Shown in pieces: positions 1 to 64,000 of a DNA stretch of 64,000 nt. The notes under the pieces were generated by a model, which was not told where the DNA came from, searched no databases, and saw nothing but the letters and a program-made list of their open reading frames with translations. Origin of the DNA: Thermoanaerobaculia bacterium (lineage in GTDB: Bacteria; Acidobacteriota; Thermoanaerobaculia; Gp7-AA8); NCBI GenBank assembly GCA_017883205.1, contig JADGNZ010000005.1, positions 30,989-94,988 on the forward strand, written 5' to 3'. Numbering within the stretch: position 1 is the first letter of the stretch; each line of letters begins with the position of its first letter. The position numbers were made by a program, and so were the translations under genes.

Positions 1-3000
1 TCAGCCGGAAAGGTTCGCCTGCCGAGTAACCCTGCCCGTCTTCCCACAGGATGGTCGTTTCTCCCTGGACGCACTTCACGAGCCTGCGGTAGGAGAGCGT
101 GGCGCCGAGCGAGAGGCGGTAGTAATTACTCTCGTCGGCATAGCGAAGCAGCAAGCCGATCTCGCCGCCGGCGTCCGCGCGCAGGTCGACGGTCAGCCGG
201 TAGTCCGTCCATTCGCTGTCGCCGGCCATCGCATGCGTGCCGGGAAGTTCCGGCTCGTTGCCGCCGCCGACGCCGGAGACCTCCACCAATCCTCCGCTCT
301 CAATTTGCCAGAGGGAAGAACCGCCCGCGTCCGGCGCATCGACGATCGTGAAGCGGCCGAGCGAAGTCTGGTCCAGGAAGCTCTCGAGCAACAGCACAGG
401 GTCTCCCACCATCTCCGACAGCGGTCCGGGAAGCTGTCGCAACTCGATGCGCTGCCGCGTCAAATCGGCGGCGTCGCGCAGCAGCAGGGTGACTGCTTCG
501 TCCTCGGGACGGTTCGCTCCGAGGGAGACATCCGTCAATTTGAGCGTGCCCGGCGCGACACCGGGCGGCACGGTACGCCCCGACTGCGACAACGCCAGCT
601 CGGTCCGCGTGGGATCGATCGGCTCGGGGCTGCGCAGAAGGAAGATCGGCGAGCCGCCGTCGCGATCGACGCGCGTGACCTCCACTTGCGCCGAGTTCTG
701 CCGCGCAGCTGGGCCGAGAACCTTTGTTGCCAGCTCCTCAAACGCTCGCGCCTCTTTCTCGTCCGGCGGCGTGAACGAGGGAGCCACCGACTCGCTTAGC
801 ATCGCGTCCACGGTGGGGTCAGCGGCAAGACTCGCCTTCCACGTCTCGTCCTGGAAGCTGTGCAGGTGATGGAAGAAGTTGGCGTAGAGCGAGGTGGTTA
901 GCTGGTAGCGATAGACCGCCGGCGCCCCGCGGCGGAGATCATCGACGACGACGTCGCTGAAGCTCGCACCGGCCGCCTGGCAGGTATAGAGGCCGATCCG
1001 GCCGCGGTCGTAATCGCTGTCGACCACATCGAACACCGGTTCGCCGTCCAGATAGGCTTTGATGGAGGTGCCGAGAACCTCGACGGTCAACCGGTAGTCG
1101 CGGTTTTTCCGGTACGCGAAGTGATCCTCGGCCAGCAGCGTCGTGACTCCGGACGCCATCTTCACAAGGCGTCGAACCCTGCCATCCAGCGAGAAGCGGT
1201 AACCGCTTCCGAGGCCCTGCTGACGAACGACGAAGCCCACCGCGCCGCCCGTCGCCGACCGGGCGTAAACGCTCACCCGGTAGTCCGTCCACTGCGAAGG
1301 CCGTCCGGGGTCGCCGGCCGGAAGTTGCGATGGGTCGGCAAGCAGAAGCAGCGTACCCGCCCGGTCCGCCCCCGGATCGCCGATGGCGGAGACTTGCTCC
1401 GCGAAGTAACTCGGCGGGTCGCCGGCGTCGCCGACCTGCCAACGGGATGGGCCACCCGATCCGGCGTCATCCACGAACCAGCCGGGAGGAGTGACACCGA
1501 GGGAAGCGCCGGCGAAGGCCTCGTGCAGAAGCAGCGGGACGAGGCGAGCCTCGTGGAGCGTGTCGGGCGCGAGCACGCGATCGGGATCCGATGACGCGAG
1601 GGCACTCGCGTGCACGAAGGTTTGTGGATCGAGCTTGTTCTGCAGGCAAGTAGCTGTGTTGACGAGCGTGACCCAGTGCGTGTCTTTGTCGGAGAGCGTG
1701 AGCGTCTCCGCCTTCCCCCACCGATTGCCGAGGACGAGCAGCCGTCCCAGGGTGTCGCGCGCCGGCTGATTGTTGTTGTCAAAGAGGTAGAGGCCGAGGT
1801 CGCGCTGGTCCATGCGGTACATCTGCTCGACGTAGTCCTCGTTGAACTCCACGCCGAGGTCGTACGCGCGGTAGAACGGCCGGTAGAGGATCGGCTTCTC
1901 GCCCGGCGGCGGCACGGTGGGCGGGTCAGTCTCGTGTACATAGCGGACGAGGTCGTCCAGGCCGCTGTCGAAGTTGTCCGGCGACACCCCGTCGGGCGGC
2001 AGCAGTTTGGTCAATCCTGGAGGGCCTTCGGTGCGGAAGTAGGCGTGCTCCACCGGGGTGACGTCACCCGAGAAACTGATGTTCGCAATCGGGGTCGGAT
2101 GAACCAGCGTCGTCACAGTCAGCCGATAGGTCGTGTTCGGCGCCAGAACCGGCTCTTCGTCGTGCCAGCGCGCGAGCTCCTCCTCGACATGTTGGATCAG
2201 CTCTTCGCGCCGCACGGCCTGACCGGCCTCGGGATCGGGCGTCATGCAGATCATCTGGATACACTGGCCGCTGTCGGCGGTCACCACGACGTCGATGATC
2301 TCCGCTCCCTTCCCGTCGATCTCGTTTCCGATCGGGAAGAACGGACCGTACGCGTGGCCATGTGCGTCGTAGCCGGTCGCGGACGGCCCGGCCGGCCGCG
2401 TGCAGAGGTAACAGACGCTGTGGACCAGCTTTTCGTTGCCGGTGGCGTGGACCTCGACGCGCTTGATCTCCGGCCCCTCGAGGCGGATGGTCTCCGTCGC
2501 CTCCGCGCCTGTGCCGAAGGGTGCATGCGTGGCCACAGCGGCGCCTGCCTCGTTAAAGGCAATGATGCGGAACGGCGGCCGGTGAGTGATGATCAGCTCC
2601 ACCCACGGCGACGTGCAGGGGAGCTCGATGTCGAGTTGGAAGCCGGCGTTGAGGCCGAGCGGCGATACCCCCCAACGCTCCACGCGAGCCTGCGGCAGGA
2701 GCAGACCGTCCGCCCCGAATACGGTGAAGCGCACGTCCCCGTCACTCCAGGGATTGGCCAGCGTACCGGCAGCGTGTCCGCGGACGTCGACGCACGTAGC
2801 AGCGGGGGCACCGAAGGTGAAGACTGCCAGTGCGACCGGAGGGGCTGTTACGGCGGAGGTGGCCGCTGGCGTTGGCTCAGCCGCTGCTGACGCGGCCGGG
2901 TGCGGCGCGGGTGACGGGACTGGTGACGGCACTGGTCCGGGCGCTGGCACAACCGTCGCCGCTGGAGCAAAAAGGATGCGGAACGATCGTTCCGGCTGAG

Positions 3001-6000
3001 TGGGAGTGGGGCGAATGTGAACGCCACGCCGCATCGTCTCCGCGGAGAAACAGAGAACGTTGACCGGTCGGAGCGCTCCCTCGGCCCCCAGCGTCCGCTC
3101 CACGACTGTGGCCGGACCGAATCCCCACGAGAGCGTGAAGGCCGGTGGTCCGGTGTGTGTCCACGGAGACTTCAACGCGGTCCCTGGTTTCAGCTCACCA
3201 AACCCGAAGCATGTTTCCTGGGCCGGCAGGAGCGGGATGCACGGGTAGTCCGGCAGTCCATCGGAAACCCATTCCTCCCATGAGGAGCCGGTGGCGCGGG
3301 TGAAATCGAAGGGTGATTTGGACCAGACCAACAGTTTCGTTTGCCCGGGGCCCGGGCTGGAATCGGGGAGCTTCGGACCCGGCATCCACGAGCCGAAGAG
3401 CGCCGGGATCGTGCCCGTCTTGGGACTCATCGCGACGGTTTGCCAGCTTGCGCCGTCCCAGCGGCTCAGCGCGAGGCTTTCCAACGCATACGTCACAGTT
3501 GCCACCGCGCGGCCAGGAGCGCCGATCTCCTCCGGCATGGCCGGTTGCGGGTTGACGCCGGCCAACGCCTTGTCCTGGACCGAGCGGCCGAACGTCACGG
3601 AAAGGCGCGCGTCGAGAGGAACCAGAGGAATGTGAGGAGGGACCGTGGTGAGATCCGGCAACGTGGGCCCACCGGGGGGCACGGAGAGGAAGCCTTCGCC
3701 ATCGTCCCAGTTCGGCAGCAGGTACTGTCCGCGTGGCAGCAGCCATTTGACCGTGCTCTTGAGAGACTCCACGGCAATCTGCTTCACGGGCAGAGGAAGC
3801 GGCGGCGCAATCATCCGCGGGCCCCACTCGAGCCTGACCGTGGCCCCGATCTTCTTCTTCTTGAACGGCACCTTGATCCCGACGCTGAACGTGCCGAGGA
3901 GGTGGTAGGGCCTGAACAGGTCGGCCGCAATCAGCGCGTCGAGGGAGATCCCTAAGCCGATGCCGAAGGCGCTGAGATCCACGAGGCAATGAATGGAAAG
4001 GTCGCCGTGAAAGTGGATCGGCTTGAAGCTCAGCTTGGCGTTCCCCTCGGCCCACGCCTCGAGGCGGACTCTCAGCGGCCCGAACTTCCAGGCGTGGTTG
4101 TAGCCGTACCACGCCCCGAGGGCGAGCGCATGCGCGTCCAGCATGAAGTAGGCGTTGGCCTCGACGAAGTGGCCGAAGAGAGCGCGGATGCGCAAAGAGC
4201 GCGGCTCGTCCTTGCCGAGCCAGAGATGCCAGGCGGTCGCATCGTGGAAGGCATAGAACGCCTCCATGCTCCCGCCGATCTCGATCAGCTCCCCCCCCTT
4301 GCCGGTCTTGTACTCGGCGTCGAGTCCGATGAGGAGGCTGCCGGCGCGCCCGTCGAGCACGGCCAGCGCGCGGAACTGCCCTTCGTCGTTGGCGTCCTTC
4401 TGTTTCTTCAGGAACGAGGCTGCGCCCTGGAGCATGATGATCGGCCCGGGGATGACGATGGCCAGGAGGAACTTGCCGTAGAAGCTGTAGCCGTTGTCCG
4501 CGAGCGTGCCGAGCGTGATCCCCGCACCGAGGGCGAAGCTTCCCTTCTGTGGGCCCCACTTGTTCTTGAGGTCCGTGATCCCGGGTGTGTCGCGATGGTA
4601 GAAGCTCTTGCTGTGATCGATGGAGAACCACATCTCCTCGGGCTTCTTGTTCGGCTCCATCTGCAGGGCGAAGAGACCGGCGAAGCCGTAGAAACCGAGC
4701 CCCGTGGCGGCCAGCGGGATGCCGGTCGGCAACTCGGCGTCGACGTAGATGGCGAAGAAGTTGTACCGTCCCTGCGGCCCGTTGACCGAGCCGATGACGA
4801 TCGTGCCGTCGATCTCGAGCTCCGGGGTGGCGAGCTGGAGCTTGATGTCGCCGTCGAAGCGGTGAATGGTGTTGGCGCCGTCGGCGATCTCGCGATAGGA
4901 GACGGACCCCTTGAAGTACAGAACATCAGGGATCAACAGCTCGACCCCGGCGCCGTTCAACGTGATCTTCGCCGGACGTCCGTCCTCGTACCATGTGATC
5001 CGCAGCCCCTCGACCGAGGCGCCTTGCGGCAGCCCGTCGACCAAATGGATACCACCGGAGAAGCCGATCCACTTCCCGCCATCGTCTGTACTGCCGAAGC
5101 CAAGCTGCGTGATCTCGATCTTGAAGCCGTAAAAGTCGAAGGTCTTCTGCTCGGGCAGCTTCAACCACCCGCCGTCGAGGTGGACGTGGCCTTTGGAGTC
5201 GATCGAGAGCTCTTTGACGTCGAAGGTGGGCCATGTGAGTCCGCCGAAGAGGGGGGTGAGTTTGCCAGAGAGCCCCATTGTAAAAACGTCGTCGGCGACA
5301 TCGAAGCCGATGGAGTCGAGCTCCATTTCGAGGACATTCGGTTTCGTCAGAGTCTTGAGGCCGTCGGGGCCTGTGCCAGCCAGGGAAACGTGAAAGCTGC
5401 CGTCGACGGCGAGGTTGACCTCGACTTCTGCTGGTTCATCGAAGAACGGAAGAACCATGAGTCCCTTCAGCGACGATTCGACCGGAATGTCCTGCTTGAG
5501 CTCCACCATCAACGACTCGATCGTAAAGGGACAACCAAGGAGTGTTCCGCTGCCGTTGGCGGGCGTCCAGGTGGCGGTCACTTTGCCACTGAAACCGGAC
5601 GAGCCAATCAAGAGATCGGCCAAGATCACCGCGTCTGGCACTCCGTGGACGGCGATCGGACCGGTGAAGTGAAGACTCGCACTGTTGATGGCGACGCCTC
5701 GAAAGCCGGGCTGCGCTCCGGGTGGCGGAGGCTGTTTATCGGAAAGGTACAAGCCAACGCCGGTCACTTCGAGGACGATGCCGCTATTCCCCAGCATTAC
5801 CGCCGGTAGAGATAATGCAGGTTGGCCGATGATGGAGATGTTCCAATCGCCCGCGAGAACGACTTCGGCGCCGGAAACGACGATCTCCGCTGGTTTCGGC
5901 TTGCCTTGCAGATCGAGCTCGGGCACCCATTTGCCAGAGATGTCCTGATGCACGCGGCGAAGCAGCTCGCTCTTTAGACGCAGAGCCGCTTGAAGGTTAA

Positions 6001-6289
6001 ACAGACGGTATTCGAAATCAGGATGCCGCCGGTGCGCAAATGCGACCTCGGTAATTCCATGTTCCGCTAGTAACGCCACACTCACTGAGTCAAGCGCGGG
6101 CAACGGAAAAACAATCTCCCGCAACCAGGCGATCCGGCCTGTCGTTTCGAGCACGGTCTCGTCGTCACGAACGACATCGAATTCCGTGTAGCCGACTTCA
6201 TCGAGCGCAGGATCAAGATCGGCGAACTTAGAAATCAGCTTCCGCGCCCATTTGGGAGACGTCTGTCGTAACGGTGCGAATTCAAACAT
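1..6289 (-). CDS. Giant multidomain protein, 5' portion (>=2096 codons in window; 3' end and stop lie beyond the window start). N-terminal ~360 aa have no recognisable family. The downstream part contains repeated ConA/LamG-like jelly-roll modules (motifs ...QWTDYRVSVYA..., ...SEWTDYRLTVDL...).
   Basis: Not in the supplied ORF track because no in-window stop. Hand translation of the reverse complement from ATG at 6289..6287 gives MFEFAPLRQTSPKWARKLISKFADLDPALDEVGYTEFDVVRDDETVLETTGRIAWLREIVFPLPALD...GLSGKLTPLFGGLTWPTFD for about 360 codons with no stop. The frame was re-checked at ~3358 (SPGPGQTKLLVWSKSPFDFTRAT) and ~298 (SGGLVEVSGVGGGNEPELPGTHAMAGDSEWTDYRLTVDL); both are in phase with the ATG (distances 2931 and 5991, multiples of 3). 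The ATG lies 7 nt after the TGA of the upstream gene (6299), so translation is likely coupled. Every competing ORF in 1-6290 on other frames is Arg/Ala-rich low-complexity. Confidence 0.8.
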   Translation of the reverse strand, partial: MFEFAPLRQTSPKWARKLISKFADLDPALDEVGYTEFDVVRDDETVLETTGRIAWLREIVFPLPALDSVSVALLAEHGITEVAFAHRRHPDFEYRLFNLQAALRLKSELLRRVHQDISGKWVPELDLQGKPKPAEIVVSGAEVVLAGDWNISIIGQPALSLPAVMLGNSGIVLEVTGVGLYLSDKQPPPPGAQPGFRGVAINSASLHFTGPIAVHGVPDAVILADLLIGSSGFSGKVTATWTPANGSGTLLGCPFTIESLMVELKQDIPVESSLKGLMVLPFFDEPAEVEVNLAVDGSFHVSLAGTGPDGLKTLTKPNVLEMELDSIGFDVADDVFTMGLSGKLTPLFGGLTWPTFDVKELSIDSKGHVHLDGGWLKLPEQKTFDFYGFKIEITQLGFGSTDDGGKWIGFSGGIHLVDGLPQGASVEGLRITWYEDGRPAKITLNGAGVELLIPDVLYFKGSVSYREIADGANTIHRFDGDIKLQLATPELEIDGTIVIGSVNGPQGRYNFFAIYVDAELPTGIPLAATGLGFYGFAGLFALQMEPNKKPEEMWFSIDHSKSFYHRDTPGITDLKNKWGPQKGSFALGAGITLGTLADNGYSFYGKFLLAIVIPGPIIMLQGAASFLKKQKDANDEGQFRALAVLDGRAGSLLIGLDAEYKTGKGGELIEIGGSMEAFYAFHDATAWHLWLGKDEPRSLRIRALFGHFVEANAYFMLDAHALALGAWYGYNHAWKFGPLRVRLEAWAEGNAKLSFKPIHFHGDLSIHCLVDLSAFGIGLGISLDALIAADLFRPYHLLGTFSVGIKVPFKKKKIGATVRLEWGPRMIAPPLPLPVKQIAVESLKSTVKWLLPRGQYLLPNWDDGEGFLSVPPGGPTLPDLTTVPPHIPLVPLDARLSVTFGRSVQDKALAGVNPQPAMPEEIGAPGRAVATVTYALESLALSRWDGASWQTVAMSPKTGTIPALFGSWMPGPKLPDSSPGPGQTKLLVWSKSPFDFTRATGSSWEEWVSDGLPDYPCIPLLPAQETCFGFGELKPGTALKSPWTHTGPPAFTLSWGFGPATVVERTLGAEGALRPVNVLCFSAETMRRGVHIRPTPTQPERSFRILFAPAATVVPAPGPVPSPVPSPAPHPAASAAAEPTPAATSAVTAPPVALAVFTFGAPAATCVDVRGHAAGTLANPWSDGDVRFTVFGADGLLLPQARVERWGVSPLGLNAGFQLDIELPCTSPWVELIITHRPPFRIIAFNEAGAAVATHAPFGTGAEATETIRLEGPEIKRVEVHATGNEKLVHSVCYLCTRPAGPSATGYDAHGHAYGPFFPIGNEIDGKGAEIIDVVVTADSGQCIQMICMTPDPEAGQAVRREELIQHVEEELARWHDEEPVLAPNTTYRLTVTTLVHPTPIANISFSGDVTPVEHAYFRTEGPPGLTKLLPPDGVSPDNFDSGLDDLVRYVHETDPPTVPPPGEKPILYRPFYRAYDLGVEFNEDYVEQMYRMDQRDLGLYLFDNNNQPARDTLGRLLVLGNRWGKAETLTLSDKDTHWVTLVNTATCLQNKLDPQTFVHASALASSDPDRVLAPDTLHEARLVPLLLHEAFAGASLGVTPPGWFVDDAGSGGPSRWQVGDAGDPPSYFAEQVSAIGDPGADRAGTLLLLADPSQLPAGDPGRPSQWTDYRVSVYARSATGGAVGFVVRQQGLGSGYRFSLDGRVRRLVKMASGVTTLLAEDHFAYRKNRDYRLTVEVLGTSIKAYLDGEPVFDVVDSDYDRGRIGLYTCQAAGASFSDVVVDDLRRGAPAVYRYQLTTSLYANFFHHLHSFQDETWKASLAADPTVDAMLSESVAPSFTPPDEKEARAFEELATKVLGPAARQNSAQVEVTRVDRDGGSPIFLLRSPEPIDPTRTELALSQSGRTVPPGVAPGTLKLTDVSLGANRPEDEAVTLLLRDAADLTRQRIELRQLPGPLSEMVGDPVLLLESFLDQTSLGRFTIVDAPDAGGSSLWQIESGGLVEVSGVGGGNEPELPGTHAMAGDSEWTDYRLTVDLRADAGGEIGLLLRYADESNYYRLSLGATLSYRRLVKCVQGETTILWEDGQGYSAGEPFRL

Positions 6290-6298
6290 TTGTATGGC

Positions 6299-8746
6299 TC
6301 AAAAATAATCCGCAAATTTTGGGTTGGCGGCGACGCGTGAAATTACACTCTCTGCCAGATTTCTGAAGCCCGGCGCCCTCAGGTGCATCTCATCCCGCCA
6401 TAAATCGGTTGACGCATTTAGACGACGAGCATCGACATAGTCGAATAGTGGGTACTGCGCCTTCAGCGGATTCAATATCGTGCTCACGAAGCCGTCGAGC
6501 AGCGTCTTCAGTCCAATCTTCTCGATGACGCGGCTCGCGATATTCGCCTCGCGGAACCGATTATTGAACCATGGGCCGGCTAGATCTATTTGTCCGTACC
6601 CCGAAAGGGATGTAGGAGTCTCATTAAATAGTGGGTAACAATACGTGTGCATGATGACTGGAATCCCAAGCGAATCTGCCTTCGTTAGAAGCACTTTCAG
6701 GTAATTCGTTACATCGCCATAGCGCGCGCTGAACAATGGCCAATCAAACACTGTATTCAGCAGGTGAGCGGCGGGGGTGTTCGGCAGGACATCGTCAGGA
6801 AAGTTCGCGATGACGCTGTCACCGATTGGTTGCAGAATCAATGGCACGAGCGGGTTCGGAACGGGCCAGACATTGGGAACCTGGGCGAAGGTTCCGACCG
6901 CTTGCAGCAGAGGATCGAGGATTGCGCTCATCGCGGCTTCGCTCAGCTGCGCGTGATTGTGAAGGTACGCATGCCAGCGGTGGTTTTGGAGAAGTACAGC
7001 GAAGGACCGCTTCATGAGCATCTCGGCCAGCGCCATGTCGCTCGTGCTGAGAAATAGTTTTGCCACGAAAGGATCGAAATAGCCGTCCGTAAAATAGGGC
7101 CTGAACAGGTCCAGGGCCGTATCATTGCCGATCCCCGGCTCCGCGAAATCGTTGCCGCCTGCGCTGCAGACGATAAGATCAATCTGATACTCCCTAAGAA
7201 AATCCTCGGTGAAGTTCCACTGTCTGGTTTTCCCCGCTATGGCGAGAAACATCTGGTCGGCTCGGTCGCCGAAGTGTTGAAGTGGGATCCTGTTGTACGC
7301 GATCCCCGGCCGTAGCCGATCCCAAAAGAGTTGGTCAAGCTGCCCGAAGAGGTCGTTGAAGGCGAGGGGATAGTTCAGCCATGAATCGCCCTCCACAAGA
7401 ATATTGAACGTGGTGGCTTTCGGCGGCAGTACATCGCGTTTATAAAAAGATTCGAACGCGGCGATACAACTGAGCCGGTCGCTCTGGCTGAAAATGAGAT
7501 TCGGCTCGAAAAAGGGCGGTACGATTTTCGCCGCCGATACCAGCACACCCAGGTCCTGCTCGCCCGCATTGCCGCGATCCTCGCCGATCACCTCATCCTT
7601 TCGATGCGCTACGAGGTCGTTCACGAACGACTGGTACTGCGGGTAGATCTCGTACTTCGCTTTGTACTCCCACGCGTTAACGTGGTTTGCGTCGACGTGC
7701 AGCCTTGCCTTGTGCGCGTTCGTCGCGACGTCTGTCGAATACAGGCGGTTGCCGTAGGTCTTGCCGGATGTCTGATACCGAAAATTGATCATCGCCCGGC
7801 TGGGCAGCGCCAGCACGCTGAGATCGATGCTCCCGTCGGCTCCTGTTTGTGCCGTACCCATAGGAACGCTTGGAATCAAATCGGCCACGCCGGAAGGCAT
7901 TGGAGCTCCAGCGAGAAGTGTGACCTGAGTATTCGCCAGCGGCTCGTAGCTGAAAGTGACGTTGTTCCAGATCAGAAACCGGGAAAGAAAGTGCACGCTG
8001 ATCGGGCCGCTGATCGCCTTGACCAAGGGGTGTCCCGCATACCTCGTAAGGCCCTTGACCGTCAGAGCGTTGTCGACGAGGTCTTCCGGCGGCACGCTGA
8101 CCTCTGGATCGGGGCCGAACGGGTCGAAAAACGTTTGGAGGGTGAAACGCGCCACCTGATCGTTCGGATCAACCGTGGCTTCACCGAGAGGTGTACCTCG
8201 ACACACGAAGATTGAGGCCGTTCCCCCAATAAACCGCTGCACGAGCGTGCTCTCGAGCATGTCGCGGTTGGGAATTGGTCCCGTGCCGCCACCGTCTGTC
8301 CACGATTCACGCAGTACAGGCAGGCCGAATGTTGCCACCACTTCCTTCACGGCGTTCTCGACAGAAGCGGGACTAAGAGAACCGAGTACAATCCGGTTGG
8401 GACGCAGTCCGCCCGGCGGCTTGACTAGGTCGTCGTAGTCCTTGAGCCACACGCGCAGCACGACGTCGCCGAGCTCGTAGCTGATGAATCCGGATGTGCT
8501 CGCGAATACTGTCGACATCGGAACGATCGGGTCGTCGTGCATCACCTGCGAATTCGCAATGCCAATCTCCAACGGACCGTCCGGATCAGGCGAAGAAGCG
8601 GTTATGACGACGCCCTTCTGTTCGATCTCGCTGTAGTGCACGAGGGGATCTCCGAGCTTCGTGTCTGGCAGGACGACCGGCAAATAGAAATCGGGAAGAA
8701 GCAAGTCGGTGGCTTGCCGCTTGATCCAATCGCCGAAGCGACTCAT
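6299..8746 (-). CDS. 815-aa protein: N-terminal ~430 aa unknown, C-terminal SGNH/GDSL-type hydrolase (esterase/lipase-like) domain
   Basis: Supplied ORF with protein-like composition. SGNH block I 'VEGDSWLNYPLAF' (GDS nucleophile motif) and block III 'VCSAGGNDF' (GxND) are seen directly in the translation. Start overlaps the stop of the upstream 1731-aa gene (ATGA at 8743-8746). No N-terminal signal peptide. Confidence 0.85.
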   Translation of the reverse strand: MSRFGDWIKRQATDLLLPDFYLPVVLPDTKLGDPLVHYSEIEQKGVVITASSPDPDGPLEIGIANSQVMHDDPIVPMSTVFASTSGFISYELGDVVLRVWLKDYDDLVKPPGGLRPNRIVLGSLSPASVENAVKEVVATFGLPVLRESWTDGGGTGPIPNRDMLESTLVQRFIGGTASIFVCRGTPLGEATVDPNDQVARFTLQTFFDPFGPDPEVSVPPEDLVDNALTVKGLTRYAGHPLVKAISGPISVHFLSRFLIWNNVTFSYEPLANTQVTLLAGAPMPSGVADLIPSVPMGTAQTGADGSIDLSVLALPSRAMINFRYQTSGKTYGNRLYSTDVATNAHKARLHVDANHVNAWEYKAKYEIYPQYQSFVNDLVAHRKDEVIGEDRGNAGEQDLGVLVSAAKIVPPFFEPNLIFSQSDRLSCIAAFESFYKRDVLPPKATTFNILVEGDSWLNYPLAFNDLFGQLDQLFWDRLRPGIAYNRIPLQHFGDRADQMFLAIAGKTRQWNFTEDFLREYQIDLIVCSAGGNDFAEPGIGNDTALDLFRPYFTDGYFDPFVAKLFLSTSDMALAEMLMKRSFAVLLQNHRWHAYLHNHAQLSEAAMSAILDPLLQAVGTFAQVPNVWPVPNPLVPLILQPIGDSVIANFPDDVLPNTPAAHLLNTVFDWPLFSARYGDVTNYLKVLLTKADSLGIPVIMHTYCYPLFNETPTSLSGYGQIDLAGPWFNNRFREANIASRVIEKIGLKTLLDGFVSTILNPLKAQYPLFDYVDARRLNASTDLWRDEMHLRAPGFRNLAESVISRVAANPKFADYF

Positions 8747-11700
8747 GGCGCCTCCCCCGGAAGAGCGACAGCAATGACTGTATCTTCCGTCGACCAGACT
8801 CCGCTCGACGAGCGCACGCGGAGCCGATAGGAGCTTTCAACCGTCGGATCGGCATCCTGATCGAGAAAGACATATCGCTCCGGCTGCGATGGGCTTGTGG
8901 TCACAATGCCGGAGAGATCGGACCAGACACGCTCTCCCGGACTCATTCGTGCTATGTCGAACTGCGGTTGAGGAGTTTCCGACCGCCATCCCAATCGCAC
9001 TACGGCCTTGAAGCCCGCTTGAATCACACCGTCCACCGGCCACGGAATGAGTGCGCCATCAGCCTGACGCTGCAGGAGCCAGGTTCGCTCCTCCACATCC
9101 GGTGACGGCGGAATGGTCGTATCGATGACAACCGCCGCCGCAATGCGGCTCGGTGCGGACTCGTTCCCAACGGTATCGATGGCAGTGAGGCGATAGAAGA
9201 CCTTCTGCCCTCCAACAAGTCCGAGTGTGTCGGTCCATGCGGCGGCAGGCTTGGTGGGGTCGATGTCGGTCAGCGCGACTGTATCCACGACATCCATTGA
9301 TCGCAGGTCTTGCGCGTTGTTTTCGTCGCCGGTCCGATAGAAGCGGTACTGTGCGAGATCCGGTTCGCGATTGCGCGCCCATGCGAGAGTGATTGCCCGT
9401 TCGCCAGTGACCACCTTCGTAATCACCGGTGCCCGCGGCGGCTCCACCTTCGGCAAATACACCGGTGGCCCCGGGAGGCTCAATGCGCCCTGGTTCTGGG
9501 CGCCGTCCACGAATGACGCGCGGTAGAAATAGCGGTTGGTGGCGCGGCCGGGGAGCGTGTCCATGTAGGCGCGGAGGGCGGGATCGGGTGGGTAGGTCGC
9601 TTTATCGTCCGGGCGGCGTTGGTCCTGGATCTCGGGGTCGGACATGTCGAAGGGATGGATCGTGATCCGCGCGAACGCGGCCTCGTTCCCTGGCAGGGCG
9701 GCGAGGAGGCGCAGAGCGCTATCGGGCAGGGTGGCGTAGTCGGTGGAGGCGCTGATGACGTTGACCGCTCCCAGGGCGGCGAGCTGCGTTGCCGGGTTCC
9801 AGTAGCCTGGAAAGAGGTCCGTGTCCGCGACAGTGAGATTCGTGTGCGTTCGGCGGATGAGCCAGTCGCGCGCCTTCAGGTCGGTGTTCTGCGGAATCGG
9901 CTTGTTTCCGGCGGCGCCTTCATTGCCCGGCAGGCGCGCCAGGACGCTCCAGGCGTCATTGGAGAGCGAGTCGTAGCCGGTTTCGGCGGTGATCGCTTTG
10001 AGCGCGTCCGCCGCGGCCTGGCGAGTCGCCTGGTTCACGTCGACGAATGCGTCGGCGTGTTTCGCCGGGTCGAGCGCTTTTCGTGTCTCCCGGATCAGCC
10101 AGTCGCGCTGGAAGAGAGTGTCATCCAGCGCCCGCAGAATGTGGACCTTCAGCGGTTGCTGGGGGTCGTTGAAGCGAAAGGTCGTGTACGAGCGGCTGTG
10201 GTAGTCGGCCGGAGTGGCGATGAGCCGCTCGGCGAGTACGGGCAGATCAGGCGCCTGCGGCGCCTTCTGCAGCACGCGAAAGACCGTCGCCGACGGCGAG
10301 AGACGGCTCTCGTTGCCAACGAGGGTTCCGCCGGGAAACGTGTCGGCGACGTGCGTCCTGTTATCCGCGGCGCTCACGGCGACCTGTGCGTAGACCGAGG
10401 GGTCGGCAAGAGTCGGCTCGAACGGCTGATTAGGACCTACGTCCGGAGCGGGGAGGAAAACGTCGTACTCGCGGGCCGGCCGGCCGACGATCCACGACAC
10501 CGGCGCACCGACGGTCGGAGGCGTCTCGAGCGTCACCGTGCACGAGGTGACGTTGAAGCGCAAGATCCGAATGCGCTGCTCCGCGCCGCTCGCGTCCTTG
10601 AGCCAGAGGTGATCGATCCATGGCTGGATGCCGGAAAGCTCGGCCTGCAGCGGAAGCTCAACGGTCGTACCGTTGATTGTGATTTGCGCGGCGAGATGGG
10701 CGTCCGTGAATGCCTTGTCGGAGAGAGGCAGGCCGTTGCCGTCCTTCGACGGATCGACCACGATCCGTGCCGGCGGGTCGTACGGCACCGTAGTGATACG
10801 CATCGCCCACGTCGTGGCCAGGCCGGTATCGACCCAGAGCGCGTGCTTCTCCGGGATAGCAATCGTGCACGGCTTCCCTACCGTCGGGCCGACGTCATTG
10901 TTCGCGCCGATGTTGTTGACTCGCAGTCGCAGCTTCGTTCCAGGCTGGCTGCCCACGACCTCGAAGTCGTTGTTGCCCACCCGCAGACGAGTACCGGCGA
11001 AAACGCCGGCGTTGCGGGGATCGGCGAAGTCGAGATCGACGTCGCTCTGAACCGCCGAGGCGGCGGTGACCGTGTCGACTCTCCCCAGCAGAGCGTTCCA
11101 GCGCCCCGGCTGGAAATAGAGCCGGAACTGGTTCGTGTCGGGCGCCTGGATCTGCTGCATCAGCGTCCAGCGAAAGCGGACGCGAAGGCCGACAAGATCG
11201 GGAGAGACGCCGTTACGCCAGGTCTGGTAAGCCGCATCGGCGAGGATCCAGCGATCGAGCGGATCGAGCGCCCACGCTTCCACGCCGAGGGGCGTTGGCG
11301 GCGGCATCTTGTCGAGCAATGCAACGGCGAATGGATCGATCGAGCCGTCGCCGACGGCCGGCTGGTAGTACCACGGGGCGGCTGTACCTGAAGGCGGAAC
11401 CCACTGGTACCACTCGGCGGGCGGCCCCGGCGCGCTGAAGCGGCCGAAGATATCCTGGCCGGCGACACGGTAGCTGTACCAACCCTCGGGCAGGTTGCTG
11501 TCGACGATGTAAAGCGGAGTCGCGGGAGGCGGCCAGTCGGAGCTGCGCGGATTGGGGCTCACAGGCGGGATCTGCGGATCGGGCTCGGAGATGAGCACCG
11601 GCGAAAGCCTGGTCGTGTATTGCGAAGGATCCGGCTCCGTAGCCGGCCTGGTGGAGCCAAGGGAGGCGCGCCTCGGTTTGTAGAAGACGATCTGGTCCGG

Positions 11701-13938
11701 CTGCGGCTGTTGGTCGGTCGTGTCGGGAGGGAGCGGCCACCAGAGGCCCACGCTGCCCGCCGCCTCGGCAGGGAGCGTCCCGTCGATCGCGCGGGTGGCC
11801 ATCCCGGGAAGTGCGTAGGCGCGCGGTGGGCCGGGCGGCGCGATCGGCGCGCGCGGCTTCATGCTCTGGTCGAGCAGCAGCTCTTTCCAGACCGCTTCCG
11901 CGTCGCCGGTGAACGCGAGCCAATCGAGGGCACTCGCGGCGCTGCCACCGAGGGCTCCTGTCGTATCGCCGAGGAGGAGGTAGTCATAGGCGACATCCGG
12001 CTGTGCTGAATCATCCGCGAAGTAGAGGCCGAGCATCTGGGCGAACGCCGGGTGCAGGCTGGCCAGGAAGACGACGTCCAGCGGCTTCAGCCCCGGGAGA
12101 GTCGGAAGATCCTCGGTGACGGGCGAGAGCGGCTGACCCGCAAGATCGGGGTGTACGACGTCCGCCATCGCCACGCCGGCCGGCCCGCCGTGAACGAGCA
12201 CCACCAACTCGGCGTGCAGATCGGAGAACCCCTGATCCCATCCCGTCGGAGCGCGATAGGTCACGCGCGAAAAGGCGAGAGTCTGGGCGTCGGCGCTGGT
12301 CGTCGGTTTGCCCGGACAGGGGTAGCCGGCGTCGGCGACCGGCAGGCAGAGGGGGTACTGGAACTTCGGCACCTCCTGCCAACCGAACGTGTCCGATTGC
12401 TTGCTGGGCACGTAGCAGATGTCGACGAGCGCTGCATTGCCTGCGGCGATCTCGATGGCGGTGATTCCGGCGATCGATACGGCGTTCGGCGAGCCTCCGA
12501 TCAGCGTGCCTGCGACGACTTGTCCGGGATCGCCGCTGATCACCACCTGAGAGACCACCGAGTTGTCCTGCCCCAAGCCGCGGACCGCAATCTCGGTCGG
12601 GCCAGGAGCGGCTGCGACGCAGTCGAAGAAGATGCGGTGCAACAAGCCGTCTTGACCAGGCATGTCGACCTGGATGCGGGTGATCGCCGCGCCTTCGAGT
12701 ACGACCTCGGCCGCGCCTCCAGTGCTTATATCGAGGCTCTGCGCCAGGGTACCGTCCTGGTTGAAGGCCTGCACGTGCACCGGCGGATCGTTCGACGCGT
12801 CCACGGGAACGCCCCCGACGTTACGCGTCCGGGAGAATTGCATTGTCACTTTGGTCGTCAGGCAGGGAAGCTGGATGTCGATCCTCGGGCCCAGCAAGCC
12901 GGTCCAAGCCTGACCCCGCTTATCGAAAGAAGCGAGTGGAAACGGCCGCAGTTGCCCCACCGCGTCATAGCCGAGGACCTGGAAGGAGACTCCCTGCTCG
13001 ACGACCGGGTTGGGCCGCTGGACGACCGAGTTGGGAAACTGACCGACCGGCCACTCCTCGAAGTTGGCGTCGATGGTTCGTCCGTCCGGACCGCCCTTCG
13101 GGCACTCCCAGCAGATCTCGTGAAGGAGCGCCGACTCGACGCCCGCGCTTTCAAGCGTCACGCGGGTGATCGCTTTGCCGCTCAGCCGGACGGCGCCGGA
13201 CTGGAGAGCCAATTGCGCGAAGCTCTGGGCGCCGACGCTTGCGCCTGCGCTCTCGAAGCCTTCGATCCGGACGTCGGCCGGGTTGGTGACCAGAAGGTCC
13301 ACGCGGGTAGCCGGGCAAGGCAAGGCCACCGTGATCCGCACGGAGCTCTCGAATCGTGATGTCCCCTCGAGGCCTCGGGGGCTCCCGCTCAACTGCCCGA
13401 TCAATGCGTCGGCACTCGGTGGCGTGAGCACCGCCTCCACGGTGAAGGCCGCGCCCTGCTCGGTGCGCGGGTTCGGTCCGCTGCCAAGCGGGGAAAGGCG
13501 GAAGTCGACGCAGGTTCTCGTCACTTCCCCGGCGCGGAATCCGATGCTCACAGTCGCCGACTGCGTCTCGACGCCCTCCGGCAGATCGAAGCGCAGCGGA
13601 GCGCGGAGGTCTACTTCGGCCGTTCCGGCCGGCGCGAAGTCGTCTGTGAAGACGAGTGCCTTCGGGCTGGAGAGTGTGCCCAGCTTCGTCGGCAGGCTGA
13701 GGCCCTGCGACGTTCCCGGACGGATGCGGCCGAGCTCCGTCTCCAGGCAGAGAGGACGGGTCGGCTGGTTCTCCCGGCGGAAGAGATAGAAGCCATACCA
13801 GGGGAAGCCCAAAGCCTGATCCGGCGCCCAGCGCAGATGGTTGGCGTCGACAAGGGGTGTCTGCTCAGGGTCCACGGGATGATCACCGCGGATGCCGAGC
13901 CCCAGCATGCTGAGGCGATCCTGAGCTTCGTTGCTCAT
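8743..13938 (-). CDS. 1731-aa giant protein of unknown function; C-terminal region has fibronectin-III-like modules (e.g. ...AITLAWARNREPDLAQYRFYRTGDENN...); no signal peptide, no P-loop
   Basis: Continuous ORF with diverse, non-low-complexity composition. It is antisense to several long Arg-rich pseudo-ORFs (9619..11391, 12052..13359), which is expected for a real gene in GC-rich DNA. First gene of a three-gene overlapping/coupled operon (13938 -> below 1). Confidence 0.8.
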   Translation of the reverse strand: MSNEAQDRLSMLGLGIRGDHPVDPEQTPLVDANHLRWAPDQALGFPWYGFYLFRRENQPTRPLCLETELGRIRPGTSQGLSLPTKLGTLSSPKALVFTDDFAPAGTAEVDLRAPLRFDLPEGVETQSATVSIGFRAGEVTRTCVDFRLSPLGSGPNPRTEQGAAFTVEAVLTPPSADALIGQLSGSPRGLEGTSRFESSVRITVALPCPATRVDLLVTNPADVRIEGFESAGASVGAQSFAQLALQSGAVRLSGKAITRVTLESAGVESALLHEICWECPKGGPDGRTIDANFEEWPVGQFPNSVVQRPNPVVEQGVSFQVLGYDAVGQLRPFPLASFDKRGQAWTGLLGPRIDIQLPCLTTKVTMQFSRTRNVGGVPVDASNDPPVHVQAFNQDGTLAQSLDISTGGAAEVVLEGAAITRIQVDMPGQDGLLHRIFFDCVAAAPGPTEIAVRGLGQDNSVVSQVVISGDPGQVVAGTLIGGSPNAVSIAGITAIEIAAGNAALVDICYVPSKQSDTFGWQEVPKFQYPLCLPVADAGYPCPGKPTTSADAQTLAFSRVTYRAPTGWDQGFSDLHAELVVLVHGGPAGVAMADVVHPDLAGQPLSPVTEDLPTLPGLKPLDVVFLASLHPAFAQMLGLYFADDSAQPDVAYDYLLLGDTTGALGGSAASALDWLAFTGDAEAVWKELLLDQSMKPRAPIAPPGPPRAYALPGMATRAIDGTLPAEAAGSVGLWWPLPPDTTDQQPQPDQIVFYKPRRASLGSTRPATEPDPSQYTTRLSPVLISEPDPQIPPVSPNPRSSDWPPPATPLYIVDSNLPEGWYSYRVAGQDIFGRFSAPGPPAEWYQWVPPSGTAAPWYYQPAVGDGSIDPFAVALLDKMPPPTPLGVEAWALDPLDRWILADAAYQTWRNGVSPDLVGLRVRFRWTLMQQIQAPDTNQFRLYFQPGRWNALLGRVDTVTAASAVQSDVDLDFADPRNAGVFAGTRLRVGNNDFEVVGSQPGTKLRLRVNNIGANNDVGPTVGKPCTIAIPEKHALWVDTGLATTWAMRITTVPYDPPARIVVDPSKDGNGLPLSDKAFTDAHLAAQITINGTTVELPLQAELSGIQPWIDHLWLKDASGAEQRIRILRFNVTSCTVTLETPPTVGAPVSWIVGRPAREYDVFLPAPDVGPNQPFEPTLADPSVYAQVAVSAADNRTHVADTFPGGTLVGNESRLSPSATVFRVLQKAPQAPDLPVLAERLIATPADYHSRSYTTFRFNDPQQPLKVHILRALDDTLFQRDWLIRETRKALDPAKHADAFVDVNQATRQAAADALKAITAETGYDSLSNDAWSVLARLPGNEGAAGNKPIPQNTDLKARDWLIRRTHTNLTVADTDLFPGYWNPATQLAALGAVNVISASTDYATLPDSALRLLAALPGNEAAFARITIHPFDMSDPEIQDQRRPDDKATYPPDPALRAYMDTLPGRATNRYFYRASFVDGAQNQGALSLPGPPVYLPKVEPPRAPVITKVVTGERAITLAWARNREPDLAQYRFYRTGDENNAQDLRSMDVVDTVALTDIDPTKPAAAWTDTLGLVGGQKVFYRLTAIDTVGNESAPSRIAAAVVIDTTIPPSPDVEERTWLLQRQADGALIPWPVDGVIQAGFKAVVRLGWRSETPQPQFDIARMSPGERVWSDLSGIVTTSPSQPERYVFLDQDADPTVESSYRLRVRSSSGVWSTEDTVIAVALPGEAP

Positions 13939-14599
13939 TCGACCTTCTTGCGCGAGACGTGCCGCGCGTTAGATTGTTGGGACCCTCTAATCATAGGAGT
14001 GCCCCGATGAAGGATTTCCCTACCTGCGGATCGATATTTATTTTTTTAGCTCGCCGTTCCGATCTTCAGGGTGGAAACGGAGCCGCACCTTGGTGATCGC
14101 GAAGTAGTCAGGAATCAACAGGTTGCCGGGCGACTTTTCTCCGACTATGTTCGTCTCGTATCTCGCGAGACGGTCGATTCGTAGGGCTGTTCTTCCAAGG
14201 CCGAAGACGTACATTGTTCGGCGGGTCTCCTGACAAAATGGAAGCAGGGGAGGCGATGGCCGCGGCCGCCCAAGGTAACGCCAGCCGGCAGGTCGACCTC
14301 TTGGCTCAATCCGCAGCCAGCGCGTCTTGATTCTGTGCAGGAAGAAGCTGCTTTGAGCAGCCGGGGGGCGGCTGACTCAGCCCTCGACGCATTCGTGCAC
14401 CTTTTTCTATCGTCATCGCGGGCCGACGATCTCGACCTTTCCTGCATGCTTTTCTTGAGCGGGTGTCGTTCGGGTGTCGATGTCGCCATCTCACGGATAC
14501 TCTTGGACGGATGTGGACGCTCGGGCCTCGCCGCAAGTCGTTGAAGGCACGAGCGTCCGGAAGTATCCAGAACTTTGCTGAACAATTCGTAATAGCAGG

Positions 14600-14629
14600 T
14601 CAGCGGTTCAAATCCGCTCAACGGCTCCA
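14600..14629 (+). other. tRNA-like 3' fragment: T-arm (AGCGG-TTCAAAT-CCGCT) + 7-nt acceptor 3' strand (CAACGGC) + discriminator + CCA; no convincing complete cloverleaf upstream
   Basis: GGTTCAAATCC T-loop consensus with perfect 5-bp T-stem, followed by CAACGGC-T-CCA at 14619-14629. Attempts to fold a full class I or class II tRNA from 14537/14554 fail in the D and anticodon arms. Confidence 0.3.
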
Positions 14630-14798
14630 ATTCAGATCAACAACTTAGAACTGGCTGCGTCGCAACACTCAGCGGGAAAGCGTTCGCGATTCCGCATTTC
14701 GCGGCGTCACGAACGGACACGTGGTCAGACATTCCGCTCGATGCAAGCTGTCGTCACTTTCGGTTTCGACCTGACCCCTTCCTTTGCCGCTCCTTTCT

Positions 14799-17700
14799 TT
14801 AACGGACGAGGTCGCGCAGTTCCTGAAGATGGGTGCCTTTCACGACTGTCGTTCCGGCGACGATGGTTGGGTCTGTGTAGCTCGGCGTCACTCCGATGGC
14901 GCTGAGGACTGGAGCCAGGGCGGTGCGCAGCTCTGTAACGTGAACTGCTTTGATCGTTGCTCCCGCTCCGAGGGACGGATCGGTGAACGTGAATGACGTC
15001 TGACCGACGCTTGCCCGAGCCGCGTTGATGGCAGTCCGAAGCTCGGTGATGTGGATTGGTCTGATGAGCGTATGGCACGCGGTGAGCGATGGATCGGTGA
15101 ACACGATCGTGGTCGCGGCATCGATGGCGGAGTATCCCGAAGCGGTGGTATCGGCCTTGATTGTCCGCACCTTATAGAGGTAAGTCGTCGACGGATTGAG
15201 ACCGGACTCCGAGAACGTGGTGAGAGTGTTCGTTCCGCGCAACGTCCAGTTGATGTTGTCGGTGCTGCGATAGATCTCGTAGGGATCCGCGGAGGTAACG
15301 GTTGCCCAGACCATGTTCACGCTCGTCGTGCTCGTTGTAGTGGCGCTGAAGTATGGCGGCGCACCGAATGGTGCCAGTTGTACGGTGACGTTCGCCGATT
15401 TCGAGTCCGAGCAGCCGAAGGAATTCGTCACGGTGACGAAGAGCGTGAGTGTGCCGGCTCCGCCCGCGGTGAATGTGATGCTGCGCGTGCCATTGCCTGA
15501 TGTGATCGTGCCGCCGGTGATGCTCCAGGAGAAGGTCGCACCCGTGCACTCATGGACTACCGAAGCGGTAGCGCTTGCGCCGGAGTACATCGGCGATGGG
15601 ACGCTGATCGTTACATTCGGCTTCGGATTGACGGTGACGGTTGTCGTTGCCGACGCGGCGCTGGTGCAGCCGCTTGCCGTCGTGGTCACGCTGTACGCGC
15701 CGGTGAGTGTAGCGACGGTGGTCTGGCTCGTTTCGCTGCCGAGCAGCACACCATTCCGATACCACTGGTTGCCGGTAGCGCTGCTCGACGTGAGCGTCAC
15801 GCTTCCGCCTTGACAGAACGTTGTGGAGCCTCCGGCGCTGATGGTCGGTGTGGCGGGAATCGGATTCACAGTCACGGCGGTGGGCGCCGACGGGGCGCTG
15901 CTGCAGCCGTTCGTGACCACGACGGTGTAATTGCCGGATGCGGTGGCGTTGTAGGTCTGATTGGTGGCGCCGCTAATCGAATTGCCGCCGAGGAACCACT
16001 GGTAGCCGCCAGCGCTGCTAGAGGTCAGCAGGACGCTGCCTCCGTTGCAGAACGTCGTCGGTCCTCCGGGCGTGATGGTCGGTGTGGAGGGAGGCTGATT
16101 AACGGTGACAGCGATCGCCGGCGACGGGGCACTGCTGCATCCGCTGGTGGTCACGACCACGGTGTAGTTCCCGGTGGCGACGGCGCTATAGGTGTTGCCT
16201 GTCGCGCCGGTGATCAGGCCTGCGTTCAGGAACCACTGATTGCCGGCCGCTGCGCTCGATGTGAGGGTGACGCTGCCACCGGCGCAGAAGGTCGTCGGGC
16301 CGCCGGGGGTGATCGTAGGCGTCGCCGGAGCTGTGTTTACGACGACATTGGTTGATCCTGCGGCGGACGTGCAGCCGGCGACGGTCACGGTGACAGAGTA
16401 GCTGCCCGCATTGGCGGCGGTGGCGTTGGACCGAGTGGGATTCTGTTGCGATGACGTGAAGCTGTTCGGCCCCGTCCAGGAGTAGGTCGCGCCAGCCACG
16501 GCCGGCGTGAAAAGGGAGATGGTCGCGCCTTCACAGTACGGTCCGCCGTTGGTGGCGGTTGGCGTGGCCGGGATCGTGTTTACTGCGACGCTGGTCGATC
16601 CGGCTGCGGAGGTGCAGCCGTTGACCGTGATCGTCACGGAGTAAGTTCCCGCGTCGGCGATCGTCGCGTTCGAGCGTGTCGGGTTCTGCAGAGCAGACGT
16701 GAAGCCGTTCGGACCTGTCCATGAATACGTGGCACCACCTACGGTCGGCGTGGAAATTGAGATCGTTGCGCTTTCGCAGTACGGACCTCCGTTCGACGCG
16801 GTTGGCGTGGCCGGAGCCGGATTGACTACTACGTTCGTCGTGCCGGCGGCCGAGGTACAGCCGCTGACAGTAACCGTCACCGAGTATGTCCCGGCATCTG
16901 CCGTCGTGATGTTGGCGCGCGTCGGGTTCTGCTGCGAAGAGGTGAAGCCGTTCGGACCGGTCCAGGCGTACGTTGCACTGGCGACGGCAGGAGTGGAGAG
17001 CGAGATCGTTCCGCCCTCACAGTACGGGCCGCCGTTGGATGCGCTCGGCGTCGCAGGAATCGGATTTACGACAACGCCTGTCGTCCCCACGGCGGATGTG
17101 CATCCGCTCACCGTGACGGTCACGGAGTACGTCCCGGCATCAGCCGTCGTGGAGTTGGCTCGGGTCGGGTTCTGGACGGACGAGGTGAAACCGTTCGGGC
17201 CGGTCCAGGCATAGGTGGCGCTGGCGACGGTTGGTGTAGAGAGCGAGATCGTTCCGCCTTCGCAGTACGGACCGGTGTTCGATGCCGCCGGCGTCGCGGG
17301 GATGGGGTTCACAACCACGCTCGTCGTGCCGGCCGCGGAGGTGCAGGTGCCGACGGTGACTGTCACCGAATAGGTACCCGCGTCCGCGGTCGTGGCGCTT
17401 GCACGCGTCGGGTTCTGAAGTGCGGAGGTGAAGCCGTTGGGACCGGTCCAGGCGTAGGTGGCGCTGGCGACGGTTGGTGTGGAGAGCGAGATCGTGGCGC
17501 CCGCGCAATACGGGCCGCCGTTGGAGGCCGTTGGCGTTGCCGGCGTGGCATTCACAACAACGCTCGTTGAGCCGGCCGCCGAGGTGCAGCCGCTGACCGT
17601 TACCGTGACGGAGTAGGTACCGGCATCGGCAGTTGTGGCGTTTGCGCGCGTCGGGTTCTGAAGCGCTGATGTGAAGCCGTTCGGACCGGTCCACGCGTAG

Positions 17701-20700
17701 GTAGCGCTCGCGACGGTTGGTGTGGACAGCGAGATCGTTGCGCCAGAGCAGTATGCGCCGGTGTTCGACGCCGTCGGCGTTGCGGGGATGGGATTGACGA
17801 CGACGCTGGTCGTGCCGGCCGCCGAGGTGCAGCCGGAAACGGTCACGGTGACGGAGTACGTTCCGGCATCGGCGGTGGTGGCGCTCGCGTGCGTGGGGTT
17901 TTGGAGCGCTGATGTGAAGCCGTTCGGGCCGGTCCAGGCGTAGGTCGCGCCGGCGACCGTCGGAGTGGAGAGAGAAATCGTAGAGCCGGCGCAGTACGGG
18001 CCGCCGTTCGACGCCGTCGGTGTGGCGGGAATGGGGTTGATCGGAACTGTGGTCGAGTTTGTGGCCTGACAGGCGTTGGGTGCCACGATCGACAGAGTCA
18101 GTGTGACGTTGCCGGATGCGCCGGCTGTGTACGAGATCGACTGCGACGTAGTGCTGCCCTGAATGGTGCCATTCGTGATCGACCACGCATACGATGTCGC
18201 GCCAGCCGGACCACTGGCCGTGTTGCCGCTCGATGCCGAGCAAACCTGCGCGGGCGCCGGCGTGATGGACGCGGTCGTAGTGCTGCAGTCGCTGTCCGCA
18301 TAACACGCGGTGACGTCATTCAAGGCCGGCGTCACGGCCGTGCTCGTCGTCGTCAGGTACGCTTTGTATTGAACGTAGCGCTTGTTGTAGAACTGCGTCA
18401 GCGACGCCGGTGACGTGGTGAAGAAGGTCGCCGCGGTTCCGTCCGGACCGACAAAGCTGAACGGGCCGCTCACCGAGTTGGAGCCGGCAGCCTGGAAACG
18501 CAACGTCGTGTTCGCCGGCGTGGTGGCCGTCCAGGAGAACGACGACCATATCGGAGTCAGCCCGGCGGCGGGGTTCGCGTCTTTGGTGCCGGAAATGAGG
18601 TTGCCCGAAAGCGAGAAGCCGACGTTCATATAGGAGATGAAGACGACGTCGTTGGATTGCCCAGTGGCGTTCGAGCAGGAGGAAGTGCTGCACACCTGGC
18701 GTCTGCCGCCGGTGAGACCGTTGCCGTCACTTGTCAGTACCGCCTGCGTTCCGGTACGGGCAGACGCCAACTTGAGAACAAAACCGTACTGGGTGCCGGC
18801 GGTCAGTGTCGGTGGAGTCGCGAACGTGAAGGTCATGAAACCGCCGGAGCCGCTGGAGGATCCGGCAATCGTCGATGACGCGAGCAGTGCGGGCGCGGTC
18901 ATGAGGATGTTGCCTGCACTGGTCGTTCTGGCCTCGATGGTGAGGTTCGGATTCGCCCCCGAGCAGGTGGCACAGAAGATGTTGACGTCGATCCGCTTCA
19001 ACGTGCCCGTCACGGCGGGCGTAAAGGTCTGAGCGGCAAACGAGGTGTTGCTGAACCCGACGCCGTTGGTGGTGTAGTTCGTCGTAATCTGGTCAACAGT
19101 GTCAGGACTGGCCAGAATGACGTTGCCAGCGCTCGTCGTCAGGTCGACGTTCGTCGGAACACCCGTCTGGAAGTCGGTCTGGCTCGTATCGGTCAGGCAC
19201 GCGCTGGTCGCAGCCGTGGCTAGCGAGAAGTTCGTCGTCGTGGTGCCACCGTCTGTGATGACGATGTTCGATGCAGAGCCTGTGACGTATCCGGGAAAGC
19301 TGGCGGTGATTAACGGGTACGTTCCCGCAGGAATGTTCGCGAACGAGTACGCGCCGGAACCGTTCGTCGTTGCCGACCGTGATCCGAATTGGACCGTCGC
19401 GCCACTGATGGCAGCGCCGCCCACCGTGGCAGTGACGGTTCCCGAGACTGTGCCACCGGCACCAACCGGGATGCAGGAAGGAAACGTGAACGAGCCGACA
19501 CGCGTAAGAAAGTTCAGGCCGTTCGCCGCGTAGTACTCGTTGGTGTACCAGAAGGTGCAGCCGTTGGGATCGAGCGACATAGCGCTGTAGTCGCCCCAGC
19601 GGATACACGACGTGCCGCAGTTGCCGCTCTGGGAGGCAGTGCCCTGGAACATCAACTGTTCGGTCTGAGTGATGCTGTTTGCCGCGTCACCGGCGAGCCG
19701 GCCGGCGTACTTCATCCCCGGATTGGTTGTGGCGTTCGAGGTCGTGTAGCCGATGGCCATGTTGCCGGCGCGGTCGACCGCGGCGCTCGGCATGTACCGG
19801 TATACGGTGGTGTCCGGGCTGTACGTCCAGCTCTGGGTCGTGTTGGCGGCTACAGTTCCGCCGGTCACGTTGATCTGGTAGTAGCGGACGGCGGATTGTG
19901 TGGATGTCAGATTCGTCGTCGGATTGCCGGCGCCGACGGTGTGACTGTTCCACAGCGACTCCACGCCTCCAATATTCGAATACTGGTTCTGCACCATCAG
20001 GCGTGGATAAAGCGTATCGAGGAAGTTTGCCGGAGTCGGCGCTGTCGTAACGCCTGTCGTCCGGGCGAACTGCTCCCACCAGAATGCCATCGTCGAATCG
20101 AACGGCCCCGTGACGCTCGAAGCAGAGGGGTGGTTCCAATCGACGTGGAACTTCCATATCTGAACCGAGTTGAGGAAGTTGAACACGGACGCGAAGTAGT
20201 TGGGAGTGCCAGCCGGTGGAGTACCGGTCTGTAGCCGCGCATTCGCAGGAAGCACCGTGAATTGGTCGGATGGGAGATTGAACGAGACCGACTGGATGTT
20301 CGCCGCGCCCGCATACATCTGTGCCTTGTTGAATGCATAGAGGCGCGAGTTCTGAAACGAGCCTGCCGCGGCATAGTCGAACATGTTGACCGACATGTAG
20401 AGACCGTCCGGCCAGATGCCCAACTTCGGGTAGTCGCCGAGACCGCCGGTAGTGTTGATCGAGTAGTAGTTCCAGCCGCCGCTGACCGGATCGCCAGTCA
20501 TCGAAACAGCGAAACACTGGAACGAGCCCGGGGGATTGATGACGTTGTTGGAGCCGTCGAGCTTGAAGGCGAAGTCCGAAATGACCCAGCGATCCTCGAA
20601 CGAATCGTAGAGGACCACGGGATCGCCGAAGTTGTCGGTGTCGCAGAGATTGCCGAAGTTTCCCTGGCTCATGAATGTGTCGAACGTAAATGCCGCCATG

Positions 20701-21456
20701 CGGAAGCCGTCGGACTTGCGGTAGATGCCGATCGAGGTGTTGATCGTCTGGATGTAGTAAGTGGGACCGACGTCACCATTGGGGTCCGGCGGATGTCCTG
20801 CACCCCAGTTCGCGAAGTCGAGTCCATCGAACGTGTTCAGCGGCGCGGGAGCGGGAGCGTTGGCCAGTGCACGCGGACCTGCCATCGCCGCCACCGGGTT
20901 ATTCGACTGGATCGTCGGCCCGGTCTCCATCGGCTGCGGAATGACAGAAGGCGCTTCGCGCTCCGGCCGTTCCTTCTTCGTCGGTGGCGTCGACGGCAGC
21001 GTGCGCAGGTCGAATACCGTGCCCGAGGCCTTCTCCAGCTTCAGCTCGGACGGAGGACCGACCGGGCCGGGCGCGGGCCTCGCCGCTAAAGGCGTTACGC
21101 TGCCGGTCGAAGTCGCCTCCTTCCGCTCGCGGTTCTCGCGGGAGGCCGAAACCGCAGGATCCTTCTCGACGGACAGCGGTCGGGGGACGTTTCTGTGCAG
21201 CGCCTGCCAAAGGTTGCTTTGACAAGCGACAGATGCGGGCATCGCGGTTTTCGCGTGTTTCTTCGCGAACACAACCGCCGGATCGGTCTTCGCGGTTCTT
21301 GCGCTTGCGATCTGTTCAGGTGACGAGATTCCCCGGCAGTCGGGTAGATCAGGTTTCGCGCTGCGTTGCGCATGATTCGAATCCCCGTTTGCGGTCCCGA
21401 CCAGACCGATGACGAGGACTGCTCCGATGACGATGCGTTTCATACGGCGTTTCATG
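14799..21456 (-). CDS. 2218-aa secreted/cell-surface repeat protein: signal peptide, unknown N-terminal domain (~1000 aa), carboxypeptidase-regulatory-like beta-sandwich, 7 tandem 81-aa Ig-like repeats (YAWTGPNGFTS...GTYSVTVTVSGCTSAAG), 3 tandem ~85-aa related repeats, Fn3 domain, 3 short C-terminal repeats (..TIKAVHVTELRTAL..)
   Basis: Long ORF. N-terminus MKRRMKRIVIGAVLVIGLVGTANG is a classic signal peptide, so the start is moved to ATG 21456 rather than the track's 21545. Repeat architecture read directly from the translation. CarbPepD_reg-like segment 'GTVSGTVTATVGGAAISGATVQFGSRSATTNGSGAYSFANIPAGTYPL'. Confidence 0.85.
16330..18030. repeat. Seven tandem ~243-bp near-identical coding repeats (Ig-like modules) inside the 2218-aa gene; boundaries approximate
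   Basis: The 26-mer gtgaagccgttcggaccggtccaggc (reverse complement encodes AWTGPNGFT) recurs at 16456, 16699, 16942, 17185, 17428, 17671 and 17914 with exact 243-bp period. Confidence 0.8.
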
Positions 21457-21721
21457 GTCGATCCTCGTTGCATTGGATTAGTCGGATCTGACACAGACGG
21501 TGTGGTTCTGCGGTGCAGTTTGTCTTCGCGTCGTGCCGGCGGCAAAGCCTGCAGAGTTCTGACAACGAGTTTGTCCCGGTCGTCACCAGAAAGTTATTCC
21601 AGCAACAATGGTCGCAGCACGACCTGTTGTCAATGTGATGATTGAGGCGAACTGCATTGGCACGGAGAGCAAGCCTCAGCGCTCTCTGCGACTCTGTGGT
21701 TGGGGGACCCTGAGTAAGTAC

Positions 21722-23860
21722 TCACGCTTGTTTGATCGCCGCCAGCACTCGCTCCGGCGTCATTGGCAGGCGGTACATCCGCACGCCGGTTGCGTCGAAC
21801 ACCGCATTGGCGATCACGGCGCCCATGGGCACGATGGCCGGCTCGCCGCCGCCTTGTGGCGCGAGGTCGTCATTCTTGATCAGCACCGTCTCGATGTGCG
21901 GCGCGACTGCGGCGAAACGCGGCAGCTCGTAGGTGTCGAAGTTCTTGTCAAGGATGTCGCCGCCGTTGAACTTCAGCTCCTCGCTCAGCACGTAGCCGAG
22001 GCCCATGTTGACGCAGCCGGACATCTGCATCTTCGCGCCCCATGGGTTGATGACCAGCCCCATGTCCTGTGCAGCGACGACACGCTTCACGTTGATCGCG
22101 CCCGTCTTCCGATCGACCGCGACTTCGGCGGCGATCGCGCAGTAGGTGCCGACGTCGAGAGCGACGGCGATGGCGCGCCCCTGCCCCGATGGCCCTGCGC
22201 CCGCTTTCCATCCGAACGCATCGGCTGCCGCCTTCAGTACGCGGCGCAGCCGTTCGTCCGACGCATTGCGCAGGCGGAACTCGAGCGGATCGATCTTCGA
22301 CGCGGCGGCCATGATGTCGATCTGCGACTCGCGGGCGAAGACATTCGGCCCCGCGCCTGGAGCACGCCACGGCCCGGTAGCGAACGGATGGACATTCTCG
22401 CCCCCTGAACGCCGGCCGAGGTACGTTTTTACGCGGACGTTCGGTACGTCGTACAGAACCTCGGACGAGCCGTTCCCGGCGGCGTAAACGTGGTAGTCCC
22501 ACATCGAAATCTTCCCGGCGTCGTCGACGGTCGAGTTGATTTTCACCACCGAGGCGGGGCCGAAAGTGTCGAAGAAAAACTCCTCGGCCCGCGTCCACAC
22601 GACGGCTACCGGCTTGCCGGTGATCTTCGCCAGTTGGGTAGCCTCGACGCCTTGCTCGGTGGGACTCTTCCCGCCGAAACCGCCGCCGACAAACGGCGTG
22701 ATGACGCGCACGCTCTTCTCCTCGAGGCCGAGTACGTTCGCGATGCGTGTGCGCGCACCGAACGGGCTCTGCGTCGATGCCCACACCGTCATCTTCCCGT
22801 CCTTCCACTCCGCGAGCGCGGTGTGCGGCTCCATCGGGGCATGGGCGACGTAACCGGTGCGGAACGTCGACTGGAAGACGCGGGTGCCCGCGGCGGTGCT
22901 GGTGACGTCGCCGTGCGACGTTACCGCCTCGCCGTCACCGCCGGTCTTTACGAAGTAGCCGGCGACCGATTCGGTGTCGAACGCGGCGGTAGGCCGATCC
23001 CACTCGGCCTTGATCAGCGCCAGCGCTTCATGGGCGCGCTCGGGATCACCATGTAGCACGGCGACAAGGTCGTCGTGCTCGACGACCGTCACGCCGCTCA
23101 TGGCCTTCGCCTTCGAGGTGTCGAGCGACTTGCGCGTTGCCCCGTGCATCGGCGGGCGGAGAATGCGGGCATAGAGCATGCCTGGTACTCGGATGTCGCC
23201 CGCGTACTTCGCGCGGCCGGTCACCTTCTCGTGAGCGTCCATCCGCTTCACCGGCGTTCCGATGGCCTTGAATTGCTTGACCGTGCGCAGCACGGCCTTC
23301 TCGCCGACGAGCCGCGCGATCTGTTTCCCCTTCGCCAGCTCGCCGTACGTGACCTTCTGCGAACCGTTCGACACCACACCGTTCTCGACGACGAGCTGCT
23401 CTTTCGGGCTCCCGAGCTTCTCTGATGCCAGCTTCATCAGCACAGCCCGCGCCTCGGCCGCCGCTGCGCGCACTGCCGGGCCGAACATCCGCGTCGACTG
23501 CGAGCCCCACGTGCCGGCGTCCCACGGACACAGATCGGTGTCGCCCATGACCATGGTGATCGAATCGAGCGAGACACAGAGCTCCTCGGCCGCCATCTGA
23601 GCCAGCGACGTGTGTACGCCCTGACCCATCTCGATTTTTCCGGAGAAGAGCGTCACGCCTCCGCTCTCATCGATCCGCAGATAGGCGTTGAGATCCTCGG
23701 GATAGCCGCGCCGCTGCGCGAGTAGATCGGCCGGCTTCGACGTCATCAGCACGACGATGCCGCCGCCGAGGAGCTTGCAGAAAAGGCGGCGATCGAGCCC
23801 GGTGGCGATTCCGGGCGAAGACGTTTCGGCCGGAGGGAAGGGCCACGACTGCGCTGTCAT
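21722..23860 (-). CDS. Molybdopterin-dependent oxidoreductase, large (MoCo-binding) subunit of the xanthine dehydrogenase / aldehyde oxidase family (IorB/CoxL-like), Tat signal
   Basis: 712-aa ORF. N-terminal twin-arginine motif 'DRRLFCKLLGGGIVVL'. Family-typical segments (GVTLFSGKIEMGQG, GQGVHTSLAQMAAEEL, FGGKS...). Overlaps the small-subunit gene by 4 nt. Confidence 0.9.
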   Translation of the reverse strand: MTAQSWPFPPAETSSPGIATGLDRRLFCKLLGGGIVVLMTSKPADLLAQRRGYPEDLNAYLRIDESGGVTLFSGKIEMGQGVHTSLAQMAAEELCVSLDSITMVMGDTDLCPWDAGTWGSQSTRMFGPAVRAAAAEARAVLMKLASEKLGSPKEQLVVENGVVSNGSQKVTYGELAKGKQIARLVGEKAVLRTVKQFKAIGTPVKRMDAHEKVTGRAKYAGDIRVPGMLYARILRPPMHGATRKSLDTSKAKAMSGVTVVEHDDLVAVLHGDPERAHEALALIKAEWDRPTAAFDTESVAGYFVKTGGDGEAVTSHGDVTSTAAGTRVFQSTFRTGYVAHAPMEPHTALAEWKDGKMTVWASTQSPFGARTRIANVLGLEEKSVRVITPFVGGGFGGKSPTEQGVEATQLAKITGKPVAVVWTRAEEFFFDTFGPASVVKINSTVDDAGKISMWDYHVYAAGNGSSEVLYDVPNVRVKTYLGRRSGGENVHPFATGPWRAPGAGPNVFARESQIDIMAAASKIDPLEFRLRNASDERLRRVLKAAADAFGWKAGAGPSGQGRAIAVALDVGTYCAIAAEVAVDRKTGAINVKRVVAAQDMGLVINPWGAKMQMSGCVNMGLGYVLSEELKFNGGDILDKNFDTYELPRFAAVAPHIETVLIKNDDLAPQGGGEPAIVPMGAVIANAVFDATGVRMYRLPMTPERVLAAIKQA

Positions 23861-24330
23861 CGGGCACCTCCAGTCTTCGACGCGTCTTCGATCGCGGCGA
23901 TGATTCCCTGATGCGCCCCGCAGCGGCAGAGGTTCCCGTTCATCTCATCGACGATGGCGCTGCGCGAGGGGTGTGGCTGCTTCTGCAGCAAGGCCCAGGC
24001 GTTCATGAGCATCCCTGAGGTGCAGTAGCCGCACTGGAACCCACCGTGCTCGATGAAGGCCTGTTGCAGCGGATGCAGCTTTCCGCCGTGCTCGAGCCCT
24101 TCGACGGTGACCACGTTCTTGTTTTCAACGTCGGCCAACGAAGTCTGGCAGGACCTCACTGCAGTGCCGTTGACGGCGACCGTGCAGGCGCCGCACAGGC
24201 CCTCGCCGCAGCCGAATTTCGTGCCAGTGAGGTTGAGATCGGTGCGGATGACCCAGAGCAGTGTGCGCCGGTCGTCGGTGTCGAGGGTTACGGGCTGGCC
24301 GTTCAGGTGGAACCGGATGCTCTTCTTCAC
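23857..24330 (-). CDS. (2Fe-2S)-binding small subunit of the Mo-hydroxylase (IorA/CoxS-like)
   Basis: Two Cys clusters: plant-ferredoxin-like CGEGLCGAC and the second 2Fe-2S motif GFQCGYCTSG...CRCG. Start trimmed from the track's 24408 to GTG 24330, which has a GGAGG Shine-Dalgarno 7 nt upstream (seen on the minus strand at 24336-24340) and a family-typical N-terminus VKKSIRFHLNG. Confidence 0.85.
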   Translation of the reverse strand: MKKSIRFHLNGQPVTLDTDDRRTLLWVIRTDLNLTGTKFGCGEGLCGACTVAVNGTAVRSCQTSLADVENKNVVTVEGLEHGGKLHPLQQAFIEHGGFQCGYCTSGMLMNAWALLQKQPHPSRSAIVDEMNGNLCRCGAHQGIIAAIEDASKTGGAR

Positions 24331-24470
24331 GCGAGCCTCCTGCGTTAGGGGGTCAATGGTATCGCATGAGCTGCGAACTTTTCCTTCGCGGAGGTCACTC
24401 CAACGCACGGGTTCCCGTCCCGCTCGATGGGGCGCATACTAGCTCCTATGTCATCGCCGAACCGAACCTC

Positions 24471-25022
24471 ATGACACCCGGCGAGTACCTCGATCTCGAA
24501 CGGAAATCAGAGATCCGAAGTGAGTACATCGCCGGCCGCATGTTCGCGATGTCGGGAGCGAGCCGGCGACACGGTCTGATCGCCGGTAACCTGTTTCGGG
24601 AGATCAGCTCCCAGATGCGCGGCAGAGCATGCGAGGCGCATATTAACGACCTGCGCGTCAAAGTCAGCCCGACTGGTATGTACACGTATCCAGACATCGT
24701 CGCCCTCTGCGGCGAGGCGCAACTCGAAGACGAGCACTTCGACACGCTTCTCAATCCGACAGTGATCGTAGATGTGCTTTTCGATTCGACTGAGGCGTAT
24801 GACCGTGGGGAGAAGTTCGCGCACTACCGACGTCTCGACACGCTGCGCGAGTATGTCCTCGTCTCTCAGGACAAGATCCGCATCGAACGCTTCCGGCGCG
24901 AGGGAGATGAGTGGACTCTCTCCGAGGTCAGCGGCCCGGACGCAACTCTGCACCTAGAATCGATCGACTGCCACGTCGCCGTCGGCGCGATCTACGAAAA
25001 AGTCGATTTCGGTCCTAGCTGA
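24471..25022 (+). CDS. Uma2-family (DUF820) putative endonuclease
   Basis: Characteristic N-terminus MTPGEYLDLERKSEIRSEYIAGRMFAMSGASRRHGLIAGNL... and ~184-aa size. Start chosen at in-frame ATG 24471; the track ORF begins at 24261 in Arg/Gly-rich sequence. Confidence 0.8.
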   Translation: MTPGEYLDLERKSEIRSEYIAGRMFAMSGASRRHGLIAGNLFREISSQMRGRACEAHINDLRVKVSPTGMYTYPDIVALCGEAQLEDEHFDTLLNPTVIVDVLFDSTEAYDRGEKFAHYRRLDTLREYVLVSQDKIRIERFRREGDEWTLSEVSGPDATLHLESIDCHVAVGAIYEKVDFGPS

Positions 25023-25189
25023 GAATCGTGGGCCCAGGCCACCGTGCGGCGGTGGCTCAGAAATCCATCGAGGATCGCATGCGGATCTGTCCGTCTGATT
25101 GGGTCTCTCCCCCAAACACATGACGCTATTCCCTGCGGTTGCGGGATGGAGCTTCGCGGCGCGGAAGATCACTGTCGGCGCATGCAAAA

Positions 25190-26590
25190 GGAGAAGTCAT
25201 GAGCATGCATCGCCGGGGACTCGGATTCCTCTGTCTTTTATCGGCGCTTCTCATCTTCATCAAAGTCCCTTCAGCGAGTGCGATTCCGGCATTTGCTCGT
25301 AAGTACGAGACATCCTGCCAGACGTGCCACACCGGCTTTCCGAAGCTGAATCCGTTCGGCGAAGCTTTCCGGCTCAATGGCTATCGGATGCCGAAGGAGA
25401 CCGAGGAGCAGATCAAGATCAAGCCGGTCAGCCTTGGCGCCGAGGCGTACAAGAAGATGTGGCCGAGGGCGATCTATCCAAGCGATCTGCCCGGACAGGT
25501 GCCGCTTGCGCTGAACGTGAAGATGGCCAGCGTCTACGCATCGTCACTCGATGACAGCGGTCATACGATCGTGCACAACGACTTTCAGTTTCCGCAGGAA
25601 GCGAATCTCTTCGCCGGCGGCACGCTCGGCGAGCACATGAGCTTTCTCGGCGAGGTCACCTGGTCCGAGAACCCGGACGGCAGCAGCTCCACCGAGATCG
25701 AGCGCTTGCATCTGCAGGCGGGATCGTTCATCGGGCCCGAGCACCTGTTCAACATCAAGATCGGCAAGTTCGCAGCCGACCTCGACGACGGGTTCCACGA
25801 GATGTGGCTGTCGACCGACAACGGGGTCGACAATCTGTTCACCTTCAATCCCATCGGATTGCACGGGGGGACGGGGCTCTCCGATGCGGGCGCCATCAGC
25901 CTTCCGGTGAACGTGAAAGGAATCGAGGCGTACGGGGTAGCCAAGCACCGCTGGTTCTATACCGTGGGCGTCGTCAACGGCCTCGGCCCCTCCGCCAGCG
26001 GCAATGTCGATGGCAATGCCAGCAAGGACGTTTACGCCCGAGTCGATTACAAGTTCGGCGGAATGGGGCTCGACGGCGACTCCACAGGTGTGACGCTGCC
26101 GCCGGAGAACTGGAGGGAGCGGTCGTTCCGCGTCGGTGTTCTCGGGTATCACGGCAACGGTTCCGGGGTCGATTTCCCGCTCACCGACGATACCGGTGCC
26201 ACCGTGAATGTTCAGGATCGCACCTTCAACCGCGCCGGGATCTTCGCCTCCTGGTACTACGACGATCTCAATGTCTTCGGCGTGGCCATGAGCGGGCGGG
26301 ATCGCCTCGACACGTTCGCGGCGGATGGATCTCTCTCCAATGCACAGAGCTTCCGCTACAACTCCTGGTTCGTTCAATCGGATTACGTGATTCTGCCGCC
26401 GCTTCAGGCATCGCTTCGGTATGAAAGCGTCACGCCGCCGGGCGCGGCGGGAGTCAAGTCTCTTCGCGCGCTCAATGCCAGCATGGCCTACTTCTTCTAC
26501 GCCAACGTGAAGACGATGGTCGAGTACCGGCGCGACCTGAGCGAGTCGAAGAACTACCAGCTCTCGACCATCCTTCGCTTCGCCTTCTGA
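25190..26590 (+). CDS. Secreted protein with N-terminal c-type heme-binding motif (CQTCH) fused to a predicted outer-membrane beta-barrel (ends ...QLSTILRFAF); 'heme-porin'
   Basis: AAGGAG Shine-Dalgarno at 25179-25184, ATG at 25190. Signal peptide MSMHRRGLGFLCLLSALLIFIKVPSASA. Single CxxCH at residues ~40-44 of the mature protein. Alternating amphipathic strands, Gly/aromatic-rich, and a C-terminal Phe as in OMP beta-barrels. The next gene starts 25 nt downstream with its own SD. Confidence 0.75.
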   Translation, partial: GEVMSMHRRGLGFLCLLSALLIFIKVPSASAIPAFARKYETSCQTCHTGFPKLNPFGEAFRLNGYRMPKETEEQIKIKPVSLGAEAYKKMWPRAIYPSDLPGQVPLALNVKMASVYASSLDDSGHTIVHNDFQFPQEANLFAGGTLGEHMSFLGEVTWSENPDGSSSTEIERLHLQAGSFIGPEHLFNIKIGKFAADLDDGFHEMWLSTDNGVDNLFTFNPIGLHGGTGLSDAGAISLPVNVKGIEAYGVAKHRWFYTVGVVNGLGPSASGNVDGNASKDVYARVDYKFGGMGLDGDSTGVTLPPENWRERSFRVGVLGYHGNGSGVDFPLTDDTGATVNVQDRTFNRAGIFASWYYDDLNVFGVAMSGRDRLDTFAADGSLSNAQSFRYNSWFVQSDYVILPPLQASLRYESVTPPGAAGVKSLRALNASMAYFFYANVKTMVEYRRDLSESKNYQLSTILRFAF

Positions 26591-26603
26591 CCACATTCCC
26601 AAC

Positions 26604-26609
26604 AAGGAG
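26604..26609 (+). promoter_or_regulatory. Shine-Dalgarno AAGGAG for the cupredoxin gene (7-nt spacing to ATG 26616)
   Basis: Read directly: aacAAGGAGatactcATG. Confidence 0.7.
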
Positions 26610-26615
26610 ATACTC

Positions 26616-27191
26616 ATGAAAGCTGTCATCGCATCACTCATCGCACTCCTGGCCCTGCCGCTCATTGCCGGCGACATTCACGGCAAAGTCACCGCGCATA
26701 GCGTTCGCAATTCCGCCGATGCCATCGTCTACGTCGACAAGATCGCGGGGAAGACGTTCCCGCCACCCGCGGCGCACGCGAAGATCGACCAGAAGAACAT
26801 GCAGTTCTTGCCGCACGTGCTGGCGGTTGTGGCCGGCACGACGGTCGACTTCCTCAACTCCGACGCCGTTCTCCACAACGTCTTCTCGCCCGACGCCTGC
26901 GCCGATCACTTCAACCTCGGAACGTGGCCGCAAGGGCAGTCGAAGAGCTTCACCTTCAAGAAGGAGTGCTTCGCGTCGCTCCTGTGCAAAGTCCATTCGG
27001 AGATGGAGGGCTTCGTAGCCGTGCTGCCGACGCCGTACTTCGCCGTAACGGCTGCCGACGGCTCGTACGACATCAAAGACGTCCCCGACGGGACATACAC
27101 CGTAAAGGTCTGGCACCCGAAGCTGAAGGCGGCCACCAAGAGCGTCACCGTGAAGGGCGCGACCGAGGCGAGCTTCGAGATCGCGAAGTGA
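26616..27191 (+). CDS. Cupredoxin (type-1 blue copper, amicyanin-like C-x2-H-x2-M site) fused to a carboxypeptidase-regulatory-like beta-sandwich; secreted
   Basis: Signal peptide MKAVIASLIALLALPLIAG. Candidate copper ligands His (VLHNVF), Cys-His-Met in 'LLCKVHSEMEG'. C-terminal 'TAADGSYDIKDVPDGTYTVKVWHPKL' is CarbPepD_reg-like. Confidence 0.75.
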   Translation: MKAVIASLIALLALPLIAGDIHGKVTAHSVRNSADAIVYVDKIAGKTFPPPAAHAKIDQKNMQFLPHVLAVVAGTTVDFLNSDAVLHNVFSPDACADHFNLGTWPQGQSKSFTFKKECFASLLCKVHSEMEGFVAVLPTPYFAVTAADGSYDIKDVPDGTYTVKVWHPKLKAATKSVTVKGATEASFEIAK

Positions 27192-27194
27192 GCC

Positions 27195-29030
27195 ATGAGC
27201 GGCGCCGAGCACAATCAGGAGTGGCTGGAGCGTAACTTCCCGTGCAAGCAGGCTTGTCCTGTCCACACGGAAGCCGGGAAGTACGTGACCCTGATTGCGC
27301 AGGGGCGCTTTCGCGAGGCGTACGCCGTCGCCCGCAGACCGAATCCGCTTGCGTCGATCTGTGGGCGCATCTGCGCCGCTCCCTGCGAAGCGGTCTGCCG
27401 CCGCGGTGAGATCGATGCGCCGATCTCGATTCGCGCCCTCAAGCGGTTCGTCACCGAGAAGTTCGGCGTGGAGAGCATGCTCGACTTCTCGGTGCTCACC
27501 GAGATCTACGGCGACCGAACCAATCGCTACCCGGAGAAGGTGGCCATCATCGGCTCCGGTCCTGCCGGCCTGGCATGCGCGCACGACCTGGCGCTCCTCG
27601 GGTATCACGCCACGATCTTCGAAGCCGCTCCCGTCGCCGGCGGGATGCTGCGCCTCGGCGTTCCCGAATACCGCCTGCCGCGCGCCCTGATTCAGCTCGA
27701 GATCAACGCCATCCTCTCGCTCGGCGTGGAGCTGAAGACGAACGTCCGGATCGGCAAAGACCTGACGCTCTCGCAACTGAAGGCCGACGGATACGCGGCG
27801 ATCTTCCTCGGCGTCGGCTCGATGAAGAGCCGCGAGCTGGCCATCGAGGGACTCGAGCTCGACGGCGTGCTCCGCGGCATCGACTACCTCCTCAACATCA
27901 ACCTCGGCTACAAGGTCGAGATGGGGAAGAAGGTCATCGTGATCGGAGGCGGCAACGTCGCCCTCGACGTGGCCCGCACCGCTGCACGCGGGGGCGAGCA
28001 GACGAACATGCAACGCAACCTCTCGATCGTGCAGGCGATGGATGTGGCGCGCAGTGCGGTCCGCTTCGGCGCGCGCGACGTGACCGTCTGCTGCCTGGAG
28101 TCGGAGAGCGAGATGCCCGCCGCGAAGGATGAAGTTGAGGAGGCCTCGACCGAAGGAATCCGCTTCGCCTACCGGCTTGGTCCCAAACGGATCGTCGGCG
28201 CAAACGGCGTGACCACGGGCGTCGAGTTTCTGCGCGTATCGCGCGTCTTCGATGAGACCGGGCGCTTCGATCCGAAGTACACCGCAGGCTCGGAGACGGT
28301 CATCGAAGCCGACACCGTGATCGTCGCCATCGGCCAGACCGGCGACTTCGCCTTCCTGCAGCCGGAGGACGGTGTGGAGACGCGTGGCGGGCGGATCATC
28401 ATCGACCCCGACTCGCTGGCCACCACCGCGCCGGGCATCTTCGCCGGCGGCGACGCCGCGTTCGGGCCGCGCATCGCCATCAGCGCGGTGGCCGATGGCA
28501 AGCGCGCCGCGAAGTCGATCGACACCTTGCTGCGAGGAGTGGCGCGTCCGAGCGACGACACCTCCGTCGAAGTCATCATCGAGCCTCGCTGGGATCGCGA
28601 GCTCGACTTCGAAGGGATTCCGCGGCAGAAGCCTCCATCCCGGCCGCTTGCGCGGCGAATCGGCATCGCCGAGGTCGAGGAGTGCTTCAGCGAGCACACG
28701 GCGCGGCGCGAGGGAAGCCGCTGTCTCCGCTGCTGGACCAACACGATCTTCGATCAGAACGCCGCCGCGGGAACCGAGTGCATCCTCTGCGGCGGATGCC
28801 AGGACATCTGTCCGGAGCATTGCATCGCCATCGTCCCCGCGGCGCGCGTGATCTCGCTGCCGTCCGATGCCATCGAGCTCGCGCCGATCCTTCTCGAGAA
28901 CCGCTGGGTGGGCTCGGTCATGCTCAAGAACGAAGAGGTCTGCATTCGCTGCGGACTCTGCGCGGTGCGCTGTCCCGTGGGCACGATCACCATGCGCAGC
29001 TTCCACCGAAAGGAGAGCGACGTTGCCTGA
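27195..29030 (+). CDS. GltD-like FAD/NAD(P)H-dependent oxidoreductase with N-terminal Cys cluster and C-terminal 2x[4Fe-4S] ferredoxin domain (glutamate-synthase small-subunit / DPD subunit-A family)
   Basis: Two Rossmann GxGxxG motifs (VAIIGSGPAGLACAH; VIVIGGGNVALDVA). N-terminal C-x-x-x-C / CGRICAAPCEAVC. C-terminal CILCGGCQDICP and CIRCGLCAVRCP. Starts 4 nt after the cupredoxin stop. Confidence 0.9.
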   Translation: MSGAEHNQEWLERNFPCKQACPVHTEAGKYVTLIAQGRFREAYAVARRPNPLASICGRICAAPCEAVCRRGEIDAPISIRALKRFVTEKFGVESMLDFSVLTEIYGDRTNRYPEKVAIIGSGPAGLACAHDLALLGYHATIFEAAPVAGGMLRLGVPEYRLPRALIQLEINAILSLGVELKTNVRIGKDLTLSQLKADGYAAIFLGVGSMKSRELAIEGLELDGVLRGIDYLLNINLGYKVEMGKKVIVIGGGNVALDVARTAARGGEQTNMQRNLSIVQAMDVARSAVRFGARDVTVCCLESESEMPAAKDEVEEASTEGIRFAYRLGPKRIVGANGVTTGVEFLRVSRVFDETGRFDPKYTAGSETVIEADTVIVAIGQTGDFAFLQPEDGVETRGGRIIIDPDSLATTAPGIFAGGDAAFGPRIAISAVADGKRAAKSIDTLLRGVARPSDDTSVEVIIEPRWDRELDFEGIPRQKPPSRPLARRIGIAEVEECFSEHTARREGSRCLRCWTNTIFDQNAAAGTECILCGGCQDICPEHCIAIVPAARVISLPSDAIELAPILLENRWVGSVMLKNEEVCIRCGLCAVRCPVGTITMRSFHRKESDVA

Positions 29031-29040
29031 ACTGGAAGGA

Positions 29041-29520
29041 ATGTTCGGTCCCGAGGTTGAGGAGGAGGAGACGCCAGGCCGTCGCGACTTCTTCACGCAG
29101 ATCGGCGTTGGCGCCTGCGCGGTCGTTGCCGTCGCCTCCGGCATCGTGACGCTCGACTATCTCGAGCCGAAAGTGCTTTTCGAGCCGTCGACGACGTACG
29201 TAGCCGGCTCGCCACTCGACTTCGCTCCCGGCGTGGTCGTCCCCAATCAGGAGAAGAAAGCGTTCGTGATCGGTGCGGCCAACGGCATCTATGCGCTCTC
29301 CGCCGTCTGCACGCACCTCGGCTGCATCACCCGATACAAGTCCGATGAAAGCGCGATTGCCTGCCCCTGCCATGGCAGCCGCTTCGATCTCGAAGGGAAC
29401 GTTACACACGGACCAGCCCCGCGCCCGCTGCCGTGGCTCGACGTCAGCCAGGACGCGAATGGCAATCTCGTCGTCGACACCGGCATCGTCATCGCGCGCG
29501 GAAAGGTGTTCCGGCCATGA
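29041..29520 (+). CDS. Rieske [2Fe-2S] protein of a cytochrome bc-type complex, Tat-like RRDFF leader
   Basis: Box I CTHLGC and box II CPCHGS present. SD GGAAGGA precedes ATG 29041. The track ORF starts earlier, at 28867, in Arg/Ser-rich junk overlapping the previous gene. Confidence 0.9.
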
Positions 29521-30254
29521 CCGTCGGGGAGTGGGTTCGCAACACGTCTGTCTACCGGTCGGTGATCCGGCACGGCATCGCGCCGACGAATCGCAACCGG
29601 TCGTTGATCATCTTCGAGAACCTTTTCCTCCACGTCCATCCCGTGAAGGTGCGGGAGAAGACCCTTCGTTTCACGCACACCTTCTGGCTCGGCGGCATCA
29701 CGCTGGCCAGCACGATCATCCTCGTGGCCACGGGCATCCTGCTGATGTTCTATTACCACCCGTCCGTGCCGCAGGCGTACCGCGACATGAAGGAGCTGCA
29801 GTACGTCGTCGACAACGGCGTCTTCCTGCGCAACCTCCACCGCTGGTCGGCGCACCTGATGGTGTTCAGCGCGTTCCTGCACATGCTGCGCGTCTTCTAC
29901 CACCGCGCCTACCGTCCCCCCCGCCAGTTCAACTGGGTTGTCGGCGTGGTGCTGCTACTCCTGACTTTGTTGCTGTCATACACGGGCTACCTGCTGCCGT
30001 GGGACCAGCTCGCGTTCTGGGGTGTCTCGGTCGGAACGAACATGGCCAAGCAGGCACCGCTGGTCGGCGAGCGCGTCCGCTTCTTCCTCCTCGGCGGCAA
30101 CATCGTCTCGGAGAACGCGCTGCTCCGGTTCTACGTGCTGCACTGCGTCGTCCTGCCGGTAGCGCTTCTGCTCCTCATCTCCGTTCACATCTGGCGTGTG
30201 CGAAAGGACGGGGGAGTGCAGGGACCGCCTGACGACGAGAGGAGATCGCTGTGA
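29517..30254 (+). CDS. Cytochrome b, N-terminal (heme-binding, b6-like) half
   Basis: ATGA overlap with the Rieske stop. Conserved cytochrome-b segments ([47 protein letters not shown]) including the paired His ligands. Confidence 0.9.
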
Positions 30255-30952
30255 CGACACCGATCGAGATCATCGAATCTGACGATCCGCTTGCCAATCC
30301 GTGGCGCGTCGCGCTCGTGCGTCCGGACGGGCGCCCGGCTGTTCACGAGACCGACGAGCGCTACGTCATGACGTTTCCACACCTGATCCTGCGCGAGATC
30401 ATCCTCTTTCAGGTCGTGGTAATCGTCCTCTCGCTTGCGGCGATCCTCTTCAACGCGCCGCTGGAGAGCATCGCTAATCCGGTGGAGACGCCGAATCCGG
30501 CCAAGGCGCCCTGGTACTTCCTCGGTCTTCAGGAATTGCTGCACTACTTTCCGCCGGTCGTGGCCGGAGTGGTGTTGCCGGCGCTTGTCGGCATCTGTCT
30601 GGTGGTCATTCCGTACTGGCGCGTCAATCTCGAAGGAGCACCGCTGTGGGCGGCGCCGTCGCGATGGAAGGCTCCGGCGATCGCGGCGTCGGTCATCCTG
30701 CTTTCGATCCTCTTCGCCGCGTTCAGTTGCTGGCCGATCGTCATACCGACCGTCATCATCGGCGTGGCCATGTTCGCGGCCCATGCCGTGCGCCCGGGCG
30801 GCCGCTGGCAGTGGTTGTGGGGCGTCACGCTGCCGGAATGGATCATGACGTGGTTCGTCGTGATCGCTGTGGTGTTGACCGTGATCGGAACGTTCTTCCG
30901 CGGGCCAGGCTGGAGTTGGGTCTGGCCGTGGATGGACGCACCCCGAGGGTGA
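30251..30952 (+). CDS. Cytochrome b C-terminal half / subunit-IV-like (PEWY-type loop '[13 protein letters not shown]')
   Basis: Overlaps the previous stop by 4 nt. Polytopic membrane protein with a PEWY-equivalent motif, as in split b6/SUIV cytochromes. Confidence 0.85.
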
Positions 30953-30957
30953 GGAGG
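30951..30957 (+). promoter_or_regulatory. Shine-Dalgarno GAGGAGG for the octaheme cytochrome gene (GTG start 30963)
   Basis: ggtGAGGAGGccgatGTG read directly. Confidence 0.6.
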
Positions 30958-30962
30958 CCGAT

Positions 30963-32990
30963 GTGACATTGCGACGACTCTTCGCCCTTTCCAGCCTGGC
31001 CTTTCTCATCGTCCTGGCTTTCTCGCCGGTGAAGAACGCGCTGCGGCCGTACCGCGCATTGCAGCGCCAGTTTCGAGTCGTGGGGATTGCCAGGGCGTCG
31101 AGCGGGAAGGCGGCGGAGGTGTATTCGTCCCGTCCGATCGCGATCCAGCAGGTCTGGATTCCGGAACTGAACAATCGCGTCGATCGATGCACGACCTGTC
31201 ACCTCGGCGTTGTGGACGCCGCCATGACCAGCGCGCCGGAGCCGTTCCGCACGCACCCGCCGACCTTCCACACGCCCCGCGACGTTCAGCGTTTCGGATG
31301 CACGGCCTGCCACGGCGGCGAGGGGCTGGCCACCGACGAAGAGGACGCGCACGGAACCTCGGCAGACGCGACATCTCCGATCCTTCCTACGGAATTCATC
31401 GAGGCGGGATGCGGGCGCTGTCATGACGCCGAGGCCGTTCGCGACGCGCCCACGCTCTCGGCCGGCCGCGCGCTGATGACGAAGTCGAACTGCTTCGCCT
31501 GCCACAAAGCCCGCGGCCACGAAGACTTCCGCGCCGACGCCCCGCCACTCGAGACGCTGTCGATGAAGACCGGTGCTGAATGGCTGCGGCGCTGGCTCAG
31601 CAATCCGAAGGCGGTCGACGCCAACGCCACGATGCCGAACTTCCAGCTCACCGGCGACGACATCAAGGTTCTGTCGCACTATCTCTTCGCGCGTCCCGTC
31701 CCGCCGCAATTGCAGCACGCCATCGAGCTGGCGGGAGCGGAGCCGAACGGCGATTCCGCCCGCGGCAAGACCCTCTTTGCCGAGTCACGATGCATCTCCT
31801 GCCACACGGTCGGTGGCAAGGGGAACGGTTCCGCTCCGGAGCTGGGAACGATCGCGTCGCGCGCTTCGCGCGGATGGCTGATCGCCTTCGTCCGCGATCC
31901 GCATGCGTTCTATCCGCAGACGAAGATGCCGCGGTACTCATTCACAGACGCGGACGTGCGCGACATCGTGGCCTGGTTCGAGGACGAGTTGAAAGACTTC
32001 GACGCGCCCGCGGACATCCTGACGCCCTTGCGCGTCAATCAGACGTTCGCCGAAAAAGGGGAGAAGCTGTTCAAGAGCGCAGGCTGCTTCGCCTGCCACA
32101 GCGGTGTGAAGGAAGGCGAGCGATTCGGACCCGATCTCTACGGCATCGGAGAGCTCAAGGCCACATCGCTCGACTTCGGCAAGCGCTCGGACCTGCCGCG
32201 AACGCTCGCGGCGTGGCTCGATGCGAAGATCAGCACACCACGATCCTTCGCCTCGGGTCTGAAGATGCCCACCTTCGCCTTCGACGCCGCGCAGAAGCGC
32301 GCCATCGTCACGGCGCTGCTGGCCATTCCCGCCATTCCCGTGCCGGATGCCTATCGCTCAACGCCGGTGCAGCAGGCCGCCATCGTTCCGGCCGGTCCGG
32401 TCGGCGAGATCATGACCCGCTATCGCTGCCTCTCATGCCATCAGATCGGCAGAGCCGGCGGCGACATCTCGACCGCGCCACTGACGTTTGAAGGAAGCAA
32501 GGTCAATCACGACTGGCTGGTCAACTATCTCGCAGTGCCGTATTCGATCCGGCCGATCATCGCCGAGCGGATGCCGGTCCTGAAGGTCTCGAAAGAAGAG
32601 GCCGGGAAGTTGGCGGATGCGATCGCGATGATCTATGTCGATCCATCGACGCCTGACGACCCGTTCCTGGGCCGGCCCGCATCCGATCATGATGCGGCCG
32701 AGGGAGAACGGCTTTACACGACGTTCGGCTGCCGCTCCTGTCACATCATCGGCAAGACCGGAGGGTATTACGGGCCGCCGTTGACGGAGACGAAGGCACG
32801 CCTGAAGCCGGGCTGGGTGTTCCGCTTCCTGCAGAACCCGCAGCGCTGGCGCGCCGACGTCCGCTGCCCCAACTACGGCATGACCGATACCGACGCGTTG
32901 CGTCTGACCGCGTATCTCGAGACGCTGGCCGAGGCGCCGGCGGTGCCTGTGGCGGCGGCCGCGCCAGCGCGGAAGGAGGCCGCGAAATGA
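30963..32990 (+). CDS. Octaheme c-type cytochrome (8 CxxCH), N-terminal membrane anchor/signal
   Basis: CxxCH motifs CTTCH, CTACH, CGRCH, CFACH, CISCH, CFACH, CLSCH, CRSCH counted in the translation. Hydrophobic N-terminus LFALSSLAFLIVLAFSPV. Confidence 0.9.
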   Translation: MTLRRLFALSSLAFLIVLAFSPVKNALRPYRALQRQFRVVGIARASSGKAAEVYSSRPIAIQQVWIPELNNRVDRCTTCHLGVVDAAMTSAPEPFRTHPPTFHTPRDVQRFGCTACHGGEGLATDEEDAHGTSADATSPILPTEFIEAGCGRCHDAEAVRDAPTLSAGRALMTKSNCFACHKARGHEDFRADAPPLETLSMKTGAEWLRRWLSNPKAVDANATMPNFQLTGDDIKVLSHYLFARPVPPQLQHAIELAGAEPNGDSARGKTLFAESRCISCHTVGGKGNGSAPELGTIASRASRGWLIAFVRDPHAFYPQTKMPRYSFTDADVRDIVAWFEDELKDFDAPADILTPLRVNQTFAEKGEKLFKSAGCFACHSGVKEGERFGPDLYGIGELKATSLDFGKRSDLPRTLAAWLDAKISTPRSFASGLKMPTFAFDAAQKRAIVTALLAIPAIPVPDAYRSTPVQQAAIVPAGPVGEIMTRYRCLSCHQIGRAGGDISTAPLTFEGSKVNHDWLVNYLAVPYSIRPIIAERMPVLKVSKEEAGKLADAIAMIYVDPSTPDDPFLGRPASDHDAAEGERLYTTFGCRSCHIIGKTGGYYGPPLTETKARLKPGWVFRFLQNPQRWRADVRCPNYGMTDTDALRLTAYLETLAEAPAVPVAAAAPARKEAAK

Positions 32991-33379
32991 GACGACGCAG
33001 TCTGCTGATCGTGATCGCGCTTGTTCTCGTTGCGACGTCGTGCCGCCGCGCGAATCGCCCCGCGTCCGCCGTCGCCATCGCGCGGCCCACGCAGTACGAA
33101 TTGCGGCTCGGCAAAGAGGTCTACCAGAGCTACTGCATAGGATGCCACGGCGACAGCGGCGCCGGCGACGGGTTCAACGCATTCAATCTCGATCCGCATC
33201 CACGGGATCTGAGCGATCCCGTGTTTCAGAAGGGGAAGTCGAACGCCGAGCTCGCCGACGCCATCCGCCGCGGCGGCGCCGGTGTCGGACTGACCAGCCT
33301 CATGCCGCCATGGGGTCACACGCTCGACGACCGGCACATCGACGCCGTCGTCGTGTACATCCGTTCGATGAAGAGATAG
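32987..33379 (+). CDS. Monoheme class-I cytochrome c (CIGCH), lipoprotein-type signal (LVATSC)
   Basis: 130 aa, single CxxCH, conserved Met-containing distal region (LMPPWG). 4-nt overlap with the octaheme gene. Confidence 0.85.
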   Translation: MRRRSLLIVIALVLVATSCRRANRPASAVAIARPTQYELRLGKEVYQSYCIGCHGDSGAGDGFNAFNLDPHPRDLSDPVFQKGKSNAELADAIRRGGAGVGLTSLMPPWGHTLDDRHIDAVVVYIRSMKR

Positions 33380-33383
33380 GGAA

Positions 33384-33418
33384 TCGGGAGTCGGGGGTCG
33401 GGAGTCGGGGGTCGGAGC
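33384..33418. repeat. Heptamer tandem repeat (TCGGGAG/TCGGGGG)x5 in the intergenic region after the cytochrome operon
   Basis: Read directly: tcgggagtcgggggtcgggagtcgggggtcggagc. Confidence 0.6.
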
Positions 33419-33512
33419 CGCCGCGGTTCCGAAAGGTCTATACTTCCTTCGCTCGACCGTCGGGGGTCGCTGTCCAGCCCTCAGCATTTCACCCCACACC
33501 TTCCGGGCGCGA

Positions 33513-34226
33513 TTGATCGCGGCGATATTCGTCACGATCGGAGACTGGCGGCGCCGTTTGAACCTGGCAGACCATGATGAAGAGCTGGCGACACTCTTTC
33601 AGTCGCTCGAACATTCGCCCGATGCCGTCTTCGTGACGGACCGCACGAACCACATCGTCTTCTGGAACGAAGCCGCGCGCCACATGCTCGGGTTCACCGC
33701 CGACGAGGCCATCGGCGGCCACTGCGATCGTCTCCTCGGCGGCAGCGACCCGTTCGGCAACCGCTATTGCACCGACGAGTGTCCGATCATGCGCATCGCC
33801 AACCGCGGCGAGATCGTGCGCAATTTCTCGCTCAATCTGCGCACGAAGGAGAGCCAGCACGTCGTCACACAAGTGAGCGTCCTCCAGCTTCGTGCCGGCG
33901 GTCCCGACGACTACTACCTCGTGCACATGCTTCGCGCGAACGCGGAGCCGGCAGAGCAACGCCCGATCAACGAACCGGTGAGCTCTTCCCGTCCGCGGCT
34001 CGTGGCCGCGCGCGAATCGATCGATGTCCGTGCGCGCAAACTGACCGGCCGCGAAGTCGAGGTGCTCGGAATGCTCGCCGCCGGCCGCACCACTCCCGAG
34101 ATCGCCGAGCGCCTGCACATCGCCCAGCTCACCGCCCGCAGCCACATCCAGAACATTCTGGAGAAGCTCGAAGTGCACTCCAAAGTGGAAGCGGTGGCAT
34201 TCGCGTTTCAGAAGAACCTGATTTGA
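33513..34226 (+). CDS. PAS-domain + LuxR-type HTH transcriptional regulator
   Basis: PAS-like segment (SPDAVFVTDRTNHIVFWNEAARHMLGF...). C-terminal LuxR/GerE HTH (LTGREVEVLGMLAAGRTTPEIAERLHIAQLTARSHIQNILEKL). Start uncertain (TTG at 33513 per the track). Confidence 0.8.
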   Translation: MIAAIFVTIGDWRRRLNLADHDEELATLFQSLEHSPDAVFVTDRTNHIVFWNEAARHMLGFTADEAIGGHCDRLLGGSDPFGNRYCTDECPIMRIANRGEIVRNFSLNLRTKESQHVVTQVSVLQLRAGGPDDYYLVHMLRANAEPAEQRPINEPVSSSRPRLVAARESIDVRARKLTGREVEVLGMLAAGRTTPEIAERLHIAQLTARSHIQNILEKLEVHSKVEAVAFAFQKNLI

Positions 34227-34283
34227 GGCGGATCCCGATTCGTCGTTCGTCGGGCTGCGCCGCCGTAACGAGTAGCTTCATCG

Positions 34284-34814
34284 TTATTCCGTGGCCCTTG
34301 GGCACACATAGAACGGCTCTACACTCGCGAGGCCGATGAGGAGCTCAACGAAGAATTGGACCGCGGCGATGCCTCGGAGCCTTTTGTCGATCCACTCCTT
34401 GGGGTAGCCTTTCTTTTCGTAGAGCTCCTGCATCCGGCCCATCGCCAGCTCGGGGTTCTCGATCTCGTCAATGCGTTCCTTGCCGACGCGCGCCAGCCAG
34501 CGCTTGAGCGGCTCTACTTTCGGCGAGGGAATGGACTGGATGACCCGGAACAGTGTCTCGGTGTTGGCGCAGTCGGTCTCGTAGAGCTTGCCGTCAGTGG
34601 ACGGCATTTTCAGTTGTCCGATTTTTTCGGACAACTGATCGTAGCCCTCCTCGAACAGCTTCTTCTTCAGGTCATTCCAGTACTTGCGAGCGCGGTCGCC
34701 GCCCACTAATGCCTGGACCACGTCGACGATCGAAAACCACCACTCGCCCTCACGGAGCACCTTTCGGATCTGACGACCTTCGAACACAACGAGCTTATTG
34801 TCGTTTTGACTCAT
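34284..34814 (-). CDS. Bro-N domain protein (DinD / DNA-damage-inducible protein D-like)
   Basis: Bro-N signature NKLVVFEGRQIRKVLREGEWWFSIVDVVQAL...RKYWNDLKKKL. Lys/Glu-rich protein with visibly lower GC and more AAA/GAA codons than its neighbours. Start moved to MSQNDN (ATG ~34814). Confidence 0.65.
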   Translation of the reverse strand: MSQNDNKLVVFEGRQIRKVLREGEWWFSIVDVVQALVGGDRARKYWNDLKKKLFEEGYDQLSEKIGQLKMPSTDGKLYETDCANTETLFRVIQSIPSPKVEPLKRWLARVGKERIDEIENPELAMGRMQELYEKKGYPKEWIDKRLRGIAAVQFFVELLIGLASVEPFYVCPRATE

Positions 34815-34824
34815 TCCCTCCGCC

Positions 34825-35319
34825 TCACTGAATCCCTTCATCGACCGTGAAATCCTGGACCGGCAGCAGGCGATCGCGGTCGAACGGTGGTTTCTCTTTT
34901 GCCGGAAGGGTTATGCCGAAGTCGCGGTGCCAGCGCTCGCGGGTTTCGTCGTCTGCGTAGTAGCGGAGGTAGATCTCGGTGTCTTCGTCGCTGTCGCCGA
35001 GCGGGCTGAGGTGCCAGCCGCCGCCGGAGCCGGGGGCCGGGAGAATCGTTTCCTCGCGAAGGGCGTGCTTGACGAGATAGCGATACAGCTCGCGGTCGCT
35101 GAGGTGATTCGTCGATTCGACGAACACTCCGGCCGCGGCCATGGCGTTGATGAGCTCCCAGAGTCTCGCATGCAGCGTGGCGTCATCGAGATCGCGATCG
35201 TCCGGAGTCGAGACGCCGTTGTCGCGCAGGACGTCGATCGGGCGTTCTCCCTCCTCCTCGCCATCGAAATATCGGTCAAGCCGCTCGATCTCCGCGATCG
35301 GATCGTGGTCGTCAGACAT
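34825..35319 (-). CDS. Acidic hypothetical protein (164 aa), co-directional with and overlapping the Bro-N gene
   Basis: ORF with non-low-complexity acidic composition (MSDDHDPIAEIERLDRYFDGEEEGERPIDVL...). No family recognised. Confidence 0.55.
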   Translation of the reverse strand: MSDDHDPIAEIERLDRYFDGEEEGERPIDVLRDNGVSTPDDRDLDDATLHARLWELINAMAAAGVFVESTNHLSDRELYRYLVKHALREETILPAPGSGGGWHLSPLGDSDEDTEIYLRYYADDETRERWHRDFGITLPAKEKPPFDRDRLLPVQDFTVDEGIQ

Positions 35320-35526
35320 TGTCTAACCTCCTCACGCACCGAGGCTCCCTCGGGATTGCGGGAGAGTCAAGTTTTTCTACTGAGTGGAGAGGCCGGCATT
35401 CGCCGCAGATGCGGGGGCGAGACGCCCCCGGGCCAGCCGGCGAGACGCCAGCGTTCCCTTCGCTTGTGCCTTTCTCGGGTAAGTGTGGCGCGCGTTGTCT
35501 AGGCGTGTCCATCATTGTCCTTTACA

Positions 35527-35543
35527 CACTGACGTGTGATGCG
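35527..35543 (+). promoter_or_regulatory. Imperfect palindrome ACACACTGACGTGTGAT immediately upstream of the first HTH-EIIA gene (possible operator)
   Basis: Read directly: CACAC-TGACG-TGTG dyad 13 nt before ATG 35556. Confidence 0.3.
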
Positions 35544-35555
35544 TAGACTCCCTCC

Positions 35556-36281
35556 ATGCCGGAAACGCAGACTGCAGGGGACATCCTTACGATCCGCCAG
35601 CTTGCGGAGTACCTCATGGTGTCCGAGAAGACGGTCTACCGGATGCTGGACCGGAACGAGTTGCCGGCGATGCGGGTGGGGTCGCAGTGGCGTTTCCGGA
35701 AGCTCGACATCGACAGTTGGCTGACCGAGGAGGTTCGCCGCGTGGAGCACGAAGGGCAGCTCGGGGCGCTCGATGCGCTCGAGATGTCCGAGATCGCGAT
35801 CACGCCGCTCCTCACGCCGGAGAACATCTGGCTCTCCATCACGCCCGCGTCGCGCGACGAATTGCTTGCATTCCTGACGCGCGAGGCGTCGATCGATGCT
35901 CACGTCGACCGCGACCAGCTCTTGCGATCGATCCGCGAGCGCGAGGCCATCTGCTCGACGGCGGTCCTCGAAGGTGCTGCCTTCCCTCATCCGGTCGATC
36001 CACGTCCGTTCCGGTTTTCACGCAAGCGCGTCCTCCTGGCCGTGCTTCGTGAGCCTCTCGACTTCCTCGATCCGCATGGCCACCATCCACGGGTCGTTGC
36101 CGTGATCCTGGCGCGCTCCATTCAGGGGCAACTGCTCGCGTTCTCCCGCGCCATCAAGCTGTTCGCCGATTCCGTTCTCCTCAACAGGCTGCACGCTGTT
36201 CGAACGCCGGACGAGGCGATTCGCCTGATCGGTGACGCCGAAGCGCTGCTTTCGCGGGCCACTCGCAAGGAGGACGCATGA
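35556..36281 (+). CDS. Excisionase/MerR-type HTH fused to PTS EIIA(Ntr)-like (EIIA type-2) domain regulator, paralog 1
   Basis: N-terminal 'LTIRQLAEYLMVSEKTVYRMLDRNELPAMRVGSQWRF' (excisionase-family HTH). C-terminal EIIA-2-like region with 'GAAFPHP' His motif. Confidence 0.8.
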   Translation: MPETQTAGDILTIRQLAEYLMVSEKTVYRMLDRNELPAMRVGSQWRFRKLDIDSWLTEEVRRVEHEGQLGALDALEMSEIAITPLLTPENIWLSITPASRDELLAFLTREASIDAHVDRDQLLRSIREREAICSTAVLEGAAFPHPVDPRPFRFSRKRVLLAVLREPLDFLDPHGHHPRVVAVILARSIQGQLLAFSRAIKLFADSVLLNRLHAVRTPDEAIRLIGDAEALLSRATRKEDA

Positions 36282-36937
36282 AGCTTACGATCGGTGAAGC
36301 AGCGTCCCTTCTCGGGAGTGCCGAAGAGCGCGTGCATGACTGGATCGAAAGTGAGGCGCTCCCGGCTCAGAAGGTCCGCGGACAGTACCGGATCAATCGT
36401 TCCGACCTGCTCGAGTGGGCCACGGAGCACAACATGGGCCTCTCGCCGCGCGCATTCAGCCGCGACGGAGGAACCCCGTCGCTCGCGGATGCGCTTCGGG
36501 CAGGCGGGGTCCATCACCGGATCGGCGGAGCGGACCTCGCCACAATCATCAAAGGGATCGTCGAGCTGCTGCCGCTCCCGGACGATGCCGATCGCGACAT
36601 GCTCTTGCACATCCTTCTGGCGCGCGACACACTCGGCGTCACACCGGTCGGCGATGGCATTGCCATTCCGCACGTGCGGACGCCGATCATCCTCGCCCCT
36701 ACGGATGCGGTGATCGCGCTCTCCTTCCTCACGAATCCGCTCGATCTCCACGCTCCGGATGGCCGGGCCATCGACACTTTCTTCCTCCTCATCTGTCCGA
36801 CGATCCACATGCACCTGGCGATGCTCGCCAAACTCGCCTACGGCCTGAAGGACGAAGCCTTCCGCGAGGCCGTTCGCCGGCGGGCCTCTCCGGAGGAAAT
36901 CGTGCAGATCGCAACGGCGCTTGAAGGGGCATTTTGA
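36278..36937 (+). CDS. Excisionase-type HTH + PTS EIIA(Ntr)-like domain regulator, paralog 2
   Basis: 'LTIGEAASLLGSAEERVHDWIESEALPAQKVRGQYRI' HTH. EIIA-2 signature 'GDGIAIPHVR'. 4-nt overlap with paralog 1 and with the downstream membrane-subunit gene. Confidence 0.8.
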   Translation: MKLTIGEAASLLGSAEERVHDWIESEALPAQKVRGQYRINRSDLLEWATEHNMGLSPRAFSRDGGTPSLADALRAGGVHHRIGGADLATIIKGIVELLPLPDDADRDMLLHILLARDTLGVTPVGDGIAIPHVRTPIILAPTDAVIALSFLTNPLDLHAPDGRAIDTFFLLICPTIHMHLAMLAKLAYGLKDEAFREAVRRRASPEEIVQIATALEGAF

Positions 36938-38883
36938 CGTTGCTGCTGCTCATCGCGAGCATCGTCCTCCTGGCCTTGAGCGGCACTCCCGCGCTCCTCA
37001 CGCGCGGGCGGGCCGGCGAATACGCGAGCACCGCGTTGGTGCTCCTCGGCGCCGCCGGCGGGCTCAGTGCCGCTGGCTACACACTGGCATCTGGCCGCAC
37101 CACCGTCGCCAGCTCGATGTGGCAACTACCGAACGCGCTTCTGGCGCTGCGGCTCGATCCACTCGCGGCGGCGTTTCTCCTTCCGATCTTTGTCCTTGGA
37201 GCGCTCGCGTCGGTCTACGGGCTCGGGTACTGGCCTGCCCAACAGCAAGCGTCGGCTGGCCGCGTGCGCGCCTTCACGGGACTGCTGCTCGCGGGCATGG
37301 CCACCGTCGTCGTGGCGTCGCACGCCATCCTCTTCCTCCTTGCCTGGGAGACGATGGCGATCGCTGCCTTCTTTCTGATCGCGACCGAGGATACGGATGA
37401 AGAGGTGCGAGGTGCGGCATGGCTCTATCTCATCGCGACGCACACCGGCACGCTGGCGCTCTTCGCGCTCTTCGTCGTCATGCGCGCCGAGCGCGGCACG
37501 TTCCTCCTCGGGCCGGTTGCCTCGTCGACGGGCGCGATCACGACATCGGCGATCCTCCTCCTCGCGCTCGTCGGATTCGGTTTCAAGGCTGGCATCGTTC
37601 CGCTGCACTTCTGGCTGCCAGGCGCGCACGCGAATGCCCCGAGCCATGTGTCGGCGCTGCTCTCAGGAGCGATGCTGAAGCTCGGCGTTTACGGGATCAT
37701 CCGAATCATCCTCTTCCTGCCAAAGCCGCCGGTGTGGTGGGGTGGCGTGATCATTACGCTCGGGCTGACCAGTGCCCTCGTCGGAATCAGTCTGGCCATC
37801 AGCCAGGCGGACATGAAGCGGGCGCTCGCGTACTCGAGCATCGAGAACGTCGGGATCATCATCGTCGCCGTGGGGCTGTTCGTCGTGGGACGGGCAACGG
37901 GCGTTCGCACTCTCGCGGCGCTCGGCCTTGCTTCGGCAATCGCGCACGTCTGGAATCACAGCCTCTTCAAGGGTCTCCTCTTTCTCGGCGCCGGGAGTGT
38001 CCTGCATGGCACGGGCACGAGGCGCATCGACCGGATGGGTGGACTCCTCCGCCGCATGCCGGCGACCGGAGCCGTCTTCGTCATCGGTGCGATTGCCGCG
38101 GCGGCGCTTCCTGGCGCAAACGGGTTTGTGAGTGAGTCGCTGCTCTATCTGGGCTTGATCCGTGAGGCGCTGCGCGGCGGCATCGCCACGCTGGCGGCAG
38201 CGATGATTGCTCTCGCCGGTGCGCTCGCGGTGGCCTGTTTTGTCCGGCTCACAGGCGCGATCTTTCTCGGGGTCGCGCGCAGCGATCAGGCTGCCGAGGC
38301 GCACGAAGCGCCATTCTTCATGCGCGCGCCGCTCGTCGTCCTGGCGGTGGCCTGCATCGCGCTCGGCGTGTTTCCGTCCATCACTGCCCACGCGCTCGAA
38401 ACGGTCACAGGCGTCAGCGGTGTCATTGCGCCGTTCCTTCGCGCGATCAGCGTCCCGCTTCAGGCGGCGGCCATCGCGATAGCGCTCGCAGTAGTTGCGC
38501 TTTTCGCCGCTACCCGGCGGAGTCCGCGGCGAGCGACGTGGGACTGCGGATACGCACAGCCCACCGCTCGCATGCAGTACACAGCGAGCTCACTGTCGGA
38601 GTGGTTCACGAGCCGTCTTCTTCCGTCGTTTCTGCGCCCTGTGCTTCGCGTGACGGCACCGAGCGCTCTCTACCCGACGAGCGCCACCCTCAGTGTCGAT
38701 GTCGATGAGCCGTTCGCCGACCGCATCCTGCAACCGCTGGCGGCACGCTGGGCGGCGCGCGCGATGTGGCTTCGCTGGATGCAGCAGGGACGGTTGTCCC
38801 TCTACCTTCTCTATATCTTCGTGGCACTTCTCGCCAGCGTGACGTGGGTGGTGGTGTTCCCGCACATGGGAGCGTTGCGGTGA
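36934..38883 (+). CDS. Complex-I NuoL / hydrogenase-4 HyfB / Mrp MnhA-family proton-pumping antiporter-like membrane subunit
   Basis: 649 aa, many TM helices. Family motifs GVYGIIR, HAWNHSLFKGLLFLGAGSV, WLPGAHANAPSHVSALLSGAM. Confidence 0.85.
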   Translation: MTLLLLIASIVLLALSGTPALLTRGRAGEYASTALVLLGAAGGLSAAGYTLASGRTTVASSMWQLPNALLALRLDPLAAAFLLPIFVLGALASVYGLGYWPAQQQASAGRVRAFTGLLLAGMATVVVASHAILFLLAWETMAIAAFFLIATEDTDEEVRGAAWLYLIATHTGTLALFALFVVMRAERGTFLLGPVASSTGAITTSAILLLALVGFGFKAGIVPLHFWLPGAHANAPSHVSALLSGAMLKLGVYGIIRIILFLPKPPVWWGGVIITLGLTSALVGISLAISQADMKRALAYSSIENVGIIIVAVGLFVVGRATGVRTLAALGLASAIAHVWNHSLFKGLLFLGAGSVLHGTGTRRIDRMGGLLRRMPATGAVFVIGAIAAAALPGANGFVSESLLYLGLIREALRGGIATLAAAMIALAGALAVACFVRLTGAIFLGVARSDQAAEAHEAPFFMRAPLVVLAVACIALGVFPSITAHALETVTGVSGVIAPFLRAISVPLQAAAIAIALAVVALFAATRRSPRRATWDCGYAQPTARMQYTASSLSEWFTSRLLPSFLRPVLRVTAPSALYPTSATLSVDVDEPFADRILQPLAARWAARAMWLRWMQQGRLSLYLLYIFVALLASVTWVVVFPHMGALR

Positions 38884-40832
38884 GCGCGCTCCTCGTGCTC
38901 GCCGGCGTTGCCCTTTGCATGGCCAGCGGCCTTCCCTCACTTGCGACGCGCCGTGCCAGCGCCGCAACGACGGTGATCATCGTCGCCGGCGGCCTGACAG
39001 GTCTCATCGGCGCGGTGCTTGGTCTTACAGGCGGCCCCACCGAGCTCTCGCTCCCCTGGCACATTCCCGGCGGTGCGGTGGCGATTCGCATCGATGCGCT
39101 CTCCGCGTTTTTCGCAGCCCCGGTCTTTCTGCTCGCTGCTGCGGGTGGTCTCTACGCCGATCGCTACTGGCCAGCCGCTCGAACGCGCGCGGGCTACGTT
39201 CGGGCGTTCTTCGGGATCATGACCGGAGCGTTAGCGCTGCTCATGTGCGCCGCGAACACGATTCTCTTTCTGGCCGCGTGGGAGATCGTGGCGGTGTCTT
39301 CCTTCTTTCTCATCGCCACCGAGCACGAGCAGGCAGTGAGCCGGAGCGCCGCGTGGATCTACGTTGCGGCGAGCCATGTGGCAACGCTTGCACTCTTCGC
39401 GATCGTGGCACTTCTCCATGCCGTCACGCACAACTGGGCGTTCGTCCCGCTTCCGCACGGGACAGGCGCGCTTCCGATCGGACATGCGCTGCTGGGCCTT
39501 GCGTTCGTCGCATTCGGCATCAAGGCAGGCCTCATGCCTTTTCACATCTGGCTGCCCGGCGCGCACGCGGCTGCGCCCAGTCACGTCTCCGCCGTGATGT
39601 CCGGCGTGGCGATCAAAATGGGCGTGTACGGGCTCGTGCGCGTGCTCTCGCTCTTCGACGCAGTGCCCTCTGCGTTCGGTACGACGCTGCTGCTGGCCGG
39701 AATCGCGTCGAGCATTCTCGGCGTGGCGTTTGCGCTCGCGCAGCACGACCTCAAGCGTCTGCTCGCTTATCACAGCATCGAGAACATCGGGATCATCGTG
39801 ACCGGGCTCGGGATCGGCGTGCTCGCGCAGGCCCACGGCCAGCCGTTCCTGGCGCTTCTCGGCTACGCAGGCGCGCTGCTCCACGTCTGGAACCACGGCC
39901 TCTTCAAAGCGCTGCTTTTCCTCAGCGCCGGTGCGGCGATTCACGGCGCGCACACGCGCGAGATCGATCGCATGGGCGGCCTGGCGCGACGGATGCCGTG
40001 GACGGCCGCGGCCTTCCTCATTGGCGCCGTGGCGATCACCGGACTTCCACCGCTGAACGGTTTCGTGAGCGAGTGGCTTTTGTACGTCGCGGGCTTTACC
40101 AGCATCACACGGACGCCGCACGGCGGGCCGGTGCTCCTTCTCGTCCTCGTCGTCCCGGCCCTGGCGCTCACCGGCGCGCTCGCGCTGGCGTGCTTCGTCA
40201 AGGCATTCGGTGCCGTTTTTCTCGGCACGCCGCGCTCTGCGGCCGCCGCCGATGCGCATGAGGTTCCGTTCGCGATGCGTGTAGCGATGGTGCCGCTCAT
40301 TCTCGGCTGCGCCGCGATCGGCCTCGTGCCCGCGCTCTTCGCGCCGCTGCTTAGCAGCGCTGTTCATGCCGCGGCGCCGCGACTGATGACGACAGTAACG
40401 TTGACCGCGCTGCTGCAACCGATCCAGATGCCGGCGCTCATCGTCATGGCAGCCGGCATCGCCGCGGTCCTCATCCTGCTCGCTGCAACCCGGCGCGCGG
40501 CCCCGGCATTGACGTGGGACTGCGGCTACGCGGCGCCAACGGCGCGCATGCAATACACGGCGTCATCGGCCGCGCGCGGACTGGTGGGTTTCTTCGCCTG
40601 GGCCATGCCGCCGGTCATCCATGCGCCGCAACCGTTTCCGCTCTTCCCTTCCGCGGCGGCGTTCGAGAGCCACGTTCCGGACACGGTTCTTGATCGAGTA
40701 CTTTTGCCGGTGCTCCGCAGAGCGCGATGGGTGCTCAGTTTTGCGCGCTACTTCCAGCACGGCCGCATGCAGATCTATCTCGTGTATCTCGGGGTCACGC
40801 TCGTCGTGCTCCTGGCCTGGAGTGCCCAATGA
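38880..40832 (+). CDS. Second NuoL/HyfB(HyfD)-family antiporter-like membrane subunit
   Basis: Paralogous to the previous gene (WLPGAHAAAPSHVSAVMSGVAIKMGVYGLVR; LLHVWNHGLFKALLFL). Start set to GTG 38880 (GTGA overlap with the previous stop), in frame with the track ORF. Confidence 0.8.
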   Translation: MSALLVLAGVALCMASGLPSLATRRASAATTVIIVAGGLTGLIGAVLGLTGGPTELSLPWHIPGGAVAIRIDALSAFFAAPVFLLAAAGGLYADRYWPAARTRAGYVRAFFGIMTGALALLMCAANTILFLAAWEIVAVSSFFLIATEHEQAVSRSAAWIYVAASHVATLALFAIVALLHAVTHNWAFVPLPHGTGALPIGHALLGLAFVAFGIKAGLMPFHIWLPGAHAAAPSHVSAVMSGVAIKMGVYGLVRVLSLFDAVPSAFGTTLLLAGIASSILGVAFALAQHDLKRLLAYHSIENIGIIVTGLGIGVLAQAHGQPFLALLGYAGALLHVWNHGLFKALLFLSAGAAIHGAHTREIDRMGGLARRMPWTAAAFLIGAVAITGLPPLNGFVSEWLLYVAGFTSITRTPHGGPVLLLVLVVPALALTGALALACFVKAFGAVFLGTPRSAAAADAHEVPFAMRVAMVPLILGCAAIGLVPALFAPLLSSAVHAAAPRLMTTVTLTALLQPIQMPALIVMAAGIAAVLILLAATRRAAPALTWDCGYAAPTARMQYTASSAARGLVGFFAWAMPPVIHAPQPFPLFPSAAAFESHVPDTVLDRVLLPVLRRARWVLSFARYFQHGRMQIYLVYLGVTLVVLLAWSAQ

Positions 40833-41728
40833 CCGCTGTTCTGCAACTCCTCGTCGTCGTTCTCACAGCGCCACTGCTGCTCGGAGTCATCACCAGGACC
40901 AAGTCTCTGGTGGCAGGGCGGAGCGGGCCGCCCCTCCTGCAGGCGTATTACGACCTCGGGAAACTGCTCCGCAAGGACTCGGTCCTCAGCAGTACGACAA
41001 CGTGGGTGTTCCTGGCCGGTCCCGCGGTCGCTGTGGTCGCGCCACTTCTGGCGTCGCTGCTGCTGCCGCTGGCCGGGCCGCGCGCGCCGCTTGCGTTTAC
41101 GGGCGATCTCATCCTGTTCGTCTACCTCTTCGCGCTTTCGCGTTTCTTCACGACGGCGGCAGCGCTCGACACCGGCTCCGCATTCGAAGGCATGGGTGTT
41201 GCGCGCGAGCTAACCTTCGCAGCGCTGGCGGAACCGGCGCTTTTCTTTGGACTGCTGGCGCTGGCGCGCATCTCAGGCTCGCTGTCGCTTTCTTCGCTGC
41301 TCACCGTCGACGGCGCCAGTTGGCACCGCGCCAGCGCCGCGCTCGTATTGATCATCGCGAGCTGGTTCATCGTGCTCCTCGCTGAAAACTCGCGCGTGCC
41401 GTTCGACGATCCGAACACGCACCTCGAGCTCACGATGATTCACGAGGTGATGGTGCTCGATCACAGCGGCCCCGCCTTTGGCCTCATTCTCTACGGCAGC
41501 GCACTGAAGCTGTTCGTGTTCAGTGCACTGATCGCTGACGTGGTGCTGCCGCGGACCGGAATCTCGCTCGCCGATGCGGCCGCGACGCTCGGTGCGGTGC
41601 TCGTCATCGGCGTCGTCGTCGGACTGGTCGAGAGCAGCATGGCGCGCCTGCGGCTCGTGCGTGTGCCGCAACTTCTCATCGCCGCAAGCCTCGTTGCGGG
41701 CTTCGCCGTCGTGCTCGTTCTGAGGTGA
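40829..41728 (+). CDS. NuoH / HyfC / HycD-like membrane subunit
   Basis: ATGA overlap. ~300-aa polytopic protein with NuoH-like segments (LLQAYYDLGKLLRKD; VPFDDPNTHLELTMIHEVMVLDHSGP). Confidence 0.85.
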   Translation: MTAVLQLLVVVLTAPLLLGVITRTKSLVAGRSGPPLLQAYYDLGKLLRKDSVLSSTTTWVFLAGPAVAVVAPLLASLLLPLAGPRAPLAFTGDLILFVYLFALSRFFTTAAALDTGSAFEGMGVARELTFAALAEPALFFGLLALARISGSLSLSSLLTVDGASWHRASAALVLIIASWFIVLLAENSRVPFDDPNTHLELTMIHEVMVLDHSGPAFGLILYGSALKLFVFSALIADVVLPRTGISLADAAATLGAVLVIGVVVGLVESSMARLRLVRVPQLLIAASLVAGFAVVLVLR

Positions 41729-42369
41729 ACCTGATGCCGCCGATTGCCGACTCCATTCTGATCCTTCTCCTTCTCACGAACTTCTTCATTCTCGGGACGG
41801 CCAATCTCCGTTCCGCGATCCGCGGTGTCGCGCTGCAGGGTCTGCTGCTCGGTGTGCTCCCGTTCTTCGTCGAATCGCATGCAACCGTCCGGCTGGTGCT
41901 GCTCGTCATCGCAACGATGGCGATCAAGGGCGTCGTCATCCCAGGGCTTCTGATGAAGGCACTGCGCGACGTCCATATCCGCCACGAAGTCGAGCCGTAC
42001 CTCGGGTTCGTGCCGACCCTCTTTCTTTGTGCCGCCGGCACCGCTCTGGCGCTCCTGTTCGCGGATCACCTGCCGCTCGCGGCCGCCGACCGCACGGGCC
42101 TTTTCGTTCCGGCCTCGCTGGCCACGCTGTTCTCGGGCTTTCTCGGTCTCACCACGCGCCGCAAGGCCATCTCGCAAGTCACCGGCTACCTCGTTCTCGA
42201 GAATGGGATCTACGTCTTCGGCCTGCTGCTGTATCAATCGATGATGGTCGAAGTCGGCGTTCTGCTCGATCTCCTCGTCGGCATCTTCGTGATGGGGATC
42301 GTCCTCAACCACATTCAACGCGAGTTTTCATCGCTCGATACCGAACGTCTGTCGCGCCTCAGGGAGTAA
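41725..42369 (+). CDS. HyfE-like (hydrogenase-4 component E family) small membrane subunit
   Basis: 214-aa hydrophobic protein in the canonical position between the NuoH-like and NuoN-like genes of hyf-type operons. Confidence 0.7.
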   Translation: MNLMPPIADSILILLLLTNFFILGTANLRSAIRGVALQGLLLGVLPFFVESHATVRLVLLVIATMAIKGVVIPGLLMKALRDVHIRHEVEPYLGFVPTLFLCAAGTALALLFADHLPLAAADRTGLFVPASLATLFSGFLGLTTRRKAISQVTGYLVLENGIYVFGLLLYQSMMVEVGVLLDLLVGIFVMGIVLNHIQREFSSLDTERLSRLRE

Positions 42370-42371
42370 GG

Positions 42372-43802
42372 ATGGCCATGTACCTCATCGTCGTACCGCT
42401 GATCGGCGCGCTGGCCGCGTTCCTGCTCCCCTCGGACCGTCCGCGGCCGTGGATCGTTGCGGCGTTCGCGGTGCTCCATCTGGTGCTCGCGGCGGCGGTG
42501 ACCGCGGAAGGCGAGACGGGTCTGGCCTCGGATTGGTTCCGCTTCGATGCCCTCGGCCGGCTCGTGCTCATCGTTGTGTCGTCACTCTTCTGCATCTGTG
42601 CTCTCTACTGCATCGGGTATCTCCGGCTCCGTTCAAACCGGCCGAATCGCATCTTCTGCACGGCGCTGCTCTTCTTCCTGGCGATGACGAGCCTCGTCGC
42701 ACTCGCGCAGCACCTCACAATCCTCTGGGTGGCGATGGAGGCCACAACACTCGCCACGGCCGTGCTCCTCTACTTCAACCAGAACCAGCGATCGCTGGAA
42801 GCGACCTGGAAGTACCTGATGATCGGCTCCGTAGGAATCGCCCTCGCGCTCCTCGGTACGCTGTTCCTCGCCTACGGTGCGCGCCTCGGACTCGGTGAGC
42901 CGACGCTTCTCTTCTCGGACCTCGTCAAGGGCGCGAAGCACCTTCCGGGCGCATGGGTAAGGACTGCGTTTGTCTTTCTCCTCGTCGGCTACGGTACGAA
43001 GATGGGACTTGCGCCACTCCACACCTGGAAGCCGGATGCATATGGCGAAGCGCCCGGTGTAGTGGGTGCGCTTCTCGCGGGAGGAATGACGACATGCGCG
43101 TTCCTCGCGCTGCTCCGGGTCTACCGCATCACGGACGCTGCTGGGCAGGGAGTCTTCGCCCGCGAGCTTCTCGTCGTCTTCGGCCTGCTCTCGATGGCCA
43201 CCGCCGCGGCATTCATGGTCGGCCAGCGCGATTTCAAGCGCCTCCTTGCGTACTCCAGCGTCGAGCACATGGGTATCCTCGTGCTCGGGATCGGACTCGG
43301 CGGCGCCGGGATTTTTGCGGCGCTCCTGCACACGGTCAACAACGCGCTCACGAAGGGCGTGCTCTTCCTGGCGGCGGGAAACATCCATCGCGCCTTCAAG
43401 AGCAAGCGGCTGGAAGACGTGACGGGTGCCCTGCGGCGCTTGCCGATTTCGGCCGGTCTTTTTCTCGCCGGCTTCTTCGCCATTACCGGCTCGCCTCCGT
43501 TCGGACCGTTCGTCAGTGAGCTGTCGATCCTGACCGCCGCGATGGATACCCGCCGCTACATCGTTGGTGCGCTCTATCTGATTCTTCTCGCGGTCATCTT
43601 CATCGGGATGGGAAGCACGGTTCTCGCGGTCGTGCAGGGCGAGCCGCCGGAGGACACCGAAGGACGCAGCTTCCGCGAGTCTGCATTCAAGACAGTTCCC
43701 ATCATCGTAAGCCTCGCGCTCGTGGTCATGATGGGCGTATGGATTCCGTCGTGGATCCTGACACTCCTCCACGCCGCAGCGCGTCTGCTGGGAGGCTCCT
43801 GA
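42372..43802 (+). CDS. NuoN/NuoM / HyfF-family antiporter-like membrane subunit
   Basis: Start ATG 42372 with GGAGTAAGG upstream (the track ORF begins at 42027 in junk). Motifs TWKPDAYGEAPGVVGALLAGG, LLAYSSVEHMGILVLGIGLGG. Confidence 0.85.
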   Translation: MAMYLIVVPLIGALAAFLLPSDRPRPWIVAAFAVLHLVLAAAVTAEGETGLASDWFRFDALGRLVLIVVSSLFCICALYCIGYLRLRSNRPNRIFCTALLFFLAMTSLVALAQHLTILWVAMEATTLATAVLLYFNQNQRSLEATWKYLMIGSVGIALALLGTLFLAYGARLGLGEPTLLFSDLVKGAKHLPGAWVRTAFVFLLVGYGTKMGLAPLHTWKPDAYGEAPGVVGALLAGGMTTCAFLALLRVYRITDAAGQGVFARELLVVFGLLSMATAAAFMVGQRDFKRLLAYSSVEHMGILVLGIGLGGAGIFAALLHTVNNALTKGVLFLAAGNIHRAFKSKRLEDVTGALRRLPISAGLFLAGFFAITGSPPFGPFVSELSILTAAMDTRRYIVGALYLILLAVIFIGMGSTVLAVVQGEPPEDTEGRSFRESAFKTVPIIVSLALVVMMGVWIPSWILTLLHAAARLLGGS

Positions 43803-43803
43803 G

Positions 43804-45312
43804 ATGAACAGAACCTTCCTCACACGGCGGAATGCGGAACCGGCAGCGCTTGCTGATGTGCCGCTCGTTCAGATCGACGTGTTCCGCACGGCGGTCCTTG
43901 ATGCCGTCCGCGACGAGTGCCGCGTCGTCTCTTTTTTTGCGCGGGAGGTTGTGGATGCGATCGAACTGGTCGCGGTTCTCGCGGATGAAACCACGAGCGA
44001 GCTCGGTTTCGTGCGCTCCCGCATCAACGAGGACCGCTTCGAGTCGCTCACGCCGGAGTGTCCGCAGGTCCAACTCTTCGAGCGCGAGATCGCCGAACAA
44101 TTTGGCATAGAACCGGCCGGTCATCCGTGGCTGAAACCCGTTCGCTTCCAACAGTCGTGGAGGCCGGGGCACAGCGTCTTCGGCGAGACGCTGCCTGGCG
44201 TGACCGACTTCTTCCGCGTCGAAGGCGACGAAATCCACGAGGTTGCGGTAGGACCGGTCCACGCGGGGGTCATCGAGCCGGGCCACTTCCGCTTCCAATG
44301 CCACGGCGAGCATGTTTTCCACCTCGAGACCGCCCTCGGTTACCAGCACCGCGGTATCGAACGCGCTCTCATCGGCGGGCCGTCCGCGAAGACGATTCAC
44401 TACATGGAAACCGCCGCCGGCGACTCAACGATTGGCCACACGCTCGCGTACGCGCAAGCGGTCGAAGCGCTGACTGGCACGCGCGTGCCCGCCCGGGCCC
44501 AGGTACTGCGCGGAATCGCGCTCGAGCTCGAACGGCTCGCCAATCACACAGGCGACCTCGGTGCACTCAGCGGTGATGTCGCCTATCTGCCGGCCGCTGC
44601 GGCCTGCGGGCGCACACGCGGCGACTACCTGAACCTCACCGCGGAGCTCTGCGGCTCGCGCTTCGGCCGAGGTTTCGTGCGCCCGGGCGGCGTGCTCTTC
44701 GACCTTCCTGCCGATCGCATCGACGCCCTCACGGAGCGCTTGCAGGCTGCGACACGGGACACCGTCGATTCGGCCGCGCTCCTCTGGACCACACCGAGCG
44801 TCATCGAGCGCTTCGAGAACACAGGGACGATCGACACCGATGTCTGCGACGAGATCGGGATGGTGGGAGTGCCGGCGCGTGCCTGCGGACGAGGGATCGA
44901 TGTCCGGCACGATTTCCCCTTCGGCGTCTATCGCTTCGTCCACATCCCGGTGATGACCGCGTATCACGGTGACGTCAACTCACGGGCGTTCGTTCGTTGG
45001 TTGGAACTGCAGCGTTCCGCCGATTTCGTCGCCCAGCAGATGCATAGGCTCCCGGCGACGCCGGTCCGCGCGGATGTCGCAGCGTCGCTCGCGCCGGACT
45101 CGATCGTCGCATCGCTCACGGAGGGGTGGCGCGGCGAGATCTGCCACGTGGCGATCACCGATGCCGAGGGGCGATTCGCGCGATACAAGATCACGGACCC
45201 CTCGTTCCACAACTGGTTCGGTGTGGCGCTGGCGCTTCGCAACGGCCAGATCTCCGACTTCCCGCTCTGCAACAAGAGCTTCAACCTCTCGTACTGCGGA
45301 CACGACTTGTGA
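43804..45312 (+). CDS. Fused NuoC(30 kDa)/NuoD(49 kDa)-like 'large subunit' homologous to group-4 [NiFe]-hydrogenase HycE/HyfG but lacking the NiFe-ligating CxxC pairs (Ehr-type)
   Basis: 502 aa. Conserved 49-kDa segments (GPVHAGVIEPGHFRF, ETALGYQHRGIE, HTLAYAQAVEAL). The N-terminal L1 position reads ETAAGDSTIGH instead of R-x-C-G-x-C-x3-H. The C-terminus reads DFPLCNKSFNLSYCGHDL instead of D-P-C-x-x-C. No CxxC pair anywhere. Confidence 0.85.
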   Translation: MNRTFLTRRNAEPAALADVPLVQIDVFRTAVLDAVRDECRVVSFFAREVVDAIELVAVLADETTSELGFVRSRINEDRFESLTPECPQVQLFEREIAEQFGIEPAGHPWLKPVRFQQSWRPGHSVFGETLPGVTDFFRVEGDEIHEVAVGPVHAGVIEPGHFRFQCHGEHVFHLETALGYQHRGIERALIGGPSAKTIHYMETAAGDSTIGHTLAYAQAVEALTGTRVPARAQVLRGIALELERLANHTGDLGALSGDVAYLPAAAACGRTRGDYLNLTAELCGSRFGRGFVRPGGVLFDLPADRIDALTERLQAATRDTVDSAALLWTTPSVIERFENTGTIDTDVCDEIGMVGVPARACGRGIDVRHDFPFGVYRFVHIPVMTAYHGDVNSRAFVRWLELQRSADFVAQQMHRLPATPVRADVAASLAPDSIVASLTEGWRGEICHVAITDAEGRFARYKITDPSFHNWFGVALALRNGQISDFPLCNKSFNLSYCGHDL

Positions 45313-45498
45313 GGCAGAAGGATGAGGGCAGAAGGATGAAGGATGAAGTACGAAAAGAGCTTTCACGATTTGGTTTGGGAAATGCGAAAAACGAGGACAG
45401 AAATGAGATTTCGTAAGCTGGGCAGCCATTCATCCTTCATCCCTCATCCTTCATCCTTCAATTCTCATCCTCCATCCTTCATCCTTCATCCTTCTGCC
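45312..45498. repeat. Intra-operon inverted repeat (GAGGGCAGAAGGATGAAGGATGAAG ... CTTCATCCTTCATCCTTCTGCCCTC) enclosing ~100 bp, with tandem heptamers (AAGGATG / CATCCTT)n on each arm
   Basis: Read directly at 45312-45349 and 45432-45498. The arms are reverse complements over >=22 bp. Positioned between the large-subunit stop and the ferredoxin/NuoB-like start (ATG 45504), which lacks a Shine-Dalgarno. Confidence 0.75.
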
Positions 45499-45503
45499 CT
45501 CCC

Positions 45504-46292
45504 ATGTTGAAAGCACTGCTCACACGAGCGCGACAGGGCCATCGGACGATGCGCTATCCCGACGGGCCGGCGCCCCCCCTGCCGGCGCACTTCCGCGGTG
45601 TGCCGCGCATCGATCCCACCCGTTGTCCGGACGGGTGCCGCGTCTGCGCCGATGCCTGTCCGACGAACGCCATCACGGTCGCCGGCGGCACCGTTGCCCT
45701 CGATCTCGGACTTTGCATCTTCTGCCCGGAATGCGAGACGGCCTGTCCTGAGGGTGCGATCACGTTCACCGATGACTATCGCCTCGCCGCGCGCACGCGC
45801 GCCGATCTGCACCTTCTCGCGGGAGAGGAGCGGAGGCTCGCCGATGCACTCGACGCGAAGCTCCGGCGTTTGTTCGGACGCTCCCTCAAGCTCCGCGTCG
45901 TGAGTGCCGGCGACTGCAATGGCTGCGCGTCCGACGTCAACGTCCTCGGCACGATCGGCTGGGACATCGGCCGCTTCGGCATCCAGTACGTCGCCTCGCC
46001 GCGGCATGCGGACGGGATCATCATCGTGGGACCGGTCACGGAGAACATGCGGCTGGCGCTACGCAAGACGTACGACGCCATTCCCGCCCCGAAGATCGTG
46101 ATCGCGATCGGCGCATGCGCAATTTCCGGCGGCATCTACGCCGGTCATCCCGAACAGCAGGACGGCGTGGAAAGCATGCTCCCCGTCGATCTCTTCATCC
46201 CCGGCTGTCCGCCGCATCCCCTCACCATCCTCGACGGATTCCTCCGGCTCCTCGGGCGGATTGAGGGTGTCACCCACGGTGGACAGTCCTAA
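45504..46292 (+). CDS. Fusion of 2x[4Fe-4S] ferredoxin (NuoI/HycF-like) and NuoB/HycG-like small subunit (N2-type cluster ligands retained)
   Basis: CPDGCRVCADACP and CIFCPECETACP. Then GDCNGCASD...GACAISGG...PGCPPHP (NuoB/hydrogenase small-subunit signature). Confidence 0.85.
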   Translation: MLKALLTRARQGHRTMRYPDGPAPPLPAHFRGVPRIDPTRCPDGCRVCADACPTNAITVAGGTVALDLGLCIFCPECETACPEGAITFTDDYRLAARTRADLHLLAGEERRLADALDAKLRRLFGRSLKLRVVSAGDCNGCASDVNVLGTIGWDIGRFGIQYVASPRHADGIIIVGPVTENMRLALRKTYDAIPAPKIVIAIGACAISGGIYAGHPEQQDGVESMLPVDLFIPGCPPHPLTILDGFLRLLGRIEGVTHGGQS

Positions 46293-46427
46293 TAGCACCG
46301 GCATAGGTGTGCCCCCAGGGACACTCGGCTGGGAATAGACGAATCACGATATCTCGTAACTTATTGATTCCACGTCGTATTTTTACCGAAAACGAACCCT
46401 GACCAGGAGGCAGCGAAGAAGCGATCT

Positions 46428-46715
46428 TCTTCTCGCAAGAAGCCGCGGACTTCTCGCAAGAAGCCGCGGACTTCTCGCAAGAAGCCGCGGACTTCTCGCA
46501 AGAAGCCCTGGTACTTCTCGCAAGAAGCCGCGGACTTCTCGCAAGAAGCCGCGGACTTCTCGCAAGAAACACCGGGACTTCTCGCAAGAAGTCGCGGACT
46601 TCTCGCAAGAACCCCCGGACTTCTCGCAAGAAGCCGCGGACTTCTCGCAAGAAACACCGGGACTTCTCGCAAGAAACTCGGGGCTTCTCGCAAGAGACCC
46701 GGGACTTCTCAGCCG
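46428..46715. repeat. Tandem array of ~13 contiguous 21-22-bp direct repeats (consensus CTTCTCGCAAGAAGCCGCGGA; core near-palindrome TTCTCGCAAGAA), iteron-like; not CRISPR (no spacers)
   Basis: Counted directly. Units 1-3, 5, 6, 10 match the consensus. The others are variants (..GCCCTGGTA, ..AACACCGGGA, ..GTCGCGGA, ..CCCCCGGA, ..AACTCGGGG, ..GACCCGGGA). Confidence 0.85.
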
Positions 46716-46775
46716 CGCCTTAGCCGCATTGGCGATCACGATTCTGAGTTGTGTCACCGTGCGAGCCAGGGACGC

Positions 46776-46842
46776 GAGGATCCCCTCACCATCCTCGACG
46801 GATTCCTTCGGCTCCTCGGCCGCATCGAGGGTGGCGCCAAGG
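46776..46842 (+). repeat. Degenerate (~85% identical) duplicate of the last ~65 bp of the ferredoxin/NuoB-like gene (compare 46226-46292); with the first copy it brackets the tandem array
   Basis: ATCCCCTCACCATCCTCGACGGATTCCT(T/C)CGGCTCCTCGG(C/G)C... seen at both sites. Confidence 0.7.
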
Positions 46843-46873
46843 TGATTCGTAGGAGTCGGGATAGAATTGCTGG

Positions 46874-47449
46874 ATGCTCGAAGCGCACAGGCTCCATCGC
46901 TACACCTACGCCGAGTACGTAGCGCTCGAGATGATCTCCGCCGAAAAGCACGAGTTTCTGGACGGCGAAATCTACGCGATGGCTGGTGGTTCGGAGGAAC
47001 ACTCCGCTCTGGCGGCAGAGATGGTTCACGCACTCGTGAACGCCGTCGGCGATGGTCCCTGCCGCGTCCACACCTCGGACCTGCGGATCTTTGTTGAATC
47101 TGTTGGCCTGGCGACGTTTCCCGATTGCTCGGTAGTCTGCGGCCCGCTGCTGCAGCACCAGCCCAGCCCGAAGGCGACGGCGCTCAATCCAACGATTCTC
47201 GTCGAGGTGACCAGTGACTCATCGGAAGAGTACGACAGAGGGCTGAAACTCGAGTACTACCGCACGATCCCAACCCTGCGCGAATACGTAATCGTGTCGC
47301 ATCGCGAGCGGCGGATCGTCGTCGAAACGCGCGGAAACGACGGCACGTGGACTACGCGCGAAGCGATGAAGGGAGAGCGGATCAACGTCGCCTCTCAGGA
47401 CGCCGAGATCATCGTCGACGAGATTTACCGCCACAGTTCGGTGCGGTGA
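46874..47449 (+). CDS. Uma2-family (DUF820) putative endonuclease, second copy
   Basis: MLEAHRLHRYTYAEYVALEMISAEKHEFLDGEIYAMAGGSEEHSALAAEMV... family-typical, 191 aa. Confidence 0.8.
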   Translation: MLEAHRLHRYTYAEYVALEMISAEKHEFLDGEIYAMAGGSEEHSALAAEMVHALVNAVGDGPCRVHTSDLRIFVESVGLATFPDCSVVCGPLLQHQPSPKATALNPTILVEVTSDSSEEYDRGLKLEYYRTIPTLREYVIVSHRERRIVVETRGNDGTWTTREAMKGERINVASQDAEIIVDEIYRHSSVR

Positions 47450-47497
47450 TACCCAACCGTATCCCAACTCGATGGAAGCTCGACGGCCGGGCGCTGA

Positions 47498-48285
47498 TCA
47501 CATCTGCCGGAACAGGTGCAGGTAGCTGCGGCTGACGGGCAGCACTTCTTTGTGCCCCTTCAAGTGGATCTCGGCAGTTTCGTTGTCGTGTCGCCGGACA
47601 TGGCTGATGGCGCGGAGGTTGACGACGATCGATCGATGAACCTGCGCGAACTGTCCGGGGTCGAGCTGGGCAAGGAGATCCTTCAATGCCGTGCGAACTA
47701 CGGCCTCGCCGGGCCGGCCGGCCTCATCGCGCCAGGCGACCAGCGTGTACTTGGCGTCCGAGCGCAGGTAGTCAATATCGTCGACAGGAATCAGGCGCAA
47801 GGTCTGGCCGGTCTGGGCGCGAAGCCAGCGCAGCGGTGGCGGAACAGCGCTCTGCATCTGCGCCAGTTGTGCCGTGAGCTGCTCGAGTAGTACCTCGGTA
47901 TTCACCGCCGGCCGCGCCGCCTGCAAGCGTTCCTCAAGGCGAGCCACGGTCTCCGCCAGACGCTTCTGCTCCACCGGCTTCAACAGGTAATCAAGTGCGC
48001 CCTGCGCGAAGGCCTGAACGGCGTAGTGGTCGTGCGCCGTAACGAACACAAGATGAGCGCGACGGCCGATGTGATTCGCCGCATCCACGCCGGAGAGACC
48101 GGGCATCTGGACGTCGAGAAAACAGATGTCGGGACGCCGTTCGTCGAAGAGTTTGATCGCTTCGCGGCCGTTGCGCGCTTGTGCGATGACATCGAGCTCG
48201 GGCCATGCTTGCGCGAGCTGCCGCGTCAGCGCTTCGCGAAGCAGCGGCTCATCGTCAGCAATCAACGCGGTCGGACGGCGAAGCA
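47498..48285 (-). CDS. LytTR-family two-component response regulator (REC + LytTR DNA-binding domain)
   Basis: Start trimmed to MLRRPTALIADDEPLLREAL (the track ORF extends ~100 Arg-rich codons upstream, over the kinase gene). REC motifs (ADDEP, D-54-like FLDVQMPG, KP) and C-terminal LytTR (RLIPVDDIDYLRSDAKYTLV...). The boundary is +/-1 nt because the overlap frame was not resolved. Confidence 0.85.
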
Positions 48286-49377
48286 TCAGTTCGAGCCTCC
48301 ACGCGCCGGGAGGTCCAGCTCGGCGCAAACGCCTCGGGGCTCCTGGGCGGTAACGCGTAGCACCGCATCGCCGCCGAACATGAGCTGCAGACGCTCGCGC
48401 AACGCAGTGAGGCCCGTTCCGAGTCCCTCGTTCGTCCGCCGGAGTCCCACGCCCGTGTCGATCACGCGGATCAGACAGCGGTCGCGGTCTCGTTGCACAT
48501 GAATGTCGATGCGCCCGCCTTCTTCGCTGGGGTCGATGCCGTGGCGCACGGCATTCTCCACGAGCGTCAGGAGCGCCGTCGGCGGGCACGGCAGCGCGAG
48601 CGCCGCTTCATCGACGTGCAGTTCGAATTGGAGCCGATCCGGCATGCGCATGTGCATCAACTCGAGGTAAGCCTCGACGAGTTGCAACTCCCGGGCGAGC
48701 GTCGTGACCGGCTCGTGTAGCTGAGGCACGGCCGCGCGGAGATAGGCGGTCAGGCTCCGCAGCACAACCGGCGCTTGCGGCGATCCCGCGTCGACCAGGG
48801 CCTGCACATTGGCCAGCGTGTTGAACAGGAAATGCGGTGCGACCTGCGCTTGCAGCAGGCTGAGACGCGCGTCCAGCGCCTGGCGCTCAAGCTCGCTGCG
48901 CTCCAGATCGAACGCGAGCGCTTGATGGCGGGCGAAGGCCTCCTTCTGCCGCAGCAGGGCGGCGAGGGCGGTCCACGGTGCCAGCAGGATGCTTAGGAAC
49001 GTCAGCGACATCCAGCCGTCCATCCGATCCTTGACCAGCCAGAACGGCGGAGCGCCGGCCTTCGTCGCGAGGATGTAGATCGTGACGGTTGTCAGAGGCA
49101 TGGCCACTCCGACCCCAACGACCTGCAACACCCATCGAGCGAGCCACCGTGGCAGCCGCTTCGGCCACTGCTCGAAGATTCCAAACATCAGCACTGCGAC
49201 CAGCCCGAGCGCTACCGTGCGAAGCAGCGCCGCCCATGGGCCGGATGTCCAATGAAAACCGAGCGGCAGGCCCACTGCCAGAGCGAGACCCAGGGCAACG
49301 AAGAAACGAGCCCACCCCTTCGTAAGCGCGGCCGCAGGCTGCAATGCAGAAGCGGCAGATCCGGGCATGTCATTCAT
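48286..49377 (-). CDS. LytS/YehU-family sensor histidine kinase (membrane sensor + His_kinase + HATPase_c)
   Basis: Several N-terminal TM helices. His-kinase box VAPHFLFNTLANV. ATPase motifs (LVENAVRHG, DTGVGL, GTGLGL). Immediately upstream of, and co-directional with, the LytTR regulator. Confidence 0.8.
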   Translation of the reverse strand: MNDMPGSAASALQPAAALTKGWARFFVALGLALAVGLPLGFHWTSGPWAALLRTVALGLVAVLMFGIFEQWPKRLPRWLARWVLQVVGVGVAMPLTTVTIYILATKAGAPPFWLVKDRMDGWMSLTFLSILLAPWTALAALLRQKEAFARHQALAFDLERSELERQALDARLSLLQAQVAPHFLFNTLANVQALVDAGSPQAPVVLRSLTAYLRAAVPQLHEPVTTLARELQLVEAYLELMHMRMPDRLQFELHVDEAALALPCPPTALLTLVENAVRHGIDPSEEGGRIDIHVQRDRDRCLIRVIDTGVGLRRTNEGLGTGLTALRERLQLMFGGDAVLRVTAQEPRGVCAELDLPARGGSN

Positions 49378-49675
49378 CCGCGGTCGTCACCAGACTTTGC
49401 CATGGGCAGCACGGTCACAGAACCGCGTCGTCGATCCGCTTTACTCCGCGGTGGACCTTGTGAAATGGATGGCACTCCCTGGCCGAAGATCGGATCGGTG
49501 TTACGCCACGGCCTGGATTCGCCGTTCGTCGTTCTCCTCCGCGTCTCAGGCGTTAAGAAGCGTCATTCGTCGCATGCTGCGTCATTCGCTCTCTTTCCAG
49601 CCGATACTCGGGCCACGGTTCGCAAGGAAAACACCTGCGAGGCACATGCGCACACGATCCAGCGGGGAGAGTCCA

Positions 49676-50092
49676 ATGAAACACACTGTGATGTTGACCG
49701 TCGCATCTCTGCTCTCGATCCTCTTCTTTACGCTTCACCTGGCGGACGACATCGTGCGCGGGTTCGAGCCGGGTACGCTCACAAACCTCATCGCGGTGCC
49801 CACCCTTGTCTTCTGGCTGTGTGGAACATTGATGCTTGCCGAGCGGCGATCGGGGTACATCATCACGCTCCTGGGAGGGCTCTTGTCCTCGCTCGTCCCA
49901 CTCGCCCACATGAGGGGGAAGGGTGTCGGCATCACCAGCAGAATCGCCAATTCCAATGGACATTTCTTCTTCGTCTGGGTGCTGTTCGCGATCGGCGTGA
50001 CCGGTCTCTTCTCCGTCATCCTCTCGGTGCACGGACTGTGGAGTCTGCGACGGGGACACGCCGATAGTTCTCCTCAGACGAGAGTCTCGTGA
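49676..50092 (+). CDS. Small integral membrane protein (~138 aa, 4 predicted TM helices), unknown function
   Basis: Start at ATG 49676 preceded by GGGGAGAG. The track ORF's first ~100 codons are Arg/Ser-rich junk. Hydrophobic segments LTVASLLSILFF, LIAVPTLVFWLCGTLML, IITLLGGLLSSLV, FFFVWVLFAIGVTGLFSVIL. GTGA-coupled to the esterase gene. Confidence 0.6.
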   Translation: MKHTVMLTVASLLSILFFTLHLADDIVRGFEPGTLTNLIAVPTLVFWLCGTLMLAERRSGYIITLLGGLLSSLVPLAHMRGKGVGITSRIANSNGHFFFVWVLFAIGVTGLFSVILSVHGLWSLRRGHADSSPQTRVS

Positions 50093-51084
50093 GCGTCATC
50101 CGCAGAGCTCTGCGTCTGTTCCTTCGGGGTGTGACCGTCGTTATTGTGCTGGTCGTGGTGCTGGCTGCGCTGTTCGGCTACTTCGTCTACACGCCTGCTC
50201 CTGAAGTGCCACGACTGTCCGGCACGCTGACCAGGGGAAGCATCGAGGTAGGTGGGCTGCAGCGGACTTACCGGACCTACGTGCCGCGGGGATTGGCAAG
50301 AGGAGCGCCGCTCGTCGTGGTGATGCACGGCGCGGGTGAAAACGGCGCGCAAATGCGGATCGAGACCGGATACGGGTTCGATCGGCTTGCGGACGAACAT
50401 GGCTTTGCGGTCGTCTATCCGAATGCATATGAGGGGTACTGGGACGTTTGCACCGTCGCCGAGGACGTCAGCGCGAACGGGCACAAGGTCGACGATGTCG
50501 GTTTCCTGACGGGGATGGTCGACAAGCTCGTTCGCGAAATCGGCGCCGACCCCAATCGCGTGTTCGCGGCTGGCAGTTCCCGCGGCGGTTTTATGACGTT
50601 TCGTCTGGCGCTCGAAGCTCCTTCCCGGTTTCGCGCAGTCGCAGCGGTGTCAGCGAACGTGCCGTCGCCGGAGAACTTCAAGTGCAAGCCCACGAGCGAG
50701 GGCACTCCTTCCGTGATGATCATGAACGGTACGGAGGACCCTCTCGTCCCGTTCGACGGTGGTTCGGTCAGCCTCTTCGGCTTGTTCTACAAGCTTGGCA
50801 AGGTCCGGTCGTCACGGGAGTCAGGCCAGTATTTTGCGGACCTCAACCACATCACGGGCACGCCTGAAACACAGCAGACCCAGGTGGCGGGCGGAGCCCG
50901 CGTGGAGCAGGTGCTCTGGCGCAACAACTCCAACGTGGAGGTGGAGCTCGTCGCCATTCACGGCGGTGGACATGGCATCCCTCAGCCGTACCGCCGTCGT
51001 CCGCGATTACTCGGCCCGTCGCCCATGGAACCGAACGGACCGGCGGTGATCTGGGCCTTTTTCGATCGACAGCGGCCCAGGTAG
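50089..51084 (+). CDS. Alpha/beta-hydrolase esterase of the PHB-depolymerase (LpqC-like) family
   Basis: N-terminal TM/signal segment. Conserved block VVVMHGAGENGAQM. Nucleophile elbow G-S-S-R-G (AAGSSRGGFM), which fits GxSxG. C-terminal HGGGHGIP. Confidence 0.85.
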   Translation: MSVIRRALRLFLRGVTVVIVLVVVLAALFGYFVYTPAPEVPRLSGTLTRGSIEVGGLQRTYRTYVPRGLARGAPLVVVMHGAGENGAQMRIETGYGFDRLADEHGFAVVYPNAYEGYWDVCTVAEDVSANGHKVDDVGFLTGMVDKLVREIGADPNRVFAAGSSRGGFMTFRLALEAPSRFRAVAAVSANVPSPENFKCKPTSEGTPSVMIMNGTEDPLVPFDGGSVSLFGLFYKLGKVRSSRESGQYFADLNHITGTPETQQTQVAGGARVEQVLWRNNSNVEVELVAIHGGGHGIPQPYRRRPRLLGPSPMEPNGPAVIWAFFDRQRPR

Positions 51085-51137
51085 TCACTCCTTTTCAGAT
51101 TAACCGCCGAAGAGAAAACGATGACCGGAGAGAGCAC

Positions 51138-51359
51138 ATGACCACGACGAGCAGGAACGCCAGAATCGCAGGGTTCCTCTATCTATTACTGGCGATCGCC
51201 GGCCCCCTCCGTTTCATGTACATTCCCGATACCCCGTTTGCGCATGGGAGCCTCACTCAGCTACTTGGTGTACGCCTGCAAATTCGGTCGGAACACCTGA
51301 GTGCTGATGCCGGGATGTTTGTTTTCGATCGTATCGTTGGCGGATTCTTCATCCTTTAA
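51138..51359 (+). pseudogene. Possible N-terminal remnant of a DUF4386-like membrane protein gene (MTTTSRNARIAGFLYLLLAIAGPL...), truncated after ~73 codons where it meets the 3' end of the convergent effector gene
   Basis: The N-terminus resembles the DUF4386 family start (recalled from memory, not searched). The ORF is short and overlaps the effector gene's 3' end by ~100 nt. The surrounding 51260-52100 segment is visibly less GC-rich. Confidence 0.35.
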
Positions 51360-53249
51360 GGGATGAAGAGCTTTCTGGTGTGCGTCGGTGCTATGCCAAG
51401 CGTTGATGTACTTTTCTCTCATTGTATTGATAATGCTTGGATAGCTCATCTCCCCAATACCGAAACCCTCGAAATACAATGTCTTACCATCTTTCCGCGT
51501 AAAGACGGCCCACTCTCCATTCCATAAGCCTGAAGGTGCTAATTCCCTGTAGTCGCGATAATTCACAAACGACACAGTGTCGCCTGGAACAAGGTCCTCT
51601 AGATTCGAAAGTCTCACCACACGCAGATATGGTTGCTTCGCACTGTTCACCGAGGATAGCAGAGGATGTTTCGTATTGCCGGAGTTATAGGATCCGGTTG
51701 GGTTTCCGACGATCATTTGTCCAAAATGAACGTCGAATGTCTTTGCACCAAACACGTTGAGTAACGATTGATAGTGTAGGAGGCCCGCTACGGTGGCACA
51801 GTCAGCAACGATTCTTTGTTCGAGAGGTTTTGGCAGCGTGACCTTCTCAATTGCTGCGGCGGCTCCCCCGCCGCGATTAAGCTGGAAGCCGCCAGGTGCG
51901 AATTTTGTATCTGTCGAAACAGGGGACCAGGCGGCCGTGTCCCGTAGGTCAAATCCCTTGTCTGTTGCTGTCGGGAATCGTCCGAATTGTGTATTGCTGT
52001 TATTGGCAAGCGATGCGTACAGTATGAGTGCTAAACGGTAGAGCACTTCGTTCGTGACGTCCGATGCCGAGTCAAAGTTAAAGTCGTAGTTTCGACGCTG
52101 TGATTCGAACTCGCCGACAACGGCCGCATAGCCCGATTTTTTCGAGGGGACTTCCTGTTGGGATTTGGCGTCCTGCATTTCTCGAAGGATCTGCGCCGCC
52201 CGCTTTTTCGCGGTCTCCTCCGTGAAGGGCATGTCTTTTGCCGAGTTGAACGACCCGCCCGTCTTCGATGTCAGACCCGCGACGACACCGGTGTACCAGG
52301 CGCTGACGCCAGCAGTCACTGCAGGCAACAGCTGTCCTGCTTTGGTTTTCTTTCCGCCGACGACGATCTTTCGTTGGACTGTGTCGGATGCAGATTGTGT
52401 GGTGTGGGCCAACTCGTGAGCTAGTAGATGGCGGCCTTCATTCGTGTCCGGGGCGTACTGGCCTCGCCCGAATACGATGTCCGTGCCCAGTGTGAACGCA
52501 CGCGACCCTGTGGCGTCGGCAATCTGTTCCGCCTCGTGGCCGACATGAATGCGCACGCCGCTAAAGTTTCGCCCGAATCGCGGTTCGAAGAACTGTCGCG
52601 TGGCGGTATCAAGAGGTTGGCCCGTCGAAGGTCGTGTTAAGCGTCCTCCACCGCCTCGGAGGGAGGGATTCTGGGTCTCAGGCTCAGGCGTCTGCATGAC
52701 CGAATCAGCTATGCGATCAGCCTCCTGCTCATGGAGATCTCCCGGTTCGCTCAGTCTCATTTCTCCGATTACCGCGCCGTCAAAGCGTCCCGGTACCCCA
52801 CGATGGGACGGCAGACCATTCGAGGTCGAGTGGTTACCTTCGCCGATATTCGTCTTCTTGTTGCCGCCAACAGGTCTTGTAATTTCCGGGGGGGCGGTCG
52901 CTCGGGTGTCGTGGTGAATATGCACGAGGCTGAGGTCGTGGCGGCCGAATGACTCCTGAATGCGGTCGAAGAACGGCAGTCTCTCCGTCGCACCGGCGTG
53001 AGCGCTGCTCACTGCTTCGTGAACCTTCTCCAAGTCAGCGGGCTCGCCTTCGCGTGAGTCGTGCCGCATCTGTAGCACCGGCGTCGTCGCGCGCACCGGG
53101 ACATGGCTGAAGTCGTGCTCGAAGCGTCCGGCGACCGAAGAAGCATGCGCCTGCGGAGCGTGCGATTGAACGCGCCGTGTCGGCGTCCAAGCACCATCTG
53201 CCGGTTCGGTGCTGGTTCCTGCTTTCCTCGATGTTCGAATAGCCTTCAT
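51261..53249 (-). CDS. eCIS-associated effector: N-terminal DUF4157 domain(s) with HExxH (zincin-like) motif + ~300-aa C-terminal domain of unknown function (lower GC)
   Basis: Start set to ATG 53249 (MKAIRTSRKAG...), 26 nt downstream of the preceding gene's stop. The track ORF extends to 53552 over the neighbouring gene in Arg-rich sequence. DUF4157 hallmark: FGRNFSGVRIHVGHEAEQIADATGSRAFTLGTDIVFGRGQYAPDTNEGRHLLAHELAHTTQ. Partial second copy upstream (AGRFEHDFSHVPVR). The C-terminal part contains DCATVAG...H...D candidates. Confidence 0.8.
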   Translation of the reverse strand: MKAIRTSRKAGTSTEPADGAWTPTRRVQSHAPQAHASSVAGRFEHDFSHVPVRATTPVLQMRHDSREGEPADLEKVHEAVSSAHAGATERLPFFDRIQESFGRHDLSLVHIHHDTRATAPPEITRPVGGNKKTNIGEGNHSTSNGLPSHRGVPGRFDGAVIGEMRLSEPGDLHEQEADRIADSVMQTPEPETQNPSLRGGGGRLTRPSTGQPLDTATRQFFEPRFGRNFSGVRIHVGHEAEQIADATGSRAFTLGTDIVFGRGQYAPDTNEGRHLLAHELAHTTQSASDTVQRKIVVGGKKTKAGQLLPAVTAGVSAWYTGVVAGLTSKTGGSFNSAKDMPFTEETAKKRAAQILREMQDAKSQQEVPSKKSGYAAVVGEFESQRRNYDFNFDSASDVTNEVLYRLALILYASLANNSNTQFGRFPTATDKGFDLRDTAAWSPVSTDTKFAPGGFQLNRGGGAAAAIEKVTLPKPLEQRIVADCATVAGLLHYQSLLNVFGAKTFDVHFGQMIVGNPTGSYNSGNTKHPLLSSVNSAKQPYLRVVRLSNLEDLVPGDTVSFVNYRDYRELAPSGLWNGEWAVFTRKDGKTLYFEGFGIGEMSYPSIINTMREKYINAWHSTDAHQKALHPLKDEESANDTIENKHPGISTQVFRPNLQAYTK

Positions 53250-53275
53250 GTGAAAAGCACCCCAAGTGCCGACTC

Positions 53276-54676
53276 CTACACCGGCGTCACCGGCGTCGCC
53301 CACTGCGCGAACCTGCTCCTCAAATCCGTTAGGGCGTTGTCGTTGAGCCGTACGCTCGCCAGCGGCGCGTAGTGGTGATCGACTCCGTTGGGCGGCATCG
53401 CACGCGGGGCGCCGTTGTCGTCGTTGGGCCAGACTGCGTTGCCGGTGGCGGTACGGGTGGGGATCAGCCAGTAGTCGCCGGTGCGGTAGGTTGCTTGCGG
53501 GGGCGAGACAAGGGAGAACTGGACCTGTACGCCGTCGGCAAGGTCGATCCATGGGTCGGTCGGGAGTGTGCGCGTGTCGATCGTGATGACGTTCGATGCC
53601 CAGCGGCGGAGGATGGGGCGTAGCGTGAGGTCGTTGCCTGTGTTGCCTATCGGGGGCGCGTTGAGCTTCACGGTCAGATCGTCGAGACCTACCCAGACGA
53701 CCTGGAGCAGCGGATTGGCGATGCCGTTATCGAGCACGTTGTCGTCGACGACTTCCACCCAATCGTTCACGCAGATCTGCGTACGGGCATCGCGGCCGAG
53801 GGAGTCGAGGTGGAGGATGACGCCCTCGATCTTTCGGATCGGATAGACGATCGAAGCGTTGTCGGCCGACCATTTAAACGTGGCCTGTTTGTCGGGATTA
53901 CCGGCCGGATCATGGATCTCGACGCGGAACAGACGGTTCTCCGTCCCGCGATAGAGCGCCTCGGGGGCGATCGTGCACGGGTCCGTCGATTCCGATTCGC
54001 TCGCTTTCGCGCGCATGCGGGCTCCGGTGCGCAGGAGAAGATTGAGCGCGATGTAACGGAGGTCCGCGCCGAGCGTCGAGACCGCGGTGGTGAGAGGCGG
54101 TTTCACCTGCGCCTGGTCGAGTGTCTTCAGCCTCCTGACGAGCACATCGAACGGCTGAAATGGCATCGCGCGCACCGTCCACTTCACGACGGCGCGGCTG
54201 CTCGTGTCGGGACCGAGGAGCGCGAGCTCGCGGATGCTGTCATCCTGTTCGGAGGAGACGTGGCGCTCGTAGACATCGAGATAGAACAACAGTGCCTGCT
54301 CGGCACCGCCCGCGCCATTGTTCATGTTGCTGGAGATCGTGATCGGCAAGCCGTATGTACGATTCTTGTCGTCCTGAATCGACTCCCAATAGTCAGCATC
54401 GGGAAGGTTGAGGCAGCGGATGCCGTCGACGTAGTACTGGCCCCATCGGAGCTGAAACGCATCCTTCACCAGCGGGCTGGAAAGGAGGATCTCGAAGCTG
54501 TCGTTCAGGCCGCCGTGCGGGCCGATGAGGTCGCGCCCGAGGCCGCGCAGGAAGCGCAGCAACGACTCGGTGTTCTCGTTGACGTCGCGGTCGAGTTGGA
54601 CGCGGCCCTGCTGGATGAGAACGCGTGAAACGGCCTCGTTGTAGTTGAAAGGATCCCAACTGAAATCGCCTTGCAT
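53276..54676 (-). CDS. 466-aa hypothetical protein of the eCIS locus (between baseplate genes and the effector); no P-loop, no recognisable family
   Basis: ORF with normal composition (MQGDFSWDPFNYNEAVSRVLIQQGRVQLDRD...), co-directional and tightly spaced with neighbours. Confidence 0.65.
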   Translation of the reverse strand: MQGDFSWDPFNYNEAVSRVLIQQGRVQLDRDVNENTESLLRFLRGLGRDLIGPHGGLNDSFEILLSSPLVKDAFQLRWGQYYVDGIRCLNLPDADYWESIQDDKNRTYGLPITISSNMNNGAGGAEQALLFYLDVYERHVSSEQDDSIRELALLGPDTSSRAVVKWTVRAMPFQPFDVLVRRLKTLDQAQVKPPLTTAVSTLGADLRYIALNLLLRTGARMRAKASESESTDPCTIAPEALYRGTENRLFRVEIHDPAGNPDKQATFKWSADNASIVYPIRKIEGVILHLDSLGRDARTQICVNDWVEVVDDNVLDNGIANPLLQVVWVGLDDLTVKLNAPPIGNTGNDLTLRPILRRWASNVITIDTRTLPTDPWIDLADGVQVQFSLVSPPQATYRTGDYWLIPTRTATGNAVWPNDDNGAPRAMPPNGVDHHYAPLASVRLNDNALTDLRSRFAQWATPVTPV

Positions 54677-54688
54677 GATGGCTCTCCC

Positions 54689-56857
54689 TCAGTCTGCGTA
54701 GATGATTCCGGTCTCCATGCCGGCGGGGGTTGCGTGATCGAGGCGGGCGCGCAGATTGGCCACCCGCTGGGGAAGAAACAGATCGTGGAACGCGCCCATC
54801 TCCGACTCGTCATCAGCGCCGCTGCTGATCTCGGAGGCGGTGCAGAGCGTGAGCTGGGCGTAAGCGGAATCGTCGAAGCGCATGCTGCCGAAGCGTGGCA
54901 CAACGCGGCGCTCCTCGGCGGCGAGTAGAGCATCGACGTTCTGCCCCGGCGCGGCGTGATCCCGCACTGCTTTCTCGACGAGATCGGGCTGGCAGTGATA
55001 GCGCCGCGGCGTACGCGAATCGGGCGGCACGTAGCAGAAACGCACACAGCCGCCCTGCCGCCGGACGATGCGCACGGCCGCGCCGAAGAGCGTGTTCTCG
55101 GCGAGCTCCATCGCGTGAGCAAGGACTTTCCCGAAGACCGTACAGCGGACGAAGCTGACCGCGGCCCAGGCGTAGCTTGATCCGGGACCGACGACGGCTT
55201 CCAGATCGTTCGAGGTGGCGTCGACGATCGAGTCACGCACGTCGATGGCGACCGGTTCCCCTTCCGCCGTTTCGTTCATCACCGCGATCGTCCCAACGAT
55301 GCTGCTCTGCACCGTCACGCGGCCCGTGAGGTTGTCGATCTCCAGGCTTGCCTCTGTTGGTGCCACGCAACTGCAGTCGGAGCGCAGGCTCCATCCCGGC
55401 ACGAGCGTGCAACGCTGCACCAGCACGCGCGCGCTGACCGGCTTGTCGCCTTTTCCTTCGACGCGCAGCGGACGGCCGGCCAGCACGATTCCGTCGAGCG
55501 TGAAGCGGGAGCCTTCGCTCATGATGACGCGCAGCGACTCGCCGCTCGACGGCTGGTAGTCGAGTACGCGGACGACGGGGCGGCAGCGATTGGCCGCGCG
55601 GATCTGCAGGCTCGTTCCCGCGTCGAGCGCAACGTCGATCTCGCCCGACTCGGTGTAGAAGCCGCTGTCTGCGATCTCGATGACGGCGTGCGCCGGCTTT
55701 TCGTCGAACCAATGCGCCAGCGCTTTCTGGAGAGTGGCGTGCTCCTCGTTCGGCCCGACGCGATAGAGCACGGCGTGCGACGGCTGCATGAGCGTGCGCG
55801 GCGACTCGTGCGCGCCAATGTCAGCGCTGAATCCGTAGCGGTAGGAGACGGCCACCTTCGCTTCGCGCGGCAGGGCGATCCGGCCGAGCTGGGGATCGAC
55901 GACCACTTTCCCGTCGGGCGGCCGGTACTTCCAGCCGGTCAGGTCGGCGGCGATGATGTCCTCCGCGCTCACCGGCGTGTCGGAGCCGTCGAGCCAGATG
56001 GCGAAACTCTTCGGCGTCCCGTCGGGCTCGAAGCCGTAGTAGTCGTCACGGTGCAGCTCGAGCGCGCGGCGGCGGATCGGCGCGGGCACGTTGACTTCAT
56101 CGGCGATGGTGGTGGGATCGGGCTCCGGCTCGGCGCGCGTGAAGAGCGGCGCGTCGTTGCCGAGCGCGCTGAACGTGTAGAAGTAGAAGCCGCTGCCGCG
56201 CTGCAGGAAGTAGGCGGGAGCGTGCGTGACCGGAAAGGCGCGCAGGCGCCAGACGTATGCGGCGGCGTTGGGGATGTTGTGGCGGCCGGGATTGCGCGCG
56301 GCGTTGATGTTGCGGACGTCGATGGTGTGGCCGCTGCGGTCGAAAGGCGTGTCGATCAGGTCGAGCGCCTCGCCGTCGCGCAGATCGAGAAGACGGCCGC
56401 GGGCGTCGGTGCGGGAGACGAGCTGCGTTCTGCCGAGGAGTGTGAAGAACTCGACGGCGCGCGAAGGGAAGCCGGCGGAATCGTTGGCGAGCTGCTCGAC
56501 GAGCGCCAGCGTCCCGCGGCGGCGCAGGCTGCGCAGGTAATTCGCCACGTCGCGTCGCGGCGCGGCGGCTCGGGCGCGCAGCCGGGTCTCCGCGGCAGAG
56601 TCGCTGCCGTCGTCGACGAACGGAACGGCGCTGTAGCCGGCGAGATCGCCGATGTAGGGCACGATCCAGTCGCGGCAGGTCTCGATGAACCAATCGTCGT
56701 ACATCTGCGCGATGTCGTCCTCGATGACGTTGACCTGCTCCGCGATCACGCGCAGCAGACCGCGCAGCGGATAGCCCTGAGCGACGTCGCGCTGGCGATA
56801 GACGGCCGGCAGCAACGCGTACAGGCGGTCGATGCGGTCCTGCGTGGGCTCAGTCAT
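54689..56857 (-). CDS. 722-aa baseplate-distal protein with phage P2 gpI-like (tail protein I) N-terminal region
   Basis: Start moved to MTEPTQDRIDRLYALLPAVYRQRD (ATG ~56857, ATGA overlap with the upstream gene). 'LYALLPAVYR...LLRVIAEQVNVIEDDIAQMYDDWFIETC..WIVPYIGDL' resembles the gpI family N-terminus (from memory). Confidence 0.65.
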   Translation of the reverse strand: MTEPTQDRIDRLYALLPAVYRQRDVAQGYPLRGLLRVIAEQVNVIEDDIAQMYDDWFIETCRDWIVPYIGDLAGYSAVPFVDDGSDSAAETRLRARAAAPRRDVANYLRSLRRRGTLALVEQLANDSAGFPSRAVEFFTLLGRTQLVSRTDARGRLLDLRDGEALDLIDTPFDRSGHTIDVRNINAARNPGRHNIPNAAAYVWRLRAFPVTHAPAYFLQRGSGFYFYTFSALGNDAPLFTRAEPEPDPTTIADEVNVPAPIRRRALELHRDDYYGFEPDGTPKSFAIWLDGSDTPVSAEDIIAADLTGWKYRPPDGKVVVDPQLGRIALPREAKVAVSYRYGFSADIGAHESPRTLMQPSHAVLYRVGPNEEHATLQKALAHWFDEKPAHAVIEIADSGFYTESGEIDVALDAGTSLQIRAANRCRPVVRVLDYQPSSGESLRVIMSEGSRFTLDGIVLAGRPLRVEGKGDKPVSARVLVQRCTLVPGWSLRSDCSCVAPTEASLEIDNLTGRVTVQSSIVGTIAVMNETAEGEPVAIDVRDSIVDATSNDLEAVVGPGSSYAWAAVSFVRCTVFGKVLAHAMELAENTLFGAAVRIVRRQGGCVRFCYVPPDSRTPRRYHCQPDLVEKAVRDHAAPGQNVDALLAAEERRVVPRFGSMRFDDSAYAQLTLCTASEISSGADDESEMGAFHDLFLPQRVANLRARLDHATPAGMETGIIYAD

Positions 56858-59800
56858 GCTTTGATCTCCGTGAGGATGAAGAGGTCGGCCAGTTCCGCCG
56901 GCAGATAGGCGATCTCCGCGGCGGCGTATTGCGGAAGGTCGCCGGTTTTCGACGGCATCACGACGCATGCGAAGTGCGGAAGGATCGAAGGGCTGACGCA
57001 GACTTTTGGCGCTGGTGCTGCTTGCGTGGTTCCCGAGCCCATCGCCACGCCCGTTGCGACGCCGGAGAGGGCGGCGTTATCGGTGAGAACGCCGTCGCGA
57101 AGGATGTCCTCCCAGCGGATGCCGGCGAGCTCGTCGAGGTCGACGTACACGACCCCCGGCACGCTCTGAATCGTCGCAATCACCTCGGCTGCGTAAACCG
57201 GCTGGCCGAAGCCGCGGCGGTCGTACGAGAAGGTGTCGAGCAGCGCGGCGCGGATCTTCGGCGCTACCAGCGGCCAGAGGTAGTCCGGACCGACGCGCAC
57301 GCGGGCCGAGCCGGTCATCACCAGTTTTTCACGTACCTTGACGACGAACGGCTGATAAGGATCGCCGTACTTGCGCAGCGCTTCGGTGAGGTTGCGGAAA
57401 AGATCGGAGGTCTCGTCGATGTCGATGTCGCCGGTCCCGCCGATGGTGAGGTGTACGAAACGGCGGCGGCCGTCGGAGAGCGCAGTGGCGGTGGCTTTGG
57501 CAATGCCGCCGAACGTCCGCGCGAAGTCGGCGAAGTCGCTGACGGAAACGACGCGGCCCATGGCCTGAAGCGACACGGGGATATTGCCTCGCGCATCGTC
57601 GCGCGACTCGCGGGCGGCGCCTCCGCTGGCCTCGATCGGATTGATGACGTCGTGCACGCCGGCGGGGCGCGAGATGGCCGTGGCGATCTGACTGGCGCGC
57701 ACGTTTCCGTCAGGCCCGATTCCGTTGCGATACGCCGCGCGGACGTTGTCGCTGCCGGTGAAGGGCCTCTGCCCGTGCCGGCCGTCGCCGAATGTGATCG
57801 AGACTTTGTCGTCGTCGCCGGTCTTCGTCACGAAGACGCGGTCGGCCGGTCCGGCGTCCGCGAGTGAATCCGTCTCGTGCCAGAGCACGTCGTCGACGCG
57901 TACGGCGAGCGTGGAGCGGACGCCCTCGACGGTCGGCGCCGAAACGAACGTCAGAGGCGCGTGGCGGAGCTTGAAGGTCTGCATCGCCTTCGACGCATCG
58001 CCGCCGCCAAGGATTTCGAACTGGCTCTCGCCGTGCGTGGCCGGAGCGATGTTGCCGAGGATGGCCACGCTGCTCCGATCGTACTGGAAGGCCAGGCCTT
58101 TCGGAGCGAGGACGAGGACGGTGTGTGGCGTGCCTCCCGGACCGGCGTCGGTCTGCTGCTCGACGTTGTCGATCATGGCCAGCTCCGCGGCAACGACGCC
58201 GTGCGTGCCGCCCGTATCGACGCGGTTGCCGCGCACGATGACGCGGTGTCCGGCAGCCAGTCCTGCGACGACGGCATCGAGCTCGATGCGCGTCTCCGAT
58301 TCGCCCGCAACTTCGTTTGCGTCGGCGGGCATGCCGACCGGGCGCGTGACGGGCTGCTGCGCCAGCGGCAGCAACTCGCTTTCGACGAGGACGGAGGTGG
58401 CGCGAATGAATTTGAGGTTGTTGGTCAGATTCCCAAGGCTGGTGTGATTAGGGTCAGGGGTTTGAGGCATCGGGTCGAAGTGGCCGACCCACGGAGCGTC
58501 CAGCGTCAGCGTCGTGCTCCTTCCGCTGATGCCGTAGGCGGTCAACGGGCCGGTCTCCACTTCGGTCACCGTCGAGACGCGCGTACCGAATTGATTTCGC
58601 GTGACGGCATAGCTCCCCGTCGTGATGGCTTCGTCCGCAGTATCGAGATGAAGGATGGTTTCTGTCTCGGTGAAGGGCGACGGAAACGGCGGCGCTGCGG
58701 CCGCGCGAGCCGCCGGCCGGTCTTCGAAAAGCACCGCCGGCGCGTTGTAGCCGAAGACGTTCGCGCGGCGGCGCAGAACGTAGACGCCGCGCAGCTGTTC
58801 GTATGGTTTTTCGCCGGTGCAGAGATTGGCGAGCGCTCCGTAAAGCGTCGTTGCGAGCTGCGGACGGAACGCCGTGAGCAGCCGCTGTCGGTAGTCGTAA
58901 CGTGGATTCCGGACCTCGGCGAACGAGCGCGTGAAGTCGAACGCGCTGGGCGGCGCGACACCGCGCGCCGTCGTCAGAGGCTTGAGAAAATCGCTCAGCG
59001 TGGGGACGGCGCATCGGACCTTGACGTTCGACGGCTCTTCATCGATGGCGATCAACGCGTCGCGAATAGTGGCGTGAAAATCGGAGAAGTTTGTCTGCAG
59101 CACGGAGTGAGGGGTGCCGAGGAGAATCTGTCGCTTCAGCTCGATCAGCATGTCGTTCGAGCGGGTACCGGACGCTGCCAGCGCCACCGTTTTGGCCGAG
59201 ATCTTTTTTTTCGTTTTCGCTTTGCCGCGCGCTTTGACGATTGCGGGAGCCACGGGCACCGCGGCCGGCGTCGCAGGTTGGGCGGCTATGGCCTGCGAGA
59301 CAGCCAGATAGAGCCTGGCGTAGTCCGGTTGTACCGGCTCTAGTTGCAGCTCGGTGCGATCGTGCTCGGTGTCGGGCACAGCTTTCAAGACGCGGCGGAT
59401 TGCGTGATACGTCTGGCCGGTGGCATCGAGGACGAACAGCAGCGGATCGCGCGGCTGGAACTGCTTGTCCGTTCCGTCGACCCAGACCGAGGTGATCGTC
59501 AGGACGTTGTCGACGAGCACGGTCTGCGGACGGCTCATGCGCGGCTTGAGCGCGTTCCACGCTCCGCGCGCTTCGATGTCCTCGGAGGTCTCGAACGTCT
59601 GCGCCTGCTCGTCCTTGCGCGCGGGAATGCTCTGCGCTTTCGAGCCGGCCGGGATGGTTGTGATCGCGTCATCGTCGAGCGTGTAGGCGAGATGCACGCT
59701 GGACGCGACGCCGGGCTTGAGCGTGTAGTCGACGAGACGTCCGAGCTCCAGGATCGATCGCCGTTCCGTTGCTGTCCGCAGGTAGCCCTCGGTGGCGATG

Positions 59801-60054
59801 CGCTCCTGGTAGAACGTGAGCACGTCACCGGCGACGGCCCACGCGTCGAGCAGCGCCATGGCCGGATCGTCCGGCTCGCGTGTCGTCAACGCAGGAATCG
59901 CGTCCGGCAGGCCGCGGACCATGGCGTCGAGGAACGTGCCGTAGGTGCCGGCGCGGTAGTGGATCGCGGAGAGGCCGGGGCGATTTGTCGCGCCGAGGTG
60001 CTCGCCCGCGCCTTCGAGACAGGCGCAGCAACCGCATGAACCGGCCGCGCTCAT
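56854..60054 (-). CDS. 1066-aa Baseplate_J-like (gp6/gpJ family) baseplate wedge protein
   Basis: gpJ-like C-terminal signature ...ASQIATAISRPAGVHDVINPIEASGGAARESRDDARGNIPVSLQAMGRVVSVSDFADFA... . Cys-rich N-terminus MSAAGSCGCCAC. Overlaps the upstream gene stop by 4 nt. Confidence 0.75.
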   Translation of the reverse strand: MSAAGSCGCCACLEGAGEHLGATNRPGLSAIHYRAGTYGTFLDAMVRGLPDAIPALTTREPDDPAMALLDAWAVAGDVLTFYQERIATEGYLRTATERRSILELGRLVDYTLKPGVASSVHLAYTLDDDAITTIPAGSKAQSIPARKDEQAQTFETSEDIEARGAWNALKPRMSRPQTVLVDNVLTITSVWVDGTDKQFQPRDPLLFVLDATGQTYHAIRRVLKAVPDTEHDRTELQLEPVQPDYARLYLAVSQAIAAQPATPAAVPVAPAIVKARGKAKTKKKISAKTVALAASGTRSNDMLIELKRQILLGTPHSVLQTNFSDFHATIRDALIAIDEEPSNVKVRCAVPTLSDFLKPLTTARGVAPPSAFDFTRSFAEVRNPRYDYRQRLLTAFRPQLATTLYGALANLCTGEKPYEQLRGVYVLRRRANVFGYNAPAVLFEDRPAARAAAAPPFPSPFTETETILHLDTADEAITTGSYAVTRNQFGTRVSTVTEVETGPLTAYGISGRSTTLTLDAPWVGHFDPMPQTPDPNHTSLGNLTNNLKFIRATSVLVESELLPLAQQPVTRPVGMPADANEVAGESETRIELDAVVAGLAAGHRVIVRGNRVDTGGTHGVVAAELAMIDNVEQQTDAGPGGTPHTVLVLAPKGLAFQYDRSSVAILGNIAPATHGESQFEILGGGDASKAMQTFKLRHAPLTFVSAPTVEGVRSTLAVRVDDVLWHETDSLADAGPADRVFVTKTGDDDKVSITFGDGRHGQRPFTGSDNVRAAYRNGIGPDGNVRASQIATAISRPAGVHDVINPIEASGGAARESRDDARGNIPVSLQAMGRVVSVSDFADFARTFGGIAKATATALSDGRRRFVHLTIGGTGDIDIDETSDLFRNLTEALRKYGDPYQPFVVKVREKLVMTGSARVRVGPDYLWPLVAPKIRAALLDTFSYDRRGFGQPVYAAEVIATIQSVPGVVYVDLDELAGIRWEDILRDGVLTDNAALSGVATGVAMGSGTTQAAPAPKVCVSPSILPHFACVVMPSKTGDLPQYAAAEIAYLPAELADLFILTEIKA

Positions 60055-62909
60055 CGTCCACCTCCCACGGCCGCGAAGACGAGCAGGCCGTTCTCCGGTA
60101 CTGCCGGATCGTTGTCGAGACGCGCGATCTCGTTCGGCCCGAGCTTGAGCAATCCATCCGCAAAGTCGGGATTGCCTCGCGACTCATCCGCCAGCCGTTC
60201 CAGCCGGGCCACGCAGACTTTCGCCACGCCGTCGACGGCCATGACCGCGGCGACGATGCGGCTGACGTAGACGGCTTCGCCGAACGAGAGATTGTCGGGA
60301 TGGAAGAAGCCGAGGCGGCCGTCTGGCAGCGCGCGGTTGCTCAGCGCGTCGCGCACAGCGGCCACGACATGTGCGCGCAGATGGTGTGCCTGCACGAGAA
60401 GCTCAAGCTCGATCCGCAACGGAACGGAATCGGCGCGGCCGACGCGAAGGTCGTGTCCCATTCGCCGGTAGCGATGGAGCAGGCCGGCGACCGAGGTCTG
60501 CAAATCGGCGTCAAGATCCGAAGTACCGAATTCGTCGACGGCGACGTCGGCTTCGTACCAGCTCCGGTTCCAATAGAGATTGCCAGCTGCAGCCTGCACG
60601 CGCGGGTTGCGCGCCGGGAAACGGAGGTACTGCGCGAGCGTGGCGTAGTCGCCGGCGGTGACGGCGCGCTGCAGGTCTTTGCGCACGGCGGCCGGCGCGA
60701 TGGCCTTCACTTCCGCGACCGATTCAGGATCGACGGCGCCGGCGGATGGAAGCGGATTGCGAACGAGTGTGACGCCGTCGTTGAAGCCGCTGCGGAAGAC
60801 GACGTGCGCGATCGCCTCGGGTCCGACGAGTCCTTCCCGTCCGTTTCCGGTTCGATAGGTGGCGACGAACGACATGCCGGCTTCGACAGCGCGGCCGGTG
60901 TCGCCATCGCCAAATCTGAGGTGCGCGAGGCCGGCATCATCGACCTCGGCGACAAAATGCGGATCGTCGCCGCTGTCGAGCAGGTCGGCGCGCGGCGACC
61001 AGATTTCCATCAGCCCGCGCAGGTTGGCTTCGAGCAACGCCTCGAGATCCGGCGTGTCCTTGCCCGCATCGAGCAGCTTGACGACCTCGGGGCGCAGTCT
61101 GCGCCGCAGCGCCAGCAGGAGGCGTTGCTCCGGCTCCGGTTTCAACAGTGAGCTGGCGAGCGCGTGGATGTCGCGCAGTTCGTCGGGGCGGAAGAGCGAC
61201 GGCGCATCATCGTCATCCGCTGGATCGCCGGCGAAGAGCGCGGGAGGAATGCTTCCCGCGGTGATTGCAGGCCGCGCGGCGCGTGCGTTTTGCTGCATCA
61301 CTGCCGAGGCGGAGGCGCTGGCAGCGAGCGGCTCGGCGAACGTGAGCGGACCGCGGGTGAGCACAGGACGATAGCGGCCCGTCACGCGCGCGCGCTCGGC
61401 CGGCGTGCCTTCGCCTTCGCAATGATCGGCGAACGGGAGCTCGAGGATGGGAGCAAGCGGCTCATCGGAAATCGTCGCGCCGTGATCGGCGAGCACGATG
61501 TTGCCGCGCGCGACGCCGAGGTCCTTCTGGAATTCGCAATCGGGCGCGGCGCCGACCGCGGAGACGCAGAGCGCGAACGGCAGCGCATCCTCGCGGCTCC
61601 ACTCCACTTCGAGCACGCGATTGCCGAGGAGCGGATCGCAACAGGGGGTGACCTTCGTCAGTCGTACCACATGGCGATGCGTGCGGTCGCCGCCGGGCTC
61701 CTCGAAGAGCAGGAAGTCGCCGGGCTCGAGTCGCAGGATGTTGGCGTGGGGCGGCTCGGGTGGCGGTGGTGGTGGCGGACATCCGCAGCCGTCGTAGTGC
61801 TTGTGCGGCGGCGGACCTCCGCAGAGATCGGGATCGTACTTGTTGTTTTCCTGCGGCTCGTCGAGCAGCGTCGTGCGCGTGGCGCCGCGCGGGATGCAGC
61901 ATTCCTTGTCGCCCCAGGTGTAGATGTGAATGAGGTTGTGTACTTCGTGGAGCTTGATCGTGGTCTTGTCCGTGAGCGGCTCGAAGGCGAGCCAGCCGGG
62001 CGGCAACTTCTCGAGGTCGGAGGCGCGCAGCGCCGCCGGCGCGGACGATCCGGCCGGACGGGTGATGAAGTAGATGTTGCGCGGATCGAGCTCCGGATCG
62101 CCCGTCACGCGCAGTTCGAGAAAGACGCGGGCGTTGCAGCCGTCGTGCATCGCGTAGTCGATGAGCCGCACGTGACGGCGCACGGAGGTGCGCTGCCGCG
62201 CGGTGTCGAGATACTGCTCGGTGCCGACGGCGTCAAGGTAGTAGCTGAGATAGTCGGCGGTGTATGCGAGAACTTCGACGATGGCGATGCCGACGTCGGG
62301 CACATGCCGCTCGCGCCAGTCGGGCATGACCAGCGAGAGTCGATCGAGGATGAGTTGCCGGAAGGAGGTGTAGTCCCGGGCAAGGTAAGAGATCGGCGGT
62401 TTGGGCCGGACCTCGGTTGGGCACGGAGCTTCCGATTTGCAGTCGATTTCCGCGGGGCAGTCGGCCTTGAACGTGAAGCCGGCGCAGGCATAGCGCCGGT
62501 CGAGCGATTTCAACGGCTCGTCCGTGGGCTCGCCGCTCTTTTCATCGACTTCGACGAAGCAGATCGTGTACTCCGACCAGTCGCCTTCCTTGTTCACGGT
62601 GATGCCGAGGCAACTCTCGTCGAATCGCGTCGCGGCCGGTTTGGTATCGAAGTCGATGGCGTTGATGCCGGTGATCCGGCGCCCGCCACGGATGAAAATG
62701 TGCCGCAATGCCGCTTTCTTTTCATCGGGCGTGAGCGGCTTCCCCTTTTGCGGCCCGTCGGTAGCGGGCAGAAACTCGAGCGGGATCCCGGTCAGGAAGT
62801 GGACGCAGAGGTGCGAGCCGTGGACGTCGATGTAGTCGAGTCCATTGAGGCTCTGCTCGCGGATGAGCTGGCGGCGATGCTCGTCGCAGCAGGTCAGGCC
62901 GGCGGTCAT
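60051..62909 (-). CDS. 952-aa second Baseplate_J-like baseplate protein
   Basis: Start moved to MTAGLTCCDEH (ATG ~62909, ATGA overlap with the gp25-like gene). The track ORF's first 44 codons are Arg-rich and would overlap gp25 by 135 nt. gpJ-like motif ...GLVGPEAIAHVVFRSGFNDGVTLVRNPLPSAGAVDPESVAEVKAIAPAAVRKDLQRAVTAGDYATLA. Contains a Pro-rich Cys/His patch (CGGPPPHKHYDGCGCPPPPPPPEPPH). Confidence 0.75.
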   Translation of the reverse strand: MTAGLTCCDEHRRQLIREQSLNGLDYIDVHGSHLCVHFLTGIPLEFLPATDGPQKGKPLTPDEKKAALRHIFIRGGRRITGINAIDFDTKPAATRFDESCLGITVNKEGDWSEYTICFVEVDEKSGEPTDEPLKSLDRRYACAGFTFKADCPAEIDCKSEAPCPTEVRPKPPISYLARDYTSFRQLILDRLSLVMPDWRERHVPDVGIAIVEVLAYTADYLSYYLDAVGTEQYLDTARQRTSVRRHVRLIDYAMHDGCNARVFLELRVTGDPELDPRNIYFITRPAGSSAPAALRASDLEKLPPGWLAFEPLTDKTTIKLHEVHNLIHIYTWGDKECCIPRGATRTTLLDEPQENNKYDPDLCGGPPPHKHYDGCGCPPPPPPPEPPHANILRLEPGDFLLFEEPGGDRTHRHVVRLTKVTPCCDPLLGNRVLEVEWSREDALPFALCVSAVGAAPDCEFQKDLGVARGNIVLADHGATISDEPLAPILELPFADHCEGEGTPAERARVTGRYRPVLTRGPLTFAEPLAASASASAVMQQNARAARPAITAGSIPPALFAGDPADDDDAPSLFRPDELRDIHALASSLLKPEPEQRLLLALRRRLRPEVVKLLDAGKDTPDLEALLEANLRGLMEIWSPRADLLDSGDDPHFVAEVDDAGLAHLRFGDGDTGRAVEAGMSFVATYRTGNGREGLVGPEAIAHVVFRSGFNDGVTLVRNPLPSAGAVDPESVAEVKAIAPAAVRKDLQRAVTAGDYATLAQYLRFPARNPRVQAAAGNLYWNRSWYEADVAVDEFGTSDLDADLQTSVAGLLHRYRRMGHDLRVGRADSVPLRIELELLVQAHHLRAHVVAAVRDALSNRALPDGRLGFFHPDNLSFGEAVYVSRIVAAVMAVDGVAKVCVARLERLADESRGNPDFADGLLKLGPNEIARLDNDPAVPENGLLVFAAVGGGR

Positions 62910-63265
62910 GATGTGCTCCGTTCGAAGGTGTCGGTGTGAACGTCGCCGGTGCGGCGAAGGGCGTAGCGGACGAGGACGCGTAGCGTCGAATCTTCGGCGA
63001 CGACTTCCAGCGCCTGCAGATCGAGGACGTCGCCGAGCCATTGCTGGATGGCGGCGCGCGTTGTGAACTGCAGCGCGGCGGCGAGCTCGGGACTGTTCGG
63101 CGCGAAGACGAGCTGCAGCAAGCCGCTGCCGAACTCGGGCCGGTTCACGCGCTCGCCCGGATTGGTGAAGAGCAATTGCTCGAGCATGCCGCGCACGTGC
63201 GCCGCGTCATCGCACGAGGCAGTGCGGCCCCGCTCATCGAAGTGGAAGGGAAAATCGATGTTCAT
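62906..63265 (-). CDS. gp25/GPW-family baseplate protein (lysozyme-like fold; Afp9/TssE-like)
   Basis: MNIDFPFHFDERGRTASCDDAAHVRGMLEQLLFTNPGERVNRPEFGSGL... matches the GPW_gp25 pattern (FPF.FD..G......I...I...L.T..GER...P.FG). Confidence 0.8.
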   Translation of the reverse strand: MNIDFPFHFDERGRTASCDDAAHVRGMLEQLLFTNPGERVNRPEFGSGLLQLVFAPNSPELAAALQFTTRAAIQQWLGDVLDLQALEVVAEDSTLRVLVRYALRRTGDVHTDTFERSTS

Positions 63266-63272
63266 CGCATCC

Positions 63273-63599
63273 TCATTGCGCGGTCACCCGGACCTGGTTG
63301 GGTATGACGATCAGAGGCGTGCCGTTCGGCGTGGAAATGCCCTGACTGTCGGCGAGCAGAAGCGGCTGGCCGCCGGCCTGTACGCGCGTCGCGGCGGTGG
63401 TGAATTGCGCGGTCACGCAGGGAGGGCTGCCGCCGCTGGTCATCGCCGGGAAGGTGCAGCCGGCCACCATGTATGCGGTGGAGAGCACGACCACCGGCTG
63501 CCCGCCGATGGAGACGCGCGGATTAGGCGTCACCGGCGTGGCCGCACCGAGGTGCGCGCACTGGATCGTGGTCGTCGCTATCAGGACGGGGCCGGGCAT
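63273..63599 (-). CDS. PAAR-domain spike-tip protein
   Basis: 108 aa, Gly/Pro/Thr/Val-rich with PAAR-like segments (...GGQPVVVLSTAYMVAGCTFPAMTSGG...GGQPLLLADSQG...). Confidence 0.75.
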   Translation of the reverse strand: MPGPVLIATTTIQCAHLGAATPVTPNPRVSIGGQPVVVLSTAYMVAGCTFPAMTSGGSPPCVTAQFTTAATRVQAGGQPLLLADSQGISTPNGTPLIVIPNQVRVTAQ

Positions 63600-63614
63600 G
63601 TCGTCTCCTGTCGT

Positions 63615-64000
63615 TCAGATGATGGTCAGCGCGCCCTTGTTCACGTTGACGTTGGGCCCGATCATCACGATCGACGCCCCCTTGCCGTTATCGATGTAGA
63701 TGCCGGTGTCGTTCACGGTGATCGAAGCGCCGGTGAGCGACTTGAGGATGATTCCGCCGGTGGGGCCGGGGAGGTCGCTGATGACGATGCGGTTCTGCAG
63801 GGTCGTCTGCAGAACGATGCTCGGGCTGATCGGATTGTTCGTCGCCGCCGTCATCTTGGCGTCGCTCGGCATCTCCGACTCCATCCCCCAGAAGCAGCCG
63901 GTCCAGATGGGATAGTCGGGATCGCCGCCCTCGAACTCGATCCACACGCCTGATCCGAGTTGCGGGAGATACGAGATGCCCTGCAGTTTTCCGGCGATCG
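63615..64000 (-). CDS. Baseplate central spike (P2 gpV / VgrG / Phage_GPD-like), C-terminal part; 5' end beyond window
   Basis: Translation continues upstream of the track's Met to the window edge (...IAGKLQGISYLPQLGSGVWIEFEGGDPDYPIWTGCFW...). 'VWIEFEGGDPDYPIW' is the gpV/VgrG OB-fold signature. The C-terminal Gly/Asn/Ile-rich repeats (GIYIDNGKGASIVMIGPNVNVN) look like spike beta-helix sequence. Confidence 0.75.
   Translation of the reverse strand, partial: IAGKLQGISYLPQLGSGVWIEFEGGDPDYPIWTGCFWGMESEMPSDAKMTAATNNPISPSIVLQTTLQNRIVISDLPGPTGGIILKSLTGASITVNDTGIYIDNGKGASIVMIGPNVNVNKGALTII

Follow-up and report, generated by a model that had tools for sequence, protein, structure and literature searches.

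The Tc (ABC) toxins of Photorhabdus and Yersinia are built from three very large components (TcA, TcB and TcC) that are encoded together and lack signal peptides; they are reported to be released by lysis. Receptor-binding beta-sandwich modules are mounted on the largest subunit, the enzymatic cargo varies from locus to locus, and the systems have spread horizontally. The cargo itself, a hypervariable region at the C terminus of TcC, is set free by autoproteolysis inside a cocoon of RHS/YD repeats. The polymorphic toxins and T6SS effectors (Rhs, CDI, Tle including the PLD-type Tle5, Tae, Tge) likewise join a conserved part to variable hydrolase modules, whose targets are lipid, peptidoglycan and protein; those antibacterial effectors of polymorphic toxin systems that act in the periplasm are usually accompanied by an immunity gene.

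The three-gene cassette considered here (genes A, B and C) resembles the Tc toxins in each of these general respects (size and number of components, their joint encoding and missing signal peptides, the beta-sandwich modules, the variable cargo and the horizontal spread) and is assembled from different parts. It lies at one end of a 64,000-nt stretch, referred to as the window, from a Thermoanaerobaculia bacterium (GCA_017883205.1, contig JADGNZ010000005.1, positions 30,989 to 94,988). ORF analysis of the window places all three genes on the minus strand, reading in the same direction and tightly coupled. Their principal features, in window coordinates, are:

8743-13938, minus strand: gene A, an ORF of 1731 aa, conserved giant scaffold protein 1
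12481-13539, minus strand: two CBM-like jelly-roll repeats of A (aa 134-292 and aa 310-486)
8758-9471, minus strand: C-terminal FN3-type modules of A (aa ~1490-1727)
8743-8746, minus strand: ATGA, in which the stop codon of A overlaps the start codon of B, checked in the sequence
6299-8746, minus strand: gene B, an ORF of 815 aa, the variable cargo slot, of SGNH type at this locus
7757-8728, minus strand: N-terminal ~300-aa domain of B (aa 7-330), a putative docking or adaptor domain, by HMM
7382-7384, minus strand: codon of the predicted catalytic Ser455 of B
6329-7429, minus strand: predicted SGNH/GDSL hydrolase domain of B (aa 440-806), by invariant blocks and transitive Pfam assignment
6290-6298, minus strand: 9-nt spacer from the B stop to the C start, GCCATACAA, checked in the sequence
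1-6289, minus strand: gene C, the first 2096 of 2678 codons, conserved giant scaffold protein 2, of a DUF6603-like family
3824-6196, minus strand: beta-meander of C (aa 32-822), with roughly 50 long strands running antiparallel
2225-2821, minus strand: CBM-like module of C that is common to A (aa 1157-1355)
920-1492, minus strand: first LamG/CBM66-like (DUF1080-type) module of C (aa ~1600-1790), by Pfam, PDB and motif scan
1-367, minus strand: start of the second LamG/CBM66-like module of C (aa ~1975 onward), by motif scan and the full-length protein

A preliminary description of this DNA had already noted the ATGA overlap at 8743-8746, which the sequence bears out, and a short gap between B and C; the close spacing is real, but it amounts to 9 nt rather than 7. 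With so short a spacer there is no space for an immunity gene between B and C. The same description had placed the stop of C outside the window. The frame at 1-6289 is indeed uninterrupted, with 2096 codons free of stops at 2-6289 (minus strand) up to the window edge, and the full-length protein is 2678 aa long (database protein P0001; the same contig in Logan, L001). GC3 is 0.80 for both A and C, and the three genes are far beyond chance ORFs because they have hundreds of homologues. (A technical note: the database version of A, P0141, starts 10 codons downstream of the ORF start in the window.)

The giants are arrays of beta-rich modules. C opens with the beta-meander, an ~800-aa region in which two conserved hydrophobic hairpins stand out (aa 602-627 and aa 768-792), and contains predicted LamG/ConA-like modules of the CBM66/DUF1080 (PF06439) type. 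The match of C to PF06439 (3keto-disac_hyd) is weak (3e-4; 21.3 bits, below the 26.8 cut-off), the match to the levanase CBM66 in the PDB stands at 1e-4 for the single sequence and 5.6e-11 for the family profile, and C homologues carry PF06439 as a precomputed assignment. The repeated W-TDYR modules of carbohydrate-binding type that had been read from the letters alone turn out to be of this LamG/CBM66 kind: two motifs lie inside the window (aa 1667 and aa 2027), and the motif scan of P0001 finds four modules after the beta-meander, C continuing past the window edge through the rest of the second module, two further ones and a C-terminal domain. Window C scores 19.2 bits against DUF6603 (PF20248; cut-off 27), many of its homologues carry that model, and the Mycetohabitans endofungorum homologue is named "DUF6603 domain-containing protein" by NCBI; DUF6603 and DUF1080/PF06439 (CBM66-like) are domain labels without known function. 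A, which has 69 homologues, combines CBM-like and FN3 modules. Its CBM-like repeats are homologous to the module of C at aa 1157-1355; the protein ends in FN3 modules, as had been proposed, and one FN3 region of A is similar to that of lambda J.

How far does the likeness to Tc toxins go? Structure models of a minimal A homologue and of residues 1-1140 of C are mainly beta, and the alpha-helical shell and pore domains of TcA (VRP1, TcdA_TcdB_pore) have no Pfam or NCBIfam match in the cassette. The RHS/YD cocoon of TcB and TcC is absent: Pfam scans return no RHS or Tc matches for A, B or C, and a sequence scan finds no N-terminal hydrophobic signal, TM helix, GxxxxGK[ST] motif or Y.YD repeat in any of them, just as the preliminary description had it for signal peptides, P-loops and repeats. 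In Tc toxins the cargo is part of TcC, whereas at all loci of the cassette it is a separate gene. Direct Pfam, NCBIfam, PADLOC and PHROGs scans of the three proteins give only weak LamG, DUF6603 and FN3 signals, and PDB sequence searches, with single sequences and with profiles, yield CBM66 and one weak FN3-type match and nothing else. Foldseek against viral structures returns FN3-driven matches alone, at TM 0.1-0.2. The earlier judgement that these are not Tc toxins, NTPase defence proteins or ordinary adhesins therefore holds against the Pfam, NCBIfam, PADLOC and motif scans, and no described system fits the locus by Pfam, NCBIfam, PADLOC or PHROGs. Nor are the giants ordinary multidomain enzymes of polysaccharide degradation: Pfam and NCBIfam place no catalytic glycoside hydrolase, lyase or esterase domain within the CBM-bearing A and C. 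One element of the preliminary description finds no support. "Apparently cytoplasmic" was based solely on the absence of Sec signals, which Tc toxin components lack as well, and the CBM, FN3 and LamG content of the proteins points outward.

The one recognisable catalytic module at this locus, as anticipated, is in B. Block I (E452-G-D-S455-W), block III (G530-G-N532-D533) and block V (D785-x-x-H788) are invariant across 17 homologues. B finds no direct match to Lipase_GDSL at E<=0.1 in Pfam and none in PDB sequence searches; its profile, on the other hand, matches proteins of ~270 aa at 1e-12 to 1e-20, and each of the five that were tested is Lipase_GDSL or GDSL_2 in Pfam. Aa 440-806 are thus confirmed as a predicted SGNH/GDSL hydrolase with a conserved Ser-Asp-His triad and oxyanion blocks.

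What makes B more than an enzyme next to two giants is what takes its place elsewhere. Wherever the flank is long enough, at 33 loci out of 33, A stands upstream of C across a gap of 1.3-2.9 kb, and the pair brackets exactly one gene, a B that fills this gap, so that the three genes do behave as a unit, as had been supposed; the pair is conserved and the middle gene varies. The slot is filled by at least seven unrelated families that bear hydrolase motifs, among them PLD, SGNH (esterase/lipase), zincin, trypsin-like and lytic-transglycosylase-like ones, and the B proteins fall into six clusters that are mutually unrelated by BLAST. PLDc_2 cargo occupies 13 loci, with a single HxKxxxxD motif at 12 (none was found at L019); a snapalysin-like type carries the zincin motif HEFGHLxGLAD and a trypsin-like type the serine-protease motif GDSG; TIG/HExxH types also sit between A and C. 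The sole PDB profile matches of the U1 type are to lytic transglycosylase B, whose catalytic Glu aligns with an invariant Glu, but these assignments are weak (E 0.06-0.29 for the lytic-transglycosylase (LT)-like U1; no match for the Cys-type U2).

The N-terminal ~300-aa domain of B is common to the LT-like U1, Cys-type U2, TIG/HExxH and long PLD types. Its HMM scores 1e-32 to 1e-75 on the seed families, which is circular, and 4e-5 to 1e-4 on the long PLD types, which were not among the seeds. A representative search also recovers proteins of 800-1000 aa that match B at 7-330 only, and each of the three whose loci were looked up has an A homologue on one side and a C homologue on the other. A conserved N-terminal part is thus joined to differing C-terminal enzymes, as in polymorphic toxins; apart from that common domain, profile-profile comparison of the cargo families with each other and with Baseplate_J proteins finds no relation. 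The cargo gene has a lower GC content than A and C at 23 of 27 loci, by 6.6 GC points on average (at the window locus 0.565 for B, 0.661 for A and 0.644 for C), and this is evidence of module exchange. The slot gene is exchanged between lineages. The cassette departs from the polymorphic toxins in two ways: 1) what varies is an entire gene, set between two giants; 2) no immunity gene follows the cargo. Across phyla neither a conserved flanking gene nor an immunity gene was found, and no small gene is kept downstream of C; PAAR, VgrG, Rhs, CdiA and T6SS genes are absent from the neighbourhood of the copies examined.

The A/C pair occurs in at least nine bacterial phyla. The hosts of the 33 loci belong to the Acidobacteriota, Chloroflexota, Pseudomonadota, Actinomycetota, Bacillota, Bacteroidota and Gemmatimonadota, with Planctomycetes, Entotheonellia and Verrucomicrobiota present among the protein matches. 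This patchy cross-phylum distribution points to horizontal transfer and to a mobile cassette. Most flanks consist of housekeeping genes rather than defence islands; some copies have TA modules, HEPN/MNT genes, transposases or an integrase beside them, and in Mycetohabitans the neighbours include transposases, TA genes and an integrase. In Mycetohabitans rhizoxinica the conjugative plasmid pBRH02 carries the same cassette (A of 1322 aa, B of 509 aa, C of 2337 aa), with a PLD cargo (RBRH_03371) in place of the SGNH enzyme at the window locus; the N-terminal 1140 aa of its C are 40-42% identical (tblastn), and its A and C are matched by HMM at E-values of effectively 0. In one sentence, the genome paper of that intracellular symbiont of a fungus (Lackner et al. 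2011, PMC3102044) mentions a cluster of "three large hypothetical proteins" on pBRH02, uncharacterised, and suggests that it may be a T4SS substrate. Literature searches on DUF6603, PF20248 and the Mycetohabitans locus tags returned only that 2011 paper (PMC3102044), and none mentioning DUF6603. Soil-dwelling Acidobacteriota and Chloroflexota, Gordonia, Paenibacillus and the fungal endosymbiont Mycetohabitans are among the hosts.

The best explanation, to which we give a probability of roughly 45%, is that A-B-C encodes a self-contained, mobile, three-component and Sec-independent cargo-delivery toxin, not yet described, that would be directed at the cell envelope. A and C would assemble into a large particle (this step is pure inference) that holds B through the common N-terminal domain and leaves the cell independently of Sec, perhaps through lysis. 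The lectin arrays would then bind glycans on the surface of a target cell, be it a competitor, prey or a eukaryotic host, and the hydrolase would be brought onto or through its envelope, perhaps with the beta-meander and its pair of hydrophobic hairpins as shell or conduit; the SGNH cargo of the window might deacylate lipids or O-acetylated envelope polymers. We favor this reading because a conserved A/C architecture is combined with variable cargo and a common N-terminal cargo domain, because the cargo is low in GC and A and C are rich in lectin, CBM and FN3 modules, and because the cassette has no conserved neighbours, occurs on a conjugative plasmid and among mobile genes, and is found in a fungal symbiont. 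Against it stand the missing immunity gene, which is usual for periplasm-acting antibacterial effectors, the weak LT-like and Cys-type assignments, and the use of PLD and protease effectors by intracellular defence systems too. The suggestion of a toxin-like or envelope-directed machine in the preliminary description thus gains weight from the swappable hydrolase slot, its function itself still being a proposal drawn from sequence. It is a more tentative step, and one that may well prove wrong, to see in A/B/C an unrecognised class of Sec-independent toxin-delivery nanomachine, an analogue of Tc made from unrelated parts, in which a lectin-decorated DUF6603 shell or conduit would carry interchangeable folded envelope-degrading enzymes. 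If there is such a delivery machine, it would be a new and widespread bacterial way of using lipases, proteases and wall-degrading enzymes on other cells, and a candidate effector system in the Rhizopus-Mycetohabitans symbiosis, whose plasmid copy was noticed in 2011 and never studied since; DUF6603, and with it hundreds of giant proteins now listed as "hypothetical", would gain a function, and the natural slot for plugging in folded protein cargo would be of interest to biotechnology.

If A and C are "merely" holders of a degradative enzyme, need anything be delivered at all? The two could anchor to polysaccharide and present B at the cell surface, or in released form, to scavenge nutrients, to prey or to remodel the producing cell's own envelope or matrix. 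Many carbohydrate-binding-type modules and degradative cargo would suit such a scaffold, and so would the hosts, which are mainly soil heterotrophs with some predatory lineages (Herpetosiphonaceae, Chitinophagaceae). Yet there is no export signal, whether the host is diderm or monoderm; A and C, unlike ordinary multidomain CAZymes, lack a glycoside hydrolase or lyase domain; and the rapid swapping of low-GC cargo resembles the dynamics of conflict systems, all of which makes the scaffold unlikely.

Conflict may also be internal: A and C as giant sensors of phage or plasmids, and B as a swappable effector that, once activated, destroys the cell's own membrane, wall or proteins in abortive infection. 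An effector slot that includes PLD and proteases, a patchy distribution by horizontal transfer, proteins without signal peptides, the TA, HEPN/MNT, integrase and transposase genes beside some copies, and the lack of an immunity gene are what such a system would lead one to expect. PADLOC-DB v2, however, has no match for A, C or the SGNH, U1 and U2 types of B; of the four B types tested, the zincin alone gives one, a weak match to Cas7 (E 3.6e-4). NTPase, nuclease and nucleic-acid-binding modules are lacking, the CBM, FN3 and LamG modules of A and C are typical of extracytoplasmic glycan binding, the substrates of SGNH and LT-like cargo lie outside the cytoplasm, and the flanks are mostly housekeeping genes. 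Intracellular defence is accordingly an improbable reading.

Distant relatives of the pair do keep company with phage-tail and eCIS baseplate modules (the Baseplate_J/gp6-gp47 wedge). On pHME322 of the archaeon Haloferax mediterranei, C-like and A-like genes precede a Baseplate_J protein (PF04865, 2.1e-12; phrog_6, 2.8e-18), and on an Azospirillum oryzae plasmid they precede a 786-aa protein that is a BLAST relative of the Haloferax one (1.6e-9). In the studied cassette an enzyme stands in the baseplate protein's place, and tail genes and phage homologues are missing. That the cassette is a degenerate or specialised tail or CIS module, with A and C as baseplate- or fibre-derived receptor binders and B as a lysin on a tail-like particle encoded elsewhere, is very unlikely, the Haloferax and Azospirillum pairs, the lambda J-like FN3 region of A and an eCIS-like locus in the same window being outweighed by searches of 50,697 phage genomes and of IMG/VR contigs that find no match, by PHROGs matches to the FN3 module only, and by the absence of sheath, tube, spike and baseplate genes from the flanks of nine annotated copies.

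Two further inhabitants of the window deserve mention. The eCIS-like locus is at 51-64 kb; its proteins were rejected as relatives of A, B and C, having no homology to them and lying 37 kb away. The Ig/PKD giant upstream (14799-21545), which is not a conserved neighbour at other loci, was also rejected as a member of the cassette: 860 bp and a tRNA-like fragment (14530-14629) set it apart, and it carries its own Sec signal.

The three giant genes of the window, A, B and C, lie head to tail on one strand, as the preliminary description had recognized:

8743-13938, minus strand: gene A (ORF, 1731 aa)
6299-8746, minus strand: gene B (ORF, 815 aa)
start at 6289, running to the window edge, minus strand: gene C (2096 codons open)

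The stop codon of A and the start codon of B overlap as ATGA, and the spacer between B and C is 9 nt (not the 7 nt originally counted). The reading frame of C, whose possible interruption had been a concern, is open over its 2096 codons to the edge; the complete protein is 2678 aa, and a Logan contig (L001) carries the identical sequence. A and C have the codon-position GC pattern typical of real genes (GC3 0.80). Signal peptides, P-loops and YD repeats had been reported absent, and a simple scan of A, B and C agrees: it found no N-terminal hydrophobic signal, transmembrane helix, Walker A motif or YD repeats. The only two hydrophobic stretches are short, and both lie within predicted beta hairpins of C.

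The homologues of C number in the hundreds (2.4-3.2 kaa), every one annotated as hypothetical. Scanning one genome per species with a C profile yielded 39 loci distributed over Acidobacteriota, Chloroflexota (including Nitrolancea hollandica), Bacteroidota, Gemmatimonadota, Alphaproteobacteria (Microvirga, Rhizobium), Actinomycetota (Gordonia rhizosphera) and Paenibacillus mendelii. Conserved co-occurrence, suggested at the outset as a check, is evident: an A homologue lies upstream of C in all 33 loci with enough upstream DNA, at a distance of 1.3-2.9 kb, and a single ORF fills the gap in 32 of them, the exception (L027) showing just two ORFs of ~125 aa. A and C retain 35-58% identity across phyla. 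Two proteins (L042, 689 aa; L043, 425 aa) match the C profile internally or C-terminally only, with no A homologue nearby, and could be decayed copies or relatives at the level of domains.

The genes in the gap fall into six clusters that are mutually devoid of BLAST similarity:

PLD, 13 loci: Pfam PLDc_2; a single HKD motif in 12, none found in the other (L019)
U1, 6 loci: sole PDB profile matches to lytic transglycosylase B, weak (E 0.06-0.29), with the catalytic Glu of that enzyme aligned to an invariant Glu
SGNH, the type in the window, 4 loci
zincin, 4 loci: HEFGHLxGLAD
U2, 4 loci: invariant Cys and His motifs; no match in databases
trypsin/Nal1-like protease, 1 locus: GDSG

This cargo repertoire spans lipid, peptidoglycan-like and protein hydrolases. 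B itself has no direct match in Pfam or PDB; its assignment as a putative esterase is nevertheless sound, since SGNH blocks I (GDS), III (GGND) and V (DxxH) are invariant among 17 homologues, and since its family profile, searched against 1.84 billion representatives, retrieves ~270-aa proteins in which Pfam calls Lipase_GDSL (5 of 5 tested). The SGNH domain noted early on in the middle protein thus stands. The same search brought up additional proteins of 800-1000 aa that resemble B solely over the first ~300 residues and carry other C-terminal modules (TIG, HExxH); the three that were looked up are each flanked by an A and a C homologue. The N-terminal domain, searched for with its own HMM, is common to the SGNH, U1, U2 and long PLD types and absent from zincin and serine-protease cargos and from the short PLD ones.

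The GC content of the cargo is below that of its A and C neighbors in 23 of 27 loci (mean difference -6.6 points; largest deficit up to 17 points, in L018); a module exchanged horizontally leaves such a signature. In the window, GC is 0.661 in A, 0.644 in C and 0.565 in B, and the C-terminal (SGNH) half of B (0.537) is lower than its N-terminal half (0.590). The cassette is a self-contained mobile unit: two conserved giant beta-module/lectin proteins and an exchangeable hydrolase. Turnover of the cargo points to conflict-type dynamics. No neighboring gene is conserved across phyla; annotated flanks are heterogeneous, mainly housekeeping, occasionally with transposases, TA pairs or integrase, and are free of secretion systems, tail genes and immunity genes. 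Mycetohabitans rhizoxinica HKI 454 carries a copy on its conjugative plasmid pBRH02, and M. endofungorum one on a megaplasmid; the literature yielded nothing on the cassette beyond the 2011 Mycetohabitans genome paper (PMC3102044), which devotes one sentence to it and names it a possible T4SS substrate.

Where does such a unit belong? Its nearest functional resemblance is to the Tc (ABC) toxins and polymorphic toxin systems, but the RHS cocoon and TcA pore domains are absent, the cargo is unfused to a TcC-like protein, there is no immunity gene, and no injection-system genes accompany it. Because these defining features were looked for and are lacking, the cassette is filed under none of these families, and we rate it, as known here from sequence alone, as outside every described kind of system. 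Ordinary polysaccharide-degrading enzymes, raised as a counter-case, do not fit: a catalytic CAZyme domain is missing from both A and C. One ~150-aa CBM-like module is common to A and C, and the content of glycan-binding modules points to a putative action on cell envelopes from the outside. The cautious initial reading is upheld in part and made much sharper: the placing outside described systems stands, the envelope-directed, toxin-like interpretation is strengthened, and the function stays putative.

We favor, at a probability of roughly 0.45, a toxin complex of a new, Sec-independent kind that delivers cargo, and infer its steps as follows: A and C would build a particle; the N-terminal domain of B would serve to dock it there; target choice would fall to the lectin arrays; the beta-meander of C would act as shell or conduit. 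That the glycan-binding proteins form a surface or secreted scaffold for scavenging or remodelling is rather unlikely. The swapped cargo might instead be the effector of an intracellular defence system; this is unlikely, given that PADLOC gives no match except a weak Cas7 one for the zincin-type B and that NTPase or nuclease sensors and a defence-island context are missing. The slimmest prospect, an accessory module of a tail-like particle, draws on two distant relatives:

L046, Haloferax mediterranei pHME322, 9706-22819: C-like gene, then A-like, then a Baseplate_J gene
L047, Azospirillum oryzae plasmid, 13527-23867: C-like gene, then A-like; the third gene encodes a 786-aa protein

The 786-aa protein has no Pfam match and is a BLAST relative of the Haloferax Baseplate_J protein (1.6e-9); its locus adjoins a serine recombinase gene. 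With these relatives there is a hint of an ancient connection to tail-baseplate modules. No relation to Baseplate_J shows in the cargo families, the Haloferax locus has no further tail genes within 30 kb, and phage genomes and IMG/VR contigs contain no relatives of C.

Elsewhere in the window are:

14530-14629, plus strand: tRNA-like fragment (ARAGORN, 100-nt "tRNA-Trp"), between the Ig/PKD giant and A
14799-21545, minus strand: Ig/PKD giant, a 2248-aa ORF from the listed TTG (Ig_7, PKD, CarboxypepD_reg and FN3 domains)
51261-63041, probably continuing to 64000, minus strand: part of an eCIS-like locus (domain matches)

The fragment lies in the 860-bp intergenic region upstream of A. Rfam finds no tRNA there; the sole genuine-looking piece is a perfect T-arm/acceptor 3' part (14605-14629), single-copy in the window, and the fragment may be an att-site remnant at the edge of a cassette-bearing island. 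The Ig/PKD giant has the appearance of an ordinary surface protein of adhesin type, and is not conserved beside the cassette in other genomes. Its Sec signal peptide, MKRRMKRIVIGAVLVIGLVGTANG, starts at an internal Met ~30 codons past the TTG, so that its true length is probably slightly below 2248 aa.

The eCIS-like proteins share no homology with A, B or C. They include a 763-aa protein with eCIS_core (1.7e-30) and a transglutaminase-like TGL domain, likely an eCIS toxin, a DUF6519 protein (3.5e-60), a 1066-aa protein with a weak Baseplate_J match, and 759-aa and 996-aa proteins without assignment. Beyond 21.7 kb lie ordinary redox metabolism genes. Amid regulatory and respiratory genes, 34287-34910 (minus strand) encodes a Bro-N domain protein (1.1e-10); phages and mobile elements often carry members of this family. 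The interval 36934-45312 (plus strand) encodes a fused 30K/49K complex I subunit and three Mrp/Nuo-type antiporter-like membrane subunits; its AT skew is strongly negative (-0.16 to -0.28), probably because of membrane-protein codon bias.

Follow-up and report, generated by a model that had tools for sequence, protein, structure and literature searches.

The window, meaning the whole 64,000-nucleotide stretch of DNA that was analysed, comes from a soil-type genome of the Acidobacteriota and carries at positions 25199-33379 eight plus-strand open reading frames with high GC3 (0.79-0.86). Judged from the predicted products, this single operon encodes a complete redox-protein chain across the whole cell envelope: a Cyc2-type haem porin, a cupredoxin, a GltD-like NAD(P) flavoprotein, a Rieske protein with a split cytochrome b, and two c-type cytochromes (CxxCH haem motifs occur once in gene 1, eight times in gene 7 and once in gene 8). 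All eight genes overlap or are separated by gaps of no more than 25 nt. The longest gap, between the Cyc2 stop (26590) and the cupredoxin ATG (26616), holds an AAGGAGA ribosome-binding site, while 3 nt separate the cupredoxin gene (ending at 27191) from the GltD-like gene (27195), and 10 nt the subunit IV gene (30952) from the octahaem cytochrome gene (30963). The Rieske/cytochrome b (29520/29517) and octahaem/monohaem cytochrome (32990/32987) junctions are ATGA overlaps, and the cytochrome b/subunit IV junction (30254/30251) is a GTGA overlap. If the Rieske gene begins at ATG 29041, it lies 10 nt beyond the GltD-like stop at 29030; the alternative TTG at 29023, which gives an 8 nt overlap and is preceded by a GGAGAG ribosome-binding site, is the more likely start.

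The gene content is thus as described in the first-pass annotation of this DNA, and the spacing is compatible with the co-transcription proposed there. Its operon start at 25190, however, falls within the ribosome-binding site, the first ATG being at 25199. Separate transcription of the GltD-like gene, which would have spoken against that annotation, was looked for; within the operon, a scan for promoters and terminators yielded no signal exceeding chance. Over both strands the scan gave 3 matches against 6.0 expected; on the plus strand it returned no promoter-like site and just two terminator-like matches, both weak, one upstream of the operon (24362) and one within the codons of the Cyc2 signal peptide (25215).

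Gene 1 (25199-26590, with alternative starts at GTG 25196 and TTG 25139) encodes a 463-residue fused monohaem cytochrome c-porin of the Cyc2 family, predicted to reside in the outer membrane, which fully matches the family motif. It had been recognised as a haem-bearing porin, which is correct, but without its assignment to this known fused cytochrome-porin family. The biochemically characterised Cyc2 proteins are all Fe(II) oxidases, i.e. electron inlets, and that of PV-1 has a potential of +208 mV (PMC8406198). As the 16-strand porin buries the monohaem, Fe(III) minerals would be out of reach, and an outward role would need soluble acceptors. Gene 2 (26616-27191) encodes a putative periplasmic type-1 copper protein of 191 residues with a predicted Sec-type signal peptide, a Copper-bind domain (residues 54-136; 27.7 bits, cut-off 21.2) and a C-terminal CarboxypepD_reg-like beta-sandwich (residues 139-185, CarboxypepD_reg/fn3_3 of Pfam). 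Its copper ligands H87, C124, H127 and M130 (CKVHSEM) are invariant in all 66 homologues, and the PDB offers no more than distant matches, with E about 0.03, to amicyanin and plastocyanin.

The product of gene 3 (27195-29030) is a 611-residue GltD/NfnB-like flavoprotein with the Pfam domains Fer4_20, Pyr_redox_2 and Fer4_7, GltD/NfnB-type NCBIfam matches and an extra C-terminal 2x[4Fe-4S] domain. No signal peptide or transmembrane segment is predicted for it, consistent with a cytoplasmic location. Among PDB structures it is closest to an "NfnA" chain (9n5u) and to GltD-like modules found in formate dehydrogenase and molybdopterin oxidoreductase chains. Seventeen cysteines are conserved in at least 66 of 68 homologues, and the motifs GxGxxG, GGGNVAxDxAR and GGD in 67 to 68 of them, suggesting an NAD(P)-binding FAD protein that would hold about four Fe-S clusters.

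Genes 4 to 6 encode the membrane core. The Rieske [2Fe-2S] protein (29023-29520, or from ATG 29041; Pfam Rieske) is membrane-anchored at its N terminus and carries a Tat signal (RRDFF); its homologues all keep CTHLGC and CPCHGS, and 75 of 76 have Ser/Phe ("SF") as the tuning pair. For Rieske proteins of the SF type, predicted potentials lie between +200 and +260 mV (PMC3509893, PMC4122944), and +335 mV was measured for the SF-type Kustd1480 (PMC12954380). In the PDB, the gene 4 product comes closest to the two Rieske proteins of Kuenenia, 9rk4_A with 81 bits and 9rk3_A with 63 bits; b6f Rieske proteins rank behind both. Cytochrome b (29517-30254; 245 residues; Pfam Cytochrome_B, 146 bits; NCBIfam ExtP, 270.7 bits against a cut-off of 290) is a short, b6-like protein of four helices, in which the haem ligands H108, H122, H209 and H224 are invariant in 81 of 81 sequences. 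A further invariant histidine, H39, aligns with His43 of Kuste4571, which AF3 models propose as ligand of an extra haem b bridging to the Fe-S chain (Hauser et al. 2025, PMC12954380). The subunit IV-like membrane protein (30251-30952; 233 residues; Pfam Cytochrom_B_C, 21 bits against a cut-off of 20.7; NCBIfam ExtQ, 45.7 bits) has five hydrophobic helices and an APWY Qo motif of 14 residues, every position of which is conserved in at least 73 of 77 sequences, with K85, A86, W88, Y89, F90, L93, Q94 and E95 invariant.

Two c-type cytochromes complete the operon. The octahaem protein (30963-32990; 675 residues; Pfam Cytochrom_C x4 plus Cytochrome_C7) is predicted to be anchored by an N-terminal transmembrane helix (hydrophobic segment 6-20), followed by four c7/NrfH-like haems and four class I cytochrome c domains; all eight CxxCH motifs are kept in 64 of 67 orthologues. 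The last gene (32987-33379) encodes a small, putatively periplasmic monohaem class I cytochrome c with His/Met ligation (130 residues; Pfam Cytochrome_CBB3, 51 bits), whose C50, C53, H54 and M106 are invariant in 63 of 63 homologues. A lipobox-like LVATSC, with Cys19 present in 38 of the 63, suggests that it is possibly a lipoprotein.

Comparison with the locus orthologous to Kuste4569-4574 shows genes 3-7 to be homologous to the Kuenenia Kuste4569-4573 complex, bearing out the kinship with anammox Rieske/cytochrome b and NAD(P) oxidoreductase complexes that had been proposed. The flavoprotein aligns over its full length (600 residues) with the Kuste4570 orthologue at 35.5% identity, cytochrome b with the Kuste4571 orthologue at 53%, and the N-terminal part of the octahaem cytochrome with the orthologue of the hexahaem Kuste4573 at 39% over 80 residues. 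The two systems share the APWY Qo motif, which is identical in the Kuenenia protein, a subunit IV with five hydrophobic segments, and His43/His39. They differ in the cysteine of haem cn, present in Kuenenia and b6 at the position where cytochrome b has Trp or Tyr (W/Y57), and the path from the b haems to the Fe-S clusters may therefore differ from the anammox models. By its sequence features the complex is of the anammox type, in the APWY clade defined by Kao & Hunte 2014 (PMC4122944) and in cytochrome b subfamily G, and a standard bc1, the alternative raised in the first-pass annotation, fails to describe it. Restriction of the architecture to anammox bacteria does not hold: it is also found outside them (PMC5600118, PMC4122944), and cytochrome b of subfamily G co-occurs with an NAD(P)-binding FeS oxidoreductase "in many other cases" (Dibrova et al. 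2017, PMC5600118). The operon joins two known systems, a Cyc2 iron-handling porin and an anammox-type Rieske/cytochrome b/NAD(P) complex; we found no description in the searchable literature of the coupling of such a complex to Cyc2 and a cupredoxin.

The cluster is not rare, and it is conserved across Acidobacteriota. The whole eight-gene order is kept in the 80 closest species genomes, nearly all Acidobacteriota and including cultured Geothrix (G. campi SG10, L017; G. terrae SG184, L021), and the tight spacing is retained although the flanks differ. Counted over the covered loci among these genomes, the GltD-like gene adjoins the Rieske gene in 68 of 68, the octahaem cytochrome is present in 67 of 67, the cupredoxin in 63 of 66 and Cyc2 in 55 of 56. 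The Cyc2 of the cluster, encoded upstream or downstream of the other genes, is of two subtypes, FARKY..TSCxTCH and SYARQTGLPCSGCH, and one is exchanged for the other rather than lost; this suggests that selection maintains the linkage, as opposed to an adjacency passed on by descent. At least 585 species genomes contain a relative of this cytochrome b, and the cluster occurs in Terriglobia that are mostly aerobic heterotrophs as well as in anaerobes. Some carrier genomes encode extra Rieske/cytochrome b pairs (L022, L060, L095, L099), so that the complex considered here is likely to be specialised. Genomic context in related genomes thus upholds the GltD-like gene as a constant member among close orthologues, but more distant Cyc2-linked clusters (L152, L154) are without it. 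Seen from the Cyc2 side, linkage to the complex is not obligatory: the GltD-like gene and the complex follow the Cyc2-cupredoxin pair in only 14 of 24 metagenome loci.

The identity and wiring of the parts can be proposed with high confidence. The flavoprotein is predicted in the cytoplasm, the Rieske protein, cytochrome b, subunit IV and octahaem cytochrome at the inner membrane, the monohaem cytochrome c and cupredoxin in the periplasm, and Cyc2 in the outer membrane; operon structure and the models of anammox complexes suggest that the flavoprotein associates with cytochrome b. We infer that a supercomplex reaching the outer membrane may form and that electron bifurcation may take place. 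The likeliest function, with about an even chance of being right, is a trans-envelope chain linking NAD(P)(H)/menaquinol to soluble iron outside the cell. Such a chain is probably reversible, and we lean slightly towards outward electron flow. The Qo site would then oxidise menaquinol, and one electron would follow a high-potential branch from the Rieske protein via the octahaem cytochrome to the monohaem cytochrome and/or the cupredoxin and on to the Cyc2 haem, reaching in the end a soluble one-electron acceptor outside the cell that is able to fit into the porin, e.g. a high-potential shuttle or chelated Fe(III). The low-potential b-haem branch would be joined to the flavoprotein by way of the conserved His39 site, possibly occupied by an extra haem b, together with the Fe-S chain. 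Two sub-variants share the weight of outward flow roughly evenly: either the flavoprotein would reduce NAD(P)+, amounting to quinone-based bifurcation as proposed for anammox, or electrons from NAD(P)H would re-reduce quinone at the Qi side, in which case the operon would be a self-contained respiratory chain from NAD(P)H to an extracellular acceptor. The potentials of SF-type Rieske proteins and Cyc2 are right for a high-potential exit able to cover the cost of menaquinol-driven NAD(P)+ reduction; against this use, the heterotrophs have no obvious need for NAD(P)H from quinol. Geothrix fermentans, reportedly studied in this respect by Mehta-Kolte and Bond in 2012, is said to depend on acceptors of unusually high potential (as much as +0.55 V) and to secrete a +0.3 V shuttle, and a published model of anaerobic Fe(III) reduction by Acidithiobacillus ferrooxidans reportedly runs the path from bc1 via cytochrome c/rusticyanin to Cyc2 outward. 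Outward flow is also favoured by the treatment of Geothrix as reducers of Fe(III) and humic substances (PMC6344600, PMC12285243) and of Acidobacterium capsulatum as a "confirmed Fe(III) reducer" (PMC7980381); soil Fe(III)-reduction gene pools are dominated by Acidobacteriia (PMC7980381).

Inward flow, by which the module would oxidise Fe(II) or a reduced shuttle, seems rather unlikely, although several observations point to it. Electrons would pass from Fe2+ via Cyc2 to the cupredoxin and c-type cytochromes and on to the Rieske protein, and a reversed Qo reaction would reduce menaquinone, the second, low-potential electron being supplied by NAD(P)H via the flavoprotein and b haems (confurcation) or by proton-motive force; iron-derived electrons could then reach menaquinol-dependent reductases, e.g. 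nitrate reductase. The Cyc2 proteins tested so far do oxidise Fe(II), and gene 1 carries their full motif; Cyc2, cupredoxin and class I cytochrome c together resemble the rus-operon inlet of A. ferrooxidans, in which the petI bc1 operon, carrying the NAD-binding SdrA, serves uphill flow (PMC10654088). Stand-alone modules of Cyc2, cupredoxin and a dihaem cytochrome c exist (L093, L098, L129), and near-equilibrium energetics would make the reaction reversible. It has been suggested that the APWY Qo motif marks reverse-operating complexes (PMC4122944), but this idea is based on a single gene-context argument. Confurcation would moreover use up NAD(P)H, leaving no reductant for an autotroph and bringing little obvious gain to a heterotroph. 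No Fe(II) oxidiser is known to us among Acidobacteriota, but the phylum does include Fe(III) reducers, as cited above.

It is improbable that the operon encodes a conventional complex III together with accessory proteins. Quinol electrons would in that case pass to the monohaem cytochrome and cupredoxin and then to N-oxide reductases or terminal oxidases whose genes lie elsewhere; Cyc2 would be an optional side inlet or outlet of the carrier pool, and the flavoprotein a regulatory or redox-balancing add-on. Such an arrangement would suit the mostly aerobic Terriglobia as well as the anaerobes, and proteins such as cupredoxins and class I cytochromes c typically donate electrons to oxidases and reductases; Cyc2-cupredoxin pairs without the complex, and the complex without the GltD-like gene, both occur. 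However, Cyc2 is swapped for the other subtype and not lost, the flavoprotein is never missing from the close orthologues and its cofactor ligands are all invariant, the cluster flanks show no recurring oxidase or reductase genes, and the additional Rieske/cytochrome b pairs point to specialisation of this one. Chance or merely inherited adjacency, without joint function, is very improbable given the stop/start codon overlaps, an order kept in dozens of species-level genomes with unrelated flanks, the independent recruitment of two Cyc2 subtypes and the complementary topology, with one protein per compartment; the synteny data effectively refute this reading.

Between the Cyc2 gene and a divergent Mo-hydroxylase small-subunit gene (23857-24408, minus strand) lie 790 nt (24409-25198) that, from their position, presumably hold promoter and regulatory elements; no sigma-70-like site, FNR box or Rfam match was found in this region. 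Control of the operon is probably exerted by a PAS-LuxR or a Crp/Fnr regulator. The former, a one-component protein with PAS and GerE domains (Pfam), is encoded beside the operon (33513-34226, plus strand). Eight Terriglobia-type loci, in which no PAS-LuxR homologue was detected, carry a Crp/Fnr-family regulator gene before Cyc2. In close relatives the PAS-LuxR gene lies immediately before or after the cluster (L001-L003 and about 17 of the loci L005-L030), and it also adjoins the cluster in many metagenome loci.

Eight ORFs on the + strand, spanning 25199-33379 of a window with a G+C content of about 65%, encode in order what we file as a Cyc2-type cytochrome-porin, a cupredoxin, a GltD-like flavoprotein, a Rieske protein, a cytochrome b, a subunit IV, an octahaem cytochrome c and a monohaem cytochrome c (genes 1 to 8). 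Their GC3 lies between 0.79 and 0.86. The first three junctions are gaps of 25, 3 and 10 nt; an ATGA overlap and a GTGA overlap follow, then a second 10-nt gap and finally another ATGA overlap. With TTG 29023 as the Rieske start codon, the third junction, between the GltD-like and Rieske genes, is an 8-nt overlap instead. A consensus scan, which is a weak method, found no promoter-like site on the + strand of the scanned operon region, and 3 terminator-like sites on both strands against 6.0 expected from shuffled sequence, none of them at a gene junction. Separate transcription of the GltD-like gene was rejected, as this weak scan gave no internal promoter or terminator signal above the shuffled expectation. 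The first-pass annotation had described a tight eight-gene operon, and the ORFs, GC3, junctions and scan bear this out.

Upstream, the operon is bounded by a divergent pair of genes for an IorAB-like molybdenum hydroxylase (2Fe-2S small subunit and MoCo-binding large subunit; 21722-24408, - strand). This pair is probably unrelated to the operon, since it is not beside the cluster in the annotated flanks of two related loci (L001 and L003) and does not recur among flank genes. No FNR/CRP box (TTGAT-N4-ATCAA) is present upstream of the Cyc2 gene in the window, and with up to one mismatch it occurs in 1 of 51 loci, which is near background. Directly after the stop of the last gene is a G-rich tandem repeat (33379-33415; GGGAGTC x5.3 or a 14-nt unit x2.3) in which no hairpin-plus-T terminator was found, and which might be a G-quadruplex-type or other unconventional terminator element. 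A gene for a PAS-LuxR regulator lies beyond the repeat. The Rfam scan of the entire window returned no match.

Gene 1 (463 aa) has no match in Pfam or NCBIfam. Keffer et al. (2021, PMC8406198) define the Cyc2 family as OprO/OprP-like porins of 365 aa or more that have the motif AXPXFAR[Q/K][T/Y] before the haem site and PXL four residues behind it. In gene 1, a hydrophobic segment (residues 8-26) ending in ASA forms a signal peptide, the sole CxxCH is at residue 40 of 463, the haem region AIPAFARKY-ETS-CQTCH-TGF-PKL fits both motifs, and the protein, which is longer than 365 aa, ends in an OprO/OprP-like beta-barrel with some 16 strands. An exhaustive HMMER search returned 2,864 cluster representatives at E <= 0.001, and the strict P.FAR[QK][TY] motif is carried by 86 of the 116 full-length distant homologues among the best 150 of these. 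A look-up of the cluster members of ten distant Cyc2-like representatives gave no informative annotation. On the grounds of these sequence motifs, length, porin match and homologue motif counts, gene 1 is filed as a member of the Cyc2 family of fused cytochrome-porins. The earlier description as a heme-porin missed that it belongs to a known family. Cyc2 iron oxidases (A. ferrooxidans Cyc2, Mariprofundus Cyc2PV-1 and Leptospirillum Cyt572) have in common with gene 1 the signal peptide, the lone N-terminal CXXCH, both motifs and the OprP/OprO-like porin fold. They differ from it in that gene 1 lies in an operon that also encodes a cupredoxin and a Rieske/cytochrome b-NAD(P) complex, and in that any iron activity of gene 1 is putative. 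Fused cytochrome-porin iron oxidases of the Cyc2 type are reportedly the subject of a 2020 study by McAllister and colleagues. A conduit of the MtrAB/PioAB/Ext type was rejected: such conduits have a separate multihaem cytochrome in a 20- to 26-strand porin, whereas gene 1 has one haem fused to an OprP-like barrel, and no MtrB_PioB Pfam match was found in the window cluster.

The identity of gene 2 as a cupredoxin is settled by a score above the Pfam Copper-bind threshold together with ligands (His87, Cys124, His127 and Met130) that are invariant in 66 of 66 homologues. The copper domain is followed by a CarboxypepD_reg-like beta-sandwich, and similarity to solved amicyanins and plastocyanins is only distant. 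Gene 3 carries a GltD/NfnB-type module (Fer4_20, FAD site and NAD(P) site) plus an extra C-terminal two-cluster ferredoxin domain, with conserved dinucleotide motifs and 17 conserved Cys. It is predicted to have the fold and cofactor module of GltD/NfnB and not their enzyme function. GltD or NfnB proper was rejected because no GltB or NfnA partner is alongside, the neighbours being the cupredoxin and Rieske genes, and because all NCBIfam scores fall under the equivalog cut-offs (at best 440.9 for the subfamily model PRK12771, with a cut-off of 516, and 287 for gltA, with a cut-off of 472). Gene 7 encodes a TM-anchored octahaem cytochrome c, the eight haem motifs of which are kept in 64 of 67 orthologues, and gene 8 encodes a His/Met monohaem cytochrome c.

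The membrane complex consists of a Rieske protein with a Tat signal (gene 4; CTHxGC and CPCHGS ligands invariant in 76/76), a four-helix cytochrome b with the four canonical His (gene 5) and a separate five-helix subunit IV with an APWY Qo motif (gene 6). The best PDB matches of the Rieske protein, 9rk4_A and 9rk3_A, are two Rieske structures from the anammox bacterium Kuenenia, assigned by their Ser/Tyr and Ser/Phe pairs to Kuste4569 and Kustd1480 (Hauser et al. 2025, PMC12954380). Compared directly with a Kuenenia sp. locus orthologous to Kuste4569-4574, cytochrome b is 53% identical over residues 7-237, the flavoprotein 35.5% over 600 residues, i.e. its full length, the Rieske protein 38%, and subunit IV 31%, with the Qo motif stretch identical; the octahaem cytochrome can be aligned with the Kuenenia hexahaem cytochrome in the N-terminal 80 residues only. 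His39 of cytochrome b, invariant in 81/81, is aligned with His43 of the Kuenenia cytochrome b Kuste4571, which in AF3 models is a ligand of a further haem b, proposed to sit between the dimer of cytochrome b and the Fe-S chain (PMC12954380). These matches and identities, with the Qo motif and His39, confirm the architecture and anammox affinity claimed in the first-pass annotation, whose reading as a whole is supported in part. The CxGG Cys for covalent haem cn, which Kuenenia (TWCMGG) and b6f have, is lacking from 79 of 81 sequences: position 57 is mostly Y (56 sequences) or W (21), with F in two sequences and C in the other two. A second extra His, H81 in YYHPS (29757-29759), is invariant in 81/81 of the acidobacterial-type family and is replaced by Thr in Kuenenia.

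The Kuenenia complexes (Kuste4569-4574 and Kustd1480-1485) and the operon have in common the Rieske protein, a b6-like cytochrome b and the five-helix subunit IV with its APWY motif; in both, a multihaem cytochrome c replaces cytochrome f/c1 and a gene for a GltD-like NAD(P) FeS-flavoprotein lies within the operon. Unlike in Kuenenia, the flavoprotein gene of the window operon is 5' of the Rieske gene, an octahaem cytochrome with four class I domains takes the place of the hexahaem, there is no HAO-like octahaem, and a monohaem cytochrome c, a cupredoxin and Cyc2 are added; the host is also a diderm, heterotroph-type member of the Acidobacteriota without an anammoxosome. The Rieske/cytochrome b complexes of Kuenenia stuttgartiensis are said to have been treated by Kartal and colleagues in 2013 and de Almeida and colleagues in 2016. 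While the anammox kinship holds, earlier reports of this type of complex outside anammox bacteria had been overlooked in the first reading (PMC3509893, PMC4122944, PMC5600118). Baymann et al. (2012, PMC3509893) grouped two of the three cytochromes b of Kuenenia (named Kuenenia 1 and 2) with those of Solibacter, Kao & Hunte (2014, PMC4122944) defined the APWY clade, with a mid-to-high-potential Rieske protein, and suggested its reverse operation, and Dibrova et al. (2017, PMC5600118) noted NAD(P)-binding Fe-S oxidoreductases alongside cytochromes b of subfamily G “in many other cases”.

The Rieske cluster ligands, the four b-haem His, the split into cytochrome b and subunit IV, and the Qo site are common to the operon and the b6f/bc1 complexes. 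The window complex differs from these in carrying APWY for PEWY, in the absence of cytochrome f or c1 and of the haem cn Cys, in two additional helices of subunit IV, in an N-terminal extension of cytochrome b that bears His39, and in the attached NAD(P) flavoprotein gene. No homologue of cytochrome c1 or f was found in the operon, the octahaem cytochrome being in that place, and against solved b6 sequences cytochrome b scores 144 bits over residues 56-237 only, a weaker match than that to Kuenenia. A standard bc1 or b6f complex with unrelated neighbours, the alternative that the first reading had set against itself, was rejected on the APWY motif, the missing c1/f, the Kuenenia homology and the conserved synteny.

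Among curated families, cytochrome b is closest to ExtP (270.7 bits against a cut-off of 290), described by NCBIfam as the b-type cytochrome of a “selenite/tellurite reduction operon”. Subunit IV is closest to ExtQ, and both are under the equivalog cut-offs. ExtP is a Geobacter protein, and we take the G. sulfurreducens cluster, with ExtP/ExtQ beside the ExtHIJKL conduit, to be a precedent for an inner-membrane b6-like complex encoded next to an outer-membrane conduit. The Geobacter Ext conduit comprises a porin and separate multihaem cytochromes, with no cupredoxin, whereas the window operon has a fused monohaem Cyc2 and a cupredoxin. The Geobacter APWY-clade/Ext (Cbc6) relatives also include the bc-like complex of the G. 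metallireducens p-cresol methylhydroxylase cluster.

In Acidithiobacillus ferrooxidans, the rus operon is cyc2-cyc1-orf-coxBACD-rus. The petI operon of the same species, cycA1-sdrA1-petA1B1C1, includes an NAD-binding protein (PMC10654088). Together, rus and petI hold the same component classes as the window operon (Cyc2, cupredoxin, class I c cytochromes, Rieske/cytochrome b and NAD-binding protein), which in the window are all in one operon, without oxidase genes. The window complex is of the split b6-like APWY type with an octahaem cytochrome, whereas that of A. ferrooxidans is a bc1 with cytochrome c1, and the NAD(P) protein is a large FeS-flavoprotein in the former and a short-chain dehydrogenase in the latter. 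According to a published model, the Cyc2/cupredoxin/bc1 chain of A. ferrooxidans reportedly runs both ways.

Scanning one genome per GTDB species with cytochrome b identified at least 585 genomes with a relative, a wide distribution that the first-pass annotation, in calling the architecture unusual, had missed. Homologues assign the window to the acidobacteriotal class Thermoanaerobaculia, and the nearest contig is from a Thermoanaerobaculia MAG with a 99% identical cytochrome b. The best 80 carriers, which were analysed further, are nearly all Acidobacteriota (Thermoanaerobaculia, Holophagae, Terriglobia, Bryobacterales, Blastocatellia and Vicinamibacterales) and include the isolates Geothrix campi SG10 and G. 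terrae SG184 (Holophagae), with a few MAGs labelled Eisenbacteria, Bacteroidota or Riflebacteria. Counting, among these 80, the loci whose contig extends far enough, the GltD-like gene is present in 68/68, the Rieske gene in 75/75, subunit IV in 78/78, the octahaem gene in 67/67, the monohaem gene in 58/59, the cupredoxin gene in 63/66 and a Cyc2-type gene in 55/56 (49 upstream and 6 downstream of the monohaem gene). The genes are closely spaced in all loci, and the flanks vary from locus to locus. There are two Cyc2 subtypes in the cluster, a FARKY..TSCxTCH type and a SYARQTGLPCSGCH type. That Cyc2 is swapped for another Cyc2 rather than lost is our best argument for a functional tie between Cyc2 and the complex.

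The PAS-LuxR regulator adjoins the cluster in Thermoanaerobaculia- and Holophagae-type loci. A Crp/Fnr-family regulator with an N-terminal CxxC...C is found 5' of Cyc2 in one Terriglobia-type locus (L052, 4364-5167) and seven others, and no PAS-LuxR homologue was detected in these eight loci. Also in the Terriglobia type, a secreted protein of about 430 aa, conserved but without a Pfam match, is encoded directly after the monohaem gene (locus L036, 8110-9402, and 20 other loci), and may be a ninth cluster member in that clade.

Approached from the Cyc2 side in a metagenome scan, the Cyc2-cupredoxin pair occurs in 40 of 42 loci, and is followed by GltD-like and Rieske/cytochrome b genes in only 14 of the 24 metagenome loci with room for them. 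Three loci (L093, L098 and L129) have the order Cyc2-cupredoxin-dihaem class I cytochrome c; that the dihaem proteins after such stand-alone pairs are cytochrome c peroxidases was rejected, as they contain class I cytochrome c domains only. Two low-GC contigs (L152, 5297-15577, and L154) carry cupredoxin-Cyc2-Rieske-cytochrome b-subunit IV-octahaem-monohaem and no GltD-like gene. The first-pass annotation had asked whether orthologous clusters lack this gene: all 68 covered close loci have it and these two do not, which makes the flavoprotein an addition to a simpler Rieske/cytochrome b unit linked to Cyc2. A further contig (L121, 284-10625) holds a + strand array of Cyc2, cupredoxin, monohaem cytochrome c, NapC/NirT-like pentahaem, Rieske, cytochrome b with fused cytochrome c, MtrA-like decahaem and MtrB/PioB porin, thus combining the Cyc2 route and the porin-cytochrome route on one contig. 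Given these alternatives around it, the Cyc2-cupredoxin pair behaves as a portable outer module, of which the Acidobacteriota-type operon is one very successful docking.

With one protein per compartment and all cofactor ligands conserved, the operon specifies an unbroken series of redox centres that starts at an NAD(P) site in the cytoplasm and ends at a haem within a pore of the outer membrane. We infer that the subunits would assemble and pass electrons to one another, and put forward a supercomplex reaching the outer membrane, and electron bifurcation, as hypotheses. The potential of menaquinone is about -70 mV and that of NAD(P) -320 mV. For Rieske proteins of the SF type, the predicted potential is about +200 to +260 mV (PMC3509893, PMC4122944), with one measured at +335 mV (PMC12954380), and Cyc2 of PV-1 has +208 mV (PMC8406198). 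At these potentials, quinone-based bifurcation as proposed for anammox bacteria is therefore feasible; for the Kuenenia complexes themselves, quinol-driven NAD(P)+ reduction is still a proposal (PMC12954380).

Outward electron flow could take two forms. Menaquinol would reduce both an extracellular oxidant and NAD(P)+, or NAD(P)H would feed the b-haem/Qi side and all electrons would exit via the Rieske branch, in which case the operon would by itself form the whole chain from NAD(P)H to an extracellular acceptor, with a Q loop. Taking both forms together, we lean slightly towards outward flow, because Geothrix isolates carry the cluster, and the genus is treated as a reducer of Fe(III) and humic substances and reportedly needs unusually high acceptor potentials, as Mehta-Kolte and Bond are said to have found in 2012. 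The treatment of Geothrix as such a reducer is found in PMC6344600 and PMC12285243, and Acidobacterium capsulatum, cited here for physiology only, has been called a “confirmed Fe(III) reducer” (PMC7980381). Inward flow, in which electrons from Fe(II) would enter via Cyc2 and the complex would run in reverse, is possible but not probable. We know of no Fe(II) oxidation in the Acidobacteriota, the host phylum. Inward flow is in keeping with the activity of all Cyc2 proteins assayed to date, which are Fe(II) oxidases (PMC8406198), and with the reverse operation proposed for the APWY clade, including the Geobacter complexes (PMC4122944).

A more specific version of outward flow is an envelope-spanning bifurcating machine, in which one electron of menaquinol would leave via the cupredoxin and Cyc2, which would reduce soluble Fe(III) or high-potential shuttles, and the other would go uphill to NAD(P)+. 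We consider this unlikely. If true, it would be the first quinone-based bifurcation driven by an extracellular acceptor and the first reductive role of Cyc2 shown outside the A. ferrooxidans models, and would provide a culturable model, Geothrix, for the anammox complexes.

Both building blocks, the Cyc2 module and the Rieske/cytochrome b-NAD(P) complex, are of already known kinds, and the operon is not a new principle; it ties two open questions to culturable organisms. Neither a link of Cyc2 to a Rieske/cytochrome b-NAD(P) cluster nor the phylum-wide distribution of this union was found described in the full-text literature, several key subscription papers being outside its coverage. The suggestion that the gene order was undescribed stands to this extent, in that no description of the Cyc2 and cupredoxin extension was found in the searchable literature. 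The Geothrix homologues of the anammox complexes would provide a pure-culture system for the NAD(P)H-making proposal. Acidobacteriota rank with the most abundant bacteria of soils, and a module that is conserved across the phylum and leads from NAD(P)/quinol to the outer membrane is a concrete candidate for the way in which they exchange electrons with iron. In metagenomes, Cyc2 serves as a marker gene for iron oxidation, yet the lineages in which the Cyc2 of the operon is found are known as Fe(III) reducers or aerobic heterotrophs. The operon context offers a defined inner-membrane partner for Cyc2 and could alter how Cyc2 matches are read. One survey counted zero oxidative extracellular-electron-transfer genes in Geothrix (PMC12285243).

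Elsewhere in the window, a 1731-aa ORF on the - strand (8743-13938) has a coding-like GC3 of 0.80 and no Pfam match whatsoever. Also on the - strand, 53276-63041 encodes a DUF6519 protein followed by proteins of 1066 aa (with a weak Baseplate_J match) and 996 aa, which look like part of a phage-tail-like or contractile-injection-type set. On the + strand, 35556-46292 encodes two tandem HTH_17 + PTS_EIIA_2 regulators and then a complex-I/Mrp-like membrane module, in which two or more antiporter-like subunits are joined by a NuoH-like subunit, a fused NuoC/D-like one and a NuoB-like one that bears a 2x[4Fe-4S] domain. As the NuoD-like protein is without CxxC motifs, a [NiFe] hydrogenase was rejected and the module is assigned as hydrogenase-related (Ehr/Mbx-like).

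Follow-up and report, generated by a model that had tools for sequence, protein, structure and literature searches.

The gene at positions 25199 to 26590 of the window (the whole stretch of 64,000 nucleotides from a Thermoanaerobaculia bacterium that was analyzed) very probably encodes a Cyc2-family cytochrome-porin, judged by a comparison that used A. ferrooxidans Cyc2, Cyc2PV-1 and Cyt572 through their published descriptions only. The identification is based on the agreement of three lines of evidence, i.e., the signature motif with its spacing, profile homology, and the porin fold. The protein represents a large, mainly acidobacterial subfamily with an insertion of 31 residues. The earlier note had regarded a covalent haem on the barrel protein itself as an unusual design, but exactly this feature defines the known Cyc2 family, with A. 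ferrooxidans Cyc2, Leptospirillum Cyt572 and Mariprofundus Cyc2PV-1 as members, which has been termed a "fused cytochrome-porin" iron oxidase (Keffer et al. 2021, PMC8406198). The gene product is thus an unannotated acidobacterial version of an already known design, and a modest degree of novelty lies only in its conserved operon partners. The features of the gene and its product are:

25188..25197, + strand: Shine-Dalgarno-like AAAGGAGAAG, read off the sequence, 5' of the ATG at 25199
25199..26590, + strand: predicted Cyc2-family fused monohaem cytochrome c / 16-strand outer-membrane porin, 463 aa
25199..25282, + strand: signal peptide predicted from sequence features, residues 1-28, A-S-A cleavage before I29
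25280..25348, + strand: Cyc2 signature A28-I-P-A-F-A-R-K-Y36 ... C40-Q-T-C-H44 ... P48-K-L50 (motif definition PMC8406198)
25316-25330, + strand: haem-binding CQTCH within the Cyc2 signature, residues 40-44
25394..25498, + strand: subfamily-specific extension of the cytochrome domain, residues ~66-100, recognized as an alignment gap against proteobacterial Cyc2-type proteins
25505..26587, + strand: predicted 16-strand beta-barrel, residues 103-463, with the end ...LRFAF, which resembles an OMP beta-signal

Cyc2 proteins are recognized by a signal peptide, a single N-terminal CXXCH, the motifs AXPXFAR[Q/K][T/Y] and PXL, a length of at least 365 aa, and a C-terminal 16-strand porin of the OprO/OprP type, together with either a blastp value of <=1e-5 against the cluster queries or a match to a FeGenie HMM (Keffer et al. 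2021, PMC8406198). The predicted signal peptide has a basic n-region, a hydrophobic core, and A26-S-A28 ahead of I29; A26 was conserved in 72% and A28 in 95% of the aligned homologues, and the region forms a low-confidence helix (residues 6-18) in the AlphaFold2 (AF2) model. CQTCH is the sole CxxCH in the 463 aa protein and was invariant across 130 homologues. In the alignment, P30, C40, C43 and H44 were conserved to 100%, and F32, R34, Y36, T38 and T42 to at least 98%. The AXPXFAR[Q/K][T/Y] motif is also present, with A28, P30, F32, R34, K35 and Y36 each conserved in 91-100% and A33 in 86% of the sequences. Three residues lie between Y36 and C40, while the published wording is "5 amino acids upstream", for which the counting convention is uncertain; the spacing from the motif to the CxxCH is equal in the Ralstonia Cyc2-type protein. 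The PXL motif follows 3' of the haem site (H44-T-G-F-P48-K-L50, P48 95% and L50 94% conserved). The order of signal peptide, single CQTCH and barrel in one polypeptide, which the earlier note had proposed, was confirmed by sequence, alignment and AF2 fold, and its motif is indeed conserved in homologues.

The extension of the cytochrome domain was seen as a gap of 31 residues in the BLASTP as well as the hhalign alignments to proteobacterial Cyc2-type proteins, and it contains the near-invariant residues G80, P89 and P94. The homologue alignment revealed no conserved Met or His as a distal haem ligand; candidates for this position are the N-terminal amine of I29 in the mature protein, Y36, or a Lys. 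The lack of such a Met or His, like the absence of the insertion from proteobacterial Cyc2, speaks against the best explanation given below.

The C-terminal part was predicted to be an OprO/OprP-like porin. The AF2 model, calculated from the alignment of 130 sequences with no haem modelled, has 16 strands and a pLDDT of 89.9, and the top structural matches were OprP, OprO and general porins. OprP/OprO templates have likewise been reported for Cyc2 (PMC8406198). The sequence identity to the 16-strand porins OprP (2o4v), OprO (4rjw), OmpF, VhChiP and PorB was 9-14%, and unlike the Cyc2-like protein all five are devoid of an N-terminal haem domain. An earlier AF2 run on 35 close homologues had reached a pLDDT of 58.9, and it was superseded by the larger alignment. 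The poor result with the shallow alignment would fit a soluble periplasmic cytochrome or a chance CxxCH in an ordinary porin. However, structure prediction yielded a barrel and not a soluble periplasmic fold, in agreement with the earlier note, and this reading, the probability of which is practically nil, was rejected.

An outer-membrane conduit that joins a beta-barrel and c-type haem is also shared with MtrCAB, MtoAB and PioAB. The arrangement that characterizes MtrAB/MtoAB/PioAB, a separate porin of about 26 strands around a separate multihaem (decahaem) cytochrome, was not found for the Cyc2-like protein.

Homology searches linked the protein to Cyc2-type proteins of Proteobacteria. Cyc2-type genes on megaplasmids of Ralstonia solanacearum (pmega, L085), Ideonella dechloratans (L084) and Methylocystis sp. 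MJC1 (L086) are sequence homologues. They were retrieved by a tblastn search of 7.3 Gb with values of 2e-5 to 3e-4, the hhalign comparison with the three proteins gave a probability of 99.3% and an E value of 1.3e-20, and BLASTP gave 2e-12 for the Ralstonia protein. Ralstonia is among the genera with Cyc2 homologues according to Keffer et al. (PMC8406198). The motif register is identical (AVPAFARQTGMACMACHVSFPEL versus AIPAFARKYETSCQTCHTGFPKL), and an aromatic C-terminal residue is shared. In contrast to the gene described here, the proteobacterial genes have no counterpart of the insertion (residues 66-100). Genes for c-type cytochromes (Cyc1-like) lie next to them on the 3' side, and neither a cupredoxin nor a bc module is present.

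The first reading of the sequence had been a new kind of haem-porin without kinship to known conduits. It could draw on the lack of any match in Pfam, NCBIfam and the PDB sequences, and on the source names of the best 120 homologues, which, wherever a name was given, were all "hypothetical protein". The names of ten divergent cluster representatives were only "hypothetical protein" and two Planctomycetota labels. However, the Cyc2 signature at the exact spacing, the profile homology to Cyc2-type proteins, and the 16-strand, OprP-like fold, as in Cyc2, argue against it, as do previous reports of Cyc2 genes in Acidobacteriota MAGs. This very improbable reading was therefore refuted by the motif and profile evidence.

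The subfamily is large. At E<=1e-3 the family comprised 3688 clusters (50% identity), and a relative was encoded in 591 of 599 motif-matching stretches from species genomes. It occurs in Thermoanaerobaculia and also in Geothrix isolates, of which G. terrae SG184 and G. oryzisoli SG189 contain the whole operon (loci L026 and L038). The host analyzed here is probably neutrophilic (soil MAGs).

The Cyc2-like gene heads a run of eight tightly packed genes with intergenic gaps of -4 to +25 nt. That it opens a Rieske/cytochrome b operon, as claimed before, was thus borne out by gene order and gaps. A scan for promoters and terminators gave fewer matches than in shuffled sequence and was uninformative. 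The genes that follow are:

26616..27191, + strand: secreted type-1 (blue) copper protein with C-terminal CarboxypepD_reg-like domain, 191 aa (Pfam Copper-bind, CarboxypepD_reg)
27195..29030, + strand: cytoplasmic NAD(P)-binding FAD/Fe-S flavoprotein of the GltD/NfnB family, C-terminal 2x[4Fe-4S], 611 aa (NCBIfam, Pfam)
29041..29520, + strand: Rieske [2Fe-2S] protein with twin-arginine (RRDFF) signal, 159 aa (Pfam Rieske)
29517..30254, + strand: cytochrome b, N-terminal (b6-like) part (Pfam Cytochrome_B, 2.5e-42)
30251..30952, + strand: cytochrome b, C-terminal / subunit IV-like membrane protein (Pfam Cytochrom_B_C, borderline with 4e-4; position conserved)
30963..32990, + strand: membrane-anchored octahaem cytochrome c with 8 CxxCH, 675 aa
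32987..33379, + strand: monohaem class-I cytochrome c (CIGCH), 130 aa
33513..34226, + strand: PAS-LuxR (GerE) regulator, here downstream of the operon

The gene for the copper protein was found directly 3' of the cyc2-like gene in 76 of 83 loci. The protein has the type-1 ligand set His...Cys-x2-His-x2-Met in a cupredoxin fold; its ligands H87 and C124-x2-H127-x2-M130 were 97-100% conserved in 75 homologues. The Pfam Copper-bind score was 27.7 bits (cut-off 21.2), and weak PDB matches to amicyanin and plastocyanin were obtained. The bc module, i.e., flavoprotein, Rieske protein, split cytochrome b, and the octahaem and monohaem cytochromes c, follows in 44 of the 83 loci. The closest solved relatives of the flavoprotein are NfnA, the NfnI large subunit, GltD and DPD. 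The Rieske protein has the same length in locus L001, its stop codon is overlapped by 4 nt by the ATG of the N-terminal cytochrome b gene, and counterparts of the monohaem cytochrome c are present in loci L001 and L003. In most related loci, unlike here, the PAS-LuxR regulator gene lies directly upstream of the cyc2-like gene.

The protein shares with the Cyc2 family (PMC8406198; McAllister et al. 2020, PMC7029218) the signal peptide, the single N-terminal CxxCH, AxPxFAR[Q/K][T/Y] and PxL, as well as a length of about 400-500 aa and the 16-strand OprP/OprO-like barrel. The position at the head of a respiratory operon is also shared, as cyc2 is named first in the co-transcribed rus operon of A. 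ferrooxidans (PMC2754497). The differences are the extension that marks the mainly acidobacterial subfamily, a type-1 copper protein instead of the dihaem Cyc1 as the product of the next gene, and a co-encoded Rieske/cytochrome b complex with an NAD(P) flavoprotein.

The closest parallel for the partners is offered by rus and petI of A. ferrooxidans (Quatrini et al. 2009, PMC2754497). Shared elements are an outer-membrane Cyc2, a periplasmic blue copper protein and c-type cytochromes, and petI is likewise a bc-complex operon with an NAD(P)-binding protein (sdrA1). In the model for that organism, the electron path splits into a downhill branch to O2 and an uphill branch to NAD(P)+, i.e., from Cyc2 via rusticyanin to aa3, or via bc1 to NAD+ (PMC2754497). 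In contrast, here the elements are joined in one operon without an oxidase. The copper protein resembles amicyanin and plastocyanin and carries a fused CarboxypepD_reg domain, an Nfn/GltD-type Fe-S flavoprotein takes the place of the SDR as NAD(P) protein, and the host is probably neutrophilic.

A second parallel concerns the Rieske/cytochrome b complexes of anammox bacteria, which, as reportedly described by Kartal in 2013 and de Almeida in 2016, consist of a Rieske protein, cytochrome b, a multihaem cytochrome c and a GltD-like NAD(P) oxidoreductase. The same set, with a GltD/NfnB-like flavoprotein, is encoded here by adjacent genes that are syntenic in 44 loci; the likeness is one of subunit set (domain types). 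Unlike the operon here, the anammox complexes are not known to be associated with a Cyc2-type outer-membrane protein or a cupredoxin. A proposal that they make NAD(P)H by bifurcation is cited in 10.1101/855817.

A Cyc2-type Fe(II) intake that feeds the copper protein and the Rieske/cytochrome b chain is the best explanation of these results, with a somewhat better than even chance of being correct. Electrons most likely pass between dissolved Fe(II) and the chain of the operon. Haem attachment, outer-membrane location, the Fe(II) substrate, the order of the carriers and the inward direction are all what we infer, and the chances of inward, Fe(II)-oxidizing flow are about even or slightly lower. 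The protein would be exported via Sec, and haem would be attached at C40/C43/H44. The N-terminal monohaem cytochrome c domain would remain fused to the 16-strand outer-membrane porin, so that dissolved Fe2+ could reach the single haem and be oxidized there, by analogy with characterized Cyc2 proteins. The electron would be transferred to the periplasmic type-1 copper protein of the next gene, the putative counterpart of rusticyanin, and from there either to a terminal oxidase encoded elsewhere or to the Rieske/cytochrome b complex and the octahaem and monohaem cytochromes c. Through its Nfn/GltD-like flavoprotein subunit, the complex could link quinone chemistry with NAD(P)+ reduction and thereby provide reducing power. 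[quoted passage not shown] The earlier note had assumed the opposite direction, with electrons leaving for the cell surface.

The same carriers could also operate as an outlet, which has a real but minority chance. In this case electrons from quinol or NAD(P)H would run through the Rieske/cytochrome b-flavoprotein complex, the octahaem and monohaem cytochromes, the copper protein and the barrel haem to a soluble acceptor outside the cell, e.g., chelated Fe(III) or humic quinones. Bifurcation, as suggested for the anammox complexes (10.1101/855817), could allow the exergonic high-potential branch to power the reduction of NAD(P)+. The flavoprotein belongs to the bifurcating Nfn family, and bc complexes normally transfer electrons from quinol to cytochrome c, which would favor outward flow. 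Two observations on the distribution speak against inward flow from Fe(II): the operon is present in isolates of Geothrix, a genus known for Fe(III) reduction, and Cyc2 homologues occur in many organisms not known as iron oxidizers, some of which are related to Fe(III) reducers. The occurrence in Geothrix and in relatives of Fe(III) reducers also speaks for the outlet. Against the outlet, the potentials of type-1 copper proteins are usually high, and a high potential of the copper protein would be better suited for taking electrons from Fe(II) than for reducing Fe(III) at neutral pH. Furthermore, the biochemically tested Cyc2 proteins are all Fe(II) oxidases, and Keffer et al. argue that solid Fe(III) minerals are out of reach for a single haem inside a narrow pore of 16 strands (PMC8406198).

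It is quite unlikely that the conduit serves another soluble substrate, e.g., Mn(II), reduced humics, or sulfur or iodine species, or that it has a non-respiratory role, e.g., in Fe(II) detoxification or redox sensing. Many organisms with Cyc2 are sulfur oxidizers or have no known use of iron, a study on Mn-oxidizing Ca. Manganitrophaceae (PMC9040806) was among the literature matches for Cyc2 or fused cytochrome-porins, and the PAS-LuxR regulator conserved beside the operon would fit another role. However, nothing specific favors any alternative substrate, and the tight coupling to an energy-conserving bc complex (44/83 loci) points to respiration rather than to detoxification or sensing.

Cyc2 is an established marker of microbial iron oxidation, and therefore the protein type in itself matters little. 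The near-obligate pairing with the copper protein and the frequent pairing with a flavoprotein-bearing Rieske/cytochrome b complex provide a concrete, testable electron path, which could explain the NAD(P)H supply in neutrophilic organisms with Cyc2. Cyc2 has been reported in Acidobacteriota MAGs, but an association with a cupredoxin or an Nfn-like bc complex was not found in the literature that was searched, and it may nevertheless be published. Because the subfamily escapes Pfam and NCBIfam and is annotated as "hypothetical", the iron-cycling potential of soil Acidobacteriota is easily overlooked. Cultured Geothrix strains carry the operon and thus make the direction of electron flow accessible to genetic tests. 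In a further-reaching and rather unlikely reading, Thermoanaerobaculia, Holophagae (including cultured Geothrix) and Vicinamibacteria would have hard-wired a Cyc2-type intake and a dedicated blue copper protein to a Rieske/cytochrome b complex with an Nfn/GltD-like NAD(P)+ reductase of its own. As a self-contained unit, the operon would make NAD(P)H directly from extracellular Fe(II) electrons with the aid of proton-motive force or a bifurcating Q-cycle, bypassing reverse complex I. If this were true, abundant soil Acidobacteriota would be cryptic iron oxidizers.

The open reading frame at 25139-26590 on the forward strand of the window probably starts with the ATG at 25199, which lies 9 nt downstream of the ribosome-binding site AAAGGAGAAG, and encodes a protein of 463 aa. 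As read from the sequence, its N-terminus is that of a typical signal peptide (MSMHRRG, a hydrophobic core and A-S-A); no more than three cysteines are present in the protein, and the C-terminus is ...LRFAF. Exactly one CxxCH was present (CQTCH, residues 40-44, nt 25316-25330), and the chance expectation from the protein's own composition is about 5e-4 per protein. The signal peptide, the single CQTCH and the RFAF ending described in the earlier note were thus confirmed. Searches of Pfam, NCBIfam and PDB sequences with the protein gave no match.

Over 1469 homologues were obtained in a word-indexed search, of which the best 120 had identities of 60-91% and no precomputed Pfam domain, were called "hypothetical" wherever the source gives a name, and carried, where labelled, the organism labels Thermoanaerobaculia or Acidobacteriota MAGs. 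When 1.84 billion cluster representatives were searched with a profile, 3688 clusters reached E<=1e-3, and 291 reached E<=1e-30. All full-length representatives in the best 150 matches had "...IPxFARKYxTSCxTCH...PKL" with a single N-terminal CxxCH, the only exceptions being 5'-truncated gene calls. When one genome per species was scanned for the motif, at least 599 stretches matched, and a relative was encoded in 591 of those listed. The best 80 relatives were mostly from Thermoanaerobaculia, Holophagae and Vicinamibacteria and included two cultured isolates, Geothrix terrae SG184 (locus L026) and G. oryzisoli SG189 (L038); the closest among the matches listed was the soil MAG "Thermoanaerobaculia bacterium SMAG_U13202" (L004, 94% identity). 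In an alignment of 130 sequences (29-91% identity) P30, C40, C43, H44, G54, P89, P94 and G189 were invariant. As judged from these sequences, the protein belongs to a real, large and conserved family. Besides the CxxCH histidine, no conserved Met or His was found across the 130 homologues; the distal haem ligand might be Y36 (98% conserved), a conserved Lys or, as in cytochrome f, the N-terminal amine of the mature protein.

AlphaFold2 gave a poor model with close homologues only (pLDDT 58.9), and a diverse alignment resulted in a pLDDT of 89.9 and a pTM of 0.85. In the latter model, residues ~29-100 form a small helical domain at the N-terminus (pLDDT 85-96), which is followed by 16 long beta-strands (residues 103 to 462). 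The earlier note had regarded a soluble periplasmic fold, or homologues lacking the CxxCH, as speaking against a haem-bearing barrel. Both tests favour the observation, because the predicted fold is a barrel and the motif is kept in the homologues.

In the same note, the cytochrome and the porin of known conduits were described as separate proteins, which overlooks Cyc2 (PMC8406198). Keffer et al. 2021 characterised the whole Cyc2 family by a signal peptide, a single CXXCH and, fused to these, a porin of 16 strands that was modelled on OprO/OprP; a minimum length of 365 aa and the haem motif served as further criteria, and the family-specific signature is AXPXFAR[Q/K][T/Y] immediately N-terminal to the CXXCH and PXL immediately C-terminal to it (PMC8406198). 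The window protein has all elements of this signature (A28-I-P-A-F-A-R-K-Y36-E-T-S-C40-Q-T-C-H44-T-G-F-P48-K-L50). The invariant motif (residues 28-44, nt 25280-25330) begins at the predicted signal-peptidase site, A-x-A / I-P-x-F-A-R.

A tblastn search of plasmid records (7.3 Gb) detected megaplasmid genes of Ralstonia, Caballeronia, Paraburkholderia, Ideonella and Methylocystis (E 2e-5 to 3e-4); Ralstonia is one of the over-sampled genera with Cyc2 homologues (PMC8406198). The Ralstonia protein contains AVPAFARQTGMACMACHVSFPEL, in identical register to the window motif, and its gene is followed by a dihaem cytochrome c gene, the classic cyc2-cyc1 order. BLASTP between the two proteins gave 2e-12. 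Profile-profile comparison of the 130-sequence family with the Ralstonia, Ideonella and Methylocystis proteins gave a probability of 99.3% (E 1.3e-20), the alignment spanning the cytochrome domain and the first strands. The barrel was too divergent to be aligned, as expected for Cyc2, for which between-cluster identities are below 20% (PMC8406198). With this motif, this fold and the sequence link to the proteobacterial Cyc2-type proteins, the "haem-porin" is very probably of a known kind, Cyc2. In comparison to these three, the window subfamily has 31 extra residues in the cytochrome domain (~66-100, nt 25394-25498), in which G80, P89 and P94 are near-invariant and which the model places with high confidence. 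Cyc2 genes in Acidobacteriota MAGs have been reported earlier, and another study placed Leptospirillum Cyt572 within a dense cluster of Acidobacteria and Nitrospira homologues. We regard the window gene as a new member, so far unannotated, of a large Cyc2 subfamily that is mainly acidobacterial. The megaplasmid genes are annotated as "cytochrome C" in Ideonella dechloratans (locus L084, 3965-6049) and "hypothetical protein" in Methylocystis sp. (L086, 3827-7597), and have no listed annotation in Ralstonia solanacearum (L085, 3926-5925); one to three c-type cytochrome genes follow in each locus.

The earlier note had placed the gene at the head of a bc-complex operon, and it is indeed the first of eight genes (25199 to 33379, intergenic gaps -4 to +25 nt), including those for Rieske protein and cytochrome b.

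Genes of the operon and the downstream regulator, with the basis of assignment
25199-26590, +, cyc2-like fused cytochrome-porin (sequence, conservation, fold, motif)
26616-27191, +, secreted type-1 copper protein with CarboxypepD_reg domain (Pfam)
27195-29030, +, NAD(P)-binding FAD/Fe-S flavoprotein, GltD/NfnB family (NCBIfam, Pfam, solved relatives)
29041-29520, +, Rieske protein (Pfam)
29517-30254, +, cytochrome b (Pfam)
30251-30952, +, cytochrome b C-terminal part (Pfam)
30963-32990, +, membrane-anchored octahaem cytochrome c (read from sequence)
32987-33379, +, monohaem cytochrome c
33513-34226, +, PAS-LuxR regulator, downstream of the operon

Unlike in the window, the regulator gene lies directly upstream of the cyc2-like gene in most relatives. 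The nearest solved relatives of the flavoprotein are NfnA, the NfnI large subunit, GltD and DPD. The copper ligands (H87, C124-x2-H127-x2-M130) are 97-100% conserved in 75 homologues. The C-terminal fusion of the copper protein is a CarboxypepD_reg-like beta-sandwich with weak NCBIfam similarity (E 0.008) to an anammox S-layer glycoprotein model.

Further modules were seen elsewhere in the window. A molybdenum hydroxylase pair of the aldehyde oxidase/xanthine dehydrogenase family (21722-24408, minus strand, large and 2Fe-2S subunits) lies upstream of the operon, with the ORF 24261-25022 in between; it had no synteny with the operon in related loci. At 6299-21545 (-) three very large ORFs are present, two (815 and 1731 aa) without Pfam match and one (2248 aa) with Ig, PKD and CarboxypepD_reg repeats, probably a surface protein. 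At 35556-45312 (+) two HTH_17 + PTS_EIIA_2 regulators precede an Mrp-antiporter/complex-I-like module (three Proton_antipo_M subunits, a NuoH-like protein, a fused 30-kDa and 49-kDa NuoCD-like subunit), which resembles group-4 hydrogenase or Mbx-type complexes and has a strongly negative AT skew. At 51261-63041 (-) a 763-aa protein with eCIS core (PF13699, 1.7e-30) and transglutaminase (TGL) domains is adjoined by three ORFs (759-1066 aa) without Pfam match.

In 76 of 83 related loci the copper-protein gene directly follows the cyc2-like gene; in five the contig is too short to tell, and two are rearranged. Among the 76 are also distant members of 34-38% identity with the labels Bacteroidales and Deltaproteobacteria. 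The pairing is thus near-obligate. The full flavoprotein, Rieske and cytochrome b set comes next in 44 of the 76, a frequent pairing with an Nfn/GltD-like-flavoprotein Rieske/cytochrome b complex, and contigs end after the flavoprotein gene (seven) or the copper-protein gene (five). In the remaining 20 the copper-protein gene stands alone with at least 2.5 kb downstream present. The three of these that were inspected (L022, L029, L059) encode a ~320-aa dihaem protein (two CxxCH) after the copper-protein gene, about 600-1500 nt 3' of the cyc2-like gene, which looks like an alternative downstream partner where the bc module is absent. Neither pairing was found described in the literature searched, the coverage of which is incomplete and does not prove them unpublished.

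Anammox Rieske/cytochrome b complexes carry a similar GltD-like subunit. NAD(P)H production by bifurcation has been proposed for them (10.1101/855817). The closest precedent with a worked-out pathway is A. ferrooxidans, in which Cyc2 of the outer membrane is the oxidant of Fe(II) and rusticyanin, a blue copper protein, receives the electrons; these then flow downhill to aa3 oxidase or are driven uphill through bc1 to the quinone pool and NAD+ (PMC2754497). The genes of this bc1 complex lie in the petI operon together with an NAD(P)-binding SDR gene, and cyc2 is named first among the components of the rus operon (PMC2754497). The window operon has the same types of component, with Cyc2, a copper protein of the blue type, cytochromes c and a bc complex; the NAD(P)-binding protein that goes with the bc complex is an Nfn/GltD-type Fe-S flavoprotein in the window versus an SDR in petI. 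Because the operon combines these ingredients, an inward path is the best explanation; architecture, conservation, homology and synteny are what the data show, and we infer the substrate, carrier order and direction by analogy. Dissolved Fe(II) would be oxidised at the barrel haem, the copper protein and then the cytochromes c would take over the electron, and the Rieske/cytochrome b-flavoprotein complex would connect this chain with the quinone pool and NAD(P)+.

The main rival is outward flow, from quinol or NAD(P)H via the bc complex, copper protein and cytochromes c to Cyc2 and soluble Fe(III) or humics. It would fit the presence of the operon in Geothrix, a genus known to reduce Fe(III), and the occurrence of Cyc2 homologues among relatives of Fe(III) reducers. 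However, blue copper proteins usually have high potentials, which argues against it. Furthermore, all tested Cyc2 proteins are Fe(II) oxidases (PMC8406198), and for both reasons outward flow was considered less likely than inward flow.

Taken together, what had seemed surprising about a haem on a barrel is removed, yet with inward flow the operon would connect extracellular iron with NAD(P)H in abundant soil bacteria, a route that can be tested, and the operon is also present in cultured Geothrix strains.
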